Below, piece by piece: positions 1-64,000 of a DNA stretch of 64,000 bases. Both the position numbers and the translations under genes were made by a program. Source of the DNA: an uncultured Actinomycetota bacterium (lineage in GTDB: Bacteria; Actinomycetota; Thermoleophilia; RBG-16-64-13); the NCBI GenBank assembly GCA_963803925.1, contig CAWDOM010000013.1, positions 3,065-67,064 on the forward strand. The letters are read 5' to 3'. Within the stretch, counting starts at the first letter, position 1. Every line of letters starts with the position of its first letter. The notes beneath the pieces are model-generated. The model saw only the letters and a program-made list of their open reading frames with translations, had not been told where the DNA came from and did no database searches.

Positions 1-973
1 TCTGGAAACAGTTTCTCCAGCCATTGCCCGAGGTAGAGGTATCGCAACCATCTGCCGCGCTTGGGAGTGGAATATAGTCGGCACTTATTGATACGCCGCT
101 AAAATTGCTGCCATTGGCGTGCAGCCGGACATAGTAGGTGGCTGCAGTCGGATTTGCGATTGTACTTGTTTCGTTATTGGTGCCTGAGGTGCGAACACGG
201 TAGTCGTAGGTCCCCGTGGTCGGCGCACTGTTTCGTCTTATATACAAATCGGCACTGGTACCGGTGCCGCCTGAACTTCGGATTGTCAGGCTACTCAGGC
301 CCGCCGGAACATCGATCGTATAGCTCCCGGTCAGATTTCCGTTGGTAATCGACCCGGTAGGATTTGGTGTGCCGGTAATTGCAAGTGACGTCGCGGGCGG
401 AGCCACATATGCCCACGTACTCGGACCGTATTACGCGACCATCGGTCAGTATCTGGTAACGCCAATAATTGGTTGGCTCATTCAGATAGGTAAGCGTGCT
501 ATTTGTGAGGTTTTTCGGCACATAATAGGTTTGAACAGAACTGCTTAAGTTGATGGTTCCACTTGCCATTGAAGCCAAAGTAGAGGCTCGAGTAGGCTGC
601 ATTGTAGGTTACATCTGCTACATAGTTGCCGGTGCCTAAATAATCACTCCAGGGGGTATAGGTAGTGGCGGGATTGTAATAGATGCCGTTGCGCGCATAG
701 GTTTGCTGGCCAATATTCGGAGCATTGGTCGTCGGCGCGGTGTCGCTGGTGGCCTCGGGCGCTGCCATGAAAGTGCTTCGGCATGGAACCCGAGTCATCC
801 AGGATGAACATGATGTTCGGCGGTATCGTCGAGCTCGATTGCAGCGGCGAGTCTGGAATGGATATGCCTGAAATTGCAGGGGATGCGATAAGCACTGCAA
901 TAAAACCAAGGGCGCTGGCACTGAGTGTGCGCCTGGCAAAGGCATAAGGATTGGTTTTTGAACTTGTTTTCAT
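1..973 (-). pseudogene. pilY1: PilY1-like type IV pilus tip/adhesin protein, N-terminal ~320 codons (continues past window start); frame broken at least 3 times
   Basis: The track ORF at 644-973 gives a signal peptide plus PPNIMFILDDSGSM (PilY1/vWA MIDAS-like DxSxS). The reading continues in other frames (499-945, 291-602, then a fourth frame to position 1). The last segment encodes a PPC-like motif, SGGTGTSADLYIRRNSAPTTGTYDY...ATYYVRL. Confidence 0.55.
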
Positions 974-1543
974 GACATTCCCCTAGTTAGGGCTTGGTGA
1001 AATTGGATTGAATGATTACCGTTGCACGGTTCGCTTGTGTACTGCGTGTAGTAATTCGGTAAACCTTGACCATGACTGGCGGATCGCCATCCAGGACGCC
1101 GATGGTCGTTATGGACTTTGGTGTTTGCACCCATGTACTCGATCATGTACTGGGGTACTGCGGTCAGACCATCTTGGTCTACATCTGTGGTGGCCATCGC
1201 CCAAGGACACCCCGCAGTGGGGGATTACAGCGTTTTCCCAACGATTGGCGCCGCACTAGCGACTGGTTGTGGGCACAGGCCGGCCGCACATGCAGCACCG
1301 CAGTGCCGGAAATGTCGGTGTCGGATTCGCTGCAAGAATTGCTTCGGCATCACGCATGGCGGCTTCTGCCGCCTGAAAACTCAGGCTGCGATCAAATTGG
1401 CCGGCGCCCATTTTTTCCTGCATCAATGCTGCCCGCATGCTGGCCAAGCCTAGCAAGGTCATGATCAAAAGCAGAATAAGGATGATGGTGAGTGAGACAC
1501 CACGTTGTCGGCGGACGCCATGCTTCGTTTGGTAGGCCATCAT
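970..1543 (-). pseudogene. pilX: PilX-like minor pilin, frameshifted
   Basis: The N-terminus QRGVSLTIILILLLIMTLLGLASMRAALMQEKM is the PilX_N pattern (ORF 1256-1543). The C-terminal part lies in a different frame (ORF 970-1197). The total span is about 191 codons, as expected for PilX. Confidence 0.55.
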
Positions 1544-2581
1544 AAGTTGCGATTCCGTAAAGTGACGGTGCTGGAAATTTGGCGCTGGATTTGATTGCCA
1601 TCGGTGCCGATATTTTCTTCGCCACGTAAAAACAGGGTGACGCGCACAGCGTTAACTGCGGTCCAATCAGTGACTAAATTCGCCGTCCTGTAGCTTGTCG
1701 CACCTGAAACCAGGTACGTAATAGTCATGTTTTCTACGCCTTTGGCAATTTCCTGATTTTGACTGGTGACGGCACCGGCAGTATTCGACATGGTGCTTTG
1801 AAAAAGTGAACGTCCACCATCCGGGTCGTTACTGGTTCCGATATACCAACGCACGGCACGAAGTTTCGCCAGCGTTGCGTGAGGGTCCGGATTGGTTTCG
1901 CTGACAGCCATAAAATCATAGTCGGCCCCGTACCGCACGCGCCACTGGTCAAGCCCAAATTAGTGTTGCAATTGCCGGGAGTTCCGCCGGCGGCAGTAAG
2001 TGACCGTTGTTGGAACAGTAGTAGGTACGCTATTTAATTGAAAAATGGCAGCCTGCGTGTAATTGCATGCGACCACGATATCGCCATTGGCCAAATCAGT
2101 CGCAACGGTATTATTCAAGGTAAACGAATCAGAGGCTGCATTATGGGTATTCACGCTGTAGCCGCTGTTACTTGCCGACATCAGCAAGATGGCATCTGTA
2201 CCCGTGAGCCGGGCACCTGCAGCGGTGCCAAAGGCCGCATCGGGAAATGGAGTGGTACTAGAAAAACCCTGGACACCGCCATTGCGGTCCAGGCGGTCCA
2301 CCACGTTGTTGTACCCGAATTGATCACATTGGCAACTAAAGTGCGTTTGCACAAGGAGACGCGGCTGCCTCGCGAATATCGCGGGATAATAATTCAAACG
2401 ATGTCCGCATATTTTCCTGAATCCGCCCGACATTCTCCGATGCTACGGAGGTTTGACGATTCGAAAGAAAAATCGCGATGGCACTACCCACGACCAATAA
2501 ACCGATAAGAATCGAAACCATCAACTCGATTAAGCTCATGCCGCGTGTGGCGGCAGTAAACGCTGAAGCGCGATATTTCAT
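1540..2581 (-). pseudogene. pilW: PilW-like minor pilin, disrupted (frame switch ~2400; in-frame TAA at 1960-1962 or paired indels)
   Basis: The prepilin N-terminus is TRGMSLIELMVSILIGLLVV (ORF 2336-2581). The middle part is ORF 1960-2433 and the C-terminal part is ORF 1540-1938. Operon order matches fimU-pilVWXY1. Confidence 0.6.
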
Positions 2582-3034
2582 ATTCTGCTCCGGGTAATGG
2601 TTGTTTGTGCAGAAGACCCGCCACTACCGCGACTATCGTCCCATTCGACAGTAATCGTGCACACATTCGATGCACAAGTGATTGTACCGCAGGCAGCGAC
2701 ACCAATCGTTCCCTGAAGATTGGCCATCCAGGCATTCAAATCGTTTTCGTGCCAGAGTCGTGCCGACAGCAGGCACCGTGCACGTACGTGTCATGTTGTA
2801 GTCATTAGCTCTGGCGGCAATCAGATTGGCACGCATGGAATCCAGAATGCTGTAGGTATGCATGACCGCCTGGCTGCGCTCCATCGAACTTTGACCGTTA
2901 CGAAGCGTAATAGCCTGCATTGAGGCAATCCCCAGCAAACCGATACCCAATATCAACACCGAAATAAGCACTTCAATCAAACTGGTCCCGGTTTGATGTG
3001 CCTGTCGTGCAGCTCGCATTTTCGATTTTTTCAT
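2578..3034 (-). pseudogene. pilV: PilV-like minor pilin, single frameshift near 2755
   Basis: The N-terminus is QTGTSLIEVLISVLILGIGLLG (type IV pilin methylation motif). The track ORF ends in Cys/Arg-rich junk. Hand translation of the alternate frame gives WHENDLNAWMANLQGTIGVAACGTITCASNVCTITVEWDD, ending in a TGA that overlaps the pilW ATG. Confidence 0.65.
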
Positions 3035-3076
3035 GGCTAATTCTTCAAAGACAAATATGGAAATGCAGATACCGTT

Positions 3077-3683
3077 TTAATTTGATGGCGCAGTACAGCT
3101 CGCAGTGGCATTACGTCTGTCAATGCGCAAACTTCCGCCACCCGTGGTAAATGTAACGTCACGTGCGTTTTGCGGAGGCGTAGTCGTGGCAACACAAAGC
3201 GAGACCTTGCCGAGCAGCAAATTGCCCCCGGTGGTTCTTGCCATCCCGTCTGGCCTGAAAACAACGGCCGCATCCACATTGCTGCTCGCGGTTGCCGTTA
3301 CACCGCTCAAAGGATTAACGGAGAGCAAAGTATCGCCATCAGAAGTTGCAAAAGTGTTGTTTCGGTTCGCGTCAACGAAAACTAGCCAGCCACTCCAGCT
3401 AGTCCCTGCGCTGCAAGTCGGCGTCGCCGCGGCGGCATTGGCACTTCCGCACACGACAACTCTTGCGCCGCGCCGGATTGATTCAAGTCGTGCAAGCTGA
3501 AAATTGGCCAGTAATTCATTCGCCTGACTTGTGACGCGATTACTGTTCAAGAATGAAGTGAACGGACGGAACAGCCAAGGCAAGTAAAATCGCTGCGATG
3601 GCGATAGTGATCATCAATTCGACCATCGAAAAACCACGTTCTGCCAAGGGCTTGCTGTACGGCGCAGCCAATTTTCGTTGCAT
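3077..3683 (-). pseudogene. fimU: GspH/FimT-FimU family minor pilin, one extra base near 3570
   Basis: Hand translation from ATG 3683 gives MQRKLAAPYSKPLAERGFSMVELMITIAIAAILLALAVPS, then a stop. The +1 frame continues FTSFLNSNRVTSQANELLANFQLARLESIRRG (ORF 3077-3583). It sits immediately upstream of pilV. Confidence 0.6.
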
Positions 3684-3872
3684 ATGAGCCCCCAAAGCCT
3701 CTCTTTAATATGAAGGGAGTGTATTTTGACTTCTGTGGAATCGCCAGCTAAGACCGACTAACGGGGCAAAAAAAGGCCTTAGTGGTCACTAAAGTATCCC
3801 GTGACGAGGCCGCTCTGGATTCCAAAGGGCAAAAACGGGCAAGATGTCACACCACATCGAGTTATAAACCGA

Positions 3873-4892
3873 ATGTCCCGCAGCAGCTTACCTGATCAAC
3901 CGATTGATATCCTATGGCGAACCGTCACACTGGTTTCGATGGTGCTGGCCGGCGAAGGCCTGGCCCTGGTCATGTCATTGACGCCGGGTTTCAGTACCGA
4001 CCGATGGGTATATTTCGGGCTCAGCTCGCTACTCATACAATGGATATTGCTACTTACGCTCGGCAGCCTTCATCTGATAAAGGATCGCATTGCCAAATAT
4101 TCGGTGAGTACACTTTCCTGGATCGGCCTGGCACTTTTGGTATTAAGCACCTGGTTGGTTTGCGGCACATGCTGGTACGTATACCAACGGGTTTCACATT
4201 TGAGTTATGCCAGCGGTTTTTACTTCCTGTTTCAATGCACTGCCATTGCCATCACTATCGGCGTGCTGGGCTTGATCGCGCTGCAGCACCACTGGCGTAC
4301 GCATCAATTGGCACTCGCCAATAAACAGGCAGAACTTGATGCACTCCAGGCCAGGATTCAACCGCATTTCCTGTTCAACACTCTCAACACTTGCGCTGCA
4401 CTTGTTCACCAGAATCCCGAACAAGCCGAAGATCTTTTACTGGATTTGAGTGAGTTATTTCGCGCTGCCTTGTCGGAATCCAAATTGATCAGTCTAGATG
4501 ACGAGCTTACACTTGCTCGTCGTTACCTAGAGATTGAAGCACTTCGATTCGGAGATCGCATAAAAATAACCTGGCAATTACCGGACACGATTCCTGCCGT
4601 CGTATTGCCTGCTCTTTCAATACAACCGCTGGTGGAAAATGCTGTCCGGCATGGCATTGAACCAGCCGAGAATGGCGGCGACATTGAAATCCATGTGCGA
4701 GAAGAAAACAATGCTCTATTGATTATCGTCAGCAATTCGCTTCCAAAGACGACGAGCAATATCAGAAAGGGGCATCATATTGGCCTGGCCAGCACTCGTG
4801 AACGCATCGAGAACTATAGCGACGGCAAGGGTCAGGTCTCGACTGCAATAAAAAATGGCCGCTTTGAAGCGACCATTTCATTGCCTTCCTAG
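3873..4892 (+). CDS. algZ: LytS/AlgZ(FimS)-type sensor histidine kinase (His_kinase + HATPase_c_5), intact, with no adjacent LytTR response regulator
   Basis: Four or more TM helices are followed by ARIQPHFLFNTLNTCAALV (H-box) and QPLVENAVRHGI (N-box). ATG 3873 is preferred over the tracked GTG 3801. It is divergent from the pilin operon. Confidence 0.75.
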   Translation: MSRSSLPDQPIDILWRTVTLVSMVLAGEGLALVMSLTPGFSTDRWVYFGLSSLLIQWILLLTLGSLHLIKDRIAKYSVSTLSWIGLALLVLSTWLVCGTCWYVYQRVSHLSYASGFYFLFQCTAIAITIGVLGLIALQHHWRTHQLALANKQAELDALQARIQPHFLFNTLNTCAALVHQNPEQAEDLLLDLSELFRAALSESKLISLDDELTLARRYLEIEALRFGDRIKITWQLPDTIPAVVLPALSIQPLVENAVRHGIEPAENGGDIEIHVREENNALLIIVSNSLPKTTSNIRKGHHIGLASTRERIENYSDGKGQVSTAIKNGRFEATISLPS

Positions 4893-4899
4893 CTTTTGG

Positions 4900-5710
4900 C
4901 TAGACACTTACAACCCGATAGCACGGTTTGTATTCACCGCTCATCTTCATTCGCCGCTGGGCAACGAATGCCTGCAACAAGCCGTCGAGTGCTTTCATGA
5001 TGTCAAGATCGCCATCAATCTGGAATGGTCCGTGCTGCTCGATATTTCGCATGCCGTCTTCCTTTACATTGCCGGCAACGATTCCGGAAAATGCACGCCG
5101 CAAATCAGCCGCCAGCAAATGCACGGGTTGTTCGTGATGCAGATTCAGGCCAGCCATTGCCGCATGATCCGGCACAAAGGGCTGCTGGAATTCAAACGGA
5201 ATGTGCAATGACCAGTTGAAGAAGAAAGCATCTTTTTCCGCGATACGCTGCTCGCGCACTTTCTTCATGCCCAGAGCCATTTGTCTTGCGACCTCGGATG
5301 GATTATCGACAATTATCTTGTAACGCGAGGTGGCTACTTCGCCCAGGCTCAAGCGCAGAAATTGATCGATCTGCTCGAAATATGCCGCCGATGATTTGGG
5401 TCCGGTAAAGATGAGCGGGAACTGCATATCCACATTGTCCGGATGCAACAGAATACCGAGCAGATAGAGAATCTCTTCCGCCGTGCCGACACCGCCGGGA
5501 AACACGATGATGCCGTGGCCGACACGGACAAACGCTTCAAGACGTTTTTCGATATCGGGCATGATCACGAGATGGTTCACGATCGGGTTCGGTGACTCGG
5601 CCGCAATAATTCCCGGCTCGGTTATACCGATGTAGCGATTATTGGTTCTGCGCTGTTTTGCATGTGCAATGGTGGCGCCTTTCATAGGACCTTTCATCGC
5701 ACCCGGTGGC
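4900..5710 (-). CDS. ppnN: PpnN/YgdH-type LOG-family nucleotide 5'-monophosphate nucleosidase, C-terminal ~270 aa only (5' end cut at the junction)
   Basis: Motifs present: [67 protein letters not shown] and PCYRVV. The full-length family is ~450 aa. The first ~18 tracked codons are read-through into high-GC DNA. Confidence 0.75.
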
Positions 5711-5735
5711 ATCGGCGAACTGTGCCGGCACGGCT
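5700..5735. other. Composition and synteny breakpoint (contig join or chimera)
   Basis: ppnN homology (minus strand) stops at ~5709 and fabD homology (plus strand) starts at ~5711. Both genes are truncated. GC jumps from the high 40s to the mid or high 60s percent (by eye). Confidence 0.7.
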
Positions 5736-6517
5736 CGATGGAGCAACTGACGCGCACCGATCGCACTCAGCTCACGATCCTCACCTGCAGCGTGGCGGCT
5801 TGGAGGGTGCTCGAGCAGAACGGCGCCACGTTCACTGTGGCCGCCGGCCACTCGCTCGGCGAATACTCCGCTCTCGTGGCGAGTGGGCGCATGACCTTTG
5901 CCGACGCACTCCGCGTGGTCGACGTGCGCGGCCGGGGCATGCAGGCCTGCGGTGAGGAGAAGGGCGGCACCATGGCGGCGATCATCGGCCTGGACGATTC
6001 GGCGGTCGAGGAGATCTGCTTGTCGCTCTCCGAGGTCTGGGTCGCCAACTACAACTCGCCAGGCCAAATAGTGATCTCCGGCTCGGTGGAGTCAGTCGGC
6101 GCAGCCGGCGACCTCGCCAAAGAGGCCGGCGCCGCCCGTGTTCTGCCGCTGCCGGTTTCCGGAGCCTTTCACACCCCCTTCATCGAAGGCGCGGCGGTGG
6201 CCCTTCAGAAGGCGCTGGCCGACGTGACCTTCTCGCCCGGAACCGGCAAGTTCCTGTCGACGACCGAGGTGCGTTACCCCGAGCCCGGCGAGATGGCGAA
6301 AGTGCTTGCCGATCAGCTCATGTCGCCCGTTAGGTTCGCGCAGAGCATGCAGAAGATCATCGGCTCTCCCCAAGCCCCGCTGTCGGGCTTCGAGGTGGGG
6401 CCCGGCAACGTGCTGAGCGGGCTGATGAAGCGTATCGACCGTGAGTTCCCGATGGTCTCCAGCGGCGACGCAACCACTCTGCGGGCGGCGCTCGACCTGA
6501 TCGGAGGCGCGCGATGA
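5711..6517 (+). CDS. fabD: Malonyl-CoA:ACP transacylase, lacking ~50 N-terminal residues
   Basis: [14 protein letters not shown] (active-site Ser), [10 protein letters not shown] and VSGAFHTP are present. The N-terminal GQGSQ region is missing. The stop overlaps the fabG ATG (ATGA). Confidence 0.85.
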
Positions 6518-7269
6518 GCGGCGCGCCCGCGGCGTTCGAGGGACAGGTCGCCCTCATCACTGGAGGCGCCAGGGGTATCGGGCGGGCCATCGCAACCAGG
6601 CTGGCGAGCGATGGGGCGAAGGTCGCCATCGTCGACATGGCGGAGACCGGGGCCGAGACGGCGCGCGAGATCGAGCACGCGAGCGGACGCCAGGCGGCCT
6701 TCGTCAAGGCGAACATCTCCGACGAAGCCGACGTGAAGAGGGCTGTCGCCGAAGTCGAAGCTGTTCTTGGCCCGATCGACATCCTCGTCAACAACGCGGG
6801 CATCACCCGCGACAACTTGATGCTTGTCATGAGCGAGGCCGACTGGGACGCGGTGCTCACCGTGAACTTGAAGGGAGCCTTTCTTGTGAGCAAGGCGGTG
6901 CTCCGCGGCATGATCAGGCGGCGCCGGGGCTCCATCGTCAGCATCTCTAGCGTTGTCGGCCGGCGGGGCAACGCTGGGCAGGCCAACTACTCGGCCGCCA
7001 AGGCCGGTCTCATAGGGCTCACAAAGTCCCTCGCACGCGAAGTGGCCTCGCGTAACATCAGGGTCAACGCGGTGGCTCCGGGATACATCGAGACCGACAT
7101 GACTGCTGCACTCGGCGAGCAGGCGCGCAAGGCCTTGGTCGACGCGATCCCGCTGGGACGTATCGGGAGCCCCGACACAGTGGCCGACGCGGTTGCGTTC
7201 TTGGCTGGGGATTCTGCTTCATTCATAACCGGAGTGGTACTTCCGGTCGATGGTGGTCTTGGTATATAG
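6514..7269 (+). CDS. fabG: 3-oxoacyl-ACP reductase (SDR)
   Basis: TGGARGIGRAIA, NNAG and the YSAAKAG catalytic motif are present, in a fab operon context. Confidence 0.85.
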   Translation: MSGAPAAFEGQVALITGGARGIGRAIATRLASDGAKVAIVDMAETGAETAREIEHASGRQAAFVKANISDEADVKRAVAEVEAVLGPIDILVNNAGITRDNLMLVMSEADWDAVLTVNLKGAFLVSKAVLRGMIRRRRGSIVSISSVVGRRGNAGQANYSAAKAGLIGLTKSLAREVASRNIRVNAVAPGYIETDMTAALGEQARKALVDAIPLGRIGSPDTVADAVAFLAGDSASFITGVVLPVDGGLGI

Positions 7270-7429
7270 GAGGCTGCAGAACAATGAAACCACGGCTCTC
7301 AGGACACGCTGGCCGGCACGACCGCGCGTCCTCGGTCGCGCAACTAGCGCTGCTGTCAGCGCTTTCTGCGTCCTTCTCTCTCGCGCGGCGATCGTGCCCG
7401 GAGCGCGAGGCGTCATTTTCCGCAGCCTC
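7270..7429 (+). repeat. 160-nt intercistronic element A, bounded by terminal inverted repeats (MITE-like or structured RNA)
   Basis: The left end is GAGGCTGCAGAACAATGA. The reverse complement of the right end is GAGGCTGCGGAAAATGA. The element starts right after the fabG TAG and is followed by TAG. It is homologous to element B at 28321-28480. Confidence 0.55.
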
Positions 7430-7441
7430 TAGCAGAAGGAG

Positions 7442-8716
7442 ATGTCGGTAGCTATGAGCGGTGCACCGAGGACAATCGAGCTGAAACGGGTGGTGGTCAC
7501 CGGTATCGGCGTCGTTTCGCCCATCGGTATCGGCAAGGAGGCCTTTCTCGAGGCGCTTCTCGCGGGCAAGTCGGGCGTCAGGAAAGTGGGACGTTTCGAC
7601 ACGACGGACTATCCGGTCAAGATCGCGGCCGATGTCAAGGATTTCGATCCGTTGACCTATATCGACAAGAAGTGGAGCAAGCGGATGGACCGCTACGCGC
7701 AGTATGGCGCGGGCGCCGCCCGGATTGCGCTCGAGGATTCGGGCTATCCGGTCGAAGAAGACCCGTTCGCCGTCGGGGCGCTCATCGGCTCGGGGGTCGG
7801 CGGCCTCGACACGTTCTATGAGCAGATCACTGTGCTTTTGGAAAAAGGCCCGGCGCGGGTGAGCCCGTTCTTCATACCCATGATGATTCCAAACATGGCT
7901 TCGGCCTGCGCTTCGATCATCTTGGGGCTGCAGGGGCCAGTCAGCGCGACGTGCACCGCCTGCGCCGCCGGCACAAATGCGCTGGGCGACGCTTTCAACA
8001 TCGTGCGCAGGGGTGAGGCGACGGCCATGCTGGCGGGCGGCGCCGAGGCGGCCGCCAACCAGGTGGGGCTGTCTGCCTTCGCGGCGCTGCGGGCGCTCTC
8101 CTCGCGCAACGACGACCCCGAGCGGGCAAGCCGGCCGTTCGACGCCGGCCGCGACGGGTTCGTCATCGGTGAGGGCGGGGGAGTGCTCGTCCTCGAGGAA
8201 CTGGAGCATGCTCTGGCCCGCGGGGCCCACATATACGCCGAGTTCGTAGGTTACGGCATGACCGGCGACGCCTCACATCTCACCGAGCCGGTCGAGACGG
8301 GCGAGCCCGCCGGGCTGGCCATCACCAAAGCGCTCCGCGATGCGCGCCTCGAGCCCACCGACGTCGACTACATCAACGCCCACGGCACGTCGACCCCACT
8401 CGGCGACGCCATGGAGACCAACGCGATCAAGCGCGCGCTTGGCGACCACGCCTACAAAGTGATGATAAGCTCCAACAAGAGCATGTTCGGGCACTGCCTG
8501 GGCGCCGCGGGGGCGCTCGAAGCGGCGGCTACGATCCTGTGCATGCAGGTGGGAATGGTGGCTCCTACTATCAATCAGGAGGAGCGTGATCCGGCATGCG
8601 ATCTGGACTATGTGCCGAATGTGGCCCGGAAGGCGGAAGTCAATGTCGCTGTGTCCAACAGCTTCGGGTTCGGTGGGCACAACGCCTCTATAGCATTGCG
8701 CAGGTGGCATGGCTAA
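7442..8716 (+). CDS. fabF: Beta-ketoacyl-ACP synthase II
   Basis: Active-site ATCTACAAG (Cys), HGTSTP and NSFGFGGHN are present. An AAGGAG Shine-Dalgarno (SD) sequence lies upstream. Confidence 0.9.
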   Translation: MSVAMSGAPRTIELKRVVVTGIGVVSPIGIGKEAFLEALLAGKSGVRKVGRFDTTDYPVKIAADVKDFDPLTYIDKKWSKRMDRYAQYGAGAARIALEDSGYPVEEDPFAVGALIGSGVGGLDTFYEQITVLLEKGPARVSPFFIPMMIPNMASACASIILGLQGPVSATCTACAAGTNALGDAFNIVRRGEATAMLAGGAEAAANQVGLSAFAALRALSSRNDDPERASRPFDAGRDGFVIGEGGGVLVLEELEHALARGAHIYAEFVGYGMTGDASHLTEPVETGEPAGLAITKALRDARLEPTDVDYINAHGTSTPLGDAMETNAIKRALGDHAYKVMISSNKSMFGHCLGAAGALEAAATILCMQVGMVAPTINQEERDPACDLDYVPNVARKAEVNVAVSNSFGFGGHNASIALRRWHG

Positions 8717-9557
8717 GTACGTAACAATCCAAGTAGCGCGCAAAGAGCCGCCGCCCGAGCCGCCGGCGGCCGGCGAGCGTTGTAAGAACTGCAATACCGC
8801 CTTGCAGGAGGGCGAACTCGAGAGGCACCTGCGCGTCTGCCCGCACTGCTCGTTCCACTATCCGATGCCCTCGCATGAGCGGGTGGCGCTACTTGCCGAC
8901 AAGGGCACCGTCAGCTTTGTCGGCGAGGACGTGCGCGCCGTCGATCCCCTCGAGTTCATCGATCTACGGCCCTACCCCGATCGGTTGGCCGAGGCTCAGC
9001 GGGGCACCGGTCTTAGCGAGTCGTTTCTCGCCGCCACCTGCAAGATCTCGGGCAATCCCGCTGCTATCGGCGTGCTCGACTTCAAGTTCCTCGGGGGCTC
9101 GATGGGTTCCGTGGTCGGTGAGCGGTTCTATAGGCTCTCCCGGGCGGCCCTCGAGGCGAATGCACCGCTCATCGTAGTGGCCGGCTCGGGTGGCGCGCGC
9201 ATGCAAGAAGGCCTGTTCTCGCTCATGCAGATGGCCAAGACAGTGGTCTCGGTGCAGGCGCTCAGCAAGGCCGGCCTGCCGTACATCACTATCCTCACTC
9301 ATCCCACGACGGGGGGCGTCTTCGCGAGTTTCGCGACTGTCGCCGACGTGATCCTGGCGGAACCCGGAGCGGTCATGAGTTTCGCGGGAGCCCGCATCAT
9401 CGAGCAGACCACCCGCGAGAAGCTGCCTCCGGGCTTCGGCTCGTCGGAGTCGCAACTGGCCCACGGCCAGGTCGACATGGTGGTCGACCGGAGAGAGATG
9501 AAGGAGCGCTTGATTCGAGTGCTCTCGTTCCTCATGGGAGGTGGGAGCATTGGCTGA
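8709..9557 (+). CDS. accD: Acetyl-CoA carboxylase carboxyltransferase beta subunit
   Basis: N-terminal Zn ribbon CKNCNT...CPHCSFH, then the GGSMG carboxyltransferase motif. Confidence 0.9.
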   Translation: MAKYVTIQVARKEPPPEPPAAGERCKNCNTALQEGELERHLRVCPHCSFHYPMPSHERVALLADKGTVSFVGEDVRAVDPLEFIDLRPYPDRLAEAQRGTGLSESFLAATCKISGNPAAIGVLDFKFLGGSMGSVVGERFYRLSRAALEANAPLIVVAGSGGARMQEGLFSLMQMAKTVVSVQALSKAGLPYITILTHPTTGGVFASFATVADVILAEPGAVMSFAGARIIEQTTREKLPPGFGSSESQLAHGQVDMVVDRREMKERLIRVLSFLMGGGSIG

Positions 9558-10377
9558 TCGTCTGACTCCTGAAGCGGCGTGGGACGTCGTCATGCTGGCC
9601 CGCCATCAAGACCGGCCGCAGACTCTCGACTACATCGCTACGGCGCTGCCTGACTTTCTTCCGCTCAGCGGCGACAGGCTACACGGCGACGACAAGGCCA
9701 TCGTGGGGGGCATGGCTACCTTGGGCAAGTACCGCGTCATGTTGATCGGGCATCAGAAAGGTCACAGCCTCAAGGAGCGGCAGGAGCACAGCTTCGGCAT
9801 GACCCGGCCCGAGGGCTACCGCAAAGGCATGCGGCTCGCCCGGCTGGCGGAGAAGTTCGGACTGCCCGTGGTCACCCTGGTCGACACGCCGGGCGCCTAT
9901 CCGGGCAAGGATGCCGAGGAGGGCGGTCAGGCGGGAGCGATCGCCCGAAGCATCGAGACGTTCGCCACTCTCATGGTTCCCACTGTCACTGTCATCCTCG
10001 GTGAGGGTGGGTCCGGCGGCGCATTGGCCCTGGCTCTCGCCGATCGGGTGCTCATGCTCGAGAACTCCATCTACTCGGTCATCTCGCCTGAGGGGTGCGC
10101 CGCGCTGGTTTGGCGCGACGCCGCCGAGGGCCCGCGCGCGGCCGCGGCCTTGCGTGTCGGCGCCCGGGGTTTGTTCGACCTGGGACTGATCGACACGGTC
10201 GTCGACGAACCCGAAGGCGGCGCTCAGAACGACCACCAGCTGGCCGCCGCTCGGCTGCTGCAGGCGATCGAAGGGGCGTTGGACGAGATCGCGCCCCTGG
10301 ACGCCGGTGAGAGACTCAGCCTTCGGCACGAGAAGTACCTGAAGATGGGTCGCTACGCCACCGCGAACTCGAGGTAG
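9541..10377 (+). CDS. accA: Acetyl-CoA carboxylase carboxyltransferase alpha subunit
   Basis: FGMTRPEGYRKGMRLARLAEKFGLPVVTLVDTPGAYPG and GEGGSGGALA are present. GTG start overlaps accD. Confidence 0.9.
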   Translation: MGALADRLTPEAAWDVVMLARHQDRPQTLDYIATALPDFLPLSGDRLHGDDKAIVGGMATLGKYRVMLIGHQKGHSLKERQEHSFGMTRPEGYRKGMRLARLAEKFGLPVVTLVDTPGAYPGKDAEEGGQAGAIARSIETFATLMVPTVTVILGEGGSGGALALALADRVLMLENSIYSVISPEGCAALVWRDAAEGPRAAAALRVGARGLFDLGLIDTVVDEPEGGAQNDHQLAAARLLQAIEGALDEIAPLDAGERLSLRHEKYLKMGRYATANSR

Positions 10378-10865
10378 GGTCGCCAGGCATCGGGCACCGC
10401 CCTCTGGGCGGCAAGGACGAAATCACCAGGGGCCGGCGGCCTTGGCATGCGCGAAGGCGCCATGCCAACTTCAGAAGGCAGGCTTGCGCCCTTCCGTACG
10501 TTGCACGCCGCGCACGAGGTGACCATGTTGTCCCAGGAACTGGCTCCCCCGCGAGAGCGCGGCACCACGTGGTCGAGGGTCAAATGCCGGGTGCTACCGC
10601 AGTACTGGCAGAGGTAACCATCCCGGGCGAGGATCGCCCGCCGGGAGAGGCGCCGTCCCTCAGGACGGGGCACCTGAGCGTACTCGTTGAGACGGATGAC
10701 GACAGGCGCGGGATACGAGATCCTCTCCGAATGGATCTGGTTCGCCGCCGTCTCCAGGCTGACCGCCTTGCCTTTCAGCAGCAGAACCAAGGCCCGGCGA
10801 GTGGTACACACATTGACCGGTTCGTAGGTAGAGTTCAATACCAATACCTGACGAAACATGCTCAT
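10353..10865 (-). CDS. HNH endonuclease
   Basis: CQYCG...LTLDHVVPRSRGG...NMVTSCAACNVRK (HNH/Zn motif). The 3' end overlaps accA convergently by 25 nt. Confidence 0.8.
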   Translation of the reverse strand: MSMFRQVLVLNSTYEPVNVCTTRRALVLLLKGKAVSLETAANQIHSERISYPAPVVIRLNEYAQVPRPEGRRLSRRAILARDGYLCQYCGSTRHLTLDHVVPRSRGGASSWDNMVTSCAACNVRKGASLPSEVGMAPSRMPRPPAPGDFVLAAQRAVPDAWRPYLEFAVA

Positions 10866-10910
10866 CCCCCGGTGCGGCAGTTTGACCTATTGTAGCTGTA
10901 AAATCCTGTC

Positions 10911-12239
10911 ATGGAGCATGAGGACCTTTTCGGAGCCGGCCTGAAGGCCGATCTCTCGGCCAACGCGCCGCTTGCCGCGCGAATGCGGCCCATGCGTCTG
11001 AGCGACGTGGTGGGCCAGGATCACCTTCTCGGCGAGGGGGCCTCCCTGCGGGTAGCCATCGACACGGGCACCTTGGGCTCCATGATCTTCTTCGGGCCCC
11101 CGGGCACGGGGAAGACGACAGTGGCGCGCCTGGTGGCTGCCGATACCGGGTCTTCGTTCGAGGAGTTGTCGGCGGTCAGTTCAGGGGTCGCCGAAGTGCG
11201 AAAGGTCATCGACAGGGCGCGCGACCGCCGGGCGCAGACCCGTCGGCGTACGATTCTGTTCATCGACGAGGTGCACCGCTTCTCGAAGGCTCAACAAGAC
11301 GCTCTGCTGCACGCGGTGGAAGACGGCATCATCACGCTTATCGGAGCCTCCACCGAGAATCCCTACTTCGAGGTCATACCTGCGTTGATATCGCGGAGTG
11401 AGATCTACCAGTTCAGGTTGCTTTCGCGGGAAGACATCCGCACGCTGCTTGATCGCGTTGTCGCCGGTTCCGATCCGCCCGTTCCCGAAGACGTGCGCGA
11501 CCTCATCGCCGGTAGCGCCCTGGGAGACGCCCGTCGCGCTTACGGCATTCTGGAGCGGGCGTTGGTGCTGGCGAAGGCGAAGAAGATGGCGGCTCTCGAT
11601 GTGGGCACCGTCGAAGAGGCCGCGCAGCGGAAGCTGGTGCTGTACGACAAGGGCGCCGACGCTCACTACGACGTTATCTCGGCCTTCATCAAGAGCCTCC
11701 GGGGATCCGATCCCGACGCGGCTCTCTACTACCTCGCGGTCATGCTCACCGCCGGCGAAGATCCCAAGTTCATTGCCCGCCGTATGGTCATCTTCGCCTC
11801 GGAGGACATCGGCAACGCCGACCCCCGGGCTCTCGATGTCGCGGTGGCGGTGTCGCGGGCTGTCGAGTTTGTCGGTCTGCCCGAGTGCCGCATCAACCTG
11901 GCCCACGGGGTGACCTATCTGAGTTGCGCCCCCAAGTCGAACGCCTCGTATGCGGCCCTCGAGGAGGCTATGGGCCACGTGCGCGAGCACGGGGCCCAGG
12001 AGCCCCCGGTCGTTCTGAGGAGCACGGGCTACCGAGGGGCCAAGGAACTCGGCCATGGTGTCGGCTACGAGTATCCACACGGCAGCGGCGGATACGTCGG
12101 TCAGAGACACTTGCCCGAAGGTCTTGAGGACCTGGAGTTCTACAATCCGACCGACAACGGCGAAGAGGCGCGGATGCGGCGCTTTCTCGAGCAGATGCGA
12201 CGCATGCGCAAAGGAGATACGCCCAACGCGCAAACTTAG
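10911..12239 (+). CDS. rarA: Replication-associated recombination protein A (MgsA/RarA AAA+ ATPase)
   Basis: Walker A GPPGTGKTT, Walker B ILFIDEVHRF and the MgsA C-terminal motifs DAALYYLAVML and FASEDIGNADP. Confidence 0.9.
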   Translation: MEHEDLFGAGLKADLSANAPLAARMRPMRLSDVVGQDHLLGEGASLRVAIDTGTLGSMIFFGPPGTGKTTVARLVAADTGSSFEELSAVSSGVAEVRKVIDRARDRRAQTRRRTILFIDEVHRFSKAQQDALLHAVEDGIITLIGASTENPYFEVIPALISRSEIYQFRLLSREDIRTLLDRVVAGSDPPVPEDVRDLIAGSALGDARRAYGILERALVLAKAKKMAALDVGTVEEAAQRKLVLYDKGADAHYDVISAFIKSLRGSDPDAALYYLAVMLTAGEDPKFIARRMVIFASEDIGNADPRALDVAVAVSRAVEFVGLPECRINLAHGVTYLSCAPKSNASYAALEEAMGHVREHGAQEPPVVLRSTGYRGAKELGHGVGYEYPHGSGGYVGQRHLPEGLEDLEFYNPTDNGEEARMRRFLEQMRRMRKGDTPNAQT

Positions 12240-12423
12240 TCGCGGTCAAGACAATCATGCGAAGAGCCGATAGACCTGATACCAGGACCTACGTCTCTCA
12301 GCGAGAATTCATGTCAGACGAGTTCGGTTGTCGTTTGGCGCGGGCTTCAACTATAGGCGTACAATCAGTCTGGCCAGGGGCTGGCCGGCGAAGATATGAA
12401 AGGGCCCAAGGAGGGGAATCGCG

Positions 12424-14520
12424 ATGGATGGTACTGCTAGATTCCTTCTAGGAGGTGCGCTAGGGGCAGCCCTGGGGTATCTCCTGTCACAGAAGAACGT
12501 ACAGAAAGCCCTGCAGACCGCCATCGCTCCCGCGGGCGAGGCCGGGGAGATAGCCGCCGACTCGCTGCCGGCCGCCTCGCCGGTGGCCGAGCCTGAGCCG
12601 GCCCGCGTAGCCGTCCAAGTCGCTCCCGCCGTCGGCGTCGCCGAACCACCCACCTTCGTGGACGCCGCTCCGCCGGTAGCCGGCGAGGTTGAAGAGATTC
12701 TTGAGGCAGAGGCTCCCGCCGTGGCTGAGACCCCGCTCTACGAAGAACCCCCGGCAGTCGAGACACCGCGGTGGGAGGCGCCACTCGCAGAGACCAAGGC
12801 GGTTGCCGGGGAGGCCGAAGTCGTTCCGTCGCCTACGTGGGACCTTCCCGTCGCGGGCATGCTGGCTGCCGTCGAAGCGCCTTCGGAGCCACCCCACTGG
12901 GAGCTGGCCGCACCCCCGGCGGCGCCCGCCGTCGAGGACGTGGTGGTGGAGCCCCCGACCTGGGATCTGCCGGTTCGCGAGGTGCCGAAGGCCGTCGACG
13001 AAATCGAAGCCGAACCGCCCTCGTGGGAACCTCCCGCTGTCAAAGAAGCCCCGGTCGTCGATGAGGCGCCGATGGTGGCAGAAGCGGCCGAACCGTTCTC
13101 TGCGCCCGAACCGCCGGTCTTCGCCGAACCGCCCGCCGACGAGGTATCGCTCACCGAGATGCCCGCCGCGGCGGCTCCCACGTGGGATTTGCCTGCTGAC
13201 GCCGCGGCCCCTGTTTGGGACCTGCCTGTCATCGAAGAACCGCCCTTGATCGAGGCCCCCGCGGAGGACGCGCTGGCCTTCGAAATGCCGGCAGCGGCCG
13301 AGGTGGACGAACTGCTGACGATCGAACCGCCGGCGATGGTCGAGCCTCCGCTGTACGAAGAGCCGCCGGTCATCGGGGAGACCGCGGTCGCCGGAGAGGC
13401 TTCTGACGAGCAGAAGCCAGCGGTGGATTCTGACTTTGGCTGGGATTTCGCTCCGCCCGAATCCAGTTTCTCGCTTCCTATGACGGTCGAACTGCCCGTG
13501 GTCGAGCTACCGGTCGAAGGCGAGGCGGAAGTAGTCGACGATACGGCTGAGATCCCGGTCGTGGAGGAAATGGACTCCGGGATCCCCCTGGCGGAGGCCC
13601 CCCTCGATGAGACTCTTGTCGTGGAATTCCCCGTCGCCGAGACGTTCGGCATCGCGACGCCACCCGTCGAGATGCCCGTTGTCGAAATGCCGGTGCTCGA
13701 GGAGATCGACGAGGCTCCTGCCGCCGAGGTTTCCTTCTTCGAAGCTCCGGTGTTGGAGCAGGTCGGCGAGGAGTACGTGATCGAGGCGCCGCCGTTGGAG
13801 ATTCAGGTGGTCGAACTGGCCGATACGAAGGCCGGCGGCCCGGCTGTCGACGATCTCAAGGCCCGCATCGAGGAGACCCGGCGTCGTATTCGGCGTGAGC
13901 TCGAGCAGCCGTTCATCTCAAGAGCACCCGAAACCCCTGTCGCCGACTGGACCATCAGCCCGGCTGTGCCGATCTTCGCACCCCCACCGGTCGAGACTGA
14001 GGCGCCGGTCGACTTCGCGCCACCTGTTGAATACGAGCCGCCGGTCGCGCAGTTCGTCCCCGTCGACCTCGAACCAGCTGTCGATCTCGCGACGCCGGTC
14101 GAGATGGAAGAGCCCGTCGCCGATCTGGCGCCTGCTGCCGACCTCGAACCGGTTGTCGATCTCGCCCCATCGCCCGCGGTCGAGCTACCCGAAGAGACGC
14201 CGCCCGAGGTCGAACTCGGTCCGGCTCCCGAAGAGGAAGCGCCGCAGCCCGCATCTCTGGAAGAGGTGTTCGACGACGTGGGCGACGAACCCGCACCCGA
14301 CGTGGCTGTCTCCGAAGAGCCGATCGATTACGATGCCATGAAGAGCCGCATCGAGATGACACGGAGCCGGCTGAAAGCGAAGGCCTTCGACGCGATGATG
14401 TCGGGCGAGTCGGCCCTCCTCGGGCGCGACCCCGCGAACTTCGAGCGCAAGAAGGTCGTGCCGAAGGTCGACAGCGAGGTCAATGACACCATCGAGACAA
14501 GTCTCCGCGAAGAGGAGTAG
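12424..14520 (+). CDS. Acidic Pro/Glu/Ala/Val-rich repeat protein with an N-terminal YtxH-like helix and C-terminal amphipathic helices
   Basis: 698-aa ORF with an AAGGAGGGG SD. N-terminus is FLLGGALGAALGYLL. About 8 copies of P-x-W-[DE]-x-P (e.g. PTWDLPV), later VVE[LM]PV and DLEPxVDLAP repeats. Confidence 0.6.
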   Translation: MDGTARFLLGGALGAALGYLLSQKNVQKALQTAIAPAGEAGEIAADSLPAASPVAEPEPARVAVQVAPAVGVAEPPTFVDAAPPVAGEVEEILEAEAPAVAETPLYEEPPAVETPRWEAPLAETKAVAGEAEVVPSPTWDLPVAGMLAAVEAPSEPPHWELAAPPAAPAVEDVVVEPPTWDLPVREVPKAVDEIEAEPPSWEPPAVKEAPVVDEAPMVAEAAEPFSAPEPPVFAEPPADEVSLTEMPAAAAPTWDLPADAAAPVWDLPVIEEPPLIEAPAEDALAFEMPAAAEVDELLTIEPPAMVEPPLYEEPPVIGETAVAGEASDEQKPAVDSDFGWDFAPPESSFSLPMTVELPVVELPVEGEAEVVDDTAEIPVVEEMDSGIPLAEAPLDETLVVEFPVAETFGIATPPVEMPVVEMPVLEEIDEAPAAEVSFFEAPVLEQVGEEYVIEAPPLEIQVVELADTKAGGPAVDDLKARIEETRRRIRRELEQPFISRAPETPVADWTISPAVPIFAPPPVETEAPVDFAPPVEYEPPVAQFVPVDLEPAVDLATPVEMEEPVADLAPAADLEPVVDLAPSPAVELPEETPPEVELGPAPEEEAPQPASLEEVFDDVGDEPAPDVAVSEEPIDYDAMKSRIEMTRSRLKAKAFDAMMSGESALLGRDPANFERKKVVPKVDSEVNDTIETSLREEE

Positions 14521-14532
14521 CGCACCGCCCGG

Positions 14533-15594
14533 CTAGGCGGACCGGCTGCTCTCGTCATCGGAGGGAGGCAAGAAGTCCTCTTCTTGGTGGGTCGCCCGGG
14601 GCACGTGGAGCGGTCTGCGGAAGAGGTTTCGCAGGTCTGTCCAACCCGCGTCGCGAGAGCCCTCGACGATCTCCAAGAAGCCCTTGACCTTGGCATCGAG
14701 GTTGTCAACGTGGTGCAGTACCAATGCTTCGATAGTGTTCGGGCGCTTCGGCGACCCCCACTCGAGTTCGCCGTGGTGGCTGATGATGCAATGAAGCAGC
14801 AGCTGCAGCTTAGCCTGGGGGAACGACCTTAGCTCCTTGGCCTTCTCGGAGACCAGCAGGACGCCCTGGGTGACATGGCCGAGGAAGTGTCCTTCGTCGG
14901 TGAAATCTATGGAAGTCTCGAACGAGAGCTCACGGATCTTGCCGACGTCGTGCAACAAAGCGGCCGTAAGGAGCAGGTCGCGGTCTACACGGCCGTACTG
15001 CTGTCCGACGAAGTCGCACATCTCGGCTACCGCCACCGTGTGTTCCATGAGGCCGCTCAGGTATGCGTGATGGTAAACCTTGGCGGCTGGCGCGGCGGTG
15101 AAGCGCTCGTAGAACTCCGGATCGTCGAACAGGGCATGCAGCAAAGCGGAGAAATCTCGGTCGGTGACCGAATCGAGGTGAAACTGCAGGAACCCCTTCA
15201 GCTCATCGACATCACGATAGGTGACGGGCAAGAAGTCGCGCGGATTCGCCGACCCGGAGGGCGGGCAGACCACTCGCGACGCCTCCAATTGAGCCCGGCC
15301 CTGATATTCGGTGACCCGGGCGGCGATGGCGACGAGATCGCCGGACTTGAGGCTCGACTCCATGGTCTCGACCTCCCAGACTGTGCAGTCGACCGAACCG
15401 GTGCGGTCGGATAGGCGCAACTTGTAGAAGGGCTTGCCGGCCTTCGTCTGCCGCGTCTCTTTGCCCGCCAGAAGGTAGATACCTTCGACCGTCCGGCCGG
15501 GGGTGAGGTCGCGCACGGCCACGCGCGTCTGCCGCGGTGTTTTCGCAGCATCGGCGCCATGACAGGCTCCCAAGTCGAGTTGATCGTCGTTCAC
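14533..15594 (-). CDS. OB-fold + HD-domain nuclease (YhaM-like 3'-5' exoribonuclease family)
   Basis: N-terminal OB fold (GKPFYKLRLSDRTGSVDCTVW) followed by an HD domain (LLHDVGK...ISHHGELEWGSP). Confidence 0.7.
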   Translation of the reverse strand: MNDDQLDLGACHGADAAKTPRQTRVAVRDLTPGRTVEGIYLLAGKETRQTKAGKPFYKLRLSDRTGSVDCTVWEVETMESSLKSGDLVAIAARVTEYQGRAQLEASRVVCPPSGSANPRDFLPVTYRDVDELKGFLQFHLDSVTDRDFSALLHALFDDPEFYERFTAAPAAKVYHHAYLSGLMEHTVAVAEMCDFVGQQYGRVDRDLLLTAALLHDVGKIRELSFETSIDFTDEGHFLGHVTQGVLLVSEKAKELRSFPQAKLQLLLHCIISHHGELEWGSPKRPNTIEALVLHHVDNLDAKVKGFLEIVEGSRDAGWTDLRNLFRRPLHVPRATHQEEDFLPPSDDESSRSA

Positions 15595-15685
15595 AGGACC
15601 CTCACTTGCACACTCATGTCAGCGAGGTCATTGTACCCGAGCGGCCGGACGGGTTTCCGTTCGGGCCGCCACCGCTGCGAGTGGG

Positions 15686-17269
15686 TCAATGGGGCAGGAA
15701 CGGTAGGCGACTCGTGCCGCGGGCCTTGTGCTTGTACAAGAAGAGGGCAGGTACTATCGCCATGCCGATGACGATGGCGGCGATGAGGAAGAACTCGCCG
15801 AACACGTCGTGCGCCGCGACTTTCGTGGCTGCCGAGGCCGCATCTTTCAGGGCCTGCCACTCCGCGTCGCTAAGACCCTCGGGCCGGATGATCGGCGTGG
15901 TGATGTCGGCCGCGAGGGTGTTGAAGCGCCGCACCGCCCACGAACTCAGGGCCGATAGGCCGACGACCATGCCGACCATGCGTGAGACCGTCACCAGGGC
16001 CGAGCCGGTGGCCATCCACCGAGGACCCGCTGAAGAAGTCACGCTTGCTCCGATAGGACCGATGACGAGACCGAATCCCAGGCCACTGATGATGAGGTCG
16101 CGGGTCAATTGAACCTGGCTGGGGTCGAGTGGCCAACGGCTGACGAGCAGGTAACCCCCCGCGGCGATCATGAAGCCCAAGACCGCGGTGATACGGTAGC
16201 CAAGCAGGTCAGCCATCCATCCACCAAGGACCGCTCCCACCGGGATCATCAAGGTGAACCTGATAAGGAGCAATCCGCCCTCGATCTCGGTCATTCCAAA
16301 AAGGGTATAGGCGTAGAGCGGAATCTCGACCATGCCGATGATCAAAGCCGCCCCTACCAGTAGATGCGCGATGTTGGCGGCCGCGAACGCGGGTCGTTTG
16401 AAGAAGCCCAGCCACACGAGCGGTCGCTCGTGCTTGCGTTCGTAGAGGATGAAGGCTACGAAGCAGACGCCTGCCCCCGCGAGCCAGGGCCACTTGACCG
16501 GGGTGGCCGCCTGGGCGCTGCTGGCGTCGATGGTCTGAGTACCGGTACCGAGACCGATCGTGATGCCGGCCAGGGCCAGCGCCATCATCAGAGCTCCCAA
16601 GTAGTCGACCCGTCCGCGCTGCCACCAGCGCAGCCTGCGAGCCGGGCGGTCTCCAGGCATCTGGTCGGTCTCCGATTGCCCGTCGTGGGTCGGCGCCATA
16701 TCAGGCTGCACCGAAGCCGCATAGCCAAGCCCCGGTCTGAGTAGGTACCACGTGGCGGCCATGAGGATCAGGCAGAGCGGGATGTTCACGAGGAAGATCA
16801 GACGCCAACTCCACAGGGCGGTAAGGCCCGCTCCATAGATGGGCCCGAGCACCCCACCCGCCTCGGCCGCCCCGCCGATGATGCCCAGCACCAACGCCCG
16901 TCTGCCCGGCGGGAACATGTCCGCGGCCGCCGCCATGGCGATGGGCACGAGAGCTCCACCTCCAGCGGCTTGGACGACGCGGGCGGCGACGAAGAGCCCG
17001 AGGTGCGACAGCATCACACAGAAGGCGCTGCCAACGAGAAAGAGAAGCAAGGCCACCATCGCCATCGGGCGGCGACCCCACACGTCGGCCAACCGTCCGA
17101 AGAGGGGCATGGCAACGGTATAGCCCAGAAGGTATCCGGTTATTATCCAGCCGGCATCGTTGAGGTCGCGCACGCTGATGTAGAACGACCGCATGATCGA
17201 AGGCATGACCGTGAGCACCATGGTCTGGTCGAGGGCGGCCACGAAGACGCCGATGCACAACACCACCAT
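15686..17269 (-). CDS. MFS transporter, 14-TMS DHA2-like
   Basis: 527 aa, with LDQTMV in TM1 and GRLADVWGRRP (MFS motif A). It lies directly downstream of an LprG-like lipoprotein gene. The N-terminus may be longer, but I found no in-frame start. Confidence 0.8.
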   Translation of the reverse strand: MVVLCIGVFVAALDQTMVLTVMPSIMRSFYISVRDLNDAGWIITGYLLGYTVAMPLFGRLADVWGRRPMAMVALLLFLVGSAFCVMLSHLGLFVAARVVQAAGGGALVPIAMAAAADMFPPGRRALVLGIIGGAAEAGGVLGPIYGAGLTALWSWRLIFLVNIPLCLILMAATWYLLRPGLGYAASVQPDMAPTHDGQSETDQMPGDRPARRLRWWQRGRVDYLGALMMALALAGITIGLGTGTQTIDASSAQAATPVKWPWLAGAGVCFVAFILYERKHERPLVWLGFFKRPAFAAANIAHLLVGAALIIGMVEIPLYAYTLFGMTEIEGGLLLIRFTLMIPVGAVLGGWMADLLGYRITAVLGFMIAAGGYLLVSRWPLDPSQVQLTRDLIISGLGFGLVIGPIGASVTSSAGPRWMATGSALVTVSRMVGMVVGLSALSSWAVRRFNTLAADITTPIIRPEGLSDAEWQALKDAASAATKVAAHDVFGEFFLIAAIVIGMAIVPALFLYKHKARGTSRLPFLPH

Positions 17270-17337
17270 GGCGAGAGCCGTACGGCGAGAGACTTTGGGC
17301 TGTGCGGCCTGCTTTTCGGCCGTCTGTGGGTTCGCGG

Positions 17338-18075
17338 CTATTTCGGCGCCTCGACGGTCACGGCCTTGTCGAGATCGGAGAGGACTATGCTGCGCCAGTA
17401 GTCCTTGGTCTCCTCTTGAGTGGCGGCGCCGTAGATATCGACCTCATACACCAGACTGTCGCCCACACCGATCCAGATGTCGGTGGGAAAGGAGTCGGTG
17501 ACGCCCAGGTCCACCAGGCCGGCGATCGCCTTCACCTCGTCGTCAGCAATTTGCCCCTTGATGTGGTGGGTCTTGGCGCCGCCTTTGCCTTCTTCGCCAG
17601 CATACGACACGCTACTGATCTGATCGAGGATGCGGATGGTGCCCGCGTTGAGACTCAACTTGCCGACTGGACTGGAAGCGGCATCCATCGAGGTCCACTT
17701 CTGCGAGATGGGGTCTTGGATGTAGTACGTGTCACCCAGGGCGACCACGCCGACCTGCACCGGCAGCCCGCCATAGGTGGCATCGATGACGGCCTTCATG
17801 TCGCCCGCCGCATTGACGTCGCCGGTCATGCGTCCTATCTCGAGTCCGCTGCCGGGCCGGGCACTCTGGGGCTTGTGCACCTCATAGACGAAGTGAAAAC
17901 CCTTGATCGCCTTCATCTTGGCCGCCGAATCGGCGAGGACCTTCTGTGCATCGACGACGCCGCCGGAGGAACCACACCCAGGGAAGAAGAGCAAGGCGGC
18001 GAAGAGTACGGCAAGGAGCGCGACTCCGGTCGCTATCCTCGGGCTCTTGTGTCTCCGGCATTCCATGAGCCTCAT
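17338..18075 (-). CDS. LppX/LprAFG-family lipid-binding lipoprotein
   Basis: Signal peptide with lipobox LLFFPGCGSS. Size and pairing with the MFS gene resemble the actinobacterial lprG-p55 arrangement. The start is ambiguous (18102 TTG, 18075 or 18066 ATG). Confidence 0.65.
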   Translation of the reverse strand: MRLMECRRHKSPRIATGVALLAVLFAALLFFPGCGSSGGVVDAQKVLADSAAKMKAIKGFHFVYEVHKPQSARPGSGLEIGRMTGDVNAAGDMKAVIDATYGGLPVQVGVVALGDTYYIQDPISQKWTSMDAASSPVGKLSLNAGTIRILDQISSVSYAGEEGKGGAKTHHIKGQIADDEVKAIAGLVDLGVTDSFPTDIWIGVGDSLVYEVDIYGAATQEETKDYWRSIVLSDLDKAVTVEAPK

Positions 18076-18220
18076 TATGAAGCCAAGTGATGAGGTGCAC
18101 AAGCAAGGTCCTGGGCGAGCCGAAGACGCGGGAGGACGCCGTGCCTGATTTGACGAATCGAGGGCGAGTCCTTGCTACAATGAGAGTCGAGAGTGGCAGT
18201 GTCTCCCGGTCTCAGAGGGG

Positions 18221-18700
18221 ATGTCGATGACGCCCGAAAACCGACACGCACATCCAAATTACGCCTCGGGTGAGGACTACATCCTCGAGTTCCGCAGTTT
18301 CAGGTACGGCTTCAACAGCATCGACTTCGCCCAGAGGGTGGAGATGGCGGCTGTGGAGCTGGGCCTTGTCGAGTCGGTGATGCTCCACCAGGACGAATGC
18401 GCCGACCTAGTGCAGTTGGTCGCCGGTGGCAGCATCGGGTTCCCCGTGAGTTCCCTGGGCGAGTATCTGCTGTCGCGTGGCGACGAGGTACTTAGCCTGA
18501 ACGGCGAATGCCTCGTTTACTGGCTGCGAGAGCTGGTGTTCCGCAGTGCCTGGCTGGATCTTAGGCTCATAGAGGGGCAGCTCGAGGTGGCGTTCGACGA
18601 CGAGACAGGGTCGTTCGCCTATTTCCCGACTGGTCACCGCTCTCGGAGGATCGGTCCTCCCCCGCATCCGTCCTGGCGCGAGGTGGCATACACGCGCTGA
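18221..18700 (+). CDS. Hypothetical protein (159 aa)
   Basis: Clean ORF in the expected GC3-rich frame. No motif recognised. Confidence 0.4.
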   Translation: MSMTPENRHAHPNYASGEDYILEFRSFRYGFNSIDFAQRVEMAAVELGLVESVMLHQDECADLVQLVAGGSIGFPVSSLGEYLLSRGDEVLSLNGECLVYWLRELVFRSAWLDLRLIEGQLEVAFDDETGSFAYFPTGHRSRRIGPPPHPSWREVAYTR

Positions 18701-18708
18701 GCGGTGCT

Positions 18709-19050
18709 GTGACCAACCGCTCGCTGCAGTCTCTGAGGCTCGATCTCAAGCGGGTCTTCACTGCGTACATGCTTGCTCTGGGTTCGCCCGGCATCGCTGA
18801 TCCCACCCACGCGTTCACGGCTTCATACGACTACCTGTCGGCCCTGCTCAACAACGTGGGAGTCGAGGGATTCTTGCACCGGCTCGACGACGAGACCACG
18901 CACCTTGCCGGCGAGACACACCAGGACCTGCGCCAACGCCTAAGGGGCGGCCCCCTCGCAATCGAGTACGTCGAGCTCGAAGACCGTCTGCGCGAGTGCT
19001 TCGGGTACGCGTTGGGCCGGCTTGACGCGCGCCTTACCCAACCCCTGTAG
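18709..19050 (+). CDS. Hypothetical protein (113 aa, GTG start)
   Basis: Follows the previous ORF by 8 nt. No motif recognised. Confidence 0.4.
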   Translation: MTNRSLQSLRLDLKRVFTAYMLALGSPGIADPTHAFTASYDYLSALLNNVGVEGFLHRLDDETTHLAGETHQDLRQRLRGGPLAIEYVELEDRLRECFGYALGRLDARLTQPL

Positions 19051-19061
19051 AATACCGGCCC

Positions 19062-19808
19062 ATGAGCTTCTTCCAAGACTGGCTGATACCCCTGCTCGAG
19101 AACCACGGTCTGCTCATCATCTTTCTTACGATGACGGCCGAGAGCGCGTGCATCCCCATCCCGAGCGAGATCGTCGTGCCCTACGGCGGCTTTCTCGCCG
19201 CTCAGGGACATACGAGCGTTTGGATGGTCATCATGGTTTCCACGGCGGCCAATGTCGTGGGGTCGGCGATCGCGTACGCGGTCGGGCGTTACGGCGGGCG
19301 TACGCTGTTCCTTCGCTACGGCCGTTACGTCGGCGTACGCAAGCACCATCTCGACCAGGCCGATCGCTGGTTCGAGCGGCGCGGACAGGTCACCGTCTTC
19401 TTCACCCGCATGATGCCGGGCATACGCACCTTCATCTCGCTGCCGGCGGGCATAGCCAAGATGCCGGTGGGAAAGTTCTTCGCCTACTCACTTCTAGGCG
19501 CGATACCCTGGAACGCCGGTCTCGCCTATCTGGGGTACGGGGCGGGCAAGGCCGCGGGCGATGATCCCTGGGGGGCGCTCCAGGAGCAGTTCAGCCGCTA
19601 CAACCACATCTTCTACATCGTATTGGGGGTAGTCGTAGTCGCGCTGATCGGCTGGGCGGTGTGGCGTTGGAAGCGAAAGAAGACCAGCCTGACCGAAACG
19701 ACTCCGCAGGCTCACGATGTCGAAGAGCCGAGCCCGAGCCGGCCGGCCGGAGAAGACCCGGCTGTGACACAGACGGCCTCCGAAGCGGAGGATTCGCAGC
19801 CGCTCTAG
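19062..19808 (+). CDS. DedA/SNARE-associated family membrane protein with a charged C-terminal tail
   Basis: IIFLTMTAESACIPIPSE, RMMPGIRTFISLPAG (DedA signature). Confidence 0.85.
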   Translation: MSFFQDWLIPLLENHGLLIIFLTMTAESACIPIPSEIVVPYGGFLAAQGHTSVWMVIMVSTAANVVGSAIAYAVGRYGGRTLFLRYGRYVGVRKHHLDQADRWFERRGQVTVFFTRMMPGIRTFISLPAGIAKMPVGKFFAYSLLGAIPWNAGLAYLGYGAGKAAGDDPWGALQEQFSRYNHIFYIVLGVVVVALIGWAVWRWKRKKTSLTETTPQAHDVEEPSPSRPAGEDPAVTQTASEAEDSQPL

Positions 19809-19875
19809 GCCGCCGAAGAGCCGGCCGAATAGGCTGCCGGGCCGGTTCAACGAACCGCGGCCGCCGGCCGAAGAC

Positions 19876-20607
19876 TTACAGCACCATGCTGAGGAACTTC
19901 TGAGTGCGAGGCTCCTTGGGACTGACGATCATCTCGCGCGGATCGCCCTCTTCGACCACGACGCCGCCGTCCATGAACACCAATCGGGTGCCTACCTCGC
20001 GGGCGAAGCCCATCTCGTGCGTGACGACCACCATGGTCATGCCCGACTTGGCCAACTGCTGCATCACGCCCAGCACTTCGGCCACCAGTTCCGGGTCGAG
20101 AGCCGATGTGACTTCGTCGAACAGCATCATGTCGGGCTTCATTGCGAGGGCTCGGGCGATTGCGACACGTTGTTGCTGGCCGCCCGACAGCTCGTCGGGC
20201 ATGGCGTGGATCTTGTCCGAAAGCCCGACCTGCGTGAGCAGTTCGAGCGCGATCGCCTCGGCCTCGGCTTTGGGCTTCTTCTGGACCTTCGTCGGGGCAA
20301 GCATCACGTTGTGTAGCGCGTTCTTGTGGGGGAAGAGGTTGAAGCTCTGAAAGACCATGCCGATGTGCTGGCGGATCTTGTTAGGGTCGGTATCGGGGCC
20401 GTGCAGGTCTTCGCCCTCGATGAGCACCTTGCCCTTCTGGATGGGCTCGAGACCGTTGATGCAGCGGAGCATGGTCGACTTGCCCGAGCCCGACGGGCCG
20501 ATGACGACGACCACCTCGCTCTTGGCCACTCGGAGATCGACGCCGCGAAGCACTTCCAGGTGGCCGAAGCTCTTGTGTACGTCGATCAGTTCGATCATGG
20601 AGCTCAC
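19876..20607 (-). CDS. Polar amino-acid ABC transporter ATP-binding protein
   Basis: Walker [10 protein letters not shown], signature [15 protein letters not shown], Walker [13 protein letters not shown]. Confidence 0.9.
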
Positions 20608-21362
20608 CAGCCCTCACCCCCCTTCGGCACCTGCGCCTGAAGGTCGGCATCGAATAGCTGCTGCTCCGCTTCAGGAGTGACGCCGGCCGGCGGTTTGCCG
20701 CCGGGCTTCCTCTTGCGGCGCCGGTTCTCCATGCGCGAGGCGACGCGGATCAGAGGGATGGTGAAGATGATGTAGATGATGGCCGCGGCCGTGAGCGGCG
20801 TTGAATTGGCCACGATGCCCATCTTCTCCTTGGCCCTGAACAGCAACTCAGGCACGGCGATGACCGACATGAGTGACGTGTCCTTGATCATGGCGATGAA
20901 CTCGTTGGTGAGGGGCGGAATCACCAGCCGTACGGCCTGGGGCAGCACCACATTGATCATGGCCTGGCCGTGGGTCATGCCGAGCGAGCGAGCCGCCTCG
21001 GTCTGTCCCTTGGGGATAGCCTGGATGCCGGCCCTGAAGATCTCAGCGGAGTACGCTCCGTAGCAAAGCGCGATGCCGAGCACGCCCGAGGCCAGCGCAC
21101 TGAGCTTGAGCCCGGCGATGGCCAGACCGTAGTAGATGAAGATGAAGAGGAGCAGCAGCGGCAGGCCGCGGAAGAGATCTATGTAGGCGCCCGCCAAGAA
21201 CCGCGCCACCCGGAACCGTGACAGCCGGATGAGCGACAGTACCAGCCCCCAGGTCCAGGCGAATATGAGACCGAGAATGAGTACCTCGATCACCGTGGGC
21301 AACGTCTTGACAAGCAGCCAGAGAGACTCCAGGAGGATCTCTCCATTGAAGAACGCGTTCAC
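20604..21362 (-). CDS. Polar amino-acid ABC transporter permease (HisM/GlnP family)
   Basis: The EAA-like loop [22 protein letters not shown] is present. It overlaps the ATPase gene by 4 nt. Confidence 0.85.
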
Positions 21363-21397
21363 CAGCTCACCTCCGCTCGCGCTCCAAACAGGTCCTT

Positions 21398-21448
21398 AAA
21401 AGAGAATACAGAGAAAAGGGGGCCGGAGCTGAAGCTCCGGGCCCCCCG
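21398..21448 (-). terminator. Intrinsic terminator or attenuator between the binding-protein and permease genes
   Basis: On the minus strand: GGGGGGCCCGGAGC-TTCA-GCTCCGGCCCCC followed by TTTTCTCTGTATTCTCTTTT. Confidence 0.55.
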
Positions 21449-21492
21449 TTGACATCTGGTCGGTCAGGACCTGTAGAAGACGTCACCAATCT

Positions 21493-22392
21493 CTAGTTGA
21501 TGACTCCTGTAAGACCCCACTTGACGCAGATCTTCTGGTAGACGCCCTCGCTGATGAGCTCGGCAAGAGCCGTGTTCATAGCCGACAAGAGAGCCGTGGC
21601 CTCCTTCTTGATGGCATAGCCGTAGTCGTTCGGCGTGACGATGCCGCCGGTGTTGTCGAACTTGGCCTTGTAGTCGGGGTTCGTGTCGATGATGTAGGCG
21701 TTCACAGGCTCGTCGTTCACGACGGCCTCGACCCGGCCGGCCGACATGTCGGCGAAGGCGTCAAGGATAGTGGGGTACTTCTTGATTTCCTTGACACCGG
21801 CGATCTCTTCGACGGCGAACTGACCGGTGGTGTCGACCTGCACACCCACGACCTTGCCCACGAGCTCCGCGGAAGTGAGGACCGGCATATCCTTGGGGGC
21901 GCTGATAGCGAGGATGCCCGGCAGATACGGACTGGTGAAGTTGACCTGCTCGAGGCGCTCGTCGGTGATGCTCATGGCCGACATGATGATGTCGTAGCGA
22001 TCGCTCAGAAGACCTGGGATGATGCCGTCCCACGCGGTCGAGACCACAACGAGCTCAAGGCCCATCTTCTTGGCGAGCGCGGTGCACAAGTCGACGTCGA
22101 AGCCGATGTAGCCACCCTTCTCGTCAGAGAACTCCATGGGCGGGAAGGCGGTGTCTGAACCGGCCTGCAGCTTGCCCGACGTGATGGTCGCCGGCATCTC
22201 GATGTTGGCCGACTTGGTGACGGCCGCGATGGCGGCGTCGGCAGCCGCGGCTTCGCCGCCGCCGGCAGCGGTGGTATCTGTGCTGGGCGCCGCGGTGGTG
22301 GTGGTCTGTTCTTCACCGCCGCACGCGGCGATGAGCGGCACGAGCACGAGCACAAGTGCCAGAACAACGAGTAGCAGGTAGTTTCTCTTCAA
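21493..22392 (-). CDS. Amino-acid ABC substrate-binding lipoprotein (copy 1)
   Basis: TTG start 6 nt after AGGAGGAGG, lipobox LIAACGG, SBP_bac_3-like body (DVDLCTALAKKMGLELV). Confidence 0.8.
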   Translation of the reverse strand: MKRNYLLLVVLALVLVLVPLIAACGGEEQTTTTAAPSTDTTAAGGGEAAAADAAIAAVTKSANIEMPATITSGKLQAGSDTAFPPMEFSDEKGGYIGFDVDLCTALAKKMGLELVVVSTAWDGIIPGLLSDRYDIIMSAMSITDERLEQVNFTSPYLPGILAISAPKDMPVLTSAELVGKVVGVQVDTTGQFAVEEIAGVKEIKKYPTILDAFADMSAGRVEAVVNDEPVNAYIIDTNPDYKAKFDNTGGIVTPNDYGYAIKKEATALLSAMNTALAELISEGVYQKICVKWGLTGVIN

Positions 22393-22485
22393 CTTCTTCC
22401 TCCTCCTGGATTCGCACCCAACGACCAGCGATCTGACGGCGGGGGATGGGCGACAGAACCCTGTCTTCAGACTAGTAAACAAAAT

Positions 22486-22497
22486 GCATTATTAGCA
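22486..22497 (-). promoter_or_regulatory. Conserved box TGCTAATAATGC (extended -10-like) upstream of binding-protein gene 1
   Basis: An AT-rich island in GC-rich DNA. TTAGAC lies 18 nt upstream on the minus strand. The same 12-mer recurs at 23466-23477. Confidence 0.4.
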
Positions 22498-22533
22498 TGT
22501 GAGGGTCATCGTGTCTAACACGCGCGGGCAGTG

Positions 22534-23421
22534 TCAGTTGCCGGTAACGCCCCATTTCTCGCAGATGAGCTGGTAGACCCCATCGGCACGCAGCTCAGCG
22601 ATCGCCGCGTTGACCGCCATCAGCAGGGCCTCGCTGCCGTTCTTGAAGCCGTAGCCGTATCCTGTCCCCAGGTCGATGCTGCCGGTATTCGCGAATTCCG
22701 CCCCGAAGTCAGGGAACGAGCTAAGGATATAGCCGCTCACCAATCGTTCGATGACCACCGCGTTCAGCTTGCCCTCGCCCATCTCCTTGAAGGCGTCGAG
22801 AATGCGGTCGTACGTCTCGATGCCAACGCCGGAGATCTTGGCGACCTCGGTTTCGGCGAGTGTCCCCTTCTGGACCCCGGTCACCTTGCCCGAGAGCCCG
22901 GCCGCGTCGACGATGGGGCTGCCGGTGGGCGTGGTGATGGAGAGAACCGCCGGCAGATGAGAGTCGGTGAAGGCCATCTGGGCCTGCAACTCGGGTGTGA
23001 TGACCAGGGCCGCCATGACGAAGTCATAGAGACCATCTTCGATCAGCCCCGGAACCAGGTTAGGGTAATCTACCTCCACGATCTCCAACTGCAGCCCGAG
23101 CTTCTTCGCCACCGCGGTGCACAGATCGAAGTCGAAGCCTTGGTAGCCGTCTTTCCGCGCGAACACGAGCGGCGGGAAGGCCGCGTCGGAGCCGGCGAGC
23201 AGCGAGCCCGATTTGATCGTTTGCGGAACGGTGATGGCGGCGGACTTGGCGATCGCCGCGATGGCCAAGTCGGCCGGGGTCTGCTCACCCTCAACCGTGG
23301 TCGTGGTCGACTCGCCGGCCGAAGTAGTAGTGGTGCCGGTAAGGGAACAGCCGGCAAGGGTCGCTCCGAGAATGGTGAGCAGTATCACGAGTACGATGGG
23401 TACGACCCGCGCAGTCTTCAA
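22534..23421 (-). CDS. Amino-acid ABC substrate-binding lipoprotein (copy 2, paralog)
   Basis: TTG start 6 nt after AGGAGG, lipobox TLAGCS, and the same fold motifs as copy 1 (DFDLCTAVAKKLGLQLE). Confidence 0.8.
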   Translation of the reverse strand: MKTARVVPIVLVILLTILGATLAGCSLTGTTTTSAGESTTTTVEGEQTPADLAIAAIAKSAAITVPQTIKSGSLLAGSDAAFPPLVFARKDGYQGFDFDLCTAVAKKLGLQLEIVEVDYPNLVPGLIEDGLYDFVMAALVITPELQAQMAFTDSHLPAVLSITTPTGSPIVDAAGLSGKVTGVQKGTLAETEVAKISGVGIETYDRILDAFKEMGEGKLNAVVIERLVSGYILSSFPDFGAEFANTGSIDLGTGYGYGFKNGSEALLMAVNAAIAELRADGVYQLICEKWGVTGN

Positions 23422-23465
23422 ATCATCCCTCCTTGTGGATCCCCATCGGGTGACGAAAGCAAAGA

Positions 23466-23477
23466 GCATTATTAGCA
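23466..23477 (-). promoter_or_regulatory. Second copy of the TGCTAATAATGC box, upstream of binding-protein gene 2
   Basis: The 12-mer is identical to the one at 22486-22497, and the downstream context is similar (TTTG[TC]TT). Confidence 0.4.
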
Positions 23478-23563
23478 CGCAAACGTATTGTGCGTCGCCC
23501 AGTGCGCCCCGCGGACGAGGCATCGTCTTTCCGCAGGCTCCTATAGGTATACTCCTTCATATA

Positions 23564-24649
23564 ATGAGTCCGCGTAGATCGACCAGCAATCCCCACTCCA
23601 CGCAGGTGAGCGTTGAAGTTCCCGTCGAAGGCGCGCTCTTCTGTGAGCCACTCGAGGGCGGCAAGGTACGCTGCACGCTGTGCCCGCACGAGTGTGTCAT
23701 AGGCGAGAACAGCGAGGGCATCTGCAAGGCCCGCGGCGTGCGGGCCGGCCGGCTTCTCGCGCTGACCTACGCTCGCCCGGCCACTATTGTGAGCGATGAG
23801 ATCGAGAAGAAATCATTGTTCCATTTCTACCCGGGCACCCGGGCCCTCTCCCTGGGAGGCCACGGCTGCAACGTGCTCTGCAATGGCTGCCCCAACTGGC
23901 AGATCTCGCACGCCAGCCCACATACCGAGACCACCCGCCTGCCGGTTCTGCTTCCCGGCGAGGCCGTGGCGATGGCGCAGAAGCACAAGCTGGCGGGAGT
24001 AGCCTTCACCTACAATGAGCCCGTGGTGTGGATCGAGTACGTCCACGACGTGGCCGCGGCGTTCAAGGAGGCGGGTCTCTATACCGCGATGGTGACCGCC
24101 GCATTCTTGACCGAGGAAGCTCTCGACTATGTGGCTCCCCAGATCGATGCTTTCAGGTATGACCTCAAAGCTCCCGAGAACGCGGGCTGGGCGCGTCTGA
24201 GCAGGGTCAAGTACGCGGAATCGACCCTGACTATGGCCGTGCGCGCCAAGGAGGTGCACGGGTGCCACGTGGAGGTCGCGTCGAACATAGTGCCCGATCT
24301 CAACGACACCGACGCCGGCATGACGGGCATGGCGCGCCTGGTGGTCGATCGGCTGGGGCCGCGCACACCCTGGCACGTTACGAGGTTCTTGCCCGATTTC
24401 GAGCTTACCTATTTGCCGCCTACTCCCATCAAGACGCTGGAACGGGGTCTCGAACTGGGCCGCAAGGCTGGATTGCGCTTCGTCTACATCGGCAATGTGC
24501 CCGGGCATCCGGCCCGCGACACCGTTTGTCCGAACTGTGGTCGTACCGTCATCAGGCGCGGCGAGCCCAAGGTGGAACTGACCGGCGTGAGGCAGGGACT
24601 GTGCGCCGTGTGCGGTGAAGACCTTGTCCTCGTGGGTGCGAGGGACTGA
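23564..24649 (+). CDS. amrS: AmmeMemoRadiSam-system-type radical SAM enzyme (PflA-like activase fold)
   Basis: N-terminal CTLCPHEC cluster, radical SAM CNVLCNGC, C-terminal CPNCG...CAVCG. ATG 23564 is preferred because the tracked 5' extension is antisense to the SBP gene. Confidence 0.7.
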   Translation: MSPRRSTSNPHSTQVSVEVPVEGALFCEPLEGGKVRCTLCPHECVIGENSEGICKARGVRAGRLLALTYARPATIVSDEIEKKSLFHFYPGTRALSLGGHGCNVLCNGCPNWQISHASPHTETTRLPVLLPGEAVAMAQKHKLAGVAFTYNEPVVWIEYVHDVAAAFKEAGLYTAMVTAAFLTEEALDYVAPQIDAFRYDLKAPENAGWARLSRVKYAESTLTMAVRAKEVHGCHVEVASNIVPDLNDTDAGMTGMARLVVDRLGPRTPWHVTRFLPDFELTYLPPTPIKTLERGLELGRKAGLRFVYIGNVPGHPARDTVCPNCGRTVIRRGEPKVELTGVRQGLCAVCGEDLVLVGARD

Positions 24650-24882
24650 GATGCGCGCCTGGTCGCCGAGGGGTCGGTCGAGCAGGCGCCCGGAGGGCGG
24701 GGTGTCGATTCTCAGTTCACGCCGGCAAGCAGCGGTCCGCGCAGTTCTTGTCGTCGCGCTAAGTCTCTGCGCGCTCGCCGTAGCTCTGATCGTCGCGGCG
24801 CGGGCCACCGACGGCCGCGCCGGCGCCGGCTGGAGCCCAGAGCGGCGCCGCAAGCCGGACAGCGCTCGCGACTCAGACGACT

Positions 24883-26955
24883 TTGGCGGAGGCCGTCGCA
24901 CCCCTGGTCGTCGCCGTCGACCGGGTGCTCAGCCTCGTCGACGAACCTGTCACTGTGAATATCGAGGGCGACCTGGTGGGTTCGCTCGTCGACATGAAGC
25001 TGGTAGTCAGGGTCAAGGGACCGGCCGGCGTCGAGCAGGTAGGCGAGACGACTCCCGACCTGAAAGAGATCGACAAAGTCGTCGTCGTGCTCGGCGAGAC
25101 TCCGTCGAGCACCACCGCGATCACGTCCGACGAAGCTGGGATGGAGGCTCCGCAGCCCGACATCTCCACGACGACGACCGTGGCCACCACCGGCAACGAC
25201 CCGGCGGCGCTGAGGGCCGGGACGCTGGCCATGTCGGTGACGCTGGCCGCGCGCCGGCCCGATGGGCCCGGCGCCTACTTGCTGGTGACCGAGGTGAAGT
25301 CGGGTTCTGACGTTGTGGCGAGCGGGCAAGTGTGGATCGGCAAGGTCGCCGCGCGAGAGAAGCCTCTCGATGTGGCTTTCGTCTGGCCCGTCTCGCTCGG
25401 AGTGCACAGGGACGCTGACGGAGTCTTCTACGACTCTGTCATCGAGGATGCGCTCGGCACCACAGAGGAGGCGACAGCCCCGGGCGGCGGCACACTGAGG
25501 GGCGCCGCCCGGCTCGCCGAACTCTTTCCCGCGTGGAACCTAACGCTGGCCATAGAACCAGTGCTGCTCACCCAATTGCGCGACATGGCCGACGGCTACG
25601 CGCGCCGCGACTCCACCGGCCCCGTGGTGCAGGTCCAGGAAAGCGACGCCCACGTGCAGAACGCCGGCTCGCTCCTCGCCGCGTTCAAGAAGGCGGCCGG
25701 CAGCGAATCGATCGAGATAGCGGTGAGTCCGTATTCGGGAGCCGATCTCAGCGTGCTGGCCGCGGAGGACTGGCGCGACGGCTTCGAGCAGATCCAGATG
25801 GGCAAGCAGGAGCTTCAGCAGACCCTTGGGCTTGGGGCGCCTCTGACGGGCGCGTACTCTCCCGGGCTTGACCTCAGTTCCGCCAGCCTGGGATTCTACG
25901 CCGACGCCTCCGTCGACCGCGTAGTGGTGAGCTCGGACCTCGCGGCCATGCTCACCGAGCCGGTTGAAGAGGGTGTGGTGACCGTGCGGGCGCGAGACGA
26001 GGAGAATCACCGCGCCACTTTGGTACTGGCCGACGCGGCACTTGGCGCTCAGCTTGCGCCCCCGTGGGATGCCAACCGTCTCTTCGCCGTATTGGCGGCT
26101 CAACTTGCCGCGTCGCCGCGCGACGCCGTGGTAATCGCGCCCGACCAGCGGTTCACGCTCCCGCCCGACGCGTACGTGGAGGCGATCGGCACGGTGCTCG
26201 GCTCTCTGGATTGGATCGAGACGGCGACTCTCTCCAAGCTGCTTCGCGAATACTCGCCCGGCACCCGCCCGATGATGCTCAAGACCGCGACGGGCACGGC
26301 CGCGGGTTACATCCAGGGCGTGCTGCTCGATGAGTTGCGGTCCGCTCACGGCGCGGTGAGCGACCTGGCCGCGATCGCCGACGCCACGAGGGCTCCCGTG
26401 GAAGCCGTGCATCGACTGCTGTACATGGCCGAGAGCGGCTGGTGGTGGCGCCCCGGCACGAGTCCGCAAGAGGCCAGCATCGGGCTCGACTACTGCCGCA
26501 AAGCACGCGAACTGGCGCAGGCGGAGCTGGACAAGATCACATTCTCGGGTGCTGAGTCGGGCCTCATCGCAGGGAGTGAGGGTGTCGTGGAACTCTCGCT
26601 CGAGAACAAGGCCGACTACGCGGTGACCGCCCGCCTGCTCTTCGGCGCTACCGGGCTCACCCTACCCGACGGTGAAGTGCTCGACCTCGACCTGCAGCCC
26701 GGCTCTACCGTGGTGCCTGTGCGGGTGGTCGTGGCCGACGGCAAGCACGTGCTCGACGTCAAGCTCGTCGCCGGAGGGTCGACCCTCGACGAGATCGGCC
26801 ATTCGGTGCGCTTCATCACCTTCGGGACGGTCCTCCCCGCCATCATCATCGGAGGACTTCTGGTGCTCGCCGGGCTCTTCTTCCTGGCGCGCAGGCTGCT
26901 GCGGGGACGCGGGTTCTCGTGGCCCGCGAGATTGCGCCCGCGCCGGCGCGGCTGA
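24883..26955 (+). CDS. Large hypothetical protein with a C-terminal TM anchor. Its N-terminal TM segment appears to lie in another frame (24651-~24800).
   Basis: 690-aa ORF with TTG start. C-terminus is LPAIIIGGLLVLAGLFFLARRLLRGR. No signal peptide in this frame. Confidence 0.55.
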   Translation: MAEAVAPLVVAVDRVLSLVDEPVTVNIEGDLVGSLVDMKLVVRVKGPAGVEQVGETTPDLKEIDKVVVVLGETPSSTTAITSDEAGMEAPQPDISTTTTVATTGNDPAALRAGTLAMSVTLAARRPDGPGAYLLVTEVKSGSDVVASGQVWIGKVAAREKPLDVAFVWPVSLGVHRDADGVFYDSVIEDALGTTEEATAPGGGTLRGAARLAELFPAWNLTLAIEPVLLTQLRDMADGYARRDSTGPVVQVQESDAHVQNAGSLLAAFKKAAGSESIEIAVSPYSGADLSVLAAEDWRDGFEQIQMGKQELQQTLGLGAPLTGAYSPGLDLSSASLGFYADASVDRVVVSSDLAAMLTEPVEEGVVTVRARDEENHRATLVLADAALGAQLAPPWDANRLFAVLAAQLAASPRDAVVIAPDQRFTLPPDAYVEAIGTVLGSLDWIETATLSKLLREYSPGTRPMMLKTATGTAAGYIQGVLLDELRSAHGAVSDLAAIADATRAPVEAVHRLLYMAESGWWWRPGTSPQEASIGLDYCRKARELAQAELDKITFSGAESGLIAGSEGVVELSLENKADYAVTARLLFGATGLTLPDGEVLDLDLQPGSTVVPVRVVVADGKHVLDVKLVAGGSTLDEIGHSVRFITFGTVLPAIIIGGLLVLAGLFFLARRLLRGRGFSWPARLRPRRRG

Positions 26956-27141
26956 GCGGCCGCGGCGCTTGATTCTGGCGGTGGCGGTGGCGCCGGTCCT
27001 GCCGGTGCGGAGGCCGCGAGGCGATCTGCCAGCGCTCGGCGGCAAATCTGGTCGCGCTCGGGGCTCCTGGATACCTATTCAGTGTCATAACTAGCTATAA
27101 GCGTTCCGCGCGGGACCCTCAGGATGCTAAACTGCGTGACC

Positions 27142-28320
27142 ATGGAAGATTGGCATAGTCATCTATTGAGGGAGCGGATCGACCAGAGCAGTCTGGTCAT
27201 CCAGGGCAACCGGGCCAGCGCGCTTGGCGCGCTCGATGCCGGTGTGCGTTTCTTTGCCGGCTACCCCATCTCGCCCAGCTCCGAGATCATGGAGGCCATG
27301 GCGTACGAGCTGCCTCGCTCGGCTGGGGTCTTCGTGCAGATGGAAGATGAGATCGCATCGGTCATGGCCTGCGTCGGCGCGGCGCTGACCGGCGAGGTGG
27401 CCATGACCGCCACATCGGGCCCGGGCTTCTCGCTCATGCAAGAAGGCATCGGCTACGCGATCATGGTCGAAGCGCCGATCGTGATCGTCAATGTGATGCG
27501 CGTGGGGCCCTCCACTGGGCGGCCGACCGCGCCGTCGCAAGGCGACGTCATGCAGGCCCGCTGGGGCACCCACGGCGATCACCCGGCCATCGTGCTGGCA
27601 GCCTCCAACGTGGCCGACATGTATCGGCTGACGATGGCCGCCGTCCGCTTCGCCCAGCGATTCCGCACGCCCGTCATCCTGCTCGCCGACCAGCTCGTCG
27701 GCCAGATGCGCGAGAGCTTCTCGCCCGAACTGGTCGGCCGTTACCGTCTTACGAGCGGTGACTTCGATTTCTCGCCCGCATACATCAAGCCCGATGTCGC
27801 GCGCGAGGTGCGTTCGACCCACGTGCTGGGCGACGGCAACCATCCGCATGTCACCGGCTTGTACCATGACGAGACGGGCTTTCCGACCAACGATCCTGAG
27901 CAGAGCGATACGTTCCTCCGCGAGCTCTATAACAAGGTTGCCCACCATCGCAGCGAGCTCTGCCTCTACGACGTCAAGAACGAGGGCAAGGGCCGGGTGT
28001 GCATCGTGGCGTACGGGTCGTGCGCTCGCACCGCCCGGGCCGCCTGGAGACTGGCCGAAGAAGAGGGTCTGCCGGTCGAGGTCCTGCACCTCTACACGCT
28101 GTTCCCGCTGCCGGTCGAGATCGTCCAGCAGGTGGCGCGTCGCGTGGAGTTCATGCTCATCCCCGAACTGAACCTGGGCCAGTACGCGCACGAGGTGCGC
28201 AAGATGGCCGAGCAGTGGACCACCGTCATCGGCATGAACAAGATCGATGGCACGCTGTTCACTCCGCGTGAGATCCTCGACCGCATCGCCGAGCTCATCG
28301 GCAAGTACGAGAGCGTGTAG
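27142..28320 (+). CDS. korA: 2-oxoacid:ferredoxin oxidoreductase alpha subunit (copy 1)
   Basis: GNRASALGALDAGVRFFAGYPISPSSEI and ATSGPGFSLMQEGIGYA are present. It is ~85% identical by eye to copy 2. Confidence 0.85.
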   Translation: MEDWHSHLLRERIDQSSLVIQGNRASALGALDAGVRFFAGYPISPSSEIMEAMAYELPRSAGVFVQMEDEIASVMACVGAALTGEVAMTATSGPGFSLMQEGIGYAIMVEAPIVIVNVMRVGPSTGRPTAPSQGDVMQARWGTHGDHPAIVLAASNVADMYRLTMAAVRFAQRFRTPVILLADQLVGQMRESFSPELVGRYRLTSGDFDFSPAYIKPDVAREVRSTHVLGDGNHPHVTGLYHDETGFPTNDPEQSDTFLRELYNKVAHHRSELCLYDVKNEGKGRVCIVAYGSCARTARAAWRLAEEEGLPVEVLHLYTLFPLPVEIVQQVARRVEFMLIPELNLGQYAHEVRKMAEQWTTVIGMNKIDGTLFTPREILDRIAELIGKYESV

Positions 28321-28480
28321 GAGGCTGCTGACAAATGACGATTCGCCGTCAGAACGTGATAGGCATGCTCAAGACAAGGACGCAGGGAGCGTCAATAGCA
28401 GCGCTATTGGCGCGACTGCGGACGAAGTATTGTGCCGTCCAGCGCGTTCTGGCGGCCGAGGCTCCTTTGTCTGCAGCCTC
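28321..28480 (+). repeat. 160-nt intercistronic element B, bounded by terminal inverted repeats (MITE-like or structured RNA)
   Basis: The left end is GAGGCTGCTGACAAATGA. The reverse complement of the right end is GAGGCTGCAGACAAAGGA. The element starts right after the korA TAG. It is absent from the paralogous korA2-korB2 spacer. Confidence 0.55.
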
Positions 28481-28492
28481 GATAGGACAGCC

Positions 28493-29347
28493 ATGCCTCT
28501 AGCCATAGAGAAGTTCGTTCATACCGAACGGCTGCCCCACATCTGGTGCCCGGGCTGCGGCATCGGCAGTGTGGTGTCGGCGTTTCTCCGCGTCGCGGTG
28601 GATCTGGGTCTCGAGCGCGAGAATACCGTGGTCGTGAGCGGCATCGGCTGCTCCAGCCGCGCCTGCAACTACATCGACATGGGCACGGTGCACTCGATCC
28701 ACGGGCGCGCCCTCGCGGTGGCGACCGGCATCAAGATGGCTCGCCCCGATTTCAACGTAGTCGTCTTCACGGGCGACGGCGACGGTGCTGCCATCGGCGG
28801 CAATCACCTCATCCACGCCTGCAGGCGCAACATCGACCTCACCTGTGTACTGCTCAACAACCAGGTGTACGGCATGACCGGCGGCCAGCTCTCGCCGACC
28901 ATGGAGATCGGCGACAAGGCCACCACCGCCACTGACGGCAACGTCGAGCGGCCCTTCGATCTGTGCCGGTTGGTTGAGGCCGCCGGCGCGACCTTCGTAG
29001 CTCGTGGCACCGCCGCCAACATCCGCCAGACCGAGATGTTCATCAAGAAGGGCCTGCAACACCCAGGCTTCGCCTTCATCGAAGCCGTGGTCCCGTGCCC
29101 GACCGAGTACGGGCGCAGGCAAGGCATGAAGAACGTGGTCAAGATGCTCGACGACGAGAAAGAGCGCACAGTCACCAAGCTCAAGGCGTCGAAGATGACG
29201 CCCGACGAGCTGTCTGGCAAGATCGTCACCGGCATCCTTCACGAGGACAAGACGGTCCCCGAGTTCCAGCGAACGTATGCGGCGTCGGCACGCGCGTTGA
29301 CGCGAGCCGCGGCCGAGCAAGCCCCTATCCCCGAGGAAGAAAAGTGA
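28493..29347 (+). CDS. korB: 2-oxoacid:ferredoxin oxidoreductase beta subunit (TPP-binding, copy 1)
   Basis: WCPGCGIGSV, GIGCSSR and TGDGDGAAIGGNHLIHA are present. The start is set by alignment to copy 2 (MALEIERFLHTERLPH). Confidence 0.85.
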   Translation: MPLAIEKFVHTERLPHIWCPGCGIGSVVSAFLRVAVDLGLERENTVVVSGIGCSSRACNYIDMGTVHSIHGRALAVATGIKMARPDFNVVVFTGDGDGAAIGGNHLIHACRRNIDLTCVLLNNQVYGMTGGQLSPTMEIGDKATTATDGNVERPFDLCRLVEAAGATFVARGTAANIRQTEMFIKKGLQHPGFAFIEAVVPCPTEYGRRQGMKNVVKMLDDEKERTVTKLKASKMTPDELSGKIVTGILHEDKTVPEFQRTYAASARALTRAAAEQAPIPEEEK

Positions 29348-29973
29348 TCCCCGGAACCTCGCTCCCAGACGGCCGGGCGGAGTTGCCCCCGGCCGGCTCG
29401 CAGGCCGCCCCCGTCCGTGAAGGGCTGCTCGCCGACCGCACCTTCGTCGAAGTCCGCTTTGGCGGCAGTGGCGGCCAGGGTGTTCTGCTCATGGGGGTCG
29501 TGCTCGCGGTGGCGGCCAACCACGATCACCGTTGCGTCGTGCAGACTGAGACATACGGTCCCGAGGCCCGCGGCGGGTCGAGCCGCAGCGACGTGATCAT
29601 CTCTGACCTGCCGATCGACTATCCGAAGCTCGATAGCGCCGACCTCTTGCTTGCCCTGTCGGTGCCGGCGGCCAACAGCTACATCAAGAGCCTGCGCCGC
29701 ACCGGCGTCTTCATCTACGATAGCGGTCTGATCGAGGAGCCTCCCGCGTTCTCCGGCACCACGTTCGGCATTCCCTTCTCCCACCTGGCCAAGGAAGAGA
29801 TCGGCCGCGTGCAGACGGCGAACTCGCTGGCGCTGGGAGCCGTCGTCGGCATAACCGGCATCGTTTCGGTGGAGTCGCTGCGCAAAGCCATCATCGAGGC
29901 GGTACCTTCTGGCACCGAGGAGATCAACGCCAAAGCGTTGGCCCGCGGATTGCAGGCTGCCGAGGAGTGCTGA
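29344..29973 (+). CDS. 2-oxoacid:ferredoxin oxidoreductase gamma subunit (copy 1)
   Basis: GTG start overlaps the korB stop (GTGA). VRFGGSGGQGVLLMG and ETYGPEARGG are present. Confidence 0.8.
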   Translation: MIPGTSLPDGRAELPPAGSQAAPVREGLLADRTFVEVRFGGSGGQGVLLMGVVLAVAANHDHRCVVQTETYGPEARGGSSRSDVIISDLPIDYPKLDSADLLLALSVPAANSYIKSLRRTGVFIYDSGLIEEPPAFSGTTFGIPFSHLAKEEIGRVQTANSLALGAVVGITGIVSVESLRKAIIEAVPSGTEEINAKALARGLQAAEEC

Positions 29974-29978
29974 AACGT

Positions 29979-30004
29979 CGAGGGGGCCCTTGCGAGCCCC
30001 CTCG
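29979..30004. terminator. GC-rich hairpin between convergent genes (possible bidirectional terminator)
   Basis: CGAGGGGGC-CCTTGCGA-GCCCCCTCG, a perfect 9-bp stem with no clear U-tract. Confidence 0.5.
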
Positions 30005-30032
30005 TTCGACGTGGATCTGCCTACAACGACTG

Positions 30033-31400
30033 TTACTTGGCGGCCGGGAGGATGTTGGTCGTCGGCATCGGGTATGAACCCATCTCCACGATCTTGCCCC
30101 CCTGCACCTGCTGGATGCGGATGGCATCGAGACCCTGGACGTCGCCTTCGCCGTAGGTGAGAGGCGTCATGCAGATGCCGCCGGTATCGAAGTTCTTGAT
30201 CTGCCGGAAGCCGTTCATGAGCACGTCCTCGGGGGTGAGCTTGCTGGGATCGCCGGCAAGAGAGGCAAGGCGGAGGGCCTCGACCTGCAACATGACCTCG
30301 ACCAGACCAGCCTGGTACATGATGTTCTCATTGCGATTGTTGGGCCGGTACGCATCTTGCAGCACCTTGGAGAACGCGATGCCCGGCACGTCGGCATCAA
30401 CGGCGCAGTAGTCGCCGCCGGTGACGACGCCGTTGGCCACCTCGCCCAAGTCAGGCACCATGATCTGCAGGTGACCCGGCTCGCAGAAGGCGAAGGTGAT
30501 CTTGTAGGCCTGATCTGGGCCCATTCCGAGACGGAGCGCTTCTTTCACCGTCGGCTGCGCGCCCGGGTTGACCATGATGCCGAGTGTCAGGTCGACTTTG
30601 TGGTCTTTGAGCCAGGCAAGCTGGGTCGTGGGCGGCGCGGTGGGCACCAGCGGCACGAACTGGGCGCCGACGAACTCATAGCCAAGCTGCTCCAGGGCCG
30701 CCTGCATCTCGGGGATGTCGATGGTGCGTCCGAGCGCGGCGTCCGCGGTCAGGTAAGCCACTCTGGGCTTGCGAGTCGTATCCGTCCAGCTCTCCAGGAA
30801 CCATTGTGCGACCGCGTACATGGCATCGGTGTAGATGGGGCTCTTCAGGAAGATGTTACCCGGCGGCTGAAGAGTGGCGGGCGGCACACCTTGGCTGGTG
30901 GAGCCAACACTGTCCTCGATCAGCATGTCTTTGAGAGCCATGACCTGGGGCGTGCCGCTGACGCGCTCCACCAAGAGGCCCTTCGACAACAGGTCTTGGT
31001 AGATGGTCACCGTCTTGTCGGGTGCGAGGGCGTCGTCGCCCCAGAGAAGCTCGAAGCTGATGTTGGCGGGAATGGTCTTGTCGGAGAGCCACGGCGCCAG
31101 CACGTGGTTCTCGTTGACCCATTTGACGTAGTCGTCGTAGGCGGCGAGAACGGCCGCGCAGTCTTCAGCGTAGGCACCCGTGAGCGCGAAGGTACCCCCC
31201 ACGTACAGTTTGACCGGCGCACCCAGCGTGGTGTCGGTGCTGGCGGGAGCGGTAGTAGCGGTGGTGTCGCCGGACGCCGTGGTCGCGGTGGTTGCCGGCG
31301 GAGCAGTGGTGACGGGCTCATCGGTGCCCCCGCACGCGGCCAGCACGGGCAGCGCTAATAGGACGATGACGAGCAGACTCAAGAACCAAAGCCTCTTCAT
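30033..31400 (-). CDS. ABC substrate-binding lipoprotein, LivK/Peripla_BP_6-like, with no cognate permease nearby
   Basis: Lipobox VLAACGG, Thr/Ala-rich linker, 455 aa. It is adjacent to the Mo-enzyme operon. Confidence 0.75.
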   Translation of the reverse strand: MKRLWFLSLLVIVLLALPVLAACGGTDEPVTTAPPATTATTASGDTTATTAPASTDTTLGAPVKLYVGGTFALTGAYAEDCAAVLAAYDDYVKWVNENHVLAPWLSDKTIPANISFELLWGDDALAPDKTVTIYQDLLSKGLLVERVSGTPQVMALKDMLIEDSVGSTSQGVPPATLQPPGNIFLKSPIYTDAMYAVAQWFLESWTDTTRKPRVAYLTADAALGRTIDIPEMQAALEQLGYEFVGAQFVPLVPTAPPTTQLAWLKDHKVDLTLGIMVNPGAQPTVKEALRLGMGPDQAYKITFAFCEPGHLQIMVPDLGEVANGVVTGGDYCAVDADVPGIAFSKVLQDAYRPNNRNENIMYQAGLVEVMLQVEALRLASLAGDPSKLTPEDVLMNGFRQIKNFDTGGICMTPLTYGEGDVQGLDAIRIQQVQGGKIVEMGSYPMPTTNILPAAK

Positions 31401-31540
31401 GGTTAACCCCTCTTACGTGTTTGTCCCTGGTCGAGTTGCCCAGAACAGCCTGTCTGTGCCGCGTTCACCTCCCATCCCATACCGTTGTCATATGCTCATG
31501 CCCAGCCCCTCCGCTGGCGGGAGGCCGGGTGATCAGCTAC

Positions 31541-32380
31541 CTAGGGCCTGTCCAGCAGGACCAAGCCCATGTTGAGACTCCGTTCGAGGCGGACTTTGGC
31601 GGCGTAGGGCTCGTAGCCCGCCGCCGTGAGCGATACGTCGTACTCGACGCCGGCTTCCAGCCCATCGACCAGAAACTCGCCGTAGTTGTCAGTCAGCGTT
31701 TCGCGGGCCTTGCCGCCGCTCCACGTCACCGTCACCCTTGCTCCCTCAGCGCACTCGTCGGTATCCGTGTACGCGACGTTCGCCGCGACGAACACCTTGT
31801 TCCACCGTTGGAGGTTCTTGTAGAGAACTCGCGGCCTGGTGCCCAACTCGGCGCGGTACGCCTCGAGTCCCTCGGACGCTTCCAGCGCCGCAACCTCTTC
31901 ATCGGTGGCCAGCACCAGACGAATGGCCCCCGTGGGGCAGATCTGCGAGCAGCGAGTCTCGGTCCATCCCGCGTCGATGAGATGGGCGCAGCCGGTGCAT
32001 TTCTGGGCTACCTGGGCCTCTTCGTTCCAGTAGACCGATCCGTACGGGCACGCGTCGACGATCTCGGGGTGACCTTTGGCTCTGTCGGGGTCGATGATCA
32101 CCAAGCCGTCCTCGCGCCGGTAGACCGCGCCCTCAGGAGCCGCGGAGAGGCAGGCCGCATCGGCACAGTGCATGCAGGGCCTCGGAAGGTAGGCCACCCG
32201 CACTATCGGGTACTGGCCCCGTTCTTTGCGGTCAATGTTCATCCAGCGATGGCCGGTCCAGGGCTGGGCTATCGAGTAGCCGGGGAAGTCGTTGCCGACG
32301 AACTCATCCTTGTCGGCCAGAAAGCAGTCGTTGCAGTCGTGGCAGAGAGCGACGTCGATGATCAGGCTCCACTTCTTCAT
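31541..32380 (-). CDS. Fe-S subunit of a pyrogallol-transhydroxylase-like Mo enzyme (three 4Fe-4S motifs + C-terminal beta-sandwich)
   Basis: MKKWSLIIDVALCHDCNDC, HRWMNIDRKERG, PCMHC, CPYGSVYWNEE, VAQKCTGCAHL, LGTRPRVLYKNL and GEF are present. This matches my recollection of BthL. ATGA overlap with the large subunit. Confidence 0.75.
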   Translation of the reverse strand: MKKWSLIIDVALCHDCNDCFLADKDEFVGNDFPGYSIAQPWTGHRWMNIDRKERGQYPIVRVAYLPRPCMHCADAACLSAAPEGAVYRREDGLVIIDPDRAKGHPEIVDACPYGSVYWNEEAQVAQKCTGCAHLIDAGWTETRCSQICPTGAIRLVLATDEEVAALEASEGLEAYRAELGTRPRVLYKNLQRWNKVFVAANVAYTDTDECAEGARVTVTWSGGKARETLTDNYGEFLVDGLEAGVEYDVSLTAAGYEPYAAKVRLERSLNMGLVLLDRP

Positions 32381-34995
32381 CGCCCACCCCCCATATTCCC
32401 CTGCCATTTCTCCACCTGGATGAGGCACGAGTTGGGAGCCATGCCGGTGGAGGTCGGCGTGACGAACCGCTTGGGGGTGAGCAGGTTGATGCAGCCGGCC
32501 ATGTCGGGGGAATAGCCGGGCCTGCCGAGAGGCTGGTAGTCGGAGCACGACTCGTAGCAGTGCACGGTGCCCGGCGCGAGGCGTTCGGTCACCTGGGCCG
32601 CGAGGATCACCTCACCGCGGTCGTTGAACGCCCGCACGAGGTCCCCAGCGGCGATGCCGCGCGCCGCGGCGTCCTTGGTGTTGAGTCGCACGATCCAGTA
32701 GTGGTGGCCGTCGACGAGCACTCGGTGGTCCTTCACGTCGTTCGACCAAGACCCCTTCACACCGCCCATGGTATGCATGGAGAAGCGAGGATGGGGGCTG
32801 ACGAGCTGGAGTGGATACTTGCCGTAGAGTTCCTCGGTGTGGTGCCCCTCCCAACTTGGGATGTACTGCGGGCCCATGGCCGGGCGTTCGGGGTCGACAG
32901 TACCGCCCGCCTCGAAGCGCGTCAGGCTGTTCGACACGAACTCTATCTTGCCCGACGTGGTCTGTAGACCCTTGAGCCCCACGGTATCCCAAGGGCGCGG
33001 ACCGGAGTCGGGGGTGTCTCGCTTGCGGTCTTCGGCGAACCACCTGAGCCCCGGGGTGGATTTTCTATCGGGTGGTACCGGCACCAGGTAGTAGCCCTTC
33101 TTCTCGAACTCCTCCCAGGAGATCCGGGAAGGCAGGTCGCTTGCCTCGAACATCCGCTTGACCCAGTCGAGGTCGCTGCAGCCCTCGGTGTAGAGCTCGC
33201 CCAGCCCGAGACGGTCGGCGATGAGCGAGAAGATCTGATAGTCGGACTTCGACTCTCCCAGGGGCTCTATACACTTCTTCTGCAGCACGATGAGCCGGTG
33301 GTTGCACTGATCGAATCCGTCTTTGCCGTAGCCTCCCGCACTGGCCCACTCGGCGATGTCCCAGCGCTCGAAGTTGGTGCAGGCCGGCAGCACGATGTCT
33401 GCGAAGCGGCTCTCGCCCTCGAACCAAACCGCCTGGCTGACGACGAACGGCACCTTGCCTTCACGGTAGGCGCGCACGTAGCGGTTGGTCTCGGTCATGG
33501 TGCCGATGAAGGAGTTGCCGTACTTGTAGTACATGCCGACCGGCGCGAAGCCGGGTGCCGGGTACTCATACTTCTTGAACTGCGCCTCGATGGAAGCCCC
33601 GCCGAATCCGCGTCCGCGCCATTCGTGGCGCTCGTGCATCATGGCCTCGGGGATGCGCAGGCGCGAAACCGTCTGGCCCTCAGCCGAGTGCTGCGGATTG
33701 CCTGTCGCGCCCGTCTTTGGCCACATAGCCGCGGCGAGGCGTCCGGCGGCGGTGTTGAAGGCGTCGCCCGAGATGCCTCCTTCGGAGTAGCCGGGGAACC
33801 AGAAGGAGAAGTCGCACGGCACGCCGTGTGTCGTCGACCACATGGCGCAGCCGGGTTTGCCCAAGCCCTGCATGGCCGCGAGACCGATCATGGTGCGGGC
33901 CCACTCGTTGCCGGTCGCCGAGCGGCAGGCGCCGCCCCAGCCGCCCTGCCCGCCGGCGGCGAGGGTCGTCTTCTTGGCTGCCCACTCCCGGGCGAATGCC
34001 CGGATCTCGCGGGCCGGGATGCCGCTCTCCCTCTCGGCCCACTCAGGGCTCTTGGGTTGCCCGTCGCTCGTGCCGAGCACGTAGGCGGCCCACTCGTCGA
34101 AGCCGGCGGTGCGGGTGGCTACGTACTCCTTGTCGTAGGTGCCCTCGCTCAGCCAGGTGAACGCGATGCCGAGGCCGAACGCCACGTCGGTGCCAAGGCG
34201 GGGCGCAAACCACTTGTCGGCCAGGAAGCCGGCGGTGTGGTTGTAGTAGGGGTCGATGAAGACCATCTTCACGCCCAGCTCTTTGAGCCACCGGCGACGC
34301 GGGGTACTCTCAAACGCGGTGTAGATGCCTCCACCGGTCGATTCCGGGTCGGCCGACCAGAAGACCACCATCTCAGTGTTCTCGAGGGCGTCCTCGAGCA
34401 GGTCGTACTGCTCGGGGATGCCCAGCCGGTGACTGAAGCCCCACATGTGCATCCCACCCCAGTGCCAACCTTCCCAGCTGTCGGGGTTGTGCTCGGCGTA
34501 GGTCATGCCGGTGAGGTTCATGAAGCGGAAGTAAGCGCTGAACCGGTAGCCGAGGTTGCCCCACATGTGGTGGGATCCCGGGCAGGTGAGAATCGCTGCC
34601 GGTCCCTGCTCGCGCTTGAGGCGGACTATCTCCCCGGCCACGATGTCGGCGGCTTCATCCCAACTGATCGGCTCATAGCCCGAGGTGCCGCGGTTCTGGG
34701 CGTTGCGGCCGCCGGCGCCGGTGGAATCAGGTGCCCCGCTGGGGTCGAAATCGACTCGCTTGAGCGGGGTGAGGATGCGATTGGGGGAATAGATAGTCGA
34801 GCGGTGCGCCACGGTGTAGGGCGAGAGAGTCGTGCGGCGCGGCGGAGTGAAGGTGCGCCCCCGCGCTTGGATGCTCCACGACGGACCGTCGGTGTCGTCG
34901 AGTTCGAGCGGAAGAATACGCACAATCCGCCCATCGTCGACCTCCACGTGCACCGGCCCACCCGTGGTGAGGTTTGTGAACCGAGTGACGGCCAT
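32377..34995 (-). CDS. Molybdopterin oxidoreductase large subunit, pyrogallol hydroxytransferase (AthL)-like; no TAT signal and no N-terminal Cys cluster
   Basis: 872 aa from ATG 34995. DMSO-reductase-family architecture with size and subunit pairing as in AthL/BthL. Confidence 0.75.
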   Translation of the reverse strand: MAVTRFTNLTTGGPVHVEVDDGRIVRILPLELDDTDGPSWSIQARGRTFTPPRRTTLSPYTVAHRSTIYSPNRILTPLKRVDFDPSGAPDSTGAGGRNAQNRGTSGYEPISWDEAADIVAGEIVRLKREQGPAAILTCPGSHHMWGNLGYRFSAYFRFMNLTGMTYAEHNPDSWEGWHWGGMHMWGFSHRLGIPEQYDLLEDALENTEMVVFWSADPESTGGGIYTAFESTPRRRWLKELGVKMVFIDPYYNHTAGFLADKWFAPRLGTDVAFGLGIAFTWLSEGTYDKEYVATRTAGFDEWAAYVLGTSDGQPKSPEWAERESGIPAREIRAFAREWAAKKTTLAAGGQGGWGGACRSATGNEWARTMIGLAAMQGLGKPGCAMWSTTHGVPCDFSFWFPGYSEGGISGDAFNTAAGRLAAAMWPKTGATGNPQHSAEGQTVSRLRIPEAMMHERHEWRGRGFGGASIEAQFKKYEYPAPGFAPVGMYYKYGNSFIGTMTETNRYVRAYREGKVPFVVSQAVWFEGESRFADIVLPACTNFERWDIAEWASAGGYGKDGFDQCNHRLIVLQKKCIEPLGESKSDYQIFSLIADRLGLGELYTEGCSDLDWVKRMFEASDLPSRISWEEFEKKGYYLVPVPPDRKSTPGLRWFAEDRKRDTPDSGPRPWDTVGLKGLQTTSGKIEFVSNSLTRFEAGGTVDPERPAMGPQYIPSWEGHHTEELYGKYPLQLVSPHPRFSMHTMGGVKGSWSNDVKDHRVLVDGHHYWIVRLNTKDAAARGIAAGDLVRAFNDRGEVILAAQVTERLAPGTVHCYESCSDYQPLGRPGYSPDMAGCINLLTPKRFVTPTSTGMAPNSCLIQVEKWQGNMGGGR

Positions 34996-35142
34996 CAGCG
35001 GGCCACCATCGGCGTGAAGCACGCGAGCGGTTGTCGAACGTCTGCAGTCAACCGGACCTCCTTGGTCGCCATTGCGCTCTGGCGATCACGACTTCGAAGG
35101 AATACTGCTTGCGAACGTGGTCACGTTGCCCTAGACTGATGT

Positions 35143-35159
35143 GGTCCATTTTACGGACC
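35143..35159. promoter_or_regulatory. Candidate IclR operator: GGTCC-N7-GGACC palindrome in the divergent intergenic region
   Basis: GGTCCATTTTACGGACC is flanked by direct repeats CCTAGACTG (35130-35138) and CCTAGATTG (35168-35176). Confidence 0.35.
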
Positions 35160-35233
35160 GCATGGTGCCTAGATTGGACTCACCTAATCTACTTCCGTCG
35201 TACTTGGTCTGTCAACAGGAAGAAGGGGGCGCG

Positions 35234-36064
35234 ATGGCGACAGGCACGGCTGAGGAGCGCCCGCTCGACGCTCCGGGAAGCGACCGCTCCCCGAACCGGA
35301 CCCTCGAAAAAGGTCTGCAAATCCTCAACCTGTTCGACGTCGAACACACCGACTGGAGCCTGAGAGAGTTGCGCGAAGAGTCCGGGTTCTCGAAGACGAC
35401 GACGCTTCGTCTGGTCAAGACACTGGAAGCTCTCGAGTATCTTGCTTGCGATCCTGCTTCCGGCAGGTACTACCTGGGTTCGAGCATGCTGAGGCACGCG
35501 TACGTAGGGCTCTCACGCTCCGAGTTGGCCCGAATCGCCCATCCGTTCATGGTGCAGTTGGCGGAAGAGACGACTGAGACGGCCGGGTTGACGGTCTGGA
35601 CGAATCAGGGACCCTTGCTCGTCGATCTCGTACCGACCTCGCGGATGTTCAAGCCGAATCTTCGACTCGGGATGCTCTTGCCCGGGCGAGGCGGCGCGGC
35701 TGAGAGAGTCCACCTGGCCTTCGGGCGAGAAAGCACGCGCGAGATTGTCTTGGCCGGGCCCCAGAGAGCGAGAACGCCATTCACGCTGACCGACCCGAAG
35801 CGTCTTCGCATGGAATTGGCGCGGGTAAGGCGAGAAGGCGTCTCCTTTGTCTTGCGGGAATGGGATGTCTCCATGGGGGCCGTCGCGGCGCCGGTCTTCG
35901 GCGCGGATGGATTCATCAGGGCCGTCTTGGCCGTGGTCGTGCCCATCGAGCGCTGCGGCGACCAAGCGATGGCCGCCTACACCCAGGCTGTTAGGAGAAC
36001 AGCCCACGCTCTGTCGGAAGAGATAGGTTACCGGGGCGACCCGCCTGGGTCGCCGCTCAGTTGA
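35234..36064 (+). CDS. IclR-family transcriptional regulator
   Basis: N-terminal wHTH (LEKGLQILNLFD...WSLRELREESGFSKTTTLRLVKTLE) plus a C-terminal IclR effector domain. Confidence 0.85.
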   Translation: MATGTAEERPLDAPGSDRSPNRTLEKGLQILNLFDVEHTDWSLRELREESGFSKTTTLRLVKTLEALEYLACDPASGRYYLGSSMLRHAYVGLSRSELARIAHPFMVQLAEETTETAGLTVWTNQGPLLVDLVPTSRMFKPNLRLGMLLPGRGGAAERVHLAFGRESTREIVLAGPQRARTPFTLTDPKRLRMELARVRREGVSFVLREWDVSMGAVAAPVFGADGFIRAVLAVVVPIERCGDQAMAAYTQAVRRTAHALSEEIGYRGDPPGSPLS

Positions 36065-36120
36065 GTCTGCCAGGGTGTGGCACCGCCAGTGCGTGTGACG
36101 AGCGGCAGCTCGAGAGGGTT

Positions 36121-36543
36121 CTAGGGGCTGTAGGTCTCCACCGGCAGCCTTGCCCGCAACCAAGCCTGGATGCCGCCCGCCACGTTGTAGACCTCCGCAT
36201 ACCCGAGCTTGATCAAGATCGACGCGCCGGTGCGGCTGCGGTTGCCGCTGTTGCAGATGACGTAGACAGGCCTATCTTTCGCCAACTCCGCCGGAGCACG
36301 CTGCTCGAGCTGCCCGAGGGGGATCAAGACTGCCCCGGGCGGGACGCCGGTCGTCGCCCACTCGCTCGGCTCGCGCACATCGACGATCTGCGCCCTGTCT
36401 TCAGCGTTCAGCCGTTCGAAGGTCTCTTCAACGCCAACCGTGACGTACGAGGCGGGCGGCGTCACTTCGTCTGCCGAGCAACCGAAAGCGGCCACGCCGA
36501 CGACCAGCGCGGCCGATACGGCGAAAAGGCGGCGGCGACTCAT
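36121..36543 (-). CDS. Rhodanese-domain lipoprotein
   Basis: Lipobox AAFGCS and active-site loop CNSGNRS. Confidence 0.8.
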   Translation of the reverse strand: MSRRRLFAVSAALVVGVAAFGCSADEVTPPASYVTVGVEETFERLNAEDRAQIVDVREPSEWATTGVPPGAVLIPLGQLEQRAPAELAKDRPVYVICNSGNRSRTGASILIKLGYAEVYNVAGGIQAWLRARLPVETYSP

Positions 36544-36871
36544 TTCGCGTGGTCCTCCGACTTACTTGCCGACGTACCGGTGTCGCTCCCAGGCGGGCAC
36601 CCGTGGCCGGCACCTGTTGCCTGCTACCGAAGAAGTCTACCCCAAGACCGTTCCATGCCGAGTCATCCTCGACGTGCATGCCAGGATTAGTGTCCGAGGC
36701 GCAGCATGGCGGTCGGTGTCTCGGGCAGCCCGGCGACGACTATCGCCTTGGCTGCGGCCTCGACGTCATGGGCCACCGCGCGGATCGAGTCTGACCCATG
36801 CGGTCGACTTGGGGGACGCGACGGCGCGTGGCTCTCCGGACATCCATTTGTCGTCTGCGACAAGAGACCGC

Positions 36872-37765
36872 CTATTGGCGCTCGTCACCCGCGCTCTTTG
36901 TCTCTGACCCGCCCGCGCGTCTCGCGAGGCGCCTGCTCGCCCGGACGGCCGTGAACTGAGCTCCAATGAGGAAGATCTGGGCGGAGTAGTAGATCCAGAT
37001 CAGCAGAACGACGAAGCCCGCTGCCGCGCCGTAGCTGGAATCCATGCCGGCCCTGCCCAGGTACACGCCCATGGCGAACTTGCCTACCCCAAATAGCAGG
37101 GCTGTGACGAAGGCTCCAAGCCACAAATCGCTCCGCCTGATCTTCGCGCGAGGCAGCACTTTGAAGAGCAAGGCCATGAGCACCGTCACCACCCCCAGAA
37201 AGACGACGAAGTCCGCGGCGTGGAGTACGAGGGTCGGCGCCGGGAGACGGTCACCCAGCTCATGCCCGAAGGCCGACACGAGCGTCGTCGCCACAAGTGA
37301 GACGAGCAGGAGAAGCCCAACCCCGAGCAGAGCGAGGAAGGTGAGCAGACGGTCCATGAGATTCAGCTTCTTCACTATCCCGGGGCGGGGCCGGTCGCTG
37401 ATACCCCAGATGACATTCAGGTCGGTCTGCAACTCGGAGAAGACCCCGACCGCGCTCGCCACGAGAAGGACGACGCCTCCCACAGTCCCCAGGATGCCGC
37501 TTCTGAAGCTGCCGGCGTTCTCGATGACTGTCTTCACGGCCGATCCGGCGGTGGGCCCCACCGCGCTCCGCACCTGCTCGATCACATCGGCCTGTGCGCC
37601 TGCCTTGCCGTAGACCAGGCCCGCTATCGACACCGCGACAAAGAGTAGGGGAGCGAGAGAGAGGAAGGTGTAGAAAGCGAGCGCAGCCGCCCGTCGCGCG
37701 GTCTCGTCGGCGTTCCATTTCTTCACGAGCTGCCGTGCGAAGGCGGTCGTGGCCTTCATGTCCAT
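36872..37765 (-). CDS. YihY/BrkB family membrane protein
   Basis: AAALAFYTFLSLAPLL and multiple TM helices are present, which is the family-typical N-terminus. Confidence 0.8.
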   Translation of the reverse strand: MDMKATTAFARQLVKKWNADETARRAAALAFYTFLSLAPLLFVAVSIAGLVYGKAGAQADVIEQVRSAVGPTAGSAVKTVIENAGSFRSGILGTVGGVVLLVASAVGVFSELQTDLNVIWGISDRPRPGIVKKLNLMDRLLTFLALLGVGLLLLVSLVATTLVSAFGHELGDRLPAPTLVLHAADFVVFLGVVTVLMALLFKVLPRAKIRRSDLWLGAFVTALLFGVGKFAMGVYLGRAGMDSSYGAAAGFVVLLIWIYYSAQIFLIGAQFTAVRASRRLARRAGGSETKSAGDERQ

Positions 37766-37798
37766 GTGTTCCGCCGGTTCTGCCGGGCGCCCGGCCCG

Positions 37799-38251
37799 CT
37801 AGCCTTCTTGTTCGGTCTGTGCGGCGAGTTTCACCTCGAGGCTGCGCGCCAGGGCCTCGATCGCCGCGTCTTGCGCTGCCAGATGGGCTTGGATCTGCTG
37901 GGCTTCGTGAAGCACGGCCTCGGCGTCGTTGTAGGTGCTCATGGCACGCTCGTCGGAGGCGCGGCCAATGACCGTTTGGCCCACCATGATGACGCTCAGC
38001 AGCACCAACTGCAGAAACGTCTGAGATACCCATTGGACCGTTGTCAACGCCCCGCCCTTGATTGCCTGGGGCAGCGCGACCAGAGCAAGCGCGGCGAAGG
38101 CGTAGGCGCACCACATGGTGCCGACCGCCTCTGTTATTCGCCGTGCGAGCCGGCCGTTGAAGCCTAGGCCGTGCAGCTGCCTCGTCGTTCGTGGCGGCTT
38201 GTCTTTGCGGGCGGACGTGTGCGGGTGCGGCACATAGCTGAACAGACTCAT
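37799..38251 (-). CDS. Small membrane protein with a C-terminal coiled coil (DUF1003 / low-affinity-iron-permease-like; uncertain)
   Basis: Only the last 150 codons of the tracked 447-aa ORF are plausible. They contain two TM helices followed by EAQQIQAHLAAQDAAIEALARSLE. The rest is antisense to korA2. Confidence 0.45.
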   Translation of the reverse strand: MSLFSYVPHPHTSARKDKPPRTTRQLHGLGFNGRLARRITEAVGTMWCAYAFAALALVALPQAIKGGALTTVQWVSQTFLQLVLLSVIMVGQTVIGRASDERAMSTYNDAEAVLHEAQQIQAHLAAQDAAIEALARSLEVKLAAQTEQEG

Positions 38252-38416
38252 GGCAGACATCCTCTCTTGCGGCACCTCCGCGGGGAAGTGGACGACGCGT
38301 GTGGCGGTCTCTGCGATGATGGTAGCAGTCGCCGGCCGTGGCACGTTCCTGAGTCCGGCCAGATCGTCAGGGCGCCAGCGCCGGCAGGTCGCGCGCGGTG
38401 CTATGCTCAGACTGCT

Positions 38417-39595
38417 ATGGAACTGTGGCACGGCCATCTGCTCCGCGAGAAGGTCGATCAGAGCAGCCTGCTTGTCCAAGGCAATCGGGCCTGCGCGCTC
38501 GGCGCGCTCGACGCCGGTGTGCGCTTCTTCGCCGGATACCCCATCACCCCCAGCTCGGAGATCATGGAAGCCATGGCCTACGAGCTCCCCCGGGTGGGCG
38601 GCGTGTTCATGCAGATGGAGGACGAGATTGCGTCCATCTGTGCCTGCATCGGGTCGTCGCTGGCGGGCAAGCTGGGTATGACCGCCACCTCGGGACCGGG
38701 CTTCTCGCTCATGCAGGAGGCCATCGGCTACGCCATCATGGTCGAGGCGCCACTGGTGGTGGTCGACGTCATGCGGGAGGGGCCGTCCACAGGGCGGGTG
38801 AGCGCGCCCTCCCAAGGGGATGTCATGCAGGCCCGTTGGGGCACGCACGGCGACCATCCGGCCATCGTGCTCGCGGCCTCCAACGTGGCCGACATGTATC
38901 GCTTGACCATGGCGGCGGTGCGGTTCGCGCAGCGCTTCCGCACGCCGGTCACCGTCTTGGCCGACGAGGCGGTGGGGCACATGCGCGAGAGCTTCTCGCC
39001 GGAACTGGTGCGCCGGTACCGCCTTACCAGCGGAGACTTCGACTTCACGCCGGGCTACGTACACCCCGATCTGGCGCGCGAGGTGCACGCGCCGCACGTT
39101 CTGGGCTCCGAGACCTATCCCCACGTGACCGGGTGCACTCACGACGAGACGGGATTCCCGACCAACGACGCCAGAAAGAGCCAGACATTCTTACGAGAGC
39201 TGTACGACAAGGTGACCAACCACCGGGATGAACTCTGTCTCTACGACCTCAAGAACGAGGGCAGAGGACGCGTGTGCATCGTCGCCTACGGGTCGTGCGC
39301 GCGGAGCGCTCGGGCGGCCTGGCGGCTGGCGGAGGAAGAGGGCCTGCCGGTGGAAGTGCTCCATCTCTACACACTCTTCCCGCTGCCGGTGGAGGTCGTC
39401 CAGCAGGTGGCCAGACGGGTGGAGTTCATGATCATCCCCGAACTCAACCTGGGGCAGTACGCCCGCGAGATCCGCAAGCTGGCCGAGCAGTGGACCACGG
39501 TCGTCGGCATGAACAAGATCGACGGAACCCTCCTCGCCCCGCGGGAGATCCTCGATGAGGTGATCAGGCTGATCGGCAAGTACGAGAGCGTGTAG
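38417..39595 (+). CDS. korA: 2-oxoacid:ferredoxin oxidoreductase alpha subunit (copy 2)
   Basis: Colinear with copy 1 from MELWHGHLLREKVDQSS to GKYESV. Confidence 0.85.
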   Translation: MELWHGHLLREKVDQSSLLVQGNRACALGALDAGVRFFAGYPITPSSEIMEAMAYELPRVGGVFMQMEDEIASICACIGSSLAGKLGMTATSGPGFSLMQEAIGYAIMVEAPLVVVDVMREGPSTGRVSAPSQGDVMQARWGTHGDHPAIVLAASNVADMYRLTMAAVRFAQRFRTPVTVLADEAVGHMRESFSPELVRRYRLTSGDFDFTPGYVHPDLAREVHAPHVLGSETYPHVTGCTHDETGFPTNDARKSQTFLRELYDKVTNHRDELCLYDLKNEGRGRVCIVAYGSCARSARAAWRLAEEEGLPVEVLHLYTLFPLPVEVVQQVARRVEFMIIPELNLGQYAREIRKLAEQWTTVVGMNKIDGTLLAPREILDEVIRLIGKYESV

Positions 39596-39650
39596 GGAGC
39601 GGGAGTGGCGACTGGGACCGGCCTGACGTCGCGACGCTAGGAGACACGGC

Positions 39651-40523
39651 ATGGCGCTCGAGATCGAACGGTTTCTGCACACGGAGCGGTTGCCACACAT
39701 GTGGTGCGCCGGGTGCGGTATCGGCATCGTCACCGGCGCCCTGTTGCGGGCGATGGTCGACCTGGAGCTCAAGCGCGAGGAGACCGTCGTGGTCGGCGGA
39801 GTAGGCTGCTCGAGCCGCGCCGCCGGATACGTGGACGTCGGCAGCATGCATACCATCCACGGACGGGCGCTCGCCTTCGCCGCCGGCATCAAGATGTCGC
39901 GGCCGGAGTTCACGGTCATCGTGGTCACGGGCGACGGCGACGGGGCGGCGATCGGCGGGAATCATCTGATCCATGCCTGCAGGCGCAACATCGACCTGAC
40001 CTGCATCCTCTACAACAACCAGGTGTACGGCATGACCGGCGGGCAGATATCGCCCCAGGCGGGGTGGGGCGACGTGGCGACCACGGCCCCATACGGCCAA
40101 GTGGAGGAGTCGTTCGACCTGTGCCGGCTGACCCAGGCCGCTGGGGCGACATTCGTCGCCCGCGGCATCGCGGCCGACCCACGGGCCCTGCGGCAGATGA
40201 TCAAGCAGGGCATCGAGCACCAGGGCTTCTCGTTCATCGAGGCTGTGGTGCCGTGTCCCACGGAGTACGGCAAGCGGAACGTCAAGGGCGGGGTGCTCGC
40301 CATGCTCGACGACGAGAAGGCGCGGGCGGTGGAGGTGGGGGCGGCCGCGAAGCTGCCGCCCGGGGAACTCACGGGCAAGATCGTCACCGGCGTTATGCAT
40401 CGCGACACAGGTCGACTCGAGTACCAGCGCGCCTACGCCGGCATCGTCGAACGGGCACAGGCTGAGGCCGAGGCCGCCGCGGCAGAGTCTCTCGGGGAAC
40501 AGGGGGAGGAGTTACAGGCATGA
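39651..40523 (+). CDS. korB: 2-oxoacid:ferredoxin oxidoreductase beta subunit (copy 2)
   Basis: WCAGCGIGIV and TGDGDGAAIGGNHLIHA are present. The spacer after korA2 is 55 nt. Confidence 0.85.
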   Translation: MALEIERFLHTERLPHMWCAGCGIGIVTGALLRAMVDLELKREETVVVGGVGCSSRAAGYVDVGSMHTIHGRALAFAAGIKMSRPEFTVIVVTGDGDGAAIGGNHLIHACRRNIDLTCILYNNQVYGMTGGQISPQAGWGDVATTAPYGQVEESFDLCRLTQAAGATFVARGIAADPRALRQMIKQGIEHQGFSFIEAVVPCPTEYGKRNVKGGVLAMLDDEKARAVEVGAAAKLPPGELTGKIVTGVMHRDTGRLEYQRAYAGIVERAQAEAEAAAAESLGEQGEELQA

Positions 40524-41170
40524 GCCCCATCACCGACCTATCGGCGCCGCCCCCGGTGGGCGAGGGCCCCTCTCCCGATCGGGCCGGGCTGCTGGCCGAG
40601 CGGACGTTCGTGCAGGTGCGCTTCGGCGGCACCGGCGAGCAAGGGGTGGTCCTCGTCGGCGTGGTGCTCGCTATGGCGGCGACGCGAGACCACCGCTACG
40701 TGGTACAGACGCAGACGTACGGCCTCGGTGCTCGGGGTGGCTACGGGCACAGCGACGTGATCATCTCCGACAAGCCCATCGACTACCCGGAGCTGCAGGC
40801 CGCCGATCTGCTCGTCACCCTGTCGCAAGACGCCGCCGACGGGTATTCTGACCTGCTGACGCTATCGAGCGTCTTCATCTACGACTCGGAGGAAGTGACG
40901 TCGCCGCCGGCCTTCACGGGCGCGGTTTTCGGCATCCCGTTCACGCGGATGGCCCGCGAAGCGGTCGGTGAGGTCGACGCGGCTCCCAACGTGCTGACCC
41001 TCGGCGCGGTGGTAGCCATAACCGGCGTGGTGTCGGTGGAGTCGCTTGAGAAGGCGGTACTGGCAACTATCCCGCCCGGCACCCGGGAGGCGAACGGTCT
41101 GGCGCTGAAGCTGGGCCTGGCCCTCGATGCTGAGGCGTGGCGAGTCACGAGGAGTCGCACATGCTTGTAG
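40520..41170 (+). CDS. 2-oxoacid:ferredoxin oxidoreductase gamma subunit (copy 2)
   Basis: VRFGGTGEQGVVLVG is present, with an ATGA overlap with korB2. Confidence 0.8.
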   Translation: MSPITDLSAPPPVGEGPSPDRAGLLAERTFVQVRFGGTGEQGVVLVGVVLAMAATRDHRYVVQTQTYGLGARGGYGHSDVIISDKPIDYPELQAADLLVTLSQDAADGYSDLLTLSSVFIYDSEEVTSPPAFTGAVFGIPFTRMAREAVGEVDAAPNVLTLGAVVAITGVVSVESLEKAVLATIPPGTREANGLALKLGLALDAEAWRVTRSRTCL

Positions 41171-41940
41171 CTGGTCTCGACGTTGGAGCGAAGAACGTGC
41201 ACGCCGTGCTCATGAAGAACGGAGCGGTAGTGGCTCGGGCGGCGGTGTCTTCGGGGTTCGACCATGAGGAATCTGCCGAACGGGGTTTGCGCGAAGCGGC
41301 GTCGCTTGCCGGGGCAGAACGGGGCGATATAACGGTCGTCGCGGCCACCGGCGCCGGCCGCAAAGCTCTCGCATTCGCCGGTCGGAAGCCCACCGAGATC
41401 GCCGCCGACGCTCGGGGGGCCACGTACCTCTACCCCACGGCCCGCACGGTGATCGACGTCGGCGCCGACGAGGCAAGGGCTATCCGTCTGGCTGCCAACG
41501 GCAAGGTGGTCGATTTCGCTATCAACGAGAAGTGCGCGGCGGGTGCCGGGGCCTTCGTGGAGGCGATGAGCCGCGCCCTCGAGATGCCGCTCGCCGCCTT
41601 TGCCGCGGCTTCGCTCGAGTCCACTCAGACGATTCCCATGAACGCGCAGTGCACGGTCTTCGCCGAATCGGAAGTGGTGAGTCTCATCCACGCCAACACC
41701 GCGCCGGCCGACATCGCCCGAGCCGTGCACGACGCCATGGCCAGCCGGGTGTCGACTATGGTGCGCCGCGTCGGAGTCGAGGACCCGGTGGTTCTTGGGG
41801 GCGGAGCGGCACTCAACGTCGGTTTCGTCACCGCCCTGTCGAGCGCGCTCGGTGGTGCGGAGGTGCACGTGCTGCCCGATGCTGAGTATCTCGGCGCCTT
41901 GGGAGCGGCTCTCATCGCCGCTGAGACGGCTCAGGGCTGA
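41161..41940 (+). CDS. BadF/BadG/BcrA/BcrD-type ATPase (BcrD/HgdC-like electron-activating subunit)
   Basis: MLVAGLDVGAKN (acetate/sugar-kinase fold), cluster-ligand contexts NEKCAAGAG and AQCTVFAESE, 260 aa. Confidence 0.75.
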   Translation: MLVAGLDVGAKNVHAVLMKNGAVVARAAVSSGFDHEESAERGLREAASLAGAERGDITVVAATGAGRKALAFAGRKPTEIAADARGATYLYPTARTVIDVGADEARAIRLAANGKVVDFAINEKCAAGAGAFVEAMSRALEMPLAAFAAASLESTQTIPMNAQCTVFAESEVVSLIHANTAPADIARAVHDAMASRVSTMVRRVGVEDPVVLGGGAALNVGFVTALSSALGGAEVHVLPDAEYLGALGAALIAAETAQG

Positions 41941-42003
41941 GACGAACGCCGGGCTTCCGTCGGGGCGCCGGGGTCGCAGCCCGCAGCCCGCGGCCTACGT
42001 GTC

Positions 42004-43893
42004 CTATAGAGCCTCGCTCATGCGGTAGGCCTTAGCCTGCACCTCGTACATCTCGGCGTAACGGCCTCCGAGAGCCATGAGCTCAGCGTGGTTGCCGCTT
42101 TCGATGATCCGTCCGTCGTCGAAGATGTGGATGCGGTCGGCCGCTCGCACGGTAGAGAAGCGGTGACTGATGAGCACCACCGCCCGGCCCTGGGCCAACT
42201 GCCGTATGTGCTCGAAGACTTCCCACTCAGCCCGCGGGTCGAGGGAACTCGTGGGCTCGTCGAGCACGAGGAGTTGCGCGTCGCGCACGAACGCCCGGGC
42301 GAGTGCGATCTTCTGCCACTCGCCGACACTGAGCTCCTCGCCTTCCTCGAACCACTTGCCCAGCATGGTGTCGTAGCCGTCGCGGAGACCAAGGATGGCT
42401 TCGTGGACGCGGGCATCGCGGGCCGCTTCCCCGATGGCCGGATCGTCGGGCGCCAGCTGCACGTTCCCCAGCCGGATATTCTCCCGCGCGCTCAGCTGGT
42501 ATTTCGCGAAGTCCTGGAAGATCACGCTGAGGTTGGCGCGCAGATCGACGGGGTCGAAGTGCCGCAGATCGACGCCATCGAGAGTGATGGAGCCGGCCGA
42601 AGGGTCGTACAGCCGGCATAGCAGCTTAACGAGTGTGGTTTTGCCCGAGCCGTTCGCGCCCACCAAAGCGGTTATCTCTCCCGGACTGATGGTGAGCGAG
42701 ACTCCCTTGAGGGCCGTCCGCTCGGTCTCGGGGTAGCTGAAGTCGACGTTCTCGTAGCGCACGCCCTGGCGCAGAGGGCTCGGAACCGCGGCGGGCTCGG
42801 CGGGAACGGCGACGCGTGGTCGTAGCGCCATGAACTGCTCATAGTAGGTGAGAAAGAGATTGTCTTCGTAGAGCGATGTCAGGCCCCGAAGAACCGCCTG
42901 CAGTGAGCCGAGGCTCGTCTGGAAGGCCTGATAGTACGCGACAACGAGGCCGACGGAGATGCTGCCTTCGACGGCGCGCCACGCGATGTAGGCGAAGGTG
43001 CCGAATACCGCGAGCACGGCGGCGACGCCGGCGCCAAGCTCGGCGAGCGACCGCCGGCCTGTGAGACTGAGGAGCTCATGTCGCAACTGGGCGCGGAGGT
43101 CGCGATACCAGGCTCTGAAGCGGTCTCCGAGAGCGAAGAGCCGCACCTCCTTAGCGTAGGCGCTATCGGTGAGCAGCCAATGAGCGTAGTACGCCTGCCG
43201 CTCCATCTCGGTGCGCCTCGTCTGCCAGGCGAACAGCTTCTTCGAGTAGAGAAGCCGGACCACGCCCCCTGGCACCGCCGCGCAGAGGACGATGAGTCCT
43301 ATCACCCAGTGGAGCGTCAGCAGGAGGCCGGCCATGGACAGCACCGTGACGAGCGCCTGCCCGGTCGTTGTGAGATTGCGCACGATGCTCGTCGGGCGGA
43401 ACGGCGCCTCCTGTTGGGCCCGGTAGAGCGCGTCGTGGTAGTGGGAGTTCTCGTAGTACTCGAGGTCGACGGCTATCGACTGGGAATGGATGACATCCAT
43501 GACGTGGTCGGTGACCGTACGGCCGAGTGCCTCGTCGACCATTGTCGAAAGGGAGCGGAGTATCGCGGTCACCAGCCCGATCGCGGCCGCCAAGCCGATG
43601 AGTATGGCCACATGCCTGAAGGCGGCGCCGCGGTCGGCCGCGGCTACCCCATCGGCCACCCCGTCGACGATGAGCTTGAGCATCCAGACGGCGGCCAACG
43701 GCAAGAGACCCGAAACCACCGTGATGACGGTGCTCGCGACGGTCCACCCGGGCGCTACCTTCCAGACGAGCTTCAGGGCTCGCCCCAGTCGTGCCAGGTC
43801 TCTGATCCTCGGTCTGTGGGTCTCTACAGCCAAACAGGACTCCCCAGCCTCGACGTGCTCCTTCTGCACACTCGCGGCAGCCGGGTGTAACAT
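42004..43893 (-). CDS. ABC exporter, fused permease + ATPase (type I exporter fold)
   Basis: Six TM helices then Walker A GANGSGKTT, signature LSVGEWQKIALARA and Walker B LLVLDEPTSSLD. It is divergent from the RiPP-like cassette. The start may be 43962. Confidence 0.8.
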   Translation of the reverse strand: MLHPAAASVQKEHVEAGESCLAVETHRPRIRDLARLGRALKLVWKVAPGWTVASTVITVVSGLLPLAAVWMLKLIVDGVADGVAAADRGAAFRHVAILIGLAAAIGLVTAILRSLSTMVDEALGRTVTDHVMDVIHSQSIAVDLEYYENSHYHDALYRAQQEAPFRPTSIVRNLTTTGQALVTVLSMAGLLLTLHWVIGLIVLCAAVPGGVVRLLYSKKLFAWQTRRTEMERQAYYAHWLLTDSAYAKEVRLFALGDRFRAWYRDLRAQLRHELLSLTGRRSLAELGAGVAAVLAVFGTFAYIAWRAVEGSISVGLVVAYYQAFQTSLGSLQAVLRGLTSLYEDNLFLTYYEQFMALRPRVAVPAEPAAVPSPLRQGVRYENVDFSYPETERTALKGVSLTISPGEITALVGANGSGKTTLVKLLCRLYDPSAGSITLDGVDLRHFDPVDLRANLSVIFQDFAKYQLSARENIRLGNVQLAPDDPAIGEAARDARVHEAILGLRDGYDTMLGKWFEEGEELSVGEWQKIALARAFVRDAQLLVLDEPTSSLDPRAEWEVFEHIRQLAQGRAVVLISHRFSTVRAADRIHIFDDGRIIESGNHAELMALGGRYAEMYEVQAKAYRMSEAL

Positions 43894-43935
43894 CTCGCGA
43901 CGTGACCGCGCGCAACGGGCGCCCAGGAGAGGCAC

Positions 43936-44874
43936 TTGCAAGTGCATGTACGCCACTTCCAAATCGCCGGCATGACCATCCGGGTGGAGAGCGATCTACC
44001 TGTGACCGGCTCCACCTTCAGTACCGCCCTGCAGTCTTTCGAGACCCAGACGTCCGGCGACGACACAATCGTCGTACGCCATCATTTCCTGGTGCCTGCC
44101 CCGATTCCTGGTTTTGTCCCGGGCGACGGCATGAAGCAGGTGTACCGCAAGGCGCCGTGGGCCATCTACCATACCAGCGGTGGTTGGCTGTACCGAGGCA
44201 TCGGCGAGGAACTCGCCGACCCTCCGCTGGGGTTGGTCGCTCAGTTCGCCGACGACTACCGGGTAGGCGACGTCTACAGTACCGGCCCCTACGCTGATGT
44301 CTGGTCACGAGGCGGCGTGCCGTCGCTCACTCTCTTTTCCACCGACCAGATACTGCTCGCCCGGCTGCTGGCCGACCGGCAGGGCTTGCTGCTGCACTCG
44401 GCGGGTGTGTCGATAGACGGCCACGGTCTTCTCTTCGCGGGGCACTCAGACGCCGGCAAGTCGACGACAGCTCACCTCCTTCGCACCAGGCTCGGCTCTC
44501 GCGCCACTGTGCTGTGCGACGACCGCAACGCGGCGCGATGGTGGCCGCGGGGATTCGGGGGTGGCCCTCCGGGCTTCTACGCGCACGGAACCTGGAGCCA
44601 CGGCGACGTACCCCTGGTTTCACCTGAGCCGGCGGGCCTGCGGGCCATCCTCTTTCTCGAGCAGGCCGCGGTGAACGAGCTGGTTCCGATGATCGACCGG
44701 CGGGAAATCACGCACAGGCTCCTTGCCACATTGATCAAGCCGCTGGCGACCGCCGACTGGTGGGAGAAAGAACTGGACGTGCTCCAAGCTCTCACGGCCG
44801 CTGTGCCGTGCTACACGATGCGTTTCGACACGAGCGGGGCGATCGTCGAGCAGCTGGAGGCCCTGGTTCGATGA
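43936..44874 (+). CDS. HPr-kinase-related P-loop protein (ScmC/HprK-rel-like)
   Basis: LLLHSAGVSIDGHGLLFAGHSDAGKSTTA matches the HprK C-terminal domain P-loop pattern. 312 aa. Confidence 0.7.
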   Translation: MQVHVRHFQIAGMTIRVESDLPVTGSTFSTALQSFETQTSGDDTIVVRHHFLVPAPIPGFVPGDGMKQVYRKAPWAIYHTSGGWLYRGIGEELADPPLGLVAQFADDYRVGDVYSTGPYADVWSRGGVPSLTLFSTDQILLARLLADRQGLLLHSAGVSIDGHGLLFAGHSDAGKSTTAHLLRTRLGSRATVLCDDRNAARWWPRGFGGGPPGFYAHGTWSHGDVPLVSPEPAGLRAILFLEQAAVNELVPMIDRREITHRLLATLIKPLATADWWEKELDVLQALTAAVPCYTMRFDTSGAIVEQLEALVR

Positions 44875-45974
44875 GCGACTACGTGCGCCGCGTCGACGAG
44901 TTGCCGTGCTCCCGAGCGGGTCTTCGCCGGCTCGACCTGGAGCTCACCGAACGGTGCGACAACGATTGCATCCACTGCTGCATCAATCTGCCGGCCGGCG
45001 ATCGAGTGGCCGAGGCCCGCGAAATGCCGGCCGAGCGGGTGATGGACGTTCTGCGGCAGGCGACCGACCTGGACTGCCTCGAGGTCACCTTCACGGGAGG
45101 CGAGCCCCTGCTACGGCCCGACTTCGCGGAGATCTACGAGTATGCCCGCCGGCTTGGCTTGAAGGTGCTCGTCTTCACCAATGCGAGGCGCATCACGCCG
45201 CGTATCGCCGCGCTACTGGCCGAGATGCCGCCGCTGGCGCCGGTCGAGGTGAGCGTGTATGGCATGTGTGAGGAATCGTACGAAGCCGTGACCCGCGCCA
45301 AGGGGTCTTTCGCGGAATTCCGGCAAGGGGTCGCGCTACTGCTGGAGCACGAAGTGCCGTTCGTGGTCAAGAGCGTTCTGCTGCCCCCCAACCGAGGCGA
45401 GTTGGACATGTTCGAGTCCTGGGCCCGCACGATTCCCTCGATGGACAAGTCCCCCAGTTGCACCGTGGTGCTCGATCTGCGCAACCACCGCGACGATCCT
45501 GTCAAGAACCGGGCTATTCGAGCTCTACGAAACTCCCCCGAGGAGATCCTGGCGGTACTGGCTCGCGACGACGCGCGTTATCGAGCCGAGATGGCGGACT
45601 ACGCGGCAAAATTCATGCATGTGCCCGGAGACAAGCTCTTCTCGTGTGGGGTGGGCCATAGCCTAAGCGTCGATGCCTACGGGCGGGCACAGCCCTGCAT
45701 GGGCCTGCGTGCGCCGGAACTCATCGTCGACCTGGCGCACGCGACGCTTGCAGCGGCGCTGGCGCGGTTCGCCGAGCTGGCGAGTCTTCGCGCCACCTCT
45801 CCGGAGTACCTTGCCCGGTGCGCGAGCTGCGCGCTCTATGGCTTGTGCGAACAGTGCCCCGCCAAGTCGTGGGCCGAGAACGGTACGCTCGATTCCCCGG
45901 TTGAGTACCTGTGCGAGGTCGCGCACGCCCAGTCGGCGTACCTCGGTTGGGCGCCCGGCGGTGAGAAGCAATGA
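44871..45974 (+). CDS. Radical SAM/SPASM peptide-maturase-like enzyme 1 (PqqE-like)
   Basis: CDNDCIHC (CxxxCxxC), FTGGEPLL, and SPASM Cys motifs CGVGHSLSVDAYGRAQPC and CASCALYGLCEQCP. ATGA overlap with the upstream gene. Confidence 0.85.
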   Translation: MSDYVRRVDELPCSRAGLRRLDLELTERCDNDCIHCCINLPAGDRVAEAREMPAERVMDVLRQATDLDCLEVTFTGGEPLLRPDFAEIYEYARRLGLKVLVFTNARRITPRIAALLAEMPPLAPVEVSVYGMCEESYEAVTRAKGSFAEFRQGVALLLEHEVPFVVKSVLLPPNRGELDMFESWARTIPSMDKSPSCTVVLDLRNHRDDPVKNRAIRALRNSPEEILAVLARDDARYRAEMADYAAKFMHVPGDKLFSCGVGHSLSVDAYGRAQPCMGLRAPELIVDLAHATLAAALARFAELASLRATSPEYLARCASCALYGLCEQCPAKSWAENGTLDSPVEYLCEVAHAQSAYLGWAPGGEKQ

Positions 45975-45999
45975 GTCTGCCCGGCGCTGTCGAATACCT

Positions 46000-46027
46000 T
46001 TGCATGCGGCCACGCAAGGGCTATATT
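46000..46027 (+). promoter_or_regulatory. Sigma70-like promoter in front of the candidate precursor ORF
   Basis: TTGCAT (46000-46005), 16-nt spacer, TATATT (46022-46027). An AT-rich hexamer pair is rare in this GC-rich background. Confidence 0.4.
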
Positions 46028-46076
46028 CTGCACAGCGTCAAGGCGGGAGCGCGCGAGTAGCATTGGAGGTCTGACC

Positions 46077-46256
46077 ATGAACTCGCAGAAGCCGCGGTGG
46101 GAGAAGCCGGAGATCATCGTTCTGGTGCGGGGCAGGCCCGAAGAGGCCGTGCTCGCCGGCTGCAAGACGAAGTACAGCGGCATAGGCCAGTTCAGCGCTA
46201 CCGACTGCACCAAGAAAGCCGACGGCAGGAGTTGCCCGCAGGCTACACACTCGTAG
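46077..46256 (+). CDS. Candidate RiPP precursor peptide, 59 aa (below the 60-aa ORF-track cutoff)
   Basis: GGAGG (46065-46069) lies 7 nt before the ATG. Hand translation: MNSQKPRWEKPEIIVLVRGRPEEAVLAGCKTKYSGIGQFSATDCTKKADGRSCPQATHS, then TAG. It sits between rSAM1 and the PqqD gene. Confidence 0.6.
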   Translation: MNSQKPRWEKPEIIVLVRGRPEEAVLAGCKTKYSGIGQFSATDCTKKADGRSCPQATHS

Positions 46257-46293
46257 ACGGTCGGGTTCGCCGACAGAGTCACAAGGCAGGGCA

Positions 46294-46599
46294 ATGAGTA
46301 CCACTATCAACTTGGATATAGTCTGCTCTCCCGCCGATGCCGTCGTCTTTCGCGAGATCGAGGGCGAGATCATCATCATTCCGTTGGTGAGCGGCATCGG
46401 CGACACCGACGACGAGCTCTATTCGCTGAACGACTGCGGGCGAGCTATCTGGCAGAAGCTCGACGGCCTTCGGACACTCGAGCAGGTGGCCGTGGCACTC
46501 GAGTCCGAGTACGACGCACCCGCCGACGACCTGAGGAGCGACGTAGCGGGCTTCGTGGCTGAGTTGGTCGGACGAGGGCTCCTGTCAGTCAAGGCCTAG
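46294..46599 (+). CDS. PqqD-family peptide chaperone (RiPP recognition element)
   Basis: 101 aa. VVFREIEGEIIIIPL...LNDCGRAIWQKLDG.RTLEQVAVALESEYD...DVAGFVAELVGRGLL is the typical PqqD pattern. Confidence 0.8.
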   Translation: MSTTINLDIVCSPADAVVFREIEGEIIIIPLVSGIGDTDDELYSLNDCGRAIWQKLDGLRTLEQVAVALESEYDAPADDLRSDVAGFVAELVGRGLLSVKA

Positions 46600-46605
46600 C
46601 ACCGA

Positions 46606-47631
46606 GTGCAAGAAGAAATGCCCACTCGCTACTTGGCGGGCGGTGGCGATCTACCGCTCTCAAACGAGGTACAGCTCGATCTGCTTCGAACCATGATGCA
46701 GCGGGAACTGTCGCTCAGGATACGCGTGCGCGGCTCTAGCATGACCCCTCTGATCCGCGGAGGTGATGTCGTGACCGTTTCGCCCATGGGTGACCGTCCA
46801 CCGCAGGTCGGCGAAGTGGTCGCGTGTGTCCTGCCGGGCTCCGGCAGACTGGCTCTGCACCGGGTCGTCGGACAGGGGGAGCAAGGATGGTCGGTGCGCG
46901 GAGACAGCTGCCGCGAGAGTGACGGCGTCGTGGCGACCGACTCGATCTTGGGCAGAGTCGTACGCGTTGAACGCAACCGGCGCGAAGTGAGCTTTGGCAC
47001 GGGCAAGGCCGCGAGAGGCATCGCCTTGCTCAGCCGCGCCGGCGGCCTTTGGCTGCTCCTGGGGCCTCGGCGCCTGGGCTATCGCGCCGTGTCGGTCGTG
47101 CGACAAGGCGTGCAGAGAGTCCCGACCTATCGGCGGCTTGGCGCGCGATTTGGGAGACTGGTGAGCATCGAGGAGGCCGGCCCCGCCGACGTCAGCAGGG
47201 CGCTGGGGGCGATCGGTCATGCCGGTGGAGGACGGCCCGCGCGCGTGGCTTCGACCGGTCACGCGACGAGCTGGGTCGCGAAACGGCGCGGCCGAGTCGT
47301 CGGCTTCGTTCACGTCGATGCGACCGGGGATCAGAGCTCCGGCCGGAGCGCCTACACGCTGTGTAACTTGTGGGTCAAAGGACGTTACCGCGGTCTGGGT
47401 ATTGGCGAGGCTTTGGCGACCCGGGCGCTCGCGTACGCGGCCGCCCAGGGAGCGACCTCGATGAGACTGGCCGTCGACGATGACAGCGCTATCGCCAGGA
47501 ACCTCTTTCACAAGCTCGGGTTCGCCGGTCTCGCCGAGCCGGAGTCCGACCTTCGATGGGAGCAGGGGGAGCAGGCCGGTGAACCCAAGAGGATCGTTCT
47601 CGAACTCGGCCTTGACTCGAAGGAGCGTTGA
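46606..47631 (+). CDS. S26-type signal-peptidase-like domain fused to a GNAT acetyltransferase domain
   Basis: N-terminal half: VRGSSMTPLIRGGDVV (Ser box), LALHRVVG (His where bacterial SPase I has Lys) and VRGDSCRESDG. C-terminal half: VKGRYRGLGIGEALATRAL...NLFHKLGF (GNAT motif A). Confidence 0.65.
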   Translation: MQEEMPTRYLAGGGDLPLSNEVQLDLLRTMMQRELSLRIRVRGSSMTPLIRGGDVVTVSPMGDRPPQVGEVVACVLPGSGRLALHRVVGQGEQGWSVRGDSCRESDGVVATDSILGRVVRVERNRREVSFGTGKAARGIALLSRAGGLWLLLGPRRLGYRAVSVVRQGVQRVPTYRRLGARFGRLVSIEEAGPADVSRALGAIGHAGGGRPARVASTGHATSWVAKRRGRVVGFVHVDATGDQSSGRSAYTLCNLWVKGRYRGLGIGEALATRALAYAAAQGATSMRLAVDDDSAIARNLFHKLGFAGLAEPESDLRWEQGEQAGEPKRIVLELGLDSKER

Positions 47632-48758
47632 GAGTGGAGATCCAGGACTTTCCGCTCTGGGAGAAGCTCCAGGCCTCCGATGTCCCCGCCTCTTTCGATA
47701 TTGAGATCACCGCGCGCTGCAACAACGACTGCCGGCACTGTTACATCAACCTGCCGGCCGGCGACACGGTGGCCCAAACCCGCGAGCTGAGCGCCGGCGA
47801 GATCGTCGACATAGCCAGGCAGGCTGTGGACATGGGCTGTGTGTGGTGCCTGCTCACCGGCGGAGAACCTCTCCTGCGTGACGACTTCGCTGAGATATAC
47901 ACGAGACTGAGGCGGTTCGGCCTGCTGGTCGGCGTCTTCACCAACGCCTGTCTGGTGCGGCCGGAACACGTGGAACTCTTCCGCAGACATCCACCGCGCG
48001 ACGTCGAGATCACGGTCTACGGCGCCACCCGGCAGACCTACGAGGCCGTTACGCGCCGTCCCGGCTCGTGGGATGCCTTCAACCGGGGCCTGGACCTTCT
48101 CGTCGCCGGTGGAGTGAAGGTGCGCCTCAAAGCCATGGCGCTGCGCACGAACGTGCGCGAGTTCGATCAAGTCTCCGAGTTCTGCCGGGCGCTTACGCGT
48201 GACTGCTACCGATTCGACTCGGCCCTGCACCTCCGCTTCGATGGTGACCAGAGGCGCAACACCGAGATACGCGCGGAACGGCTGACCCCGGAGGAGACCG
48301 CCGCCTGCGATCGAGCCGACGAGAAGCGCTACACAGCATTGCTGAGCTGTGGCGCCGGCAGCAAGACCCGTAGCACCCGTCCGCTGCACGGTGGGCATCG
48401 CCTCTTCTCGTGCGGAGTCGGCGGCACGAGTTTCAGTGTCGGCTACGACGGCACGTTCAGGCTCTGTCCCTCGCTGTGGCACCCCGGGACCACATACGAT
48501 CTGCGCACAGGCACGCTGAGCCAGGCATGGCGCGAGTGGCGTCCGCGCATACGCGACCTGCGCTGCGACGAAACCGGGTCTGCAATGAGGTGTGGCTCGT
48601 GCGAACTGGCGAATCTCTGCTTGTGGTGCCCTGCCCATGCCTCGCTCGAGACCGGAAACCTCGAGGGTCACGTCGAATACTTCTGCCAGGTCGCCCACGC
48701 GCGCGCGGCGGCGCTGCGAGCGAGCAATCCTGAGGTGGGAGACGGAGGGGGTCAGTGA
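47628..48758 (+). CDS. Radical SAM/SPASM peptide-maturase-like enzyme 2 (paralog of enzyme 1)
   Basis: CNNDCRHC, LTGGEPLL, and SPASM motifs CGVGGTSFSVGYDGTFRLC and CGSCELANLCLWCP. The start is TTG 47628 or GTG 47634 (AGGAG lies 8 nt upstream). Confidence 0.85.
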   Translation: MRVEIQDFPLWEKLQASDVPASFDIEITARCNNDCRHCYINLPAGDTVAQTRELSAGEIVDIARQAVDMGCVWCLLTGGEPLLRDDFAEIYTRLRRFGLLVGVFTNACLVRPEHVELFRRHPPRDVEITVYGATRQTYEAVTRRPGSWDAFNRGLDLLVAGGVKVRLKAMALRTNVREFDQVSEFCRALTRDCYRFDSALHLRFDGDQRRNTEIRAERLTPEETAACDRADEKRYTALLSCGAGSKTRSTRPLHGGHRLFSCGVGGTSFSVGYDGTFRLCPSLWHPGTTYDLRTGTLSQAWREWRPRIRDLRCDETGSAMRCGSCELANLCLWCPAHASLETGNLEGHVEYFCQVAHARAAALRASNPEVGDGGGQ

Positions 48759-49969
48759 CAGAGGAGACCTCGAGAACCGTGGGTGGTTGGGAGCGGGCGC
48801 CCGGCCCGTCTTCCGAGACCCGCGCCCTGCTTGCTTGCGCCCGTGCGGTGCTCGACACGGCTCTGACCGGCCGCGCGCACGCGGCGCTCGCCGAATGCGA
48901 CGATGAAGTCCGGCTCTCTGAGGCCGCCGCCGCTCATGGCATGGTCGGGCACCTCAACCGCCTGGTCACGTCCTCGCGCGCCGAGAGCAACGGAGGTCTG
49001 CGTGGCCGCATCTCCGGCATGCAGAGGTCCCTTGCCGAACGCAATCTGCGGCAGACCGCTCAGCTGCTGCGTCTCCTGGGGAGGCTGGAGGGGGCAGGTA
49101 TCGTAGCCGTGCCCTACAAGGGGCCGGCCTGGGCCGAGAGGTTCTACGGCGATCTCACGATGCGCGCCTGGTCGGATCTCGACGTGTTCGTGACTCACGC
49201 CCAGGTGGCGGAAGCGCGCGCCTTGCTCCTCGCGAACGGGTTCAGCGACCACGGCACCTTCAACGAGCGAATAATGGCCAAGAAGAGTCGCGGTTGGGGA
49301 GAGATCGCGCTCTGGGCGACGGCTGGAGATGTCCAACTCGAACTACACTGGGAGGCCACGGTGGGCGTGGGGGCCCGGTCGCTGCGCGCCGAGGCCATCA
49401 TGGCGGGGGCGAAGAAACTGACGCTGCTTGGGCGTGAGGTCATGACTCCGTCGGACGTGGACGCGCTGCTTCTCACGTGCCTGAACGGAACAAAGGACCA
49501 TTGGGCGGGTATCGAGGGGCTGCTATGCGTCGCACTTCAGGTTCAGCGGTTTCCCGCGGCCGATTGGCCCCTCGTGCTCGCCGGGGCGAAGAAGGCCCGC
49601 TGCCTTCGCCGGACTCTTATCGCGGTGGCTCACACTTGCCGGGTGTTCGACCTCGAGACGCCGCCGCAGGTGGCGGCCGCCGTCGCGCGCGACGGGGCCG
49701 CCCGGCGGCTGCTGCGGGGCCTGACGCCGGCGAATCTCGAGCGTGGCAAGGTCGCTTCGCATGAGCCCCGGCTGGATATCTTGGCCTGGAGATTCGCCAG
49801 CGAGGACTCGTTCGTGGCAGCTCTGCTCTACGCCGCGACAAGGTTTCTGCGCCCTGGTCCCGAAGACTGGGAATGGCTTGCGCTTCCCAAAGGCGCCGGT
49901 TGGCTGTATCCGGTCCTTCGACCGGCCCGGCTGGCCGCGAAGTGGGCAAAGCGCCTTGTAGTACACTAG
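48755..49969 (+). CDS. NTP_transf_5-type (uncharacterised) nucleotidyltransferase family protein
   Basis: PYKGPAWAERFYGDLTMRAWSDLDVFV...ARALLLANGF...LELHWE fits the family pattern. GTGA overlap with rSAM2. Confidence 0.6.
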   Translation: MTEETSRTVGGWERAPGPSSETRALLACARAVLDTALTGRAHAALAECDDEVRLSEAAAAHGMVGHLNRLVTSSRAESNGGLRGRISGMQRSLAERNLRQTAQLLRLLGRLEGAGIVAVPYKGPAWAERFYGDLTMRAWSDLDVFVTHAQVAEARALLLANGFSDHGTFNERIMAKKSRGWGEIALWATAGDVQLELHWEATVGVGARSLRAEAIMAGAKKLTLLGREVMTPSDVDALLLTCLNGTKDHWAGIEGLLCVALQVQRFPAADWPLVLAGAKKARCLRRTLIAVAHTCRVFDLETPPQVAAAVARDGAARRLLRGLTPANLERGKVASHEPRLDILAWRFASEDSFVAALLYAATRFLRPGPEDWEWLALPKGAGWLYPVLRPARLAAKWAKRLVVH

Positions 49970-50009
49970 CCTGCGGCACTAGGCGCGCCGGGGCCCAGGG
50001 CGGGAGAAT

Positions 50010-51620
50010 ATGGTCTACAAGAACATCGAAAGGCAGGACACCGTCCAGCTCGAGGATTATGTACGCATAATCCGCGAAAGAGCCTGGGTTATCGCGCTCA
50101 GCGTCGTCATCGTGATCGTCGTCGCGCTCTACATGTCGTTCACCACCACTCCGCTCTACACCACGTCGGCCCGGCTCGTCTACCAGAAGAACGATCTCGA
50201 GCTGGCGGTCTCGGGCTTCGGCCTGAACACCTACGACTACGACAAAGACCGCACCATCGCCACGGCGGTGGCGGCCATCAGAAACAGCCAGACCCTCGCT
50301 GAAGCGGTCAAGGCGGAACTTGGCGACGGAACCGACAAGGAAGCCCCCGGCCTCATGGGCATGGTGAGTGTCAGCACCAGCGAGGGGAGCGACCTGATCG
50401 ACATCTCGGCCGTGAGTACCGAGCCCAGCGAAGCCGCCAAGGTCGCCAACGCCTACGCGCGCGAGTTCATCGCATTCAGGCAGAACGCCGACAGGGCCAC
50501 GGTCGCCGCCGCCCGCGACAAGGTGAAGGCGCAGCTCGAGAGTCTTTCCGAGGAGGATCTCCGAGGCGAGTACGGCTTGATGCTCCGAGAGAAGCTCGAG
50601 ACCCTTGGTATTTTGGAGGCCATGCAGGACGGCCGCTTCACTTTGATGCGCGAAGCCGCCGAGCCGGGCAGCCCGTACACTCCACAGACGCGGCGCAACA
50701 TCATCCTCGCCGTGGTGGTGGGACTGGTGTTGGGAGTCGGCCTCGCCTTCCTGGTGGAATACCTCGACAAACGCATCAAAGACGAGAAGGGTCTCGAACG
50801 CGCGAGCGGGCTTCCGGTGCTGGCGTCGGTGCCCGCGGTGGGCGGCAAGTGGAAGACCGCCAAGAAAGGCAAGCGCTCGGCTGAGGTCATCGGTTTCGAG
50901 GGCTCGAGTTCCGTTCTGCTCGAATCGTTCCGCACGTTGCGTTCAAGCCTGCAGTACTTCGAGACCGAGGGAGGGCCGCGCACGCTCCTCGTCACGAGTG
51001 GTCTGCCACAGGAGGGCAAGACGGTCACCACCGTCAACCTGGCCATCAGCCTGGCTCTCTCGGGGCAGCGAGCCATCGTCCTCGAGGCCGACCTGCGCAA
51101 GCCCATGATTCATCGGTATCTCAACCTCGACAACAAAGTGGGTCTCTCGAGCGTGCTGGCGGGCCAGTCTTCCATCGCCGGGGCCATGCAATTGGTGCTC
51201 ATGGAAGACCTCTTGCCCGAGTCGACACGAAAGGTGCACGGAGAGGGCACCGATGCCGGTGTGATACGCAAGAACCTCTACTGTGTCACTTCCGGACCGC
51301 AGCCGCCCAACCCTGCCGAGTTGCTCGCTTCCACGCGCATGGCCAACGTCATCAAAGAGCTGAGACAGCTCTGTGACTTCCTCCTCATCGACACTCCCCC
51401 TGTGCTCCCGGTCTCAGATGCTCTAGCATTGGCAGCCGAAGCCGATGCCGTCATCGTGACGGCGAGGCTCCATCACAGCACACGCGAGGAGATGAACCAG
51501 ATGCGGAGCGTGCTCGACCGGGCCGGAGTGCGGGTGATAGGCGTGGTCGCGGGCGGTGTGAAGACAAGTCATGGCTACTACTACAAGCGTGGCTACAATT
51601 ACGGGTACGGTTATCAATAG
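50010..51620 (+). CDS. Polysaccharide co-polymerase / BY-kinase fusion (Wzz domain + CpsD-like tyrosine autokinase)
   Basis: N-terminal Wzz with 2 TM helices, Walker A-like SGLPQEGKT, LLIDTPP, and a C-terminal Tyr cluster HGYYYKRGYNYGYGYQ. Confidence 0.85.
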   Translation: MVYKNIERQDTVQLEDYVRIIRERAWVIALSVVIVIVVALYMSFTTTPLYTTSARLVYQKNDLELAVSGFGLNTYDYDKDRTIATAVAAIRNSQTLAEAVKAELGDGTDKEAPGLMGMVSVSTSEGSDLIDISAVSTEPSEAAKVANAYAREFIAFRQNADRATVAAARDKVKAQLESLSEEDLRGEYGLMLREKLETLGILEAMQDGRFTLMREAAEPGSPYTPQTRRNIILAVVVGLVLGVGLAFLVEYLDKRIKDEKGLERASGLPVLASVPAVGGKWKTAKKGKRSAEVIGFEGSSSVLLESFRTLRSSLQYFETEGGPRTLLVTSGLPQEGKTVTTVNLAISLALSGQRAIVLEADLRKPMIHRYLNLDNKVGLSSVLAGQSSIAGAMQLVLMEDLLPESTRKVHGEGTDAGVIRKNLYCVTSGPQPPNPAELLASTRMANVIKELRQLCDFLLIDTPPVLPVSDALALAAEADAVIVTARLHHSTREEMNQMRSVLDRAGVRVIGVVAGGVKTSHGYYYKRGYNYGYGYQ

Positions 51621-51624
51621 AGAC

Positions 51625-52566
51625 ATGACCGAACAACGCGAGTATTGGCGATGGAGCGAAAGAAGTTACCAGGCTCCTGATATAGATTGGCGAAACGCCG
51701 CGGCGATCACCGTCGGAGTCGACGTGGGTTCGGTGAGCTCAGAGGCCGTGCTGCTGGCCGATGGCAAGCTCCTCTCATATAATTCGATTCGCACGGGATC
51801 TTCGAGCCCCGACAGCGCTGTGCGCGCATTCAGGGGCGCCGCGGAGCCGCTCGCGCTGACGCTCGACGACGTGGCCTATGCCGTCGGTACAGGCTACGGC
51901 CGGGTGAACGTTCCGTTCGCCGATCGCACCATCACCGAGATCGCCTGTCACGCCCGGGGCGCCAACGCCATGGTTGGGCCGGCGGTGCACACCATTCTCG
52001 ACATGGGTGGCCAGGACTGTAAGGTGATTCGCTGCGACGAGCGTGGCAAGGTGCTGAACTTCATCATGAACGACAAGTGCGCGGCCGGTACCGGACGGGG
52101 CATGGAAGTCATCGCCGACGTGCTGTCGGTGCCCATCGAGGATATCGGTTCGCGATCGTTCGATATCGACGAGGAACCCCCGCCGGTGAGCAACGTCTGC
52201 ACCGTTTTCGCCAAATCGGAGGCGACGTCGCTGCTGAGGGCGGGCTGGAGTGTCAACCGGGTGCTCGCGGCTTACTGCGGGGCGATGGCCCAGCGAGTGG
52301 CGGGACTCATCGAGCGCATGCAGGTCGAGCGCGAATTCTTCATAACCGGTGGCATTGCGAAGAACATCGGAGTGACCCGTCGCATTGAGCGGCTCATCGG
52401 CGTCGAGGCGATTCGGCTTCCGGCCGATTCGGCGCTCGACCCGCAGATAGCGGGCGCATACGGGGCGGCGCTCTTTGCCCACTCGCTGCACAAGAAGGCC
52501 GAGAAGACGGCTGCCGCCTCGGGCGCGACTGCCGCCGGCGCCGGCTCCACGGCCGCCGCCGAATAG
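51625..52566 (+). CDS. BadF/BadG/BcrA/BcrD-type ATPase (BcrA-like, with N-terminal extension and Ala-rich tail)
   Basis: ITVGVDVGSVSS, MGGQDCKVI, NDKCAAGTGRG and SNVCTVFAKSE are present. ATG 51625 follows the BY-kinase stop. Confidence 0.75.
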   Translation: MTEQREYWRWSERSYQAPDIDWRNAAAITVGVDVGSVSSEAVLLADGKLLSYNSIRTGSSSPDSAVRAFRGAAEPLALTLDDVAYAVGTGYGRVNVPFADRTITEIACHARGANAMVGPAVHTILDMGGQDCKVIRCDERGKVLNFIMNDKCAAGTGRGMEVIADVLSVPIEDIGSRSFDIDEEPPPVSNVCTVFAKSEATSLLRAGWSVNRVLAAYCGAMAQRVAGLIERMQVEREFFITGGIAKNIGVTRRIERLIGVEAIRLPADSALDPQIAGAYGAALFAHSLHKKAEKTAAASGATAAGAGSTAAAE

Positions 52567-52583
52567 GCGGAACGGAGTCCACG

Positions 52584-52880
52584 TTGATCGCGAACTACGG
52601 GTACGAGGACGGCTCCGGCTTCTACTACATCAGTATCGACGGCGCCATGTGTGCGCGCTGCTCTGAGCACGGGTGTGTGGCGGCCTGTCCGGCCGGTGTG
52701 TTCGCCATCGAGATGGACGACTACGACGACATGGTGGCCGTTGTGACCGATACGGCGCGAAGGCGCCTGCGCGAGCTGTGCTCAGTCTGCAAGGGCCAGA
52801 ATGGCAGCGGCGGTACAGAGGAGCGCAGGCTGCCCTGCACGGCCCGTTGTCTCGAAGGCGCGCTTCGTCACAGTTGGTAG
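52584..52880 (+). CDS. Small ferredoxin-like protein (Cys-rich)
   Basis: CARCSEHGCVAACP plus CSVCK...C...C. 98 aa, TTG start. Confidence 0.6.
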   Translation: MIANYGYEDGSGFYYISIDGAMCARCSEHGCVAACPAGVFAIEMDDYDDMVAVVTDTARRRLRELCSVCKGQNGSGGTEERRLPCTARCLEGALRHSW

Positions 52881-52890
52881 CGGCGTCGCT

Positions 52891-54000
52891 GTGAGTGGGG
52901 CAGTGGAGATCATCGTCGATGGCCGGGTGTGCGCGGCCGAGGCCGGTGCCACTATCCTCGAGGTTTGTGATGCCGCGGGCCTCTACATTCCCCGGCTCTG
53001 CTACTACCCGGCGTTGGGCTGCGCGGGGTGCACCGCGCGCGGCGAGCCGGCGGCGCTTGAGTGCCGGCTGTGCGTCGTGGAATTGGGCGATGGATCGATC
53101 GTGCCCGCGTGCGCCACGCCCGCGAGCGCCGGTCTGAGGCTGGCGACAGATACGGCGCGGCTGAGAGCCCTCCGGCTCGAGCGTCTGGCGGCCATTCTCG
53201 ACCGCCACCCCCACGTGTGTCTGACCTGCCCCGACGCGGAGGGCTGCAATCGCGACCAGTGCACCTACGGCAATCCGCCCGAGACGCGTTGCTGCGCGGA
53301 GTACGGACGCTGCGAGGTGGGCCGCCTGATCGCCTGGCTCGACGCGAACGTGGAGCTTCCCCGACGGGCTATCGCCGTCGCACGTGATGCTTCAACCGAG
53401 GGGCGTATTCGCTACGAGGCGGGATTGTGTATCGGGTGCGGGCGGTGCGTACGGGCGTGCGCAACCTTGCCCGAGGCTGGAGATGCCCTCGAACTTGCGC
53501 CTGCCGAGAGCGGCCGGCGGGGGGTAGAGGGAGTGGTCGCCAGACCGAGACGCGGCACCCTGCGCGCCTCGGGCTGTACCTTCTGTGGCCAGTGCGTCCT
53601 CGTGTGTCCGGCGGGGGCGCTGACGGCTCCCGGCGAGAAGGGAGCCACGTGGATCAAGGGTCGCCGGGGGCGGAGCGGTCTCCCCTCGCCCGTGCTTCCG
53701 CCGAGCGGCGATGACGGGCGCCTGCCCTTCGACCGGCCGAGCGTCGAAGCTGGCCCGCGTCAGGCCGGCGTCTTCGTGCTGCTCGACCGTGGGGGCCGGA
53801 CGCTCCTCATCCGCGGTGTGGCCAATCTGCGTGAGGGACTAGAGCAAGTCCTCCACCAGGGAGAATGCCCGGCGGCGGCCCTATTCGAGGTCCACCTTGA
53901 CGAGCTCTACACGCAACGGGAGAGCGAGCTGCTCGCCCGCCACGCTCGCGAACACGGTGGTCTGCCAACAGCCAACGACCTGGATGACGACCTCTTCTAG
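52891..54000 (+). CDS. 2Fe-2S (NuoG/FdhA-N-like) + 4Fe-4S dicluster protein with an unassigned C-terminal domain
   Basis: EIIVDGRVCAAEAGATILEVCDAAGLYIPRLCY...CRLCVVE, CIGCGRCVRAC and CTFCGQCVLVCP are present. The start is GTG 52891 or GTG 52903. Confidence 0.65.
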   Translation: MSGAVEIIVDGRVCAAEAGATILEVCDAAGLYIPRLCYYPALGCAGCTARGEPAALECRLCVVELGDGSIVPACATPASAGLRLATDTARLRALRLERLAAILDRHPHVCLTCPDAEGCNRDQCTYGNPPETRCCAEYGRCEVGRLIAWLDANVELPRRAIAVARDASTEGRIRYEAGLCIGCGRCVRACATLPEAGDALELAPAESGRRGVEGVVARPRRGTLRASGCTFCGQCVLVCPAGALTAPGEKGATWIKGRRGRSGLPSPVLPPSGDDGRLPFDRPSVEAGPRQAGVFVLLDRGGRTLLIRGVANLREGLEQVLHQGECPAAALFEVHLDELYTQRESELLARHAREHGGLPTANDLDDDLF

Positions 54001-54003
54001 GCC

Positions 54004-54564
54004 GTGAACACACCGGGCGATATCAGATTGTCGGATTCGCCGCCTTCGGGCGTACTGACTGTGGGAGTCGTCTCGGATACACACGGGCATCTCTATGCCG
54101 AAATCCGAGAGGCACTGCGGGGCGTTGACCACATAGTCCACGCGGGCGATATAGGCGCGCCGGAGGTGCTGGCGGGTCTCCGGGCCATAGCGCCGGTGAC
54201 CGCGGTGCGGGGCAACTGCGACTACGACTCGTGGGCCCTGGCTCTGCCGGCGCGCGCCGAGCTGACGCTCGCCGGCGCGCGCCTCGTGGTAGGCCACGTG
54301 GGCTCGCAGGCACGGGAGTGGGCGGAAGCGGCGGCCAAGGCTCCTCCGGCAGCCGGGGGCGGCCGAGTCGACGTCGTGATCTACGGCCATAGTCACCAGG
54401 CCCTTCTCGAGCGCCGACTGGGTACGCTCTACCTCAACCCCGGGTCGGCTGGGCCCCGGCGCTTCGGCCGGCCACGCTCGTTGGCCAGACTGGTGATAAG
54501 GCTCGCGGCCGGCGACGCCTCTAGCCCTCCCGCGCTCGAAGCCGAGATAGTCTGCCTCGACTAG
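54004..54564 (+). CDS. YfcE/MJ0936-family metallophosphoesterase
   Basis: VVSDTHG, HAGDIG, VRGNCD and YGHSH are present. Confidence 0.8.
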   Translation: MNTPGDIRLSDSPPSGVLTVGVVSDTHGHLYAEIREALRGVDHIVHAGDIGAPEVLAGLRAIAPVTAVRGNCDYDSWALALPARAELTLAGARLVVGHVGSQAREWAEAAAKAPPAAGGGRVDVVIYGHSHQALLERRLGTLYLNPGSAGPRRFGRPRSLARLVIRLAAGDASSPPALEAEIVCLD

Positions 54565-54574
54565 TGATCGAGGC

Positions 54575-54625
54575 CCAACAAAAAGAGAACTCCCCTCTTC
54601 CGCGCCGGGTGGCGGGAGAGGGGAG
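54575..54625 (-). terminator. Rho-independent terminator (minus strand)
   Basis: On the minus strand: CTCCCCTCTCCCGC-CACCCGGC-GCGGAAGAGGGGAG followed by TTCTCTTTTTGTT. Confidence 0.55.
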
Positions 54626-54797
54626 CCTGCTTGTGGGAAAGAGGGCGCAGCACTTCCCGTTACTTAGTCTGCCAAGCCACACTTAGCATGTAAACAGGCA
54701 GAATCAAGACCCATTGTCGGCGTACCATTTGATGAACGCCCATTCCGCAGAGCAGGACAGGCGTAGCTCGAGGCGGGTATGCGGCCCGGCAAGAAGC

Positions 54798-54831
54798 GCG
54801 ACGCCGGCGCCCGAGTGGGCGCCGGCGTCGC
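54798..54831 (-). terminator. Perfect 14-bp GC hairpin 31 nt downstream of the GAPDH-like gene
   Basis: GCGACGCCGGCGCC-CGAGTG-GGCGCCGGCGTCGC, with only a weak U-tract. Confidence 0.45.
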
Positions 54832-54861
54832 CGTGTGCGGTCGTGGCGGACGGCCTTCGAG

Positions 54862-56070
54862 CTACAGTGACTTCGCGACGTGGGCGGTGAGCTCGCCCAG
54901 GCGGTAGGTGTAGCTACCGAGCTCGTTGTCGTACCAGCCGAAGATCTTGACGTGGGTGAGCGGGACCCTGTGCTCCCTGCCTTCGAGAGTCAAATCGACG
55001 AAGCCGGTGCGGGTGTGGGTCTCGGCCGCTTCGATAACCACCGCGGCATCCTCGCCGAGTATGTCGGCCGACACGTTCTGCTGCTCTGTGTACTTCACCA
55101 GTCCGCGAGCTTCGCCTTCGGCGGCCTCTCTGTAGATGGCGTTGATGTCGTCGCGGTCGATGGAGACCACGCCATCGGGCGAGGTCTCGCTCTGGAAGGT
55201 CACGTTGAGGATGATGAGGCTCACGCTCGACGTGGGGATACGCACCGAGTCGGCCATGAAGCCTATGCGGGCGATTTCGGGCATGACTTTCTCGAGCGCG
55301 CTCGCGGCGCCGGTGGAGTAGATCACTACATTGCCCAGGGCGCCGCGCTTCTTGCGCATGTCTTTCTCGCCGGCGGCGGGTACCGCGTCGAGCAGCGGCT
55401 GGCTGTTCGTGCCTGCATGGATGGTGCTCATGCCGGCGGTGATCATGTTGCGGGTGAGGTCGCGGTTCAGGAGCGGACGCATCATGTGGGCGAGACCGGT
55501 GGTGGTGCACGACGCAGCCGAGACGACCCTGTGCTTCGCCGGGTCGAAATCTGTGTGGTTGATGCCGCTGATGAGCATGACCGCATCGTCGGGTTGTGGC
55601 AGGCCCTTGGTCTTGCTCTTGAAGGGGGCGCTGATCAGCACCGTGCGGGCACCGGCCGCCAAGTGACCGCGAACAGATCCCTTGGGATCGTCGGCCGGGG
55701 GGTGCGGGTCTTTGAACTTGCCGGTGCAGTCGACAACCAGGCTGATGCCGTTCTCGCGCCAGGGGATGTCCTTGGGATTGCGCATCTCTCGCAAGAACAG
55801 GATTTCTTTGCCCTGGAGTCTTACGAGTCCCGCGGCCTCATCGAGCACCTGGCAGTCGGGATGGCCGTGGCAGCCCGAGAGGTAGCGATGTAGTGCGCCA
55901 TAGGTGCTGTCCTTGGCGAGGTATTCCACGATGGACTGAAGCGACGTTCCAACCGGCCGGCCAACGTTGACCACGAAGCGGTCGAAATCGTCGTGGGCGA
56001 GGTGGTACCAGAGCGTAAGCTTGCCGATCCTCCCCAGCCCGTTGATGCCCAGCGTTCTCGGAGCACTCAT
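54862..56070 (-). CDS. Glyceraldehyde-3-phosphate-dehydrogenase-family protein, long form (402 aa)
   Basis: INGLGRIGK (Rossmann), SAASCTTTG (catalytic Cys context) and WYDNELGY-like GWYDNELGSY are present. Confidence 0.8.
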   Translation of the reverse strand: MSAPRTLGINGLGRIGKLTLWYHLAHDDFDRFVVNVGRPVGTSLQSIVEYLAKDSTYGALHRYLSGCHGHPDCQVLDEAAGLVRLQGKEILFLREMRNPKDIPWRENGISLVVDCTGKFKDPHPPADDPKGSVRGHLAAGARTVLISAPFKSKTKGLPQPDDAVMLISGINHTDFDPAKHRVVSAASCTTTGLAHMMRPLLNRDLTRNMITAGMSTIHAGTNSQPLLDAVPAAGEKDMRKKRGALGNVVIYSTGAASALEKVMPEIARIGFMADSVRIPTSSVSLIILNVTFQSETSPDGVVSIDRDDINAIYREAAEGEARGLVKYTEQQNVSADILGEDAAVVIEAAETHTRTGFVDLTLEGREHRVPLTHVKIFGWYDNELGSYTYRLGELTAHVAKSL

Positions 56071-56208
56071 CAGTCGTTCCCTTTCTACTTGGACCTTTCA
56101 CCCGTTTCGGAATGGCGTTTCTGACGGAACGAGGGCGGCCGCGCTGAATCCATCCAGTCGCAGCCCGTCGTCACTACGCCCTTTCGGAACGGGCTCTTTC
56201 TATGCCTA

Positions 56209-59200
56209 TCATCCCACCGCCAAGTGGGATATCTCAGCCAATAGGGGCACAGCGCCCACGAAGATGTGGCCGGTCCGTCCGTCGATCGACAGCCAATCAC
56301 CCGCCTTCAACTCCACTCCGGCGAGGCGCGCGATGCCCTGGTGCTCGAGCACCTCGAGGCCACGGCAGTCGACCACCGCGGTCTTGCCGAGGCGTTTCGC
56401 CGTGACCGCCGCGTGTGAAGTGGCCCCGCCACGGGCGGTCAGCAACCCCGCGACGCGGGTGATCATGGCGATGTCCTCGGGCACGGTGTCGGGGCGCAGC
56501 AACACGATGCTCTCGTGAGCCGAAACGGCGAGGAGGGCCTCGATCTGCTGCATGTTGATGGCGACCCGGCCCGAGAAGGCGCCGCCCGATACCCCCATGC
56601 CTACGCCGACAGGAGCCCCGAACCGCGGGGACGCGGGGTCGAAGAACGGAGCCTTGTCTCGTTGCTCATGCACCATCGCCCGCTTCTGGAGGATGTAGAC
56701 ATCCTTGCCCGAGGCCGACTCGAAGGTGAACTCGATTTCTTGAGGATCGTACTCTCGTTTGCCGACCAGATCGCGAGCCACTTCGTACAGGGCGCGGTAA
56801 ACGTCGGGGTAGTCTTTCTCCAAAGAATGCTCGAGCCCTCGGTAGGTGGGGCTGCCGAGCCGCTGGGCTTCAGAGATAGGCCATGGATACACGAGTCCGC
56901 CCACCAGGTCCTCGCCCTGGCTGCGCACGGTGAAGTCCCCGAACAGCCTGACCTGGCTGCTGTAGGGCTCGAGCGGGTTGCGCGTGAACGTGACCCCCGA
57001 ACCCGACTCCCGACTGAGGTTGCCGAAGACCATGCGCTGCACCACCACGGCGGTGCCCCATTCGGCGGCGACGCCCAGGTAGCGGCGGTAGAGCTTGGCT
57101 TCGTCGGCATCCCAGGAGTCGAGCACCTTGCGCACACAAGCGACTATCTGGCGGAAGGGGTCGTCGATGAAGCGCACCCCTTGCTGGCGCGCCCGGACCT
57201 TGTAGGCGAGCGCCAATTCTCGCATGACCCCCGGTGGGAAATCCAGCTTGCGCTCTATGCCGTAGCGCGCCTTGAATTCAGTCATGATCGCGTCGAAGAA
57301 GTCGCGCTCGATGCCCGACGACATAGCCCAAGACTGCAAGAAGCGCCGGTATGAGTCCCAGGCCGCCCACTCGAAGCCCGGCTTGCGCGACAGCGACTCG
57401 GCGAGTCGGTCGTTGAGGCCCACGTCGACAAAGGTGGCCATGAGGCCCGGCATGGAGATGGCGGCGCCCGACCGTACCGACATGGTGAGGAGCCGCTTTG
57501 TGTCGCCAAGGTAGAGGCCGGTCTCCTTCTGTAGGTGGGCGACGGCCTTGCGGATGCGCTCGAGGGTATCGTCGTAGAGCGGTTTGTAAGCCATGGCGGG
57601 CAGTGAACTGAACAGCTCCGTCGAGAGGATGAAGCCGTGCGGTACCTGGTGGCCGTAGAGGGCCATCTGTTTGAGACCGAGACCTTTGAAGCCGAGGGTC
57701 ATCTGGTCGTCCACCCCGGGCCGGGCCTGGTGGATCGGCGACACAAGGCGCTCGGGGTCGTAGTTCATCATGCGGGTGAGGGCGTGGTTGCTGAGCCGGC
57801 CCGTGAGGGTGGATATCTGGCGGAGCATGGCCGACACGTACCGGTCGAGGGCCTGCATGCCGAGGGCCGAGACCAGCACCTCACGCAGGACCATCTCGGC
57901 GACGGCGTCGAGCGACATGCACCGAACCTCACACTGTCGCGGATCGTGTTCGAGCACGGTGTGCAACACCTGGTCGTGGCTCAAGATCGAGTTGCGGCTG
58001 AGTTCGGTCACCGAGCCTACGATGAACTGGAAGACGTTGCGGTACTGGTGGAAGGTGAAGTTGTGACTGCCGAAGCCCGACTCGAGCAGGCGTAGGTTGG
58101 CGGCCAGGCTCCGCGAGTCTACGCCGTCCGTGCCGAGCGCTCGTTCGAAGCGGCGGATCGCAGCTGCCATGCGCCGCAATGAATCACGAGTGACGTAGGA
58201 GTCGGCCCCGTGCGCGACCAGATCATCGAGCAGACGGGCCACGAGGTTCTCCACCCTGAAAGACAGACCCAGCGCATCGAACTTGGGCTCCGTGTACGTG
58301 CCGTACATGGAGGGGATGCCGGCCGCGATGTGACGTTTCTGGTAGATGTTCTCGACCGCCGTCGAGGGCCCCGGACCGAGGATGATAGTCTGCAACTCCT
58401 CGAGGATGGTCAGGGCGATATCGAGCAAGTGATCGCGGGAGTTGGAGTCAGGCTCCTTCTGCCAGGCTGTCAGGGCCTTGGCGAAGCGGGCCCGGGTCGC
58501 GGCCTCAAGGCGCAGATGCCCGGCGACCGCTGTTCCGACGCCGTCGGCCGAAAGTGAATACTTCTGAGTGAGTAGCTGGCGGGTGCGAACCATGAGGGCC
58601 ACCCGCCGGTGGCCCCGGGGCTGGCCGTTGCCTGCGGCGGCGCCGGGCAACTCCGCGAGCAGGTCCTCGAGCTGCTGAGGCGACATCTTCGAAAGCCTCT
58701 CGAGAAGCATGGCGATCGCTTCGGGCGACAGCGGTTGCGTTTCGCTCTCCTGAGCCGCCTCAGAAGCCTGCTCGTTCGTAGCCTCGGGCGCCTCGCGTTC
58801 GATCAGGCGGTCCCAGAGGGCGAGGAGAACGTCGTGGGGCTCTTCGGCCCAATCCCGCTCCCTGCTCACGGCGGCAAGGGTGTTTGGCGACAGATACGCC
58901 TGCAAGCCTCGGATGTCGAGGGTCACCCAGTACGTCAGCACCGCCGTCGAGAAGTCGATGAGTCGGTTCGACGACTCCGCGTGCGATTGCTTGCGGATGA
59001 AATGCATCAAGGTGTCGTGCCGCTGGCATATCTCGTCGAGTTCGGTCGAGACCGAGCGCAGCTCGCCTTCGGCGCCCACGTCGTTGAAGTACACAGGGAA
59101 CGCTCGCAGGAGCTGCTTCGCGACGAAGTAGATGGGTTTGATGTCGGCGTTCAGAAAGCGGGTGACGTCGCGCTGGAAGAGATCAGTGTCGGCGATGTAG

Positions 59201-60450
59201 ACGCCGCCTAGGCGCAGTTGCACGTTGAGCGCCGCCGCCAGCCGTTCATAGAGCGCCGGGTTCGACTCGATGATGTGCATCCAGCAGCGGATCTTGGGCA
59301 GGTGAAAGGGATTGACCACCGTCTCCCACTCATCGGTGGCCCCCTGGATCTCGGGATACTGGAACTTCCACGACAACACGTCTTCGATGAGATGGTCGGC
59401 CGCCGGCACGTTGCCCGCTTCGCCTATAGCCACCCCGATAGCCTCGTAGCACAAGAAGCGCATCAAGAGGAAGGTGTTGTCACGGGCGCGGAAGAAGCGG
59501 GTCAGACGGCTCAGGATGCGATCGACGTCCATGCGTTTCTCAGGCTTCATCAAGAGGCGGACGACGTTCAGCAGGTCGCCCATGACCTCGTTCTGACGGT
59601 AGCCGAGAGTGTCGTCCTTTAGGAAGTAGATGCAGATCGCAAAGCGGTCTTCGAGGTTGTCGATCCTGAAGACGCGGTCGATCGCGGTGTCGAGCGTGGC
59701 CGAGAAGGTGGGCAGCGCGAGCAGACCGGCGGTCGAGGCCTCCACGGCTCTGTCGATCAGCTCCGACACCGGTTCGGTGCCTAGATCGGAGAAGTGGGTG
59801 GCGACGATCTCCCTATCGGTGAGTTCCGCCTCTTCCGACATGGCCCACTCAGGGATGGGCAGGCGCTGCCGCACCCGGTGGTAGCCAAGCAGGAGCAGCG
59901 ACCGGTAGAGCTCGGTAAGGGCGGGTTCTAGCGCGGGTCGCCCGACCGCGGTCCTTGCCAGGCCGTGCAGCAGAGCGTCGCGCTCGAGGAAGGCGAGGGG
60001 CTGTCTGGGGACGAGGCGGGCGAGGCATTCCGCGATGCCAAGCAGCGGCTCGTCGTACTCGGCGCCGTACTGCCCGTTCAAGGCCGTGGTCGACCAGGTC
60101 AGCAACTGGCGGAGCAGCAAAGAGGCCTGTTGCGTCGTGAGCGACGTGTCGAGCAGGTCGAGCACCAACTCCGACAGGAGCGTGAAGCATTCGACGCGGT
60201 TCTCGGCGCGTTCGAAGTAGCTCCAGTTGCGCAGAAGGATGGTCTGGAAGCCGTCGACCAGTAGGTCGACGTTGCGGCGGCTGTGGAAGTACTCGGTGAG
60301 GGTGTCGCTCAGGGGTCTCTTCACGCCGTGGTAGCCGGCCACCGCGGCAAGGAGCGGTTCGTAGCGCTCCGGGATGATGATCGATTCGGGGATGGGCGGC
60401 ATGTTCGCCCGGAGGGCGTCCGAATCGAGAGGGATCTCCAAGGGGTCCAT
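56209..60450 (-). CDS. 1413-aa dikinase-like protein: unknown ~830-aa N-terminal region + PPDK_N ATP-grasp + PEP-utilizer mobile His domain, with no TIM-barrel domain
   Basis: SVRSGAAISMPGLMATFVDVGLND, DSYRRF, GTAVVVQRMVFGN, QGEDLVGG and RGGATSHAAVTAKRLGKTAVV are present. The true start is ATG 60450 (TGATG overlap with the upstream gene). The tracked 1717-aa ORF is over-extended. Confidence 0.75.
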   Translation of the reverse strand: MDPLEIPLDSDALRANMPPIPESIIIPERYEPLLAAVAGYHGVKRPLSDTLTEYFHSRRNVDLLVDGFQTILLRNWSYFERAENRVECFTLLSELVLDLLDTSLTTQQASLLLRQLLTWSTTALNGQYGAEYDEPLLGIAECLARLVPRQPLAFLERDALLHGLARTAVGRPALEPALTELYRSLLLLGYHRVRQRLPIPEWAMSEEAELTDREIVATHFSDLGTEPVSELIDRAVEASTAGLLALPTFSATLDTAIDRVFRIDNLEDRFAICIYFLKDDTLGYRQNEVMGDLLNVVRLLMKPEKRMDVDRILSRLTRFFRARDNTFLLMRFLCYEAIGVAIGEAGNVPAADHLIEDVLSWKFQYPEIQGATDEWETVVNPFHLPKIRCWMHIIESNPALYERLAAALNVQLRLGGVYIADTDLFQRDVTRFLNADIKPIYFVAKQLLRAFPVYFNDVGAEGELRSVSTELDEICQRHDTLMHFIRKQSHAESSNRLIDFSTAVLTYWVTLDIRGLQAYLSPNTLAAVSRERDWAEEPHDVLLALWDRLIEREAPEATNEQASEAAQESETQPLSPEAIAMLLERLSKMSPQQLEDLLAELPGAAAGNGQPRGHRRVALMVRTRQLLTQKYSLSADGVGTAVAGHLRLEAATRARFAKALTAWQKEPDSNSRDHLLDIALTILEELQTIILGPGPSTAVENIYQKRHIAAGIPSMYGTYTEPKFDALGLSFRVENLVARLLDDLVAHGADSYVTRDSLRRMAAAIRRFERALGTDGVDSRSLAANLRLLESGFGSHNFTFHQYRNVFQFIVGSVTELSRNSILSHDQVLHTVLEHDPRQCEVRCMSLDAVAEMVLREVLVSALGMQALDRYVSAMLRQISTLTGRLSNHALTRMMNYDPERLVSPIHQARPGVDDQMTLGFKGLGLKQMALYGHQVPHGFILSTELFSSLPAMAYKPLYDDTLERIRKAVAHLQKETGLYLGDTKRLLTMSVRSGAAISMPGLMATFVDVGLNDRLAESLSRKPGFEWAAWDSYRRFLQSWAMSSGIERDFFDAIMTEFKARYGIERKLDFPPGVMRELALAYKVRARQQGVRFIDDPFRQIVACVRKVLDSWDADEAKLYRRYLGVAAEWGTAVVVQRMVFGNLSRESGSGVTFTRNPLEPYSSQVRLFGDFTVRSQGEDLVGGLVYPWPISEAQRLGSPTYRGLEHSLEKDYPDVYRALYEVARDLVGKREYDPQEIEFTFESASGKDVYILQKRAMVHEQRDKAPFFDPASPRFGAPVGVGMGVSGGAFSGRVAINMQQIEALLAVSAHESIVLLRPDTVPEDIAMITRVAGLLTARGGATSHAAVTAKRLGKTAVVDCRGLEVLEHQGIARLAGVELKAGDWLSIDGRTGHIFVGAVPLLAEISHLAVG

Positions 60451-61769
60451 CAGGCCTCGTTCTCGCCGCGCTCGGTCACCCGCGTCTCTTCGAACCCACC
60501 CTCCTTCGTGGATTGTTCGAGGGGTGTCAGGAGCACGCGGCAGATGCGCATGCCGTCGACCTCGAGCACGCGCGCGCGGAAATTGCCGATCTGAGCCTCG
60601 TCGCCGACGCGGGGTCTGCGCTGCAACTGCTCGAACACCCGCCCACCAAGAGTGGGAAAGCCTTCCTCGGGCACCTCGAGCCCGAGAGCCTCTTCGAGCT
60701 CGTCGACGCGCGCGGCGCCGTCGACCGAGTAGCCGCCGTTCTCCTGGGGCTCGATGAGGGGACCTTCGGAGTCGAACTCGTCTTGCATCTCGCCGATGAG
60801 TTCCTCGACGACGTCCTGGATGGTGACGATGCCGGCCGTGCCGCCGTGCTCGTCGACCACGATGGCGAGCGGGGTGCGCGTGCTCTGGAACCGCTGCAGC
60901 GCCACCTCGACGTTCGAGGTCTCGGCAATGAAGCCCACGGGGCGCAGCAACCGGCGGAGCGTGTTGCTGCGCGGCGCCCGATACAGGTCTTTCACGTGAA
61001 TGTACCCGAGAATGTTGTCGACGTCTTCTTCGTAGACCGGGTAGCGAGTGTGGTTGGTCTCGGCCACCTCGTCGATAGCCTGCGCCACGGTGTACGAGGT
61101 GGGCAGGGCAGCCATCTCTGTGCGCGGCACCATGATGTCGGTGACCGTTTGGTCGCCGAACGTCAAAGCCCGGCGCATGAGGGTCTGCTCGACCTCGTCG
61201 ATGTGCCCGACTTCCTGGCTCGCCTCGATGATCATGCGCAGCTCTTCCTCGGAATGGGCAAGCTCGCGCTCGGAAGCCGGTTGGATGTGGAAAAGGCTGA
61301 GCAGCCCGGTCGCTGAGATGTACATGAGCCAGGTGATAGGCCGGGTGACGAGGTAGAACCAACGGAGCGGTAGCGAGATCAGCATCGTCGACTTCTCCGC
61401 CTTGCGGATAGCCACCGACTTGGGCACCAACTCGCCGAAGATGATGGTGACGAAGGTCACGAAGACGAACGCCAGCACCGCCGCCGCGGTCTGGTTCATG
61501 GCGAGTCCGAAGATCCTCGAGAAGGCCGAGGCGCCGAGCCAGCCGAGGCCCAGGCTGGCGAGGGTGACACCCAACTGAGTCGCCGAGAGATATGCGTCGA
61601 GGTTCCCGATGATGTGCTCGGCTACTCGTGCCCAGCGTTTGCCTTCGGCGGCCAACTCGGCCACACGCGTATCGCGGATCTTGACGATCGCGAATTCGGC
61701 GATTACGAAGAACGCGTTCACCACCACGAGAAGGACGACGCCGATGACTTCGAGCGCTGTGGTGTTCAT
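60450..61769 (-). CDS. CNNM/DUF21 + CBS pair + CorC_HlyC hemolysin-family transporter-associated protein
   Basis: N-terminal 4 TM helices, CBS pair (DIMVPRTEM...), and C-terminal CorC domain. Confidence 0.85.
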   Translation of the reverse strand: MNTTALEVIGVVLLVVVNAFFVIAEFAIVKIRDTRVAELAAEGKRWARVAEHIIGNLDAYLSATQLGVTLASLGLGWLGASAFSRIFGLAMNQTAAAVLAFVFVTFVTIIFGELVPKSVAIRKAEKSTMLISLPLRWFYLVTRPITWLMYISATGLLSLFHIQPASERELAHSEEELRMIIEASQEVGHIDEVEQTLMRRALTFGDQTVTDIMVPRTEMAALPTSYTVAQAIDEVAETNHTRYPVYEEDVDNILGYIHVKDLYRAPRSNTLRRLLRPVGFIAETSNVEVALQRFQSTRTPLAIVVDEHGGTAGIVTIQDVVEELIGEMQDEFDSEGPLIEPQENGGYSVDGAARVDELEEALGLEVPEEGFPTLGGRVFEQLQRRPRVGDEAQIGNFRARVLEVDGMRICRVLLTPLEQSTKEGGFEETRVTERGENEA

Positions 61770-61911
61770 CGCGAGCCTACCCGGGGGTTAAGGTGCCGGG
61801 CGCAGCGTCTGAGGGGACTGTTGGGCGTATCCATTTTGCTATATGTCAGCATAGCATAAGGAGGCCGTCCGACCGGCCTGAGACCGCGTGGGGGCAGAGC
61901 GTCGCAGGTTC

Positions 61912-62874
61912 TCAGCGCCGGCGGGCTGAGGCTTCGAGCACCGGCTCGAGGTGCGTCCAGGCTTCGGAAGCCGTCTCGACGTACTTGAAGATGTCGAGGT
62001 CGCCCGGATTTATGACACCCTCCTCGACCAAGGCCGGGAAGTTGATGATGCGCTGCCAGTAGTCCCGGCCGAAAAGTAGCACCGGCATCGGCTTGATCTT
62101 GCCCGTCTGGATGAGGGTGAGCACCTCGAACAGCTCGTCCATGGTGCCGAATCCGCCCGGGAACACGACCAAGGCCACCGCGCGCAGCAGGAAATGCAGT
62201 TTGCGCAGGGCGAAGTAGTGAAAGTTGAAGCAGAGGTAGGGGGTGATGTACTGGTTGGGCCTCTGCTCGAACGGCAGAACGATGTTCAGCCCGACGCTCT
62301 CAGCCCCCGCGTCGGCCGCTCCCCTGTTGGCGGCCTCCATGATGCCCGGGCCGCCGCCCGTGACCACCACCACGCCATAGCGACCGTGCGGATATGTCGA
62401 CGGCCCTTCCTCGGTTCGGCACTCGTCGCCTCCCGATATCATCCCGGCCAGGAGGCGCGCTTCGTCGTAGAAGCGGCTCTTCTCGACGAGCGACCGCACG
62501 GATCGCTCGCGCTGTTCTGCCCGGGCGTCGCCGGGGTTCTCGGCGAGCCCGCGCATTGCCTCCTCGAGCGCCAGGCCGGCATCTTCGGGAGAGGGGATGC
62601 GGGCGCTGCCGAACATCACGATCGTTGAGGAGATGCCCCGGTCGCGCTGGAGGACCTCGGGCTTGAGAAACTCGAGCTGCAGTCGCGAGGCCCGCAACTC
62701 GTCACGCATCATGAAGTCGAGATCAGCGTAGCCCAGGCGGTAGGCCGGAGACTCGGTCTGGAGAGTGTCAGCGTCGAGTCCGGCGTGACGCTGGTCGTCG
62801 GCCGCCGTCGGAAAAAAGCGGTCTTCGCCGCCTTGCTCTCCGTTGGTTCTCCGGTCTGACGGTGAGTCGCTCAT
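61912..62874 (-). CDS. LOG-family (TIGR00730-type) protein with an N-terminal extension
   Basis: VVTGGGPGIMEAANRGA and FPGGFGTMDELFE are present. Confidence 0.85.
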   Translation of the reverse strand: MSDSPSDRRTNGEQGGEDRFFPTAADDQRHAGLDADTLQTESPAYRLGYADLDFMMRDELRASRLQLEFLKPEVLQRDRGISSTIVMFGSARIPSPEDAGLALEEAMRGLAENPGDARAEQRERSVRSLVEKSRFYDEARLLAGMISGGDECRTEEGPSTYPHGRYGVVVVTGGGPGIMEAANRGAADAGAESVGLNIVLPFEQRPNQYITPYLCFNFHYFALRKLHFLLRAVALVVFPGGFGTMDELFEVLTLIQTGKIKPMPVLLFGRDYWQRIINFPALVEEGVINPGDLDIFKYVETASEAWTHLEPVLEASARRR

Positions 62875-62882
62875 GCGCTTCC

Positions 62883-64000
62883 CTATTTGGCGTCTTCTCC
62901 ACGCAGGTCGAGCACACGCTGGGCCTTGCCCTCGCTCCGCTCGATGCCGCCCGGTTCCTTGAACGCCACGTTCACGTTGATGCCGATGATGTCTTTGACG
63001 TTCTTCTGGATGTTGCTCTTCAATCTGAGCAGGCTCTCGTGCTCGGCGATGGTGGTGACATCGTCCATGGAGAGGATGGCCTCCGAAACCTCATGGTAGA
63101 GGGCGGGTGAGATCTCCACCTGGACCTCCATGTTGTCCATGGCGCCCTTGCGGGTGACGATCAACTTGTAGTGCGGCTCGACCTGGGGCGACATGAGCAG
63201 CACCGACTCCACCTGGCTGGGGAAGACGTTCACGCCGCGGATGATGAGCATGTCGTCGGTGCGGCCGTGGATGCGGTCCATGCGGGTGTTTGTGCGACCG
63301 CAGATGCAGGGCTCAGTGGTGAGCCTGGTGATGTCTCCCGTGCGGTAGCGGATGAGCGGGAAGGCTTCCTTGGTGAGAGTGGTGATGACCAGTTCGCCTT
63401 GTTCGCCCTCGGGCAGCACTTCGCCGGTCTCGGGGTCGATGATCTCGGGCAAGAAGTGGTCGTCGTTCAGGTGTAGACCCGACTGGGCTTCGGCGCATTC
63501 GCACGACACACCCGGGCCGATGATCTCGGAGAGGCCATAGATGTCGCAGGCCTTGATGTTCCACTTGCGCTCGATGTCCTTGCGCATGGCCTCCGACCAG
63601 GGCTCGGCGCCGAAGACGCCCACCTTCAGAGGCAGCGCGGTGACGTCGATTCCGACTTGCTGGGCCACGTCCCACAGGTAGAGCGCGAAGCTGGGTGTGC
63701 AGCAGAGGACGGTGGTGCCGAAATCCTCCATGAGCATGAGCTGGCGCTGGGTGTTGCTGCCCGAGATGGGGATTACCGCCGCGCCGATTGCCTCCGCCGC
63801 GTAGTGGGCCCCGAGGCCTCCGGTGAAGAGGCCGTATCCGTAGGCCACCTGGACGATGTCGTCCTGGGTGGTGCCGGCGCAGGCCAGCGCGCGCCCGCAG
63901 ACGTTCGCCCACATGGCGATGTCGTTCTTGGTGTAGCCCACGGTGGTGGGCTTGCCGGTAGTTCCGGACGAAGCGTGGATGCGCACCACTTCTTTCAGGG
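62883..64000 (-). CDS. paaK: Phenylacetate-CoA ligase (PaaK family), N-terminus beyond the window end
   Basis: [14 protein letters not shown], the YRTGDI-like [10 protein letters not shown] and the C-terminal ACT-like domain are present. Confidence 0.85.

What the first reader, a model, noticed from the sequence alone, without database searches (positions are those of the whole stretch)
5690..5740. Razor-sharp junction truncating two convergent-looking genes at a GC step: contig join or chimera
PpnN homology on the minus strand (..[12 protein letters not shown]..) ends at ~5709. FabD homology on the plus strand (..[16 protein letters not shown]..) begins at ~5711. ppnN lacks its N-terminal ~180 codons and fabD lacks ~50. 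GC rises from about 48% to the mid or high 60s (spot counts of single lines). Gene content switches from gammaproteobacterial type IV pilus genes to actinobacterial-style genes. No IS element, integrase, tRNA or repeat sits at the boundary. The simplest reading is an artificial join (concatenated contigs of a bin, or a misassembly). Nothing should be inferred from linkage across it.
Basis: seen in the sequence. Interest (0 to 1): 0.6.

Follow-up and report, generated by a model that had tools for sequence, protein, structure and literature searches.

The report
Assembly chimera: foreign tail on actinobacterial contig
The sharp break at window base ~5708 is an assembly error: 8.8 kb of DNA from a Lysobacterales-like bacterium was stuck onto a contig of an uncultured actinobacterium in the middle of its fabD gene, and the missing start of fabD lies at the very end of another contig of the same assembly.

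Summary
GC content steps from 0.51 to 0.66 at window 5707-5710 (contig C13 ~8771-8774). On the minus strand a ppnN gene stops at profile position 184 of 450. On the plus strand fabD starts at profile position 44 of 290. No tRNA, RNA family, repeat, integrase or run of N lies there.

The join lies inside one deposited contig, so it did not come from how the window was built.

- **Left side:** collinear with Lysobacterales chromosomes (PpnN 79-82% identical), and its pilus genes carry many frameshifts.
- **Right side:** the host genome. All same-genus genomes searched have fabD, and the two I read upstream carry fabH-fabD-fabG-fabF.
- **Decisive result:** contig C12 ends exactly at the break. 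It carries fabH and fabD codons 1-43. Joining rc(C12) to C13 from base 8778 gives a 310-residue FabD that aligns without gaps to public relatives of 310 residues.
- **Second case:** the end of C8 and an internal junction in C9 split mihF the same way, again next to a tail that looks gammaproteobacterial.

The shared sequence at the join is only 4 nt, so no shared k-mer explains it. This fits a chimeric read or a mis-resolved fork in a long-read assembly graph.

Verdict: artefact, about 0.93. Nothing should be inferred from linkage across this point.

The parts
1..5706 (.). Foreign tail, about 52% GC. It starts at C13:1, which is 3064 nt before the window. It is a chromosomal fragment of a Lysobacterales-like gammaproteobacterium.
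   Evidence: GC profile and change point. Tetranucleotide outlier, z = 15. Same genes in the same order as Lysobacterales loci: ppnN, convergent histidine kinase, fimU, pilV, pilW, pilY1.
2..3583 (-). Type IV minor-pilin operon fimU(GspH-like)-pilV-pilW-pilX-pilY1. Every gene is broken across reading frames.
   Evidence: Pfam hits GspH, N_methyl, PilW, PilX_N and PPC on separate short ORFs. blastx against Lysobacterales homologues switches frame repeatedly within pilY1, pilW, pilV and fimU.
3801..4892 (+). Intact LytS/AlgZ(FimS)-type sensor histidine kinase belonging to the foreign tail.
   Evidence: Pfam His_kinase PF06580 plus HATPase. 43-47% identical to the kinase that lies convergent to ppnN in Lysobacterales loci.
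4900..5706 (-). 3' fragment of ppnN (nucleotide 5'-monophosphate nucleosidase), lacking about 183 N-terminal profile positions.
   Evidence: NF038390 positions 184-450 of 450, 464 bits. 79-82% identical to Arenimonas and Silanimonas PpnN. No other ppnN piece in the genome. No PpnN above cut-off in 40 relatives.
5707..5709 (.). Junction: 3 nt (tgg) that match neither parent.
   Evidence: Codon-level comparison with a Lysobacterales PpnN and with the true fabD 5' end on C12.
5710..6517 (+). 3' fragment of fabD (malonyl-CoA:ACP transacylase), lacking codons 1-43. Its first 4 nt (CATC) duplicate the last 4 nt of rc(C12).
   Evidence: TIGR00128 positions 44-288 of 290. rc(C12[1-129]) plus C13[8778..] gives a 310-aa FabD that aligns without gaps to relatives of 310 aa.
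6514..8716 (+). Native fabG and fabF, the continuation of the host fab operon.
   Evidence: Pfam adh_short_C2 and ketoacyl-synt. Same order, fabH-fabD-fabG-fabF, in the two same-genus loci read in full.

Best explanation
The junction is an inter-genome misassembly, a chimeric contig. It is not a feature of any organism's genome.

In the true actinobacterial genome, fabH-fabD-fabG-fabF is continuous: the reverse complement of contig C12 runs straight into C13 at base ~8775.

During assembly, 8.77 kb from a low-abundance, Lysobacterales-like gammaproteobacterium became attached at that point. The cause was most likely one or a few chimeric long reads, or a chimeric draft path. This made a three-way fork in the assembly graph. 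The assembler wrote out the foreign arm together with the right arm as C13, and left the true left arm as a separate contig (C12) that stops exactly at the fork.

Shown here:
- the break and the two truncated genes;
- the different origin of the two sides;
- the exact complementarity of C12 and C13;
- a second instance of the same pattern (C8 and C9).

Inferred, not shown:
- that the data were long reads;
- that the cause was a chimeric read or a mis-resolved graph fork;
- that the foreign tail had low coverage.
For: 1. The window is C13:3065-67064 of a 14-contig, 3.29-Mb assembly. The join is internal to that contig and the contig has no N.
2. GC steps from 0.51 to 0.66 within tens of bases. 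The left tail is the top tetranucleotide outlier of 368 windows (z = 15). C12 and the native part of C13 correlate at r = 0.99, whereas the tail and native C13 correlate at r = 0.40.
3. The left side is collinear with Lysobacterales chromosomes, with PpnN 79-82% identical to Arenimonas, Silanimonas and Aquimonas. PpnN above cut-off occurs in none of 40 genomes of the host's genus, family and class.
4. All 12 same-genus genomes searched have a fabD match. Ten have an uninterrupted open frame of 314-363 aa; two long-read-like assemblies have it broken by stops. fabH lies directly upstream in the two loci I read. G000 has a single fabD match, the truncated one.
5. C12 begins, on its minus strand, with fabD codons 1-43 preceded by fabH and the next upstream gene. 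rc(C12) ends ...GGTTGGGACATC, and C13:8774-8777 is CATC. The join gives a 310-aa FabD reading [12 protein letters not shown], as in relatives. It aligns over all 310 columns without a gap to public FabD proteins of exactly 310 aa, 87-75% identical.
6. The same pattern occurs a second time. C9 has a ~3.2-kb, 53%-GC tail carrying guaB and a frameshifted guaA, with tetranucleotide r = 0.82 to the C13 tail. It is joined inside the actinobacterial mihF gene. The missing mihF 5' end is the last ~70 nt of C8, with an overlap of TCCGTAG(A/G)GCC.
7. The foreign tail has many frame disruptions in its pilus genes, consistent with a poorly supported consensus.
8. There are no mobile-element signatures.
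9. Multi-phylum chimeric contigs marked by GC and taxonomy shifts are documented for metaFlye, metaMDBG and hifiasm-meta (10.1101/2025.04.22.649783).
Against:
- No independent assembly of either parent was found. Exact 41-47-mers from each flank are absent from the JGI metagenome contigs, and exact-protein look-ups found nothing.
- The sequencing platform and the assembler are unknown.
- The two genes nearest the junction on the foreign side, the kinase and the ppnN fragment, are free of frameshifts, so the tail is not uniformly error-ridden.
- A population variant with a real insertion would also produce a graph fork at this spot.
Confidence: 0.93

Rival explanations
1. Real, very recent capture of Lysobacterales chromosomal DNA into fabD of the actinobacterium by illegitimate, homology-free recombination. 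It would be present in all or part of the population.
For: The join is in a deposited contig with no N. It has 0-4 nt of homology and 3 filler bases, which end-joining could also produce. The frameshifted pilus genes could be read as decay of useless foreign DNA.
Against: - fabD is the only copy in the genome, and the break removes the N-terminal FPGQGSQ segment, which is conserved in every relative aligned. From general knowledge, fabD is essential.
- C12 stops exactly at the break and carries no foreign DNA, so the intact arrangement is what the second contig encodes.
- The same structure recurs at mihF, split between C8 and C9. At least three further foreign-looking pieces of other GC contents occur elsewhere in the assembly.
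- There is no integrase, tRNA or repeat.
Confidence: 0.03
2. A k-mer-mediated chimera from a de Bruijn graph (short-read) assembler: the two genomes share a stretch at least as long as the k-mer, and the assembler crossed over there.
For: This is the commonest cause of inter-species chimeras in short-read MAGs (abstract of 10.64898/2026.10.15.759294).
Against: - The two parents share at most 4 nt at the join, and 3 nt match neither parent.
- C12 and C13 overlap by 4 nt, not by k-1.
- Fourteen contigs of up to 452 kb and indel-type gene breaks such as fabH on C12 point to long reads.
Confidence: 0.02
3. A join made after assembly. A scaffolding, contig-merging or bin-refinement step glued a separate 8.77-kb foreign contig to the end of a native contig without inserting N.
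For: It gives the same end result: an abrupt join with no homology. Foreign pieces lie mostly at contig ends.
Against: It does not by itself explain why the native genome was already broken at exactly this nucleotide, with C12 ending there, nor the same coincidence at C8/C9. A fork created by the foreign arm explains both. The internal 5.6-kb low-GC block in C13 is not at an end.
Confidence: 0.02

Closest known systems
Multi-phylum chimeric contigs in long-read metagenome assemblies (bioRxiv 10.1101/2025.04.22.649783, 'Assemblies of long-read metagenomes suffer from diverse errors')
   Same: One contig joins DNA of two phyla. The join is recognisable by a sudden shift in GC and gene-level taxonomy. 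It occurs in otherwise long, high-quality contigs, and several such errors occur per assembly.
   Different: That paper diagnoses the errors by 100% read clipping, which I could not test. Here the diagnosis rests on finding the true continuation at the end of another contig of the same assembly.
Inter-species translocation misassembly in de Bruijn graph (short-read) metagenome assemblies and MAGs
   Same: Foreign sequence inside a contig of a MAG that marker-based contamination estimates do not reveal (2.83% here; abstract of 10.64898/2026.10.15.759294).
   Different: Those joins run through a shared k-mer. Here the parents share at most 4 nt.
Genomic island or horizontally acquired DNA at a tRNA or integrase site
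   Same: A composition step, and genes that are foreign to the lineage.
   Different: There is no integrase, tRNA or direct repeats. Both junction genes are cut mid-domain. The interrupted gene is the single copy of fabD, and the uninterrupted version can be reconstructed from the same assembly.

Membership tests
Inter-genome chimeric contig (assembly artefact) | Abrupt change of base and oligonucleotide composition at one point | tested here: met
   GC 0.506 to 0.662 at the change point C13:8761. Tetranucleotide z = 15 against 0.5 for the adjacent windows.
Inter-genome chimeric contig (assembly artefact) | Gene-level taxonomy switches at the same point | tested here: met
   Left side: Lysobacterales, 79-82% PpnN identity and conserved gene order. 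Right side: host lineage, with the fab operon order seen in same-genus loci and relatives named Actinobacteria or Actinomycetia. PpnN is absent from 40 relatives.
Inter-genome chimeric contig (assembly artefact) | The true continuation of at least one side exists elsewhere in the data | tested here: met
   C12 position 1 carries fabD codons 1-43 plus fabH. The joined FabD is 310 aa and aligns without gaps to relatives.
Inter-genome chimeric contig (assembly artefact) | Reads are clipped at the junction and coverage differs between the two sides | not testable with these tools
Inter-genome chimeric contig (assembly artefact) | Recurrence of the same error type in the same assembly | tested here: met
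   mihF is split between the end of C8 and an internal junction in C9 that carries a foreign guaBA tail. Further foreign-GC pieces occur on C4, C10 and C13:294.6-300.2 kb.
k-mer-mediated de Bruijn graph chimera | A shared exact stretch of at least the k-mer length (about 21 nt or more) at the join | tested here: not met
   At most 4 nt are shared, and 3 nt match neither parent.
Genomic island or integrative element | Integrase or recombinase gene, tRNA or att-type direct repeats at the boundary | tested here: not met
   No tRNA or Rfam hit in C13:1-9500. Only chance-level repeats. Left-side ORFs are pilins, a kinase and ppnN.
Genomic island or integrative element | The other half of the interrupted target gene flanks the far end of the insert | tested here: not met
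   The fabD 5' half is at the end of C12 with no foreign DNA attached. The tail runs to the end of C13.

The most novel reading that the evidence does not exclude
The junction is a real molecule: a cell lineage of an uncultured anaerobic actinobacterium captured at least 8.8 kb of Lysobacterales chromosomal DNA by homology-free end joining, inside its only fabD gene. It would have been caught as a minority variant beside the intact allele.
Probability: 0.03. Interest if true: 0.55.

Novelty: not a real feature. Interest (0 to 1): 0.08.

Why it matters
There is no biology in the join itself. It matters for data hygiene.

- **Foreign DNA under the wrong label:** a public genome labelled as one uncultured actinobacterium carries at least 8.8 kb, and probably more than 20 kb over several contigs, of DNA from other bacteria. 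Marker-based contamination (2.83%) does not reveal this.
- **False annotations:** the ppnN fragment, the type IV pilus genes and the histidine kinase would be wrongly credited to Actinomycetota. fabD and mihF would wrongly be called truncated or missing.
- **Linkage:** any linkage or horizontal-transfer inference across window ~5708 is invalid.
- **Practical gains:** C12 and C13, and also C8 and C9, can be joined. The check used here, looking for the missing gene half at another contig's end, needs no reads.

Tried and rejected
- **E. coli origin of the left side:** megablast against all complete E. coli genomes gave no match.
- **Exact-protein look-ups:** FabG and the histidine kinase are not on record in other assemblies.
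- **Exact DNA scans:** a 41-mer just right of the join and a 47-mer just left of it gave 0 hits in the JGI metagenome contigs. No independent assembly of either parent or of the join was found.
- **Duplicated tails:** I tested whether the foreign tails are repeats duplicated elsewhere in the genome, as an assembler extending contigs into repeats would produce. They are not.
- **Low-GC head of C9:** it is simply 23S-5S rRNA, so it is native.
- **pyrF guess:** I guessed that pyrF would be the native neighbour of mihF and would sit at a contig end. It does not. The real neighbour was found through same-genus synteny instead.
- **WhiB as a marker:** WhiB (PF02467) is absent from G000. The phylum label therefore rests on actino_IHF and on the names of FabD relatives.
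- **Frameshift context:** the frameshift sites in the tail show no clear homopolymer context, so the error type is undetermined.

Full report
**Where the window lies**

The window is C13:3065-67064 of a 14-contig, 3.29-Mb assembly with 87.8% completeness and 2.83% contamination. The contigs contain no N. The finding's junction therefore lies about 8.77 kb inside one deposited contig. It was not made when the window was built.

**Checking the observation**

- GC content is 0.47-0.57 in every 300-nt window up to 5700 and 0.60-0.73 after it, and it stays near 0.65 for the remaining 58 kb. A maximum-likelihood change point falls at C13:8761, with 0.506 on the left and 0.662 on the right.
- The minus-strand ORF 4900-5766 matches PpnN (NF038390) at profile positions 184-450 of 450, at 464 bits.
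- The plus-strand ORF 5642-6517 matches FabD (TIGR00128) at positions 44-288 of 290.
- A Silanimonas homologue reads ...[18 protein letters not shown], whereas the window reads ...[16 protein letters not shown]. PpnN homology therefore ends at window 5706 or 5707.
- FabD homology starts at 5710 (see the decisive result below). Bases 5707-5709 belong to neither parent.
- C13:1-9500 has no tRNA and no Rfam family.
- The region around the join has only chance-level repeats.
- The left-side ORFs are pilins, a kinase and ppnN, with no integrase or transposase.

The only corrections are that fabD lacks 43 codons, not about 50, and that the left side averages about 52% GC.

**What the two sides are**

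*Left side.* The PpnN fragment is 79-82% identical to Arenimonas, Silanimonas and Aquimonas proteins, and all 80 best loci are Lysobacterales or close relatives. The whole 8.77 kb is collinear with those chromosomes: ppnN, a convergent LytS/FimS-type kinase, then fimU-pilV-pilW-(pilX)-pilY1.

Two features of the tail stand out.

- Its GC of about 52% is well below that of the nine relatives I measured (61-71%).
- Its pilus genes change reading frame many times, while the kinase and the ppnN fragment are intact. This agrees with an earlier first-stage note, e1-2805124.

PpnN above the family cut-off occurs in none of 40 genomes of the host's genus, family and class.

*Right side.* All 12 same-genus genomes searched have a fabD match. 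Ten have an uninterrupted open frame of 314-363 aa; two have it broken by stops. The two loci I read in full carry fabH-fabD-fabG-fabF.

An actinobacterial-type IHF sits in a mihF-gmk-rpoZ cluster on a native contig. FabD relatives are named Actinobacteria or Actinomycetia by NCBI. WhiB, however, was not found.

*Composition.* The tail is the most deviant of 368 equal-sized windows of the genome (robust z = 15), and the next window is typical (z = 0.5).

**The decisive result**

G000 has a single fabD match, the truncated one. Searching the genome with the FabH and FabD N-termini of relatives showed the missing piece. Contig C12 begins, on its minus strand, with fabD codons 1-43, preceded by fabH and the next upstream gene.

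The reverse complement of C12 ends ...GGTGCTGGGTTGGGACATC, and C13:8774-8777 is CATC followed by GGCGAACTG... Joining rc(C12) to C13 from base 8778 gives a 310-residue FabD that reads ...[19 protein letters not shown]... across the join.

This protein aligns over all 310 columns without a gap to public FabD proteins of exactly 310 residues that are 87-75% identical. Several of them read [12 protein letters not shown] identically. The only 100% match in the 5.8-billion-protein collection is the window's own truncated 259-residue gene call.

C12 and the native part of C13 have the same tetranucleotide usage (r = 0.99), whereas the tail correlates with native C13 at only 0.40.

The true genome is therefore rc(C12) followed by C13 from about 8775. 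The 8.77-kb tail occupies the place where C12 belongs.

**The same error occurs again**

C9 ends in a ~3.2-kb, 53%-GC tail carrying guaB and a frameshifted guaA. Its tetranucleotide usage resembles the C13 tail (r = 0.82). The tail is joined inside mihF at about C9:190606.

In seven same-genus loci fetched, the gene upstream of mihF corresponds to C8:275835-277037. The last ~70 nt of C8 are the missing mihF 5' end, overlapping C9 by TCCGTAG(A/G)GCC. The join restores an intact mIHF.

Twice, then, a native gene is split between the extreme end of one contig and an internal junction in another contig that continues into foreign DNA.

Further pieces with foreign GC and cut or frameshifted genes are:

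- the end of C4 (45% GC, with a frameshifted AIR-synthase-type gene);
- the end of C10 (34% GC, with an NhaC fragment);
- C13:294.6-300.2 kb (about 35% GC; a gmd gene lacks its 3' part at the left edge, and the facing native Cthe_2159-domain gene appears to lose its last ~34 profile positions there).

The 23-kb, 50-54%-GC end of C6 carries tRNA genes and is unresolved.

**Mechanism**

The two parents share at most 4 nt at the join, so crossing over at a shared k-mer is excluded.

Several things point to a long-read overlap-graph or repeat-graph assembly:

- contigs that abut with a 4-11-nt overlap;
- 14 contigs of up to 452 kb;
- indel-type gene breaks, such as fabH on C12.

The inferred sequence of events is as follows. 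A chimeric read or draft path attached the foreign arm, which created a three-way fork. The assembler then emitted the foreign arm with the right arm as one contig, and ended the true arm at the fork.

Multi-phylum chimeras of this kind, recognisable by GC and taxonomy shifts, are documented for metaFlye, metaMDBG and hifiasm-meta (10.1101/2025.04.22.649783). The platform, the assembler and the coverage step are inferred, not shown.

**Rival explanations**

- *Real capture of foreign DNA into fabD.* This would break the only copy of fabD. It does not explain why C12 ends cleanly at the break without any foreign DNA. It would also have to have happened again at mihF. I give it about 3%.
- *De Bruijn graph chimera.* It fails the shared-k-mer test.
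- *Gluing after assembly.* It does not explain why the native genome was already broken at exactly these nucleotides.

**What could not be done**

- Neither flank has an exact match in the JGI metagenome contigs.
- Exact-protein look-ups returned nothing.

There is therefore no independent assembly of either parent or of the junction.

**Verdict**

This is an assembly artefact, with confidence about 0.93 and low interest. Nothing should be inferred from linkage across window ~5708, and the ppnN, pilus and kinase genes should not be attributed to the actinobacterium.

Noticed in passing
G000 C9:190596-193785 and C8:277037-277217 (outside the window): A second chimeric junction of the same kind. 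A 53%-GC tail with guaB and a frameshifted guaA is joined inside the actinobacterial mihF gene on C9. The missing mihF 5' end is the last ~70 nt of C8 (overlap TCCGTAG(A/G)GCC), so C8 and rc(C9) are true neighbours. The tail's tetranucleotide use resembles the C13 tail (r = 0.82), so both tails may come from the same foreign organism.
   Followed up: yes
G000 C13:294582-300217 (outside the window): An internal 5.6-kb block of about 35% GC in a 65%-GC contig. At its left edge a gmd gene lacks its 3' part (profile 32-150 of 332), and the facing native Cthe_2159-domain gene appears to lose its last ~34 profile positions. The right edge is not sharp. It is probably another foreign insertion made by the assembler, but a real low-GC glycan island is not excluded.
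   Followed up: partly
G000 C4:145901-148459 and C10:402876-403624 (outside the window): Short contig tails of 45% and 34% GC. The C4 tail follows a MalT-like regulator ORF that ends at the GC step and carries a frameshifted AIR-synthase-type gene. The C10 tail is an NhaC-type antiporter fragment starting at profile position 84 of 303.
   Followed up: partly
G000 C6:145825-168746 (outside the window): A 23-kb contig end at 50-54% GC with tRNA-Arg about 0.8 kb from the GC step and a tRNA-Lys/Leu/Gly cluster. It could be foreign DNA or a real island. No gene is obviously cut at the step.
   Followed up: partly
window 2-3583 (minus strand): In the foreign tail, the minor-pilin genes fimU, pilV, pilW and pilY1 are each split across reading frames, and only the N-terminal domain of pilX was seen. 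The adjacent kinase and the ppnN fragment are intact. The frameshift sites show no clear homopolymer context. This could be consensus error at low coverage, or real pseudogenes in a Lysobacterales lineage with unusually low GC (52%, against 61-71% in the relatives measured).
   Followed up: partly
G000 C12:~551-560 (outside the window): The native fabH gene is split into two reading frames near C12:555, about 0.5 kb from the contig end. It looks like an indel error in the consensus.
   Followed up: no
G000, whole genome: A six-frame search finds no WhiB-family gene (PF02467) in this 88%-complete genome, although it has an actinobacterial-type IHF and FabD relatives labelled Actinobacteria. This is unusual for Actinomycetota if it holds.
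   Followed up: no

Follow-up and report, generated by a model that had tools for sequence, protein, structure and literature searches.

What is a 160-nt palindrome doing between fabG and fabF, and why does a second one of the same length separate korA from korB in the same stretch of DNA? The stretch, hereafter the window, comprises 64,000 nucleotides of a contig from an uncultured Actinomycetota bacterium, whose nearest named relatives are 'Actinobacteria bacterium RBG_16_64_13' and Thermoleophilia MAGs. Element A (7270–7429, family plus strand, fabG–fabF spacer; nhmmer E = 1e-42) and element B (28321–28480, family minus strand, korA–korB spacer; nhmmer E = 5e-45 on the minus strand) are full-length copies of exactly 160 nt, and both have the ends GAGGCTGC...GCAGCCTC. 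A pattern search for the two ends 130–160 nt apart matched nothing in the window other than A and B, and 100 shuffles gave no match, in agreement with the initial annotation, which had reported a second 160-nt element with the same termini. The host genes were identified by their homologues and by Pfam domains (adh_short and ketoacyl-synt for FabG and FabF, POR_N/PFOR_II and TPP_enzyme_C for KorA and KorB). The gene after each element codes for a partner subunit or an enzyme from the same operon.

Element A directly follows the TAG stop codon of fabG, and TAG also stands immediately 3′ of the element, as had been noted from the sequence. The two triplets (7267–7269 and 7430–7432, both on the plus strand) form the left and right copies of a target-site duplication (TSD). 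The right copy spells CTAG together with the last C of A, and, judging from the ATC TAG found in relatives, CTAG would have been the target of the insertion. The ribosome-binding site of fabF (AAGGAG, 7436–7441, plus strand) lies 3′ of the right TAG, and the fabF ATG at 7454 is the start indicated by homologues (420 aa). In the case of B, one copy of the duplication is the korA stop codon TAG (28318–28320, plus strand). The other TAG (28483–28485, plus strand) is separated from the end of B by 2 nt (GA), meaning that the TSD is partly decayed; it overlaps a weak ribosome-binding site of korB (TAGGA), the ATG of which is at 28493. The orthologous filled site in locus L245 reads TGTGAGGACAGCGATG at the position of B's right flank. 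A paralogous kor operon in the window (38171–41170) is element-free and offers an internal comparison in its korA–korB spacer (39596–39650, plus strand). A third site on the minus strand, 23457–23540 (nhmmer E = 0.0086, model positions 1–102), is probably a truncated copy; assigned with moderate confidence, it has a family-like terminus (GAGCCTGCGGAAAGACGATGCC... on the minus strand), CTA/TAG flanks and a fold that is not significant.

The initial annotation placed A and B in the same orientation relative to their host operons, and this part of it has to be reversed. Compared in that orientation without gaps, the elements are identical at 75 of 160 positions (47%; shuffle mean 42, maximum 65), close to the half that had been estimated by hand, but A on the plus strand fits B on the minus strand far better, with 98 of 160 ungapped matches after a 1-nt shift and ~72% identity when two 1-nt gaps are allowed. 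Relatives from other genomes are 76–80% identical to A on the plus strand and 75–78% identical to B on the minus strand, and the family HMM scores ~150 bits in one orientation and ~30 bits in the other. The reverse-strand alignment, the independent relatives and the HMM orientation scores thus establish that A and B are mutually inverted, though both host operons (fab and kor) lie on the plus strand. By these comparisons the element, although palindromic, has a defined polarity.

The pair belongs to a larger family with many copies. A one-genome-per-species scan with both termini returned at least 119 stretches, and a 19-base core pattern run against JGI metagenomes gave at least 120. The nhmmer family model, run over ~1.5 Mb of fetched genome and metagenome contigs, placed the element at no fewer than 144 sites, at least 77 of them with well-defined ends; the copy sets are pattern-ascertained, so these copy numbers are lower bounds and conservation at pattern positions is partly forced. 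The 77 well-bounded copies listed (the listed copies) measure 159–166 nt, with a mode of 161. Local density can be high: the 64-kb window holds two full copies and one probable remnant, and locus L056 has three copies within 8 kb. A and B fall into one cluster with copies found in five MAGs of uncultured Actinomycetota or Actinomycetes (L053, L056, L074, L088 and L103), and the close relatives among the matches listed all come from uncultured MAGs of these two designations. Among uncultured Actinomycetota of soils, the family is widespread.

Anatomically, the element is a gene-free unit of ~160–161 bp with termini starting GAG, and its whole sequence forms an imperfect palindrome. The first and last 14 nt, i.e. 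the terminal inverted repeats, agree at 11–14 of 14 positions across the 77 listed copies. About half of these copies share the common core and have wholly different terminal dodecamers (GAACTCGCATCG... or GAGCTCCTAACG... in place of GAGGCTGCTGAA...), and the termini of the subfamilies read GAGGCTGC, GAACTCG or GAGCTCC. The asymmetric core of the family is more conserved than its termini. A conserved core with differing termini is unusual for a MITE.

Both window copies contain a 55-aa open reading frame (7284–7451 in A, 28335–28502 in B), which raises the question of whether the element encodes a peptide. The two frames are equal in length, each is preceded by GGAGG and a ~9-nt spacer before its ATG, and each ends at the start of the next gene; the Shine-Dalgarno-like GGAGG is made by TAG and the terminus. 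Nevertheless, A and B are inverted, so the frames come from opposite family strands. Moreover, none of the reading frames stays open throughout the copies (the best does so in 47 of the 77 listed), the ATG is present in only 31 of 77, and the length differences between copies are not multiples of 3. We regard the probability of an encoded peptide as negligible.

The initial annotation could not match the element to a named repeat family, and our searches gave the same outcome. Rfam returned no gathering-score match in the whole window and only noise at E ≤ 10 on A and B, a BLAST search of a plasmid collection with element A yielded chance matches only, and a full-text literature search found nothing relevant on the terminus GAGGCTGC or on a bacterial MITE with CTAG. 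The two reviews of prokaryotic MITEs consulted discuss MIRUs and otherwise list no MITE from Actinobacteria (PMC3184786, PMC10969869).

Evidence of mobility came from the flanks and from element-free relatives. In 23 of the 77 listed copies the 3-mer to the left of the element is found again at its right end, as compared with ~2 of 77 in displaced controls (Fisher p = 3.5e-13); exact duplications are present in only ~30% of the listed copies, many flanks being decayed or ambiguous. The duplicated triplets are TAG (mostly within CTAG), TAA, TTA, TGA and CTA. Since the pairs TAA..TAA, TTA..TTA, TGA..TGA and CTA..CTA are non-palindromic, they represent a true duplication and not an extended inverted repeat. 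CTAG itself is palindromic, which leaves it ambiguous whether 3 or 4 bp are duplicated and which base of the element is the outermost.

The fabG–fabF spacers of relatives, a comparison already proposed on inspection of the sequence, include element-free sites. In L240–L242 (82–83% FabF identity) the junction reads ...ATC TAG followed by 21–22 nt and ATG, and in the window it reads ...ATA TAG, element, (C)TAG, 21 nt and ATG. Removal of A and one TAG from the window therefore restores the architecture of the empty relatives. In two closer relatives (90–92% identity) the spacers are 19 and 38 nt, as taken from gene coordinates alone. The korA–korB junction is likewise empty in L243 and L244 (TAA-CCC-ATG) and in L247 (TAG-CC-TTG), with spacers of 2–3 nt, and filled in L245 and L246 (89% KorA identity), which carry a copy in the same place and orientation as B. 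In L199 the same junction is occupied by an oppositely oriented copy from the other subfamily, which represents an independent insertion. We also observed nested copies, with a subfamily-2 element inside a subfamily-1 element, in L148, L183 and L149. Filled and empty sites differ by the hairpin alone.

Terminal inverted repeats, short TSDs, dispersed copies, empty sites, re-insertion at one junction and nesting bear out the suggestion of a MITE-like insertion, and A and B belong to a previously undescribed MITE family of uncultured Actinomycetota. As the best explanation of the locus we propose, with high confidence, a new MITE family that was probably moved by an IS5-like DDE transposase. In the proposed mechanism, a transposase supplied in trans would recognise the inverted termini; it would most likely be an IS5-type DDE enzyme (IS1031/IS427-like). 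It would insert the element at T/A-containing triplets (TAG, TAA, TTA or TGA, typically within CTAG) and duplicate 3 (to 4) bases. The features expected of IS5-like elements that we found in the family are GAG/GA termini and 3-bp duplications of TAG, TAA, TTA or TGA. The link to the IS5 family (IS427/IS1031 groups) is to be taken as a lead, and the partner transposase as hypothetical. A search for termini matching those of the family and paired 500–4000 bp apart revealed no autonomous IS in the window and 239 loci (~1.5 Mb), and solo termini across all loci amounted to noise, with no parent IS. Locus L005 was considered as a parent IS and rejected, as it has no transposase. Pfam detected no transposase in the low-GC left end of the window, where pilin, kinase and PpnN genes are located.

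Insertion context was taken from a simple GC3-based gene finder, which was checked on the window and gives heuristic gene calls in metagenomes. By these calls, the stop codon of a flanking gene lies at most 1 nt from the element end in 38 of the 77 listed copies and at most 10 nt in 46 of 77. Examples are rpmJ, whose TAG adjoins an element followed by rpsM in L103, and a TGA directly abutting the element in L053. The neighbouring genes are co-directional around 43 listed copies, convergent around 16 and divergent around 4. [quoted passage not shown] Stop codons make up 9.4% of the candidate target triplets outside gene bodies, compared with the observed 49% (binomial p ~ 3e-19); this null is crude, as it ignores selection against insertion in promoters and ribosome-binding sites. 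Against an expectation of 9.4%, target availability alone is insufficient to account for the abutment. The orientation of the element to the adjoining gene is random, the family strand being distributed 26:25 relative to the abutting gene and 16:11 relative to operon direction among the listed copies; this randomness is a further sign of mobility.

In genomes with 65% G+C, T/A triplets that tolerate insertion would very often be stop codons. Duplication of the stop codon would keep the upstream frame closed and the downstream ribosome-binding site intact, and it is because of this duplication that the element can sit inside operons (fabG–fabF, korA–korB, rpmJ–rpsM). There it would be co-transcribed as a long hairpin, and we infer that the hairpin RNA may affect mRNA stability or the translation of its neighbours. 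In E. coli, ribosomes that terminate at a stop codon can be stalled by a REP hairpin no more than ~15 nt away; by analogy, a stop-abutting hairpin could modulate the upstream gene.

The folding of the elements, which the initial annotation had suggested comparing with shuffled controls, is far more stable than chance. A folds as one long imperfect hairpin of −78.8 kcal/mol (z −4.1) and B as one of −89.3 kcal/mol (z −7.1), and in each case none of 200 shuffles was as stable. Compensatory changes were also present. RNAalifold on nine terminus-ascertained copies gave a 52-pair hairpin with 91% of cells paired (28–47% in slid controls) and compensatory changes at 15 of the 52 pairs (1–5 in slid controls), and none of 500 shuffles reached the observed values. 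Across 72 copies, many pairs change between GC, CG, AU and UA, a strong covariation, though cell counts overstate independent events, as family copies share descent.

The hairpin is under a strand-specific constraint. Of the 77 listed copies, 76 fold better as the family minus strand (mean −98.6 vs −80.1 kcal/mol), and the consensus energy is −67 kcal/mol for the minus strand and −29 kcal/mol for the plus strand. Pairs on the minus strand include 386 G·U cells as compared with 50 A·C cells, and G·U is frequent at ~18 pair positions, A·C at ~3. This RNA-like tolerance of G·U, together with the strand specificity, is unexplained. In the window, transcription of korAB yields the better-folding strand of B, and that of fabGF the weaker strand of A. 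The asymmetry tends to be stronger where the host mRNA carries the better-folding strand, a marginal trend (p = 0.05). A replication-strand cause is disfavoured, since orientations are mixed within a few kb (A and B in the window, L056, L162, L233) and GC skew is monotonic across the window. Other MITE families of the GAGGCTGC type are uninformative on strand asymmetry because their copies are nearly identical.

Switching pairs, the G·U excess and the near-uniform choice of the better-folding strand are what one would expect of a functional structured RNA, either as the primary nature of the element or co-opted after insertion, with transposition serving only as its means of spread. Such an RNA might act as an intercistronic or 3′-end hairpin in mRNA stability or processing, or it might hold stop and start codons close together, so that translational coupling survives a 160-nt spacer. 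The abutment of stop codons well above expectation and the marginal trend with the mRNA strand point the same way, as does the high identity of orthologous copies described below. On the other hand, the better-folding strand is antisense to the adjoining gene about as often as it is sense, A has the 'weak' orientation in its own operon, and copies also occur between convergent genes. The random strand, the mutual inversion of A and B and the convergent settings leave without support the earlier idea of a dedicated, strand-specific intercistronic RNA as the primary nature of the element. Furthermore, no intrinsic terminator or promoter was found on the transcribed strand at A or B, Rfam gave no match, and close relatives are element-free at both junctions. 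A functional RNA, whether primary or acquired, is in our judgement an unlikely explanation that still deserves attention.

Orthologous copies are far better conserved than nearby synonymous sites, which is unexplained. B and its counterpart in L245 are 89.4% identical, as compared with 57% (korA) and 55% (korB) identity of third positions at identical residues. In L171 and L191, which have common decayed flanks, the elements are 96.9% identical, the flanks 85.7% and the synonymous sites of the adjoining gene 68%. When an independent family structure was used, the differences between orthologous copies were not concentrated in unpaired positions; such a concentration was seen with the structure derived from the pair itself, and it was discarded as circular. 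Selection in situ, gene conversion or independent recent insertions into a hot spot are all possible causes of the slow change. The L199 copy makes the last of these possible, and it weakens the argument for a structured RNA, as the identity of 'orthologous' copies could reflect independent recent hits. Neutral selfish decay would not predict a slow change of orthologous copies.

A tentative reading, and one we consider rather improbable, is that the element is a mobile structured module that comes under selection after insertion, either through a host role or through a single-stranded (RNA or ssDNA) step in its propagation. A candidate host role may be the tuning of expression at operon junctions and gene ends. 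Selection of this kind would explain the subfamilies that swap termini and keep the core, the evolution of orthologous copies about as slowly as non-synonymous sites, and the presence of half of the copies at stop codons, ~5 times as many as the target triplets available would predict.

A whole-length hairpin whose folding is constrained on one strand is also what a single-stranded intermediate would predict, so we considered movement as ssDNA, either by an HUH/Y1 enzyme (REPIN-RAYT or IS200/IS605-like) or by attC-like recombination. The frequent CTAG flank is self-complementary and can be read as part of the inverted repeat, the CTAAC...GTTAG-like termini of one subfamily recall attC core sites, and the placement right after coding sequences resembles that of REP and attC. 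Yet copies of the family have non-palindromic 3-nt direct repeats at their flanks, and no duplication is made by REPINs, IS200/IS605 elements or attC. A short GTAG-headed REP unit is missing, the mixed orientation within a few kb speaks against an influence of the replication strand, housekeeping operons and not cassette arrays serve as hosts, and nothing other than the hairpin distinguishes filled from empty sites. ssDNA movement is, in consequence, very improbable.

The preferred reading, a MITE family with a probable IS5-like transposase, adds such a family for Thermoleophilia-like soil and sediment Actinomycetota, a group without any in the prokaryotic MITE reviews consulted. It also shows how a transposon colonises tight high-G+C genomes, the duplicated stop codon sparing both neighbours, even where these encode subunits of one enzyme. 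In practical terms, the elements lengthen intergenic spacers, lead to false 55-aa ORFs and over-long gene calls, and may cause breaks or wrong joins in metagenome assemblies. If their conservation and strand asymmetry are functional, they would constitute a natural system for studying mobile hairpins co-opted in post-transcriptional control of operons.

As to elements of other identity, the family resembles the REP and REPIN sequences mobilised by RAYTs in being an abundant extragenic hairpin, often located just 3′ of stop codons in operons and subject to compensatory change. REPINs are pairs of 20–40-nt GTAG-headed units without a TSD, whereas the family described here has a 160-nt unit, GAG termini and direct 3-nt repeats, on which grounds we rejected a REP/REPIN identity. 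Like MIRUs, the element is actinobacterial, intercistronic, predicted to be co-transcribed and variably present between species. MIRUs are direct tandem repeats of 40–100 bp with small overlapping ORFs, and the element is a single palindrome with inverted termini; a direct-repeat scan gave no head-to-tail repeat at either site, and a MIRU identity was rejected. Integron attC sites (57–141 nt) are likewise imperfect palindromes placed right after a coding sequence, with a conserved structure and strand-specific folding. Unlike them, the window copies lack RYYYAAC/GTTRRRY core sites, and the family lies outside cassette arrays, occurs in both orientations and is flanked by TSDs; only the hairpin, and no cassette, was gained at filled sites. 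The ends GAGGCTGC/GCAGCCTC, the fab, kor and ribosomal-protein operons as hosts and the 26:25 orientation led us to reject an attC identity.

On the side of the insertion sequences, IS1237 and ISLxx6 of Leifsonia xyli belong to the IS427/IS1031 groups of the IS5 family, and three-nucleotide target recognition is a feature of the IS1031 group (PMC2516522). IS1237 has the inverted repeat GAGGTGGTTTCAGTAGTCG (GAGGTGG...) and the direct repeat TTA/TAA (PMC2516522), and thus shares with our family an actinobacterial host, a GAGG start and a three-base duplication. In contrast, elements of the IS427/IS1031 groups measure 800–900 bp and carry a transposase, and the termini differ past the first four bases.

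The closest likeness is to the bacterial MITEs Chunjie (Geobacter uraniireducens), Correia (Neisseria), ERIC (enterobacteria) and Nezha (cyanobacteria) (PMC3184786, PMC10969869). In common with these, the family is gene-free, falls within ~100–250 bp, has terminal inverted repeats, short direct repeats and a very stable hairpin, and is present in many intergenic copies with filled and empty orthologous sites. It differs in its lack of sequence similarity to them, in the phylum of its host, in the half of its copies that lie at a stop codon and in a core that is more conserved than the termini. Its TSD is 3 nt at TAG, TAA, TTA or TGA, as compared with 9 bp in Chunjie. Like the present family, Chunjie can reside within an operon and leave it unbroken, as the title of the Chunjie paper cited in the reviews claims (PMC3184786, PMC10969869). 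Chunjie, Correia and ERIC are the nearest functional precedents, being operon-resident MITEs that are co-transcribed as hairpins.

Two related copies of the MITE family, the ~160-nt non-coding hairpin elements, adjoined genes on both sides (contig L171, 2718–2885, and contig L191, 1214–1381). The ORF upstream of each had lost its own stop codon and ran six codons into the element, ending at the TGA of AAATGA within the element terminus, while the other end of the element directly adjoined the downstream ATG. A family member can thus provide an upstream ORF with its stop codon as well as with a new C-terminus.

The window also contained a probable degenerate half-copy of the family (23457–23540, minus strand), located in a divergent intergenic region and ending in ...CCGCAGGCTC, followed by CTATAG. 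A lone second left terminus (GAGGCTGCTG) lay immediately after the right-hand TAG of the element in L074 (4760–4775), with unrelated sequence beyond, and may be a remnant of an adjacent copy. In a MAG of Acidobacteriaceae (L026, 6294–6602), right-terminus-like segments (...TTTTCGGCAGCCTC) formed a tandem array with a 44-nt period, which adjoined a MITE.

L122 1076–1236 and L194 3820–3981 had the left flank and the element in common (99% identical), but their right flanks were unrelated; the sequences may have been rearranged at this point, or the assembly may break at the element. A copy of subfamily-2 was inserted near the center of a copy of subfamily-1, the two branches having a common core and different terminal sequences, and this arrangement was kept across three contigs (L148 8463–8791, L183 2688–3012, and L149 1–297).

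The window carried a second, paralogous korA-korB-korC operon (38171–41170), with 78–79% DNA identity to the korA-korB region that hosts element B (27124–29973). Its korA had the identical GKYESV-TAG ending, but was followed by a 55-nt spacer without the element.

At the left end of the window, the G+C content shifted abruptly from 47–56% (up to ~5640) to 61–69%, with the break within fabD (5642–6517). The encoded FabD looks N-terminally truncated, as judged from its length (291 aa vs 310–313 aa in relatives) and from the Pfam profile match, which began at position 52 of 319. In relatives, fabD is preceded by fabH and a FabA-like gene; in the window, it is preceded by pilin-like genes (PilW, GspH, N_methyl), a LytS-type histidine kinase, and a PpnN/LOG-like gene. 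Region 1–5640 may represent a genomic island, or it may have been joined to the rest in a chimeric assembly.

Termini of the GAGGCTGC-N-GA type were common to unrelated MITE-like families outside Actinomycetota, namely in Acidobacteriota (L003, L020, L021, and others), Nitrospinota (L006 and others), Vulcanimicrobiota (L005 and others), and Firmicutes (L008, L012, L049, and L078). The acidobacterial elements were ~151 nt long (21 copies sampled), with palindromic, CGACT-TNA-AGTCG-like insertion sites; CTAG flanked those of Vulcanimicrobiota, and 7–8-nt direct repeats bordered those of Firmicutes. The presence of such termini in unrelated families of several phyla suggests that a transposase group using the GAGGCTGC-N-GA end sequence is widespread.

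Follow-up and report, generated by a model that had tools for sequence, protein, structure and literature searches.

In the 64,000-nt stretch of Thermoleophilia DNA analyzed here (the window), korA1 and korB1 are separated by a 160-nt imperfect palindrome, copy B, whose first base lies immediately 3′ of the korA1 TAG. Copy B is, with high probability, a fixed, non-autonomous and non-coding MITE, which was pasted into the TAG-containing end of korA1 by an IS5-family DDE transposase acting in trans, in the lineage of this genome and after the kor duplication. On this reading, the 172-nt kor1 spacer is a lineage-specific transposon scar, rather than a small gene or a regulatory innovation. The insertion of copy B is in itself ordinary, and the hairpin tip of the family to which it belongs is unusually conserved. 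The coordinates of all features are given in Table 1.

Table 1. Features of the window that bear on the korA1–korB1 spacer and its repeat element
Feature	Position	Strand	Remarks
korA1	27124–28320	+	2-oxoacid:ferredoxin oxidoreductase alpha-like; POR_N + PFOR_II
korA1 stop TAG, left copy of the TAG-containing target	28318–28320	+	orthologues GTGTAG-NNN-ATG
MITE copy B	28321–28480	+	160 nt; 85% identity to the family consensus of this genome
Left terminal inverted repeat of B	28321–28338	+	GAGGCTGCTGACAAATGA
Incidental 55-codon ORF through B	28335–28502	+	no match in Pfam; open frame not kept across the family
Hairpin apex of B, family core	28376–28424	+	AAGGACGCAGGGAGC-stem-AGC-stem-GCGACTG(C)GGACG
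Right terminal inverted repeat of B	28463–28480	-	reverse complement GAGGCTGCAGACAAAGGA; 2 mismatches vs left repeat
Right flank of B	28481–28492	+	GATAGGACAGCC, between the element and the korB1 ATG
korB1	28493–29347	+	beta-like; TPP_enzyme_C; start ATG 28493 fixed via orthologue alignment
MITE copy A	7270–7429	-	between fabG-like and fabF-like genes; 72.5% identity to consensus
Degenerate partial third copy	23449–23542	+	model positions 54–165, right half only; end ...CCGCAGGCTC-CTATAG
korA2–korB2 spacer	39596–39650	+	55 nt; unrelated to the element; invalid as empty site

The initial annotation had placed the start of the element directly after the korA1 stop codon and had recognized a terminal inverted repeat, and both points were borne out: the TAG occupies 28318–28320, the element fills 28321–28480, and its 18-nt inverted repeats differ at 2 of 18 positions. 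When the terminus was searched for elsewhere in the window at up to 3 mismatches, only copy A, at 7270, was detected, against a chance expectation of 0.03, and this level of similarity was reached in none of 100 shuffles. The arms of copy B pair at 78% over 36 nt, and with short flanks the + strand folds into a single hairpin of -93.6 kcal/mol (z = -6.1), compared with -69.8 kcal/mol for the reverse strand, indicating that the sense strand is the more stable one. Copy B is oriented with this sense strand on the + strand, as is kor1 transcription. Its apex carries CTGCGG in place of the CTGAGG of the family. A known structured RNA family was considered for the hairpin and rejected, as the Rfam 15 covariance models gave nothing better than chance with copy B or with a well-preserved copy from another Thermoleophilia MAG (L127). 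The right flank holds a second TAG (28483–28485), which forms an imperfect direct repeat of the target, and overlapping it an AGGA Shine–Dalgarno-like motif (28484–28487), which lies upstream of the korB1 ATG and just outside the hairpin.

Copy B had also been described as one copy of a repeat element, which agrees with the dispersed family detected in this genome and its relatives. BLAST and nhmmer profile searches of this genome's assembly (G000; 3.29 Mb, 14 contigs, 88% complete) gave 19 full-length and approximately 20 partial copies, and in 30 relatives the copy number ranged from 0 to more than 27. A 29-nt core pattern, searched with one genome per species, gave more than 120 matches, all in Thermoleophilia MAGs, which spanned Solirubrobacterales, Gaiellaceae, Thermoleophilaceae and Conexibacteraceae; the complete 4.7-Mb Thermoleophilia genome G031 contained at least 118 core matches. 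Copy A is oriented opposite to copy B, a point missed in the initial annotation. Beyond copy B, orthologous positions without the insert were identified for copy A and at least 8 further members of the family. With its 160-nt length (MITEs being shorter than about 300 bp), its terminal inverted repeats, its dispersed copies that differ in presence and absence between related genomes, its target-site duplications and its lack of a transposase or conserved coding capacity, the element has the characteristics of a prokaryotic MITE; for copy B itself the target duplication is imperfect only, TAG...(GA)TAG. RAYT-associated REP elements are described as palindromes of 20–40 bp that carry GTAG or CGTC as a tag on one side (PMC3733652), and copy B does not conform to them, being 160 nt long with other ends and a target duplication. 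No literature on MITEs or palindromic repeats in Thermoleophilia was found. The repeat family is previously undescribed, and its kind, the IS5-type MITE, is already known. Together with its transposase partner and its target rule, this defines a class-wide repeat family of soil Thermoleophilia.

The history of the insertion is recorded in the orthologues of kor1. Neither kor1 gene is disrupted, and the genome has a second kor operon. Congeners carry both kor paralogues, with KorA1 89% and KorA2 91% identical to their respective orthologues, and the kor1/kor2 duplication is therefore older than the genus. In the kor1 orthologues the junction reads GTGTAG-NNN-ATG, with a 3-nt spacer. Twelve further korA–korB junctions, of which congeners supplied 9 and metagenome contigs 3, were inspected among relatives of kor1 and kor2, and the element was absent from all of them; most had 3-nt spacers, and one metagenome contig had 26 nt before a GTG start. 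Compared with the 3-nt orthologue spacer, the 172-nt spacer of this genome has gained approximately 169 nt, with nothing replaced. The initial annotation had proposed that the element either inserted into one paralogue or replaced part of it after duplication; the insertion after duplication stands, and the replacement does not. As judged from these alignments, the insertion of copy B is confined to the lineage of this genome and postdates the kor duplication. The right flank GATAGGACAGCC is also missing from the kor1 orthologues, and its origin may lie in the insertion of the element.

The paralogous korA2–korB2 spacer had been put forward as a built-in empty-site control. That it is 55 nt long and lacks the element termini was confirmed (39596–39650); nevertheless, as an empty site it had to be rejected, because the duplication predates the genus, the spacer is variable in length (3, 14 and 55 nt), and its 3′ similarity is at chance level. 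The resemblance of its 3′ end to the sequence following copy B turned out to be a non-specific likeness of the Shine–Dalgarno-plus-ATG kind: TAGGACAGCCATG had 45 matches in the window at up to 3 edits. The true empty sites, on sequence comparison, are the kor1 orthologues rather than the paralogue, and it is these orthologues that form the proper control for kor1. The 55-nt kor2 spacer of this genome corresponds to 3 and 14 nt in two congeners and represents a separate expansion; its first bases, GGAGCG, are those of the 14-nt version, and a short inverted repeat, GCGAC...GTCGC, lies within it.

The termini of the family point to the enzyme that would have moved it. The terminus consensus, (C/G)AGGCTGCTGAAAAAGG, is identical at 16 of 16 positions to the end of an IS5-family IS. 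In G031, CAGGCTGCTGAAAAAG constitutes one end of a 1.43-kb IS (16/16), which is present in about 9 intact copies with the ends CAGGCTGCTGAAAAAG... and CAGGCCGCTGAAATAC... and with 4-bp target duplications of TTAA, CTAG or TTAG. A 1.35-kb IS with CTAG flanks and the ends CAGGGTGCTGAAAA was found on a congener contig (G003:C127); its transposase comprises DUF772 and DDE_Tnp_1 and scored 247 bits against the NCBIfam IS5 family model NF033581 (cut-off, 140). The G031 transposase is 65% identical to this G003 homologue, on which its assignment to the IS5 family rests. The target duplication of IS5 elements is Py-T-A-Pu, with CTAG the commonest (PMC5493358). Across the MITE family the flanks were likewise CTAG, TTAG or CTAA. 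Filled and empty sites were compared by flank-wise local alignments, since MAFFT handled the 160-nt gap badly; copy A, with the flanks ATAG[element]CTAG, and the copy at C4:85146, with CTAG[element]CTAG, corresponded to empty sites reading ATCTAG and ATCTAG-A, respectively, indicating a CTAG duplication in both cases. The family therefore has the termini of an IS5-family IS and a 4-bp YTAR target duplication, both of them marks of IS5-mobilized elements. The 16/16 identity of the termini is strong evidence for the presumed mobilization in trans by an IS5-family enzyme, which would recognize (C/G)AGGCTGCTGAAAAAG termini and duplicate a 4-bp YTAR-type target, usually CTAG.

Past the 16-nt end, the MITE and the IS have no sequence in common, and the MITE is thus not a simple deletion derivative of it. 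A Pfam search of the 88% complete G000 assembly yielded no IS5-type or DDE_Tnp_1 transposase, and a search of G000 for long elements bounded by the 11-nt terminus was too noisy. Conversely, BLAST detected no MITE copies in G003, the congener in which the first partner IS was found. The flanks of copy B do not form a clean duplication: they read GTGTAG-element-GATAG, the target GTAG is not YTAR, and the orthologues lack any equivalent of 4–7 nt of the right flank (GACAG).

Many members of the family share the position of copy B next to a stop codon. Sixty-six copies have co-directional neighbours, and 25 of these lie no more than 3 nt from the stop of the upstream gene. The stop codon beside an abutting copy was TAG in 37 cases, TAA in 8 and TGA in 11, so that TAG and TAA together made up 45 of 56, compared with 52% in the genome background (p = 1.3e-5). 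CTAG occurs only 0.62 times per kb in the genome, and at least 284 of its 2044 sites lie in stop-codon contexts. The rarity of CTAG and the sizeable share of it at stop codons would account for the many copies that start immediately behind a stop codon, and this target rule would likewise explain insertions drawn to stop codons in GC-rich genomes. The imperfect target GTAG and flank GATAGGACAGCC of copy B are accounted for only partly by this target preference. In long high-GC3 ORFs of G000, the stop codons were TAG (approximately 44%), TGA (48%) and TAA (8%); a TAG share of this size is high for a genome of 64.5% GC.

Individual copies appear to be free of selection. Private transitions in this genome gave 28 G.U and 22 A.C (p = 0.48), and there was no orientation bias relative to genes (32:34). 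Along the complete chromosome of G031, too, no orientation bias was seen, with 57 forward and 61 reverse sites intermixed; two smaller genomes had a faint two-domain orientation pattern based on 8–13 sites. Inserted copies such as copy B decay neutrally. In an alignment of 50 copies from several subfamilies, 38 of 51 pairs had compensatory changes, and G.U outnumbered A.C by 276 to 25; at a threshold of 5 or more cells there were 15 G.U pairs and no A.C pair. The sense strand folded better in all 50 copies (-102 vs -80.5 kcal/mol). Because the G.U bias is family-wide but private transitions are symmetric and orientation is unbiased, the constraint acts on source elements and not on inserted copies.

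The constraint is most evident at the hairpin tip. An apex of about 50 nt, AAGGACGCAGGGAGC-stem-AGC-stem-GCGACYGAGGACG, was near-invariant in the 50-copy alignment (A1; window core, 28376–28424) and across Thermoleophilia, including subfamilies with unrelated termini. Subfamilies that share the apex have termini of at least 3 unrelated kinds, such as CAGGCTGCTGAA, GAACTCGTTTCGGAATGAC and GAGGGTTTGGCGGAA. Within the apex, a direct repeat, AGGACGC, is present once on each arm around a covarying stem with an AGC loop. We tentatively suggest, as a less likely possibility, that the source elements are mobile single-stranded nucleic acids, either RNA or ssDNA, with a defined structure and a functional apex. 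Such an apex might serve to attract a factor of the host or of transposition; alternatively, it might itself be a small RNA that spreads via borrowed IS5-type ends. Of the features described here, only the invariant, strand-asymmetric apex of these source elements could open a way to new biology.

Following insertion, copy B has decayed neutrally, and a translationally coupled gene pair with a 3-nt spacer was split by a 172-nt spacer, presumably with loss of the former coupling. No promoter-like site, and no terminator-like site on the + strand, was found in or around copy B, and this makes it probable that transcription of the operon runs through the element in the orientation that folds more stably; the kor1 transcript would then presumably contain it as a stable hairpin. 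korB1 is probably now translated from the AGGA at 28484–28487, outside the hairpin. In sequencing runs, at most 9% of the words of the kor1 locus were found in any run (RNA runs: 0).

A loss of coupling is not the only conceivable outcome. Ribosomes that have terminated on korA1 might re-initiate within the element, melt the hairpin and stop at the korB1 start, so that coupling would be preserved. The end of the element, GAGG, joined to TAG creates AGGAGG, followed by an ATG 15 nt past the upstream stop, and relay-capable copies would then be those tolerated within operons. This geometry is present in both window copies, and in other stop-abutting copies the ORF opened by the ATG at +15 either terminates on the duplicated TAG/TAA or runs into the start of the next gene (C11:106202, ATGA; C14:3826, GTGA; L078, GTGA; L067, ATGA; L153, TGATG). 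Moreover, several subfamilies often carry GAATGA in their termini (30 of 51 copies). However, ORFs running through the element were not significantly enriched in the direction of the abutting upstream gene (12/33 vs 30/127 in other directions; Fisher p = 0.18), an NTG-A start provides an overlapping stop in one frame fairly often by chance, and the base of the hairpin sequesters the start signal. The frame used by copy B was open in only 4 of 17 copies of its own genome and 17 of 50 other copies (24–34%), and the copies decay neutrally. We therefore regard a translational relay as improbable.

Still less probable is that the host has selected the hairpin as a cis-regulatory RNA, which in the kor1 mRNA would set the korA1:korB1 ratio or stabilize the transcript, either by being processed by RNase III or by acting as a stem that shields the 3′ end, as has been reported for Correia and ERIC elements. 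Copy B does lie within an operon in the more stable sense orientation, and the Correia and ERIC precedents (PMC10969869) lend the idea some plausibility. On the other hand, no orientation bias relative to the flanking genes is seen in the family (32 copies point the same way and 34 the opposite way; among abutting copies, 22 vs 34), private mutations break pairs symmetrically, and the element is missing from every other korA–korB junction examined. A second kor operon also exists, and selection on kor1 may be relaxed for this reason.

A small-protein gene family, in which the 55-codon ORFs encode related peptides, is effectively refuted: the ORFs of copies A (7284–7451) and B have the same length and both have AGGAGG-N10-ATG, but they read opposite strands of the element, their frame is closed in most copies, intragenic copies are read in another frame, and Pfam gave no match. 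The AGGAGG-N10-ATG and the 55-codon ORF in both copies had been noted correctly in the initial annotation, with about 15 of 55 residues in common; the count is exactly 15 of 55, mostly encoded by the terminal repeats. As copies A and B are in opposite orientation, their ORFs read opposite element strands, so that likeness is expected at the terminal repeats only. No frame was open in every copy. The earlier preference for a repeat over a small gene family was thus well founded, and the 55-codon ORFs are incidental.

Several known systems resemble this family in part. IS5-family IS of the IS5 group (InsH-like), and MITEs with ends taken from such IS, share the (C/G)AGG.TGC.GAA terminal repeat and the 4-bp Py-T-A-Pu duplication; unlike a derivative of such an IS, however, the present MITE shares only the 16-nt end and has an unrelated, highly conserved hairpin core, which is also found with other termini. 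Mycobacterial interspersed repetitive units (MIRUs) in operons are reported by Supply et al. (1997) to carry short ORFs that overlap the stop and start of their neighbours, a geometry also seen for the ORFs of copies A and B. MIRUs differ in being 40–100-bp tandem units without terminal inverted repeats, and in the present family the ORF is not significantly enriched. Correia elements of Neisseria and ERIC elements of enterobacteria and Yersinia are also imperfect palindromes, present in tens to hundreds of copies and often located near gene ends within transcription units. They are about 130–160 bp long and duplicate TA rather than a 4-bp YTAR target. There is no sequence relation between them and the present family, and effects of RNase III or RNase E are documented for Correia and ERIC. 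Both form long mRNA hairpins and are inserted in both orientations (PMC10969869, PMC2229807).

Together with the Rickettsia palindromic elements (RPEs), Correia and ERIC elements can be regarded as functional analogues of the family (PMC10969869). As with RPEs, some copies of the family lie in frame within genes. In G000, copies are found inside long ORFs at C11:99668–99827 (Pif1/RecD-like helicase), C5:33396–33519 (central loop of an MFS transporter) and C7:131078–131237 (a further ORF); they add approximately 54 residues in one common element frame, and the orthologues lack the insert. In contrast to RPEs, such copies are a minority (11 of 173; 10 of the 11 have one orientation, that of the gene, and one frame in common), copy B is intergenic, and no conserved peptide function is implied. 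For the annotation of MAGs it is of use that copies of the family make spurious ORFs, lengthen genes in frame and sit on stop codons.

A related subfamily, which has the same apex and other arms, occurs in head-to-tail arrays in G000 (C10:150223–150637, C3:85150–85539 and C5:307622–307989), each with 2.1–2.4 units at a period of 174–176 nt and 97–99% identity. Similar adjacent copies were found at other Thermoleophilia loci (L145, L078 and L066). The well-preserved L127 copy (L127:5311–5530) lies a few bases from a tRNA gene, which was identified by an Rfam tRNA match clipped at the end of the searched stretch.

Follow-up and report, generated by a model that had tools for sequence, protein, structure and literature searches.

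The window analyzed here, a stretch of 64,000 nucleotides from an uncultured Actinomycetota bacterium, carries at positions 43936–49969 seven co-directional genes on the plus strand and, divergent from them, an ABC exporter gene (42004..43893, minus strand). An earlier note on this DNA had described this arrangement; all of its ORFs were found in place and its domain assignments are upheld. The genes encode an ScmC-family P-loop protein (43936..44874), a first radical-SAM/SPASM enzyme (44871..45974), a 59-aa precursor peptide (46077..46256), a discrete PqqD-type RiPP recognition element (46294..46599), a signal-peptidase-like protein fused to a GNAT acetyltransferase domain (46606–47631), a second radical-SAM/SPASM enzyme (47628..48758) and an NTP_transf_5 nucleotidyltransferase (48755..49969). 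The overlapping junctions that had been noted are likewise present, with the ATG of enzyme 1 lying in an ATGA overlap (44871–44874) and the GTG of the nucleotidyltransferase in a GTGA overlap (48755–48758), and the junction at 47628–47631 is either a TTGA overlap or a GTG start 3 nt past the stop.

The gene order of the window is repeated in a metagenome relative that is 68% identical, where the 59-aa ORF was called independently, and the order ScmC-like protein, radical-SAM enzyme 1, precursor, PqqD, peptidase, radical-SAM enzyme 2 is seen again in 80 loci from many phyla. Recurrence in this relative and across dozens of genomes speaks against a chance arrangement. The cassette is a real gene cluster dedicated to a small modified peptide, and it belongs to a large, unstudied family of anaerobic bacteria and methanogens, whose cassettes span more than 12 phyla, methanogens among them. 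The classification as a radical-SAM/SPASM RiPP cassette holds. Two points had escaped the first reading: the typical cassette in these loci has three radical-SAM genes where the window has two, and the GNAT and NTP_transf_5 functions are accessories found in a minority of cassettes. Ferredoxin/oxidoreductase genes lie in the surroundings of the cassette.

The precursor family

The 59-aa ORF, whose ATG follows a GGAGG Shine-Dalgarno sequence at a distance of 7 nt, had been put forward as the precursor, and this is borne out by its membership in a family with a near-invariant leader and with homologues beside related cassettes. The test set beforehand was whether a conserved small ORF accompanies homologous cassettes; with a family HMM, a precursor homologue was found in 46 of the 48 related loci that have at least 12 kb of sequence, in 1–10 copies each. 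The window peptide matches this HMM with E = 9e-19 and is itself matched by 471 cluster representatives (E ≤ 1e-3) among 1.84 billion proteins; no model in the NCBIfam and Pfam releases searched matches it. The predicted leader comprises residues 1–28 (MNSQKPRWEKPEIIVLVRGRPEEAVLAG; 46077..46160, plus strand), with a WxxPxL recognition motif, and the predicted core comprises residues 29–59 (CKTKYSGIGQFSATDCTKKADGRSCPQATHS; 46161..46256 with the stop codon, plus strand), with cysteines at positions 29, 44 and 53.

The family leader follows the almost invariant consensus KKxWxKPELIVLVRGxPEEAVLxxCK, in which the logo gives 99–100% for W, P, E, C and K, 90–96% for L, L, R and L, and 93–100% for the W-x-x-P-x-L motif. 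The family core, on the other hand, is hypervariable and Gly/Ser-rich, with Cys as its sole conserved residue type. Its C-terminal end reads C-x5-[S/T] in 79/96 and 115/142 family members, and the last residue is S/T in 93/96 and 137/142 (96–97%), which makes this terminal residue the only invariant hydroxyl residue of the core. The window peptide has the same tail, C-x5-Ser59, with Cys53 six residues ahead of the terminal Ser59.

The pathways of PQQ (PqqA/D/E) and mycofactocin (MftA/B/C) share with the cassette a discrete PqqD-type RRE, a PqqE-like SPASM radical-SAM enzyme and the PqqA-like W-x-K-P leader, and together with the oxidoreductase genes nearby this could suggest a peptide-derived redox cofactor of the same kind in place of a secreted peptide. 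We regard such a cofactor as highly improbable, as the precursor cores of cofactors are invariant whereas those of this family are hypervariable and many loci encode several copies, as many as 10, the cassette has a dedicated ABC exporter, and no PQQ or mycofactocin model (PqqE, PqqD and MftC among them) attains its cutoff on the window proteins.

Radical-SAM/SPASM enzymes and core cysteines

Enzymes 1 and 2 (Radical_SAM, 76.4 and 72.5 bits) are 41% identical to each other, and each has the CxxxCxxC motif (CDNDCIHC and CNNDCRHC, respectively) together with the full seven-Cys SPASM motif, C-x16-18-(G-x4-C)...C-x2-C-x5-C-x2-C...C; the Pfam SPASM model itself matches neither protein. In most loci an orthologue of enzyme 1 (46–64% identity) is found at the corresponding place, and orthologues of enzyme 2 (44–65%) are likewise present in most of them. 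The family cores hold 3 or 4 Cys, and this number follows a third radical-SAM orthologue group located upstream of ScmC: with it, 54/64 peptides have 4-Cys cores, and in loci without it 20/25 have 3-Cys cores. Counted per locus, the third enzyme against the fourth Cys gives 35/3 versus 1/13 (Fisher p = 1.1e-8, shared ancestry of the loci being ignored). The window agrees with this pattern, having no third enzyme and three core cysteines. That the third gene tracks the fourth Cys points to Cys-directed chemistry. The commonest pattern is one Cys more than there are radical-SAM enzymes, but a simple rule of one enzyme per Cys does not apply, because one locus (L001) has a single radical-SAM gene and a 3-Cys peptide.

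SPASM radical-SAM enzymes acting with Cys-bearing cores are also found in sactipeptide and ranthipeptide systems (StsB, SkfB, PapB, CteB), and among peptide maturases the nearest matches of the window enzymes are StsB and SkfB. The curated maturase cutoffs are all missed, with 69.5 and 69.8 bits against 625 for StsB, 41.7 against 850 for AlbA and 38.9 against 300 for SkfB, and PapB lies outside the 25 best NCBIfam families of each enzyme. The RRE is an N-terminal domain in those systems and a separate protein here, and neither a kinase, nor a signal-peptidase-like protease, nor a fixed C-x5-S tail is a known feature of these classes. The window enzymes are no nearer to the peptide maturases than to AhbD, NirJ, BlsE or MoaA, so that their chemistry cannot be read from homology.

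The ScmC-like protein and the SynChlorMet cassette

The first protein of the cassette carries GHSDAGKST and DD(R) motifs, of which GHSxAGKST and LCDDR are invariant across 27 homologues, and it has 592 homologues in metagenomes. In precomputed annotation it is assigned to Pfam PF27840 'ScmC', as are 120/120 of the homologues listed; the Pfam release searched gave no match and thus no score, as it does not contain PF27840. Its fold is predicted to be PEPCK/HprK-like, since an AF2 model (pLDDT 90.6) finds PEP carboxykinases as its best Foldseek matches (E = 4e-7). At the sequence level only the P-loop region resembles HprK (TIGR00679, 15.7 bits, cutoff 240; 1jb1, E = 0.22), and the HprK-related models TIGR04352 and TIGR04355 are also under cutoff, at 15.7 and 22.7 bits against 200 each.

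The earlier note had likened the locus to the SynChlorMet cassette (ScmC/D/E/F) of TIGRFAMs/NCBIfam, and this stands only in part. Both contain paralogous radical-SAM/SPASM enzymes resembling PqqE, along with a homologue of PqqD and a remote relative of HprK; the P-loop protein belongs to PF27840, and four of the genes have Scm models among their best NCBIfam matches. The taxonomic spread of the family, with syntrophs, Chlorobiaceae and methanogens, also echoes the name of that cassette. The equivalog models, however, all fall far under cutoff: ScmC (TIGR04249) gives 29.7 bits against 125 and covers residues 144–255 only, ScmD (TIGR04248) gives 33.9 against 100 on the PqqD protein, and on the two radical-SAM enzymes ScmE (TIGR04250) gives 67.0 and 66.7 and ScmF (TIGR04251) 70.9 and 68.8, each against 400. 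Membership in the SCM cassette by NCBIfam equivalogs is rejected on these scores. Homologues from Chlorobiaceae, Chloroflexia and other groups, the third radical-SAM enzyme among them, failed the Scm equivalogs as well, and TIGR04249 had no match at E ≤ 1e-10 on Chlorobiaceae and other homologues. Moreover, a typical cassette of the family includes a signal-peptidase-like gene and three genes for radical-SAM enzymes, features that are not known to belong to the SCM definition. An orthologous instance of SynChlorMet is thus a possible but doubtful description of the window, and we prefer to treat the cassette as belonging to a large uncharacterized ScmC-type family.

Proposed tailoring of the C-terminal serine

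The kinases PsmK and PadeK phosphorylate the C-terminal Ser of pseudomycoidin and paeninodin, and PsmK requires a DD pair; the enzyme PsmN then places hexoses onto the phospho-Ser, for which D134/D136 are required. The window resembles these systems in its HprK-like protein, its enzyme of the NTP-transferase family, the conserved Ser at the C-terminus of the peptide and a W-type leader motif, and differs in the Cys pattern of the core and in the radical-SAM/SPASM enzymes that go with it. By this analogy, we propose that the ScmC-type protein would phosphorylate Ser59 and that the NTP_transf_5 protein (PF14907, 122.3 bits; D-x-D within ...SDLDVFV...) may decorate the phosphate, for example with a hexose. 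Clear orthologues of the latter occur among the loci in actinobacterial relatives only. The family leaders also match NF033524, faintly and without significance (E about 0.2). The likeness does not extend to the lasso-forming genes: in agreement with the earlier note, every ORF of 42004–51620 was assigned to families other than lasso cyclases or B-proteins, and no Asn-synthetase-like macrolactam cyclase (C) or transglutaminase-like protease (B2) is present in 42–52 kb.

A phosphate at this position could also be transient. Following the logic of class III/IV lanthipeptides, its elimination and attack by the Cys six residues upstream would give a C-terminal lanthionine-like ring, a route that would suit both the constant distance of the last Cys from the Ser/Thr at the end and the common excess of one Cys over the radical-SAM enzymes. 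Elimination beside a free carboxylate is chemically unfavorable, though, no lyase or cyclase homologue was found in the cassette with Pfam and NCBIfam, and in pseudomycoidin the phosphate is retained for the NTP_transf_5 enzyme, all of which makes a lanthionine quite improbable and a retained phosphate on Ser59 the preferred reading.

Predicted leader recognition, cleavage and acetylation

The PqqD protein (Pfam PqqD, 60.7 bits) has counterparts in 63 of the 81 loci used in clustering, the window included. Discrete RREs of lasso and LPP (linear polyphosphorylated peptide) systems bind a [Y/W]xxPx[LVIFA] leader motif (PMC13381572), to which the W-x-x-P-x-L of the present family conforms, so that the window protein could bind its leader in a similar manner.

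Of the S26-peptidase/GNAT fusion described earlier, the fusion is upheld, and the S26 type can be made more precise as the Ser-His-Asp kind (archaeal/ER, Sec11/SipW-like). The peptidase domain (46606..47013, plus strand) has the S26B residues Ser45, His85 and Asp100/Asp106 in SM.P, HR and GD...D motifs, and these are conserved in 54 homologues (S45 94%; M46, P48, H85 and R86 100%; D100 98%; D106 88%). It matches, weakly, signal peptidase I (4me8) and SEC11C (7p2q), with the His aligned to that of SEC11C. Profile scores are lower than the cutoffs, slightly so for Peptidase_S24 on 46606–47631 (22.9 bits against 23.3) and further for NCBIfam sigpep_I_arch TIGR02228 (27.5 against 51.85). A role as leader peptidase seems reasonable for this protein, as the leader end has Leu at position −3 in 96% of leaders and a small residue (G/A/T/S/V) before the Cys-Lys in about 78%. 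The GNAT domain (47248..47631, plus strand; Acetyltransf_1, 56.5 bits) has an AF2 model of pLDDT 77 whose Foldseek matches include the protein N-terminal acetyltransferases Naa60, Naa50 and RimI and the protein acetyltransferase HP0935, which would be consistent with N-terminal acetylation of the cleaved core. The fusion occurs in just 8/53 homologues in the loci.

Comparison with LPP clusters

The LPP clusters of Bacillota, lppA-K-B-S-D-N (Popov et al., Nat Commun 2026, PMC13381572), have an accessory set of HprK-like kinase, PqqD recognition protein, archaeal-type signal peptidase, NTP_transf_5 protein and MsbA-like exporter. As this set has no lasso cyclase, the earlier statement that a kinase and nucleotidyltransferase pair is otherwise known from lasso clusters is outdated (PMC13381572). 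All five functional types are present in the window, a likeness of type and not of orthology with the Lpp proteins, and the LPP clusters further share the absence of a lasso cyclase, an aromatic-x-x-P leader motif and neighboring polysaccharide genes (PMC13381572). The signal peptidase LppS (catalytic S29/H68/D93) is a proven RRE-dependent leader peptidase, the counterpart of the window ABC exporter is LppD, and LppN had no activity in a heterologous host (PMC13381572).

The differences are nevertheless substantial. Radical-SAM enzymes are absent from LPP clusters in the main text and supplementary tables (PMC13381572), whereas two of their genes lie inside the window operon, at odds with the defining notion that the LPP product stays linear. 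The LPP leader, YxxPxVLxHQxIxFETxxS (PMC13381572), has only aromatic-x-x-P-x-hydrophobic in common with WxxPxLxVLxRxxPEExVLxxCK here; LPP cores have no Cys pattern, and LppK targets Ser3 of the core (PMC13381572). LPP clusters are described as restricted to Bacillota (PMC13381572), whereas the present family covers many phyla and archaea, and its kinase has diverged much further from HprK. A literature search found no described product class that joins this accessory set to radical-SAM/SPASM enzymes, in line with the earlier note, which knew of none for the combination it listed.

An LPP-like pathway is an alternative for the chemistry, with an essentially linear phosphorylated and glycosylated peptide on which the radical-SAM enzymes would act otherwise than by crosslinking Cys, for instance by epimerization, C-C crosslinking or C-terminal modification of the C-x5-S tail. 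The identical accessory set, the uninformative radical-SAM homology and the fixed tail, on which one of the enzymes might act, are in its favor; we consider it unlikely since Cys count tracks radical-SAM gene count and Cys is the only residue type conserved in the core.

Proposed pathway

With a probability of roughly 0.6 for the pathway as a whole, all of whose chemistry is predicted, we therefore read the window as a two-radical-SAM, three-Cys variant of the ScmC-type family, making a Cys-crosslinked peptide that is phosphorylated on Ser59, possibly glycosylated, freed of its leader and acetylated at the new N-terminus. The discrete PqqD would bind the leader at W8-x-x-P11-x-I and hand the peptide to the enzymes, and the two radical-SAM/SPASM enzymes would then act on the core Cys, most likely forming thioether crosslinks of the sacti- or ranthipeptide kind. 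The P-loop protein would use ATP to form phospho-Ser59, as the HprK-like kinases of paeninodin and pseudomycoidin do, and the NTP_transf_5 protein could modify the phosphate in a manner comparable to the hexoses of PsmN. Cleavage by the Sec11/SipW-like peptidase would free the core of its leader, with VLAG|CK as the probable site (Leu in position −3 and a small residue in −1), and the fused GNAT domain may acetylate the N-terminus exposed in this way.

Probable export and the Wzc-like neighbor

The product is probably exported by the MsbA-like ABC protein, which has a transmembrane domain and an ATPase (ABC_membrane 30.4 bits, ABC_tran 114.7 bits) and no C39 peptidase domain; an ABC homologue adjoins many related cassettes. 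Its best NCBIfam matches are MsbA_rel and MsbA, both under cutoff, and its start codon is uncertain, with the ORF open as far as 43962. On the other side of the cassette lies a gene (50010..51620, plus strand) for a polysaccharide co-polymerase/tyrosine autokinase that resembles Wzc and is rich in Tyr at its C-terminus (TIGR01007, 134.9 bits, cutoff 108; Wzz, GNVR and AAA_31 domains in Pfam). This gene is possibly an accessory of the cassette, and its product may aid export or coupling to the cell envelope. A Wzc-like gene, not remarked upon before, adjoins the cassette in 14/80 loci, in at least 4 gene orders, and in one of the loci (L044) its stop overlaps the start of the ScmC-like gene.

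Gene organization and distribution of the cassette

The ORF map of the window resolves seven co-directional genes at 43936–49969 and a divergent ABC gene at 42004–43893, and the arrangement described in the earlier note, a seven-gene cassette beside a divergent exporter, is borne out by this map together with the Pfam matches, the gene junctions and a Shine-Dalgarno sequence. Both radical-SAM enzymes, rSAM1 (44871–45974, + strand) and rSAM2 (47628–48758, +), match Pfam Radical_SAM (76.4 and 72.5 bits, respectively) and carry CxxxCxxC as well as the full seven-cysteine SPASM pattern, with no match of either protein to the Pfam SPASM model. The other assignments are PqqD at 46294–46599 (+; 60.7 bits), a peptidase-GNAT fusion at 46606–47631 (+; GNAT 56.5 bits, with a borderline Peptidase_S24 match of 22.9 bits against a cutoff of 23.3), NTP_transf_5 at 48755–49969 (+; 122.3 bits), and ABC_membrane plus ABC_tran in the exporter. 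Genes are joined by ATGA at 44871–44874, GTGA at 48755–48758 and either TTGA or a 3-nt gap at 47628, and a GGAGG Shine-Dalgarno sequence lies 7 nt 5' of the 59-aa precursor ORF (46077–46256). Rfam and tRNA scans of the window found nothing.

The ScmC-like P-loop protein at the head of the cassette has 592 homologues at E ≤ 1e-3 in a metagenome protein collection, and a scan of one genome per species places the cassette in at least 320 species-level genomes (at least 320 loci, 80 of which were fetched), mostly of uncultured anaerobes, methanogens included. The bacterial hosts are Actinomycetota, Chloroflexota, Acidobacteriota (including Aminicenantes), Bacteroidota, Chlorobiaceae, Omnitrophota, Planctomycetota, Desulfobacterota, Myxococcota, Spirochaetota, Bacillota, WOR-3 and Saganbacteria, and the methanogen hosts are Methanoregula, Methanotrichaceae and Methanomicrobiales; the closest relatives among the matches listed are metagenome-assembled genomes of Actinomycetes, Thermoleophilia and Gaiellales. 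One carrier in culture is Desulfobacter curvatus DSM 3379 (locus L064). Searching with the window proteins by tblastn recovers a recurrent order of an optional third radical-SAM gene, ScmC-like, rSAM1, PqqD, peptidase and rSAM2, often followed by an ABC exporter, and a metagenome relative at 68% identity shows gene-for-gene synteny with the 59-aa ORF called independently. Of 53 homologues, only 8 have the GNAT domain fused to the peptidase, and among the loci compared clear orthologues of NTP_transf_5 are restricted to actinobacterial relatives. Some loci have optional neighbors that the window lacks, among them a class I SAM methyltransferase (13 loci; e.g., 12301–13104 of locus L055) and a DUF512-type radical-SAM protein (5 loci; e.g., 12559–14163 of locus L049).

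A precursor family with an invariant leader and a fixed C-terminus

When every small ORF of the 80 loci was searched iteratively with an HMM, 105 peptides related to that of the window emerged; of the 48 loci spanning 12 kb or more, 46 encode such homologues, each locus carrying between 1 and 10 copies. Searching 1.84 billion cluster representatives with the window peptide alone returned 471 matches at E ≤ 1e-3, nearly all of them 50–90 aa long. The family leader reads K-K-x-W-x-K-P-E-L-I-V-L-V-R-G-x-P-E-E-A-V-L-x-x-C-K, in which W, P, E, C and K are 99–100% conserved and the distance from W to C is 21 residues in 89/96 precursors. The core that follows is hypervariable and abundant in Gly, Ser, Thr and Asn, with the last Cys exactly six residues from the C-terminus (79/96 and 115/142 precursors) and a terminal Ser or Thr (93/96 and 137/142); the few without it look truncated or frameshifted. 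The window peptide, with its leader in residues 1–28, the core CKTKYSGIGQFSATDCTKKADGRSCPQATHS and Cys29, Cys44, Cys53 and Ser59, fits these rules.

None of the curated Pfam or NCBIfam models matches the window peptide or its relatives, and the database entry for the SynChlorMet cassette (ScmC/D/E/F) describes that cassette's precursor as never identified. A precursor family of hundreds is now tied to a cassette listed in databases as just hypothetical or ScmC-like. In a Dehalococcoidia locus (L018, 10977–18612), ten precursor copies with differing cores accompany one enzyme set, resembling a natural combinatorial library. A cofactor pathway is an unlikely alternative, given the hypervariable, multi-copy core and the exporter.

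Divergent cassettes in three fetched loci (L047, 2132–4653 and 3575–3766; L069, 3504–3719; and L052) replace the leader Trp with Tyr (KTYTKPKLVVV, KPYTSPKLVSI), and in L047 the main cassette of the same genome uses Trp. The ScmC-like proteins of the divergent cassettes of L047, L035 and L060 are 25–27% identical to that of the window. This Trp/Tyr split has a published parallel in co-resident RRE systems, which discriminate between W and Y.

Radical-SAM enzymes and cysteine number

The best NCBIfam and PDB matches of rSAM1 and rSAM2 are mixed, with the peptide maturases StsB, SkfB, PqqE, MftC and ScmE/F alongside AhbD, NirJ, BlsE and MoaA, and all scores lie far under the family cutoffs. PDB sequence searches likewise give distant, mixed matches for both enzymes (BlsE, PqqE, SkfB, MoaA, DesII). 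Since the matches are distant, mixed and below cutoff, homology does not fix the reaction.

The third radical-SAM protein, encoded upstream of ScmC in related loci, forms a separate orthologue group (53% identity between actinomycete and Chlorobiaceae members, 26–32% to rSAM1 and rSAM2). In its presence most peptides (54 of 64) have four cysteines, the extra one lying in a C-x2-3-C pair before the tail, and in its absence most (20 of 25) have three; the locus-level table (35/3 vs. 1/13) gives a Fisher p of 1.1e-8 in a test that ignores shared ancestry. Because the third enzyme tracks the fourth Cys, this co-variation of gene content and peptide sequence is the best available evidence that cysteines would be the target of the radical-SAM enzymes, which most likely form thioether crosslinks. 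The 64 kb of the window contain no third radical-SAM gene, and the window core has three Cys. A strict rule of one enzyme per Cys is rejected by loci with a single radical-SAM gene (L001, the second cassette of L047, and L069), whose peptides have three Cys.

Proposed kinase, peptidase and nucleotidyltransferase

The ScmC-like protein has no match in the local Pfam copy, and precomputed annotation assigns PF27840 “ScmC” to the window protein and to each of the 120 homologues among the matches listed. Against NCBIfam it scores 29.7 bits with ScmC (TIGR04249; cutoff 125), 15.7 with HprK_rel_A (cutoff 200), 22.7 with HprK_rel_B (cutoff 200) and 15.7 with HPr kinase (cutoff 240), and its profile finds just P-loop matches to ABC ATPases among PDB sequences, HprK appearing at E = 0.22. 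Its AlphaFold2 model (27 homologues; pLDDT 90.6) finds PEP carboxykinases best in a fold search of the PDB (E = 4e-7). The HPr kinase catalytic domain belongs to the same fold group as the PEP carboxykinases. The protein is probably an ATP-dependent phosphotransferase, since the predicted fold is PEPCK-like, GHSxAGKST and LCDDR are invariant, and the DD pair is essential in the related lasso kinase PsmK (PMC6993621).

In the peptidase domain, Ser45, His85, Asp100 and Asp106 are conserved in 88–100% of homologues, and in a PDB sequence search the domain gives weak alignments to signal peptidase I and SEC11C in which its His occupies the Lys/His position. The domain was assessed by motif conservation and this sequence search; Foldseek results for the peptidase-GNAT model are dominated by GNAT. 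Judging from the conserved Ser/His/Asp and the SEC11C-like His alignment, it is the same kind of enzyme as LppS, in which the catalytic residues are S29/H68/D93 and the leader is removed only if LppB presents it (PMC13381572). The peptidase would cut between VLAG and CK, a site proposed because it suits a signal peptidase: counted back from the invariant Cys-Lys, position −1 is occupied by a small residue (G/A/T/S/V) in ~78% of leaders and position −3 by Leu in 96%. The GNAT domain resembles the protein N-terminal acetyltransferases Naa60, Naa50 and RimI and the protein acetyltransferase HP0935, and is fused to the very enzyme expected to generate the new N-terminus.

The terminal Ser/Thr is the predicted target of the ScmC-like kinase because it is the sole invariant hydroxyl in the core. 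The NTP_transf_5 protein, in which a D-x-D motif is present, may then decorate the phosphate there. For pseudomycoidin, the C-terminal Ser receives its phosphate from PsmK, and hexoses are attached to this phosphate by PsmN (PMC6993621).

Relation to known pathways

Linear polyphosphorylated peptides (LPP) were defined in Bacillota by Popov et al. (2026; PMC13381572), with conserved genes that include a discrete RRE (LppB), an HprK-like kinase (LppK) that polyphosphorylates Ser3 of the core, an uncharacterized NTP transferase (LppN) and an MsbA-like pump (LppD). RRE specificity is set by a [Y/W]xxP leader motif, the clusters frequently lie within capsule loci, and radical-SAM enzymes are absent from the paper's text and stored supplementary tables (PMC13381572). 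The cassette has the accessory set of LPP and resembles in its workings an LPP pathway merged with one of the SPASM radical-SAM kind; it departs from the LPP class in the leader motif and in the class criterion of no other modification enzyme. Because the accessory set matches this pathway, the comparison suggests that the kinase, the signal peptidase and the nucleotidyltransferase are a tailoring module that is portable between pathways and has been joined to lasso, linear and now radical-SAM ones.

The ScmC-like protein of the window does belong to Pfam's broader ScmC family (PF27840), but the window cassette falls below the cutoffs of all four SynChlorMet equivalog models; homologues from Chlorobiaceae and other groups fall short in the same way. 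A lasso cluster is ruled out because there is neither a cyclase nor a B2 protease.

The cassette is real, and the earlier reading of it as a RiPP-like system is strongly supported; we infer the specific chemistry of its product. The 2026 LPP paper (PMC13381572) weakens the earlier view that its accessory set has no precedent, and what stands is that the combination of this set with radical-SAM enzymes is undescribed in the literature searched. Full-text search, with subscription journals largely outside it, found no publication joining HprK with a SPASM or radical-SAM RiPP, and none on the SynChlorMet cassette (by name or TIGR numbers) or the leader strings; papers on NTP_transf_5/PF14907 likewise yielded nothing on the present cassette. 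Within that same scope, the precursor family, newly defined here, is also undescribed.

A possible role at the cell envelope

A Wzc-like co-polymerase/tyrosine autokinase gene (50010–51620; TIGR01007 134.9 bits, above its cutoff of 108) begins 40 bp downstream of NTP_transf_5, and in 14 of the 80 loci a Wzc-like gene borders the cassette, in at least four gene orders (e.g., L044, 6343–8622; L057, 1349–2332; L080, 6305–7384; L056, 16325–17842). In L044 the stop codon of the Wzc-like gene overlaps the start of the ScmC-like gene; upstream there is nothing but an IS66 element, and further polysaccharide genes are absent from the vicinity. This repeated adjacency hints at a role of the product at the cell envelope, and it recalls the LPP and paeninodin clusters, which sit in capsule loci.

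At a probability of roughly one in eight, the product may be a hybrid without precedent so far: a radical-SAM-crosslinked peptide whose phosphorylated C-terminal Ser is sugar-extended by NTP_transf_5 and which, handled by the Wzc-type co-polymerase, serves to prime or cap a glycopolymer at the cell surface and is not a free bacteriocin. If this hybrid-product reading were true, the system would be among the few RiPP systems common to bacteria and methanogenic archaea. RiPP chemistry is almost unexplored in the carriers of the cassette, mostly uncultured anaerobes and methanogens among them, and the sequence rules offer concrete predictions in the invariant leader, the Cys count tracking the radical-SAM count and the fixed C-x5-Ser end.

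Genomic surroundings

The block at 42004–51620 is bounded by two BcrAD_BadFG ATPase paralogues (41137–41940 and 51571–52566) that are part of a 2-oxoacid:ferredoxin oxidoreductase/ferredoxin cluster, and it looks as if this 9.6-kb ABC-to-Wzc block had been inserted between them; the same arrangement is present in the 68%-identical metagenome relative. The IS66 transposase and TnpB-like Orf2 at 572–2574 in L044, a few kb upstream of the cassette, hint at mobility of the unit.

Elsewhere in the window, a 1717-aa ORF at 56209–61362 (− strand) has no Pfam match in its first ~1260 residues, and PPDK_N and the PEP-utilizing mobile domain lie within the last ~450 only. The segment at 1–6000 has a GC content of 0.51–0.53 compared with 0.62–0.69 in the rest of the window and may be foreign DNA or an assembly join; its genes include a GspH-like pseudopilin, a LytS-type histidine kinase and a PpnN-like nucleosidase.
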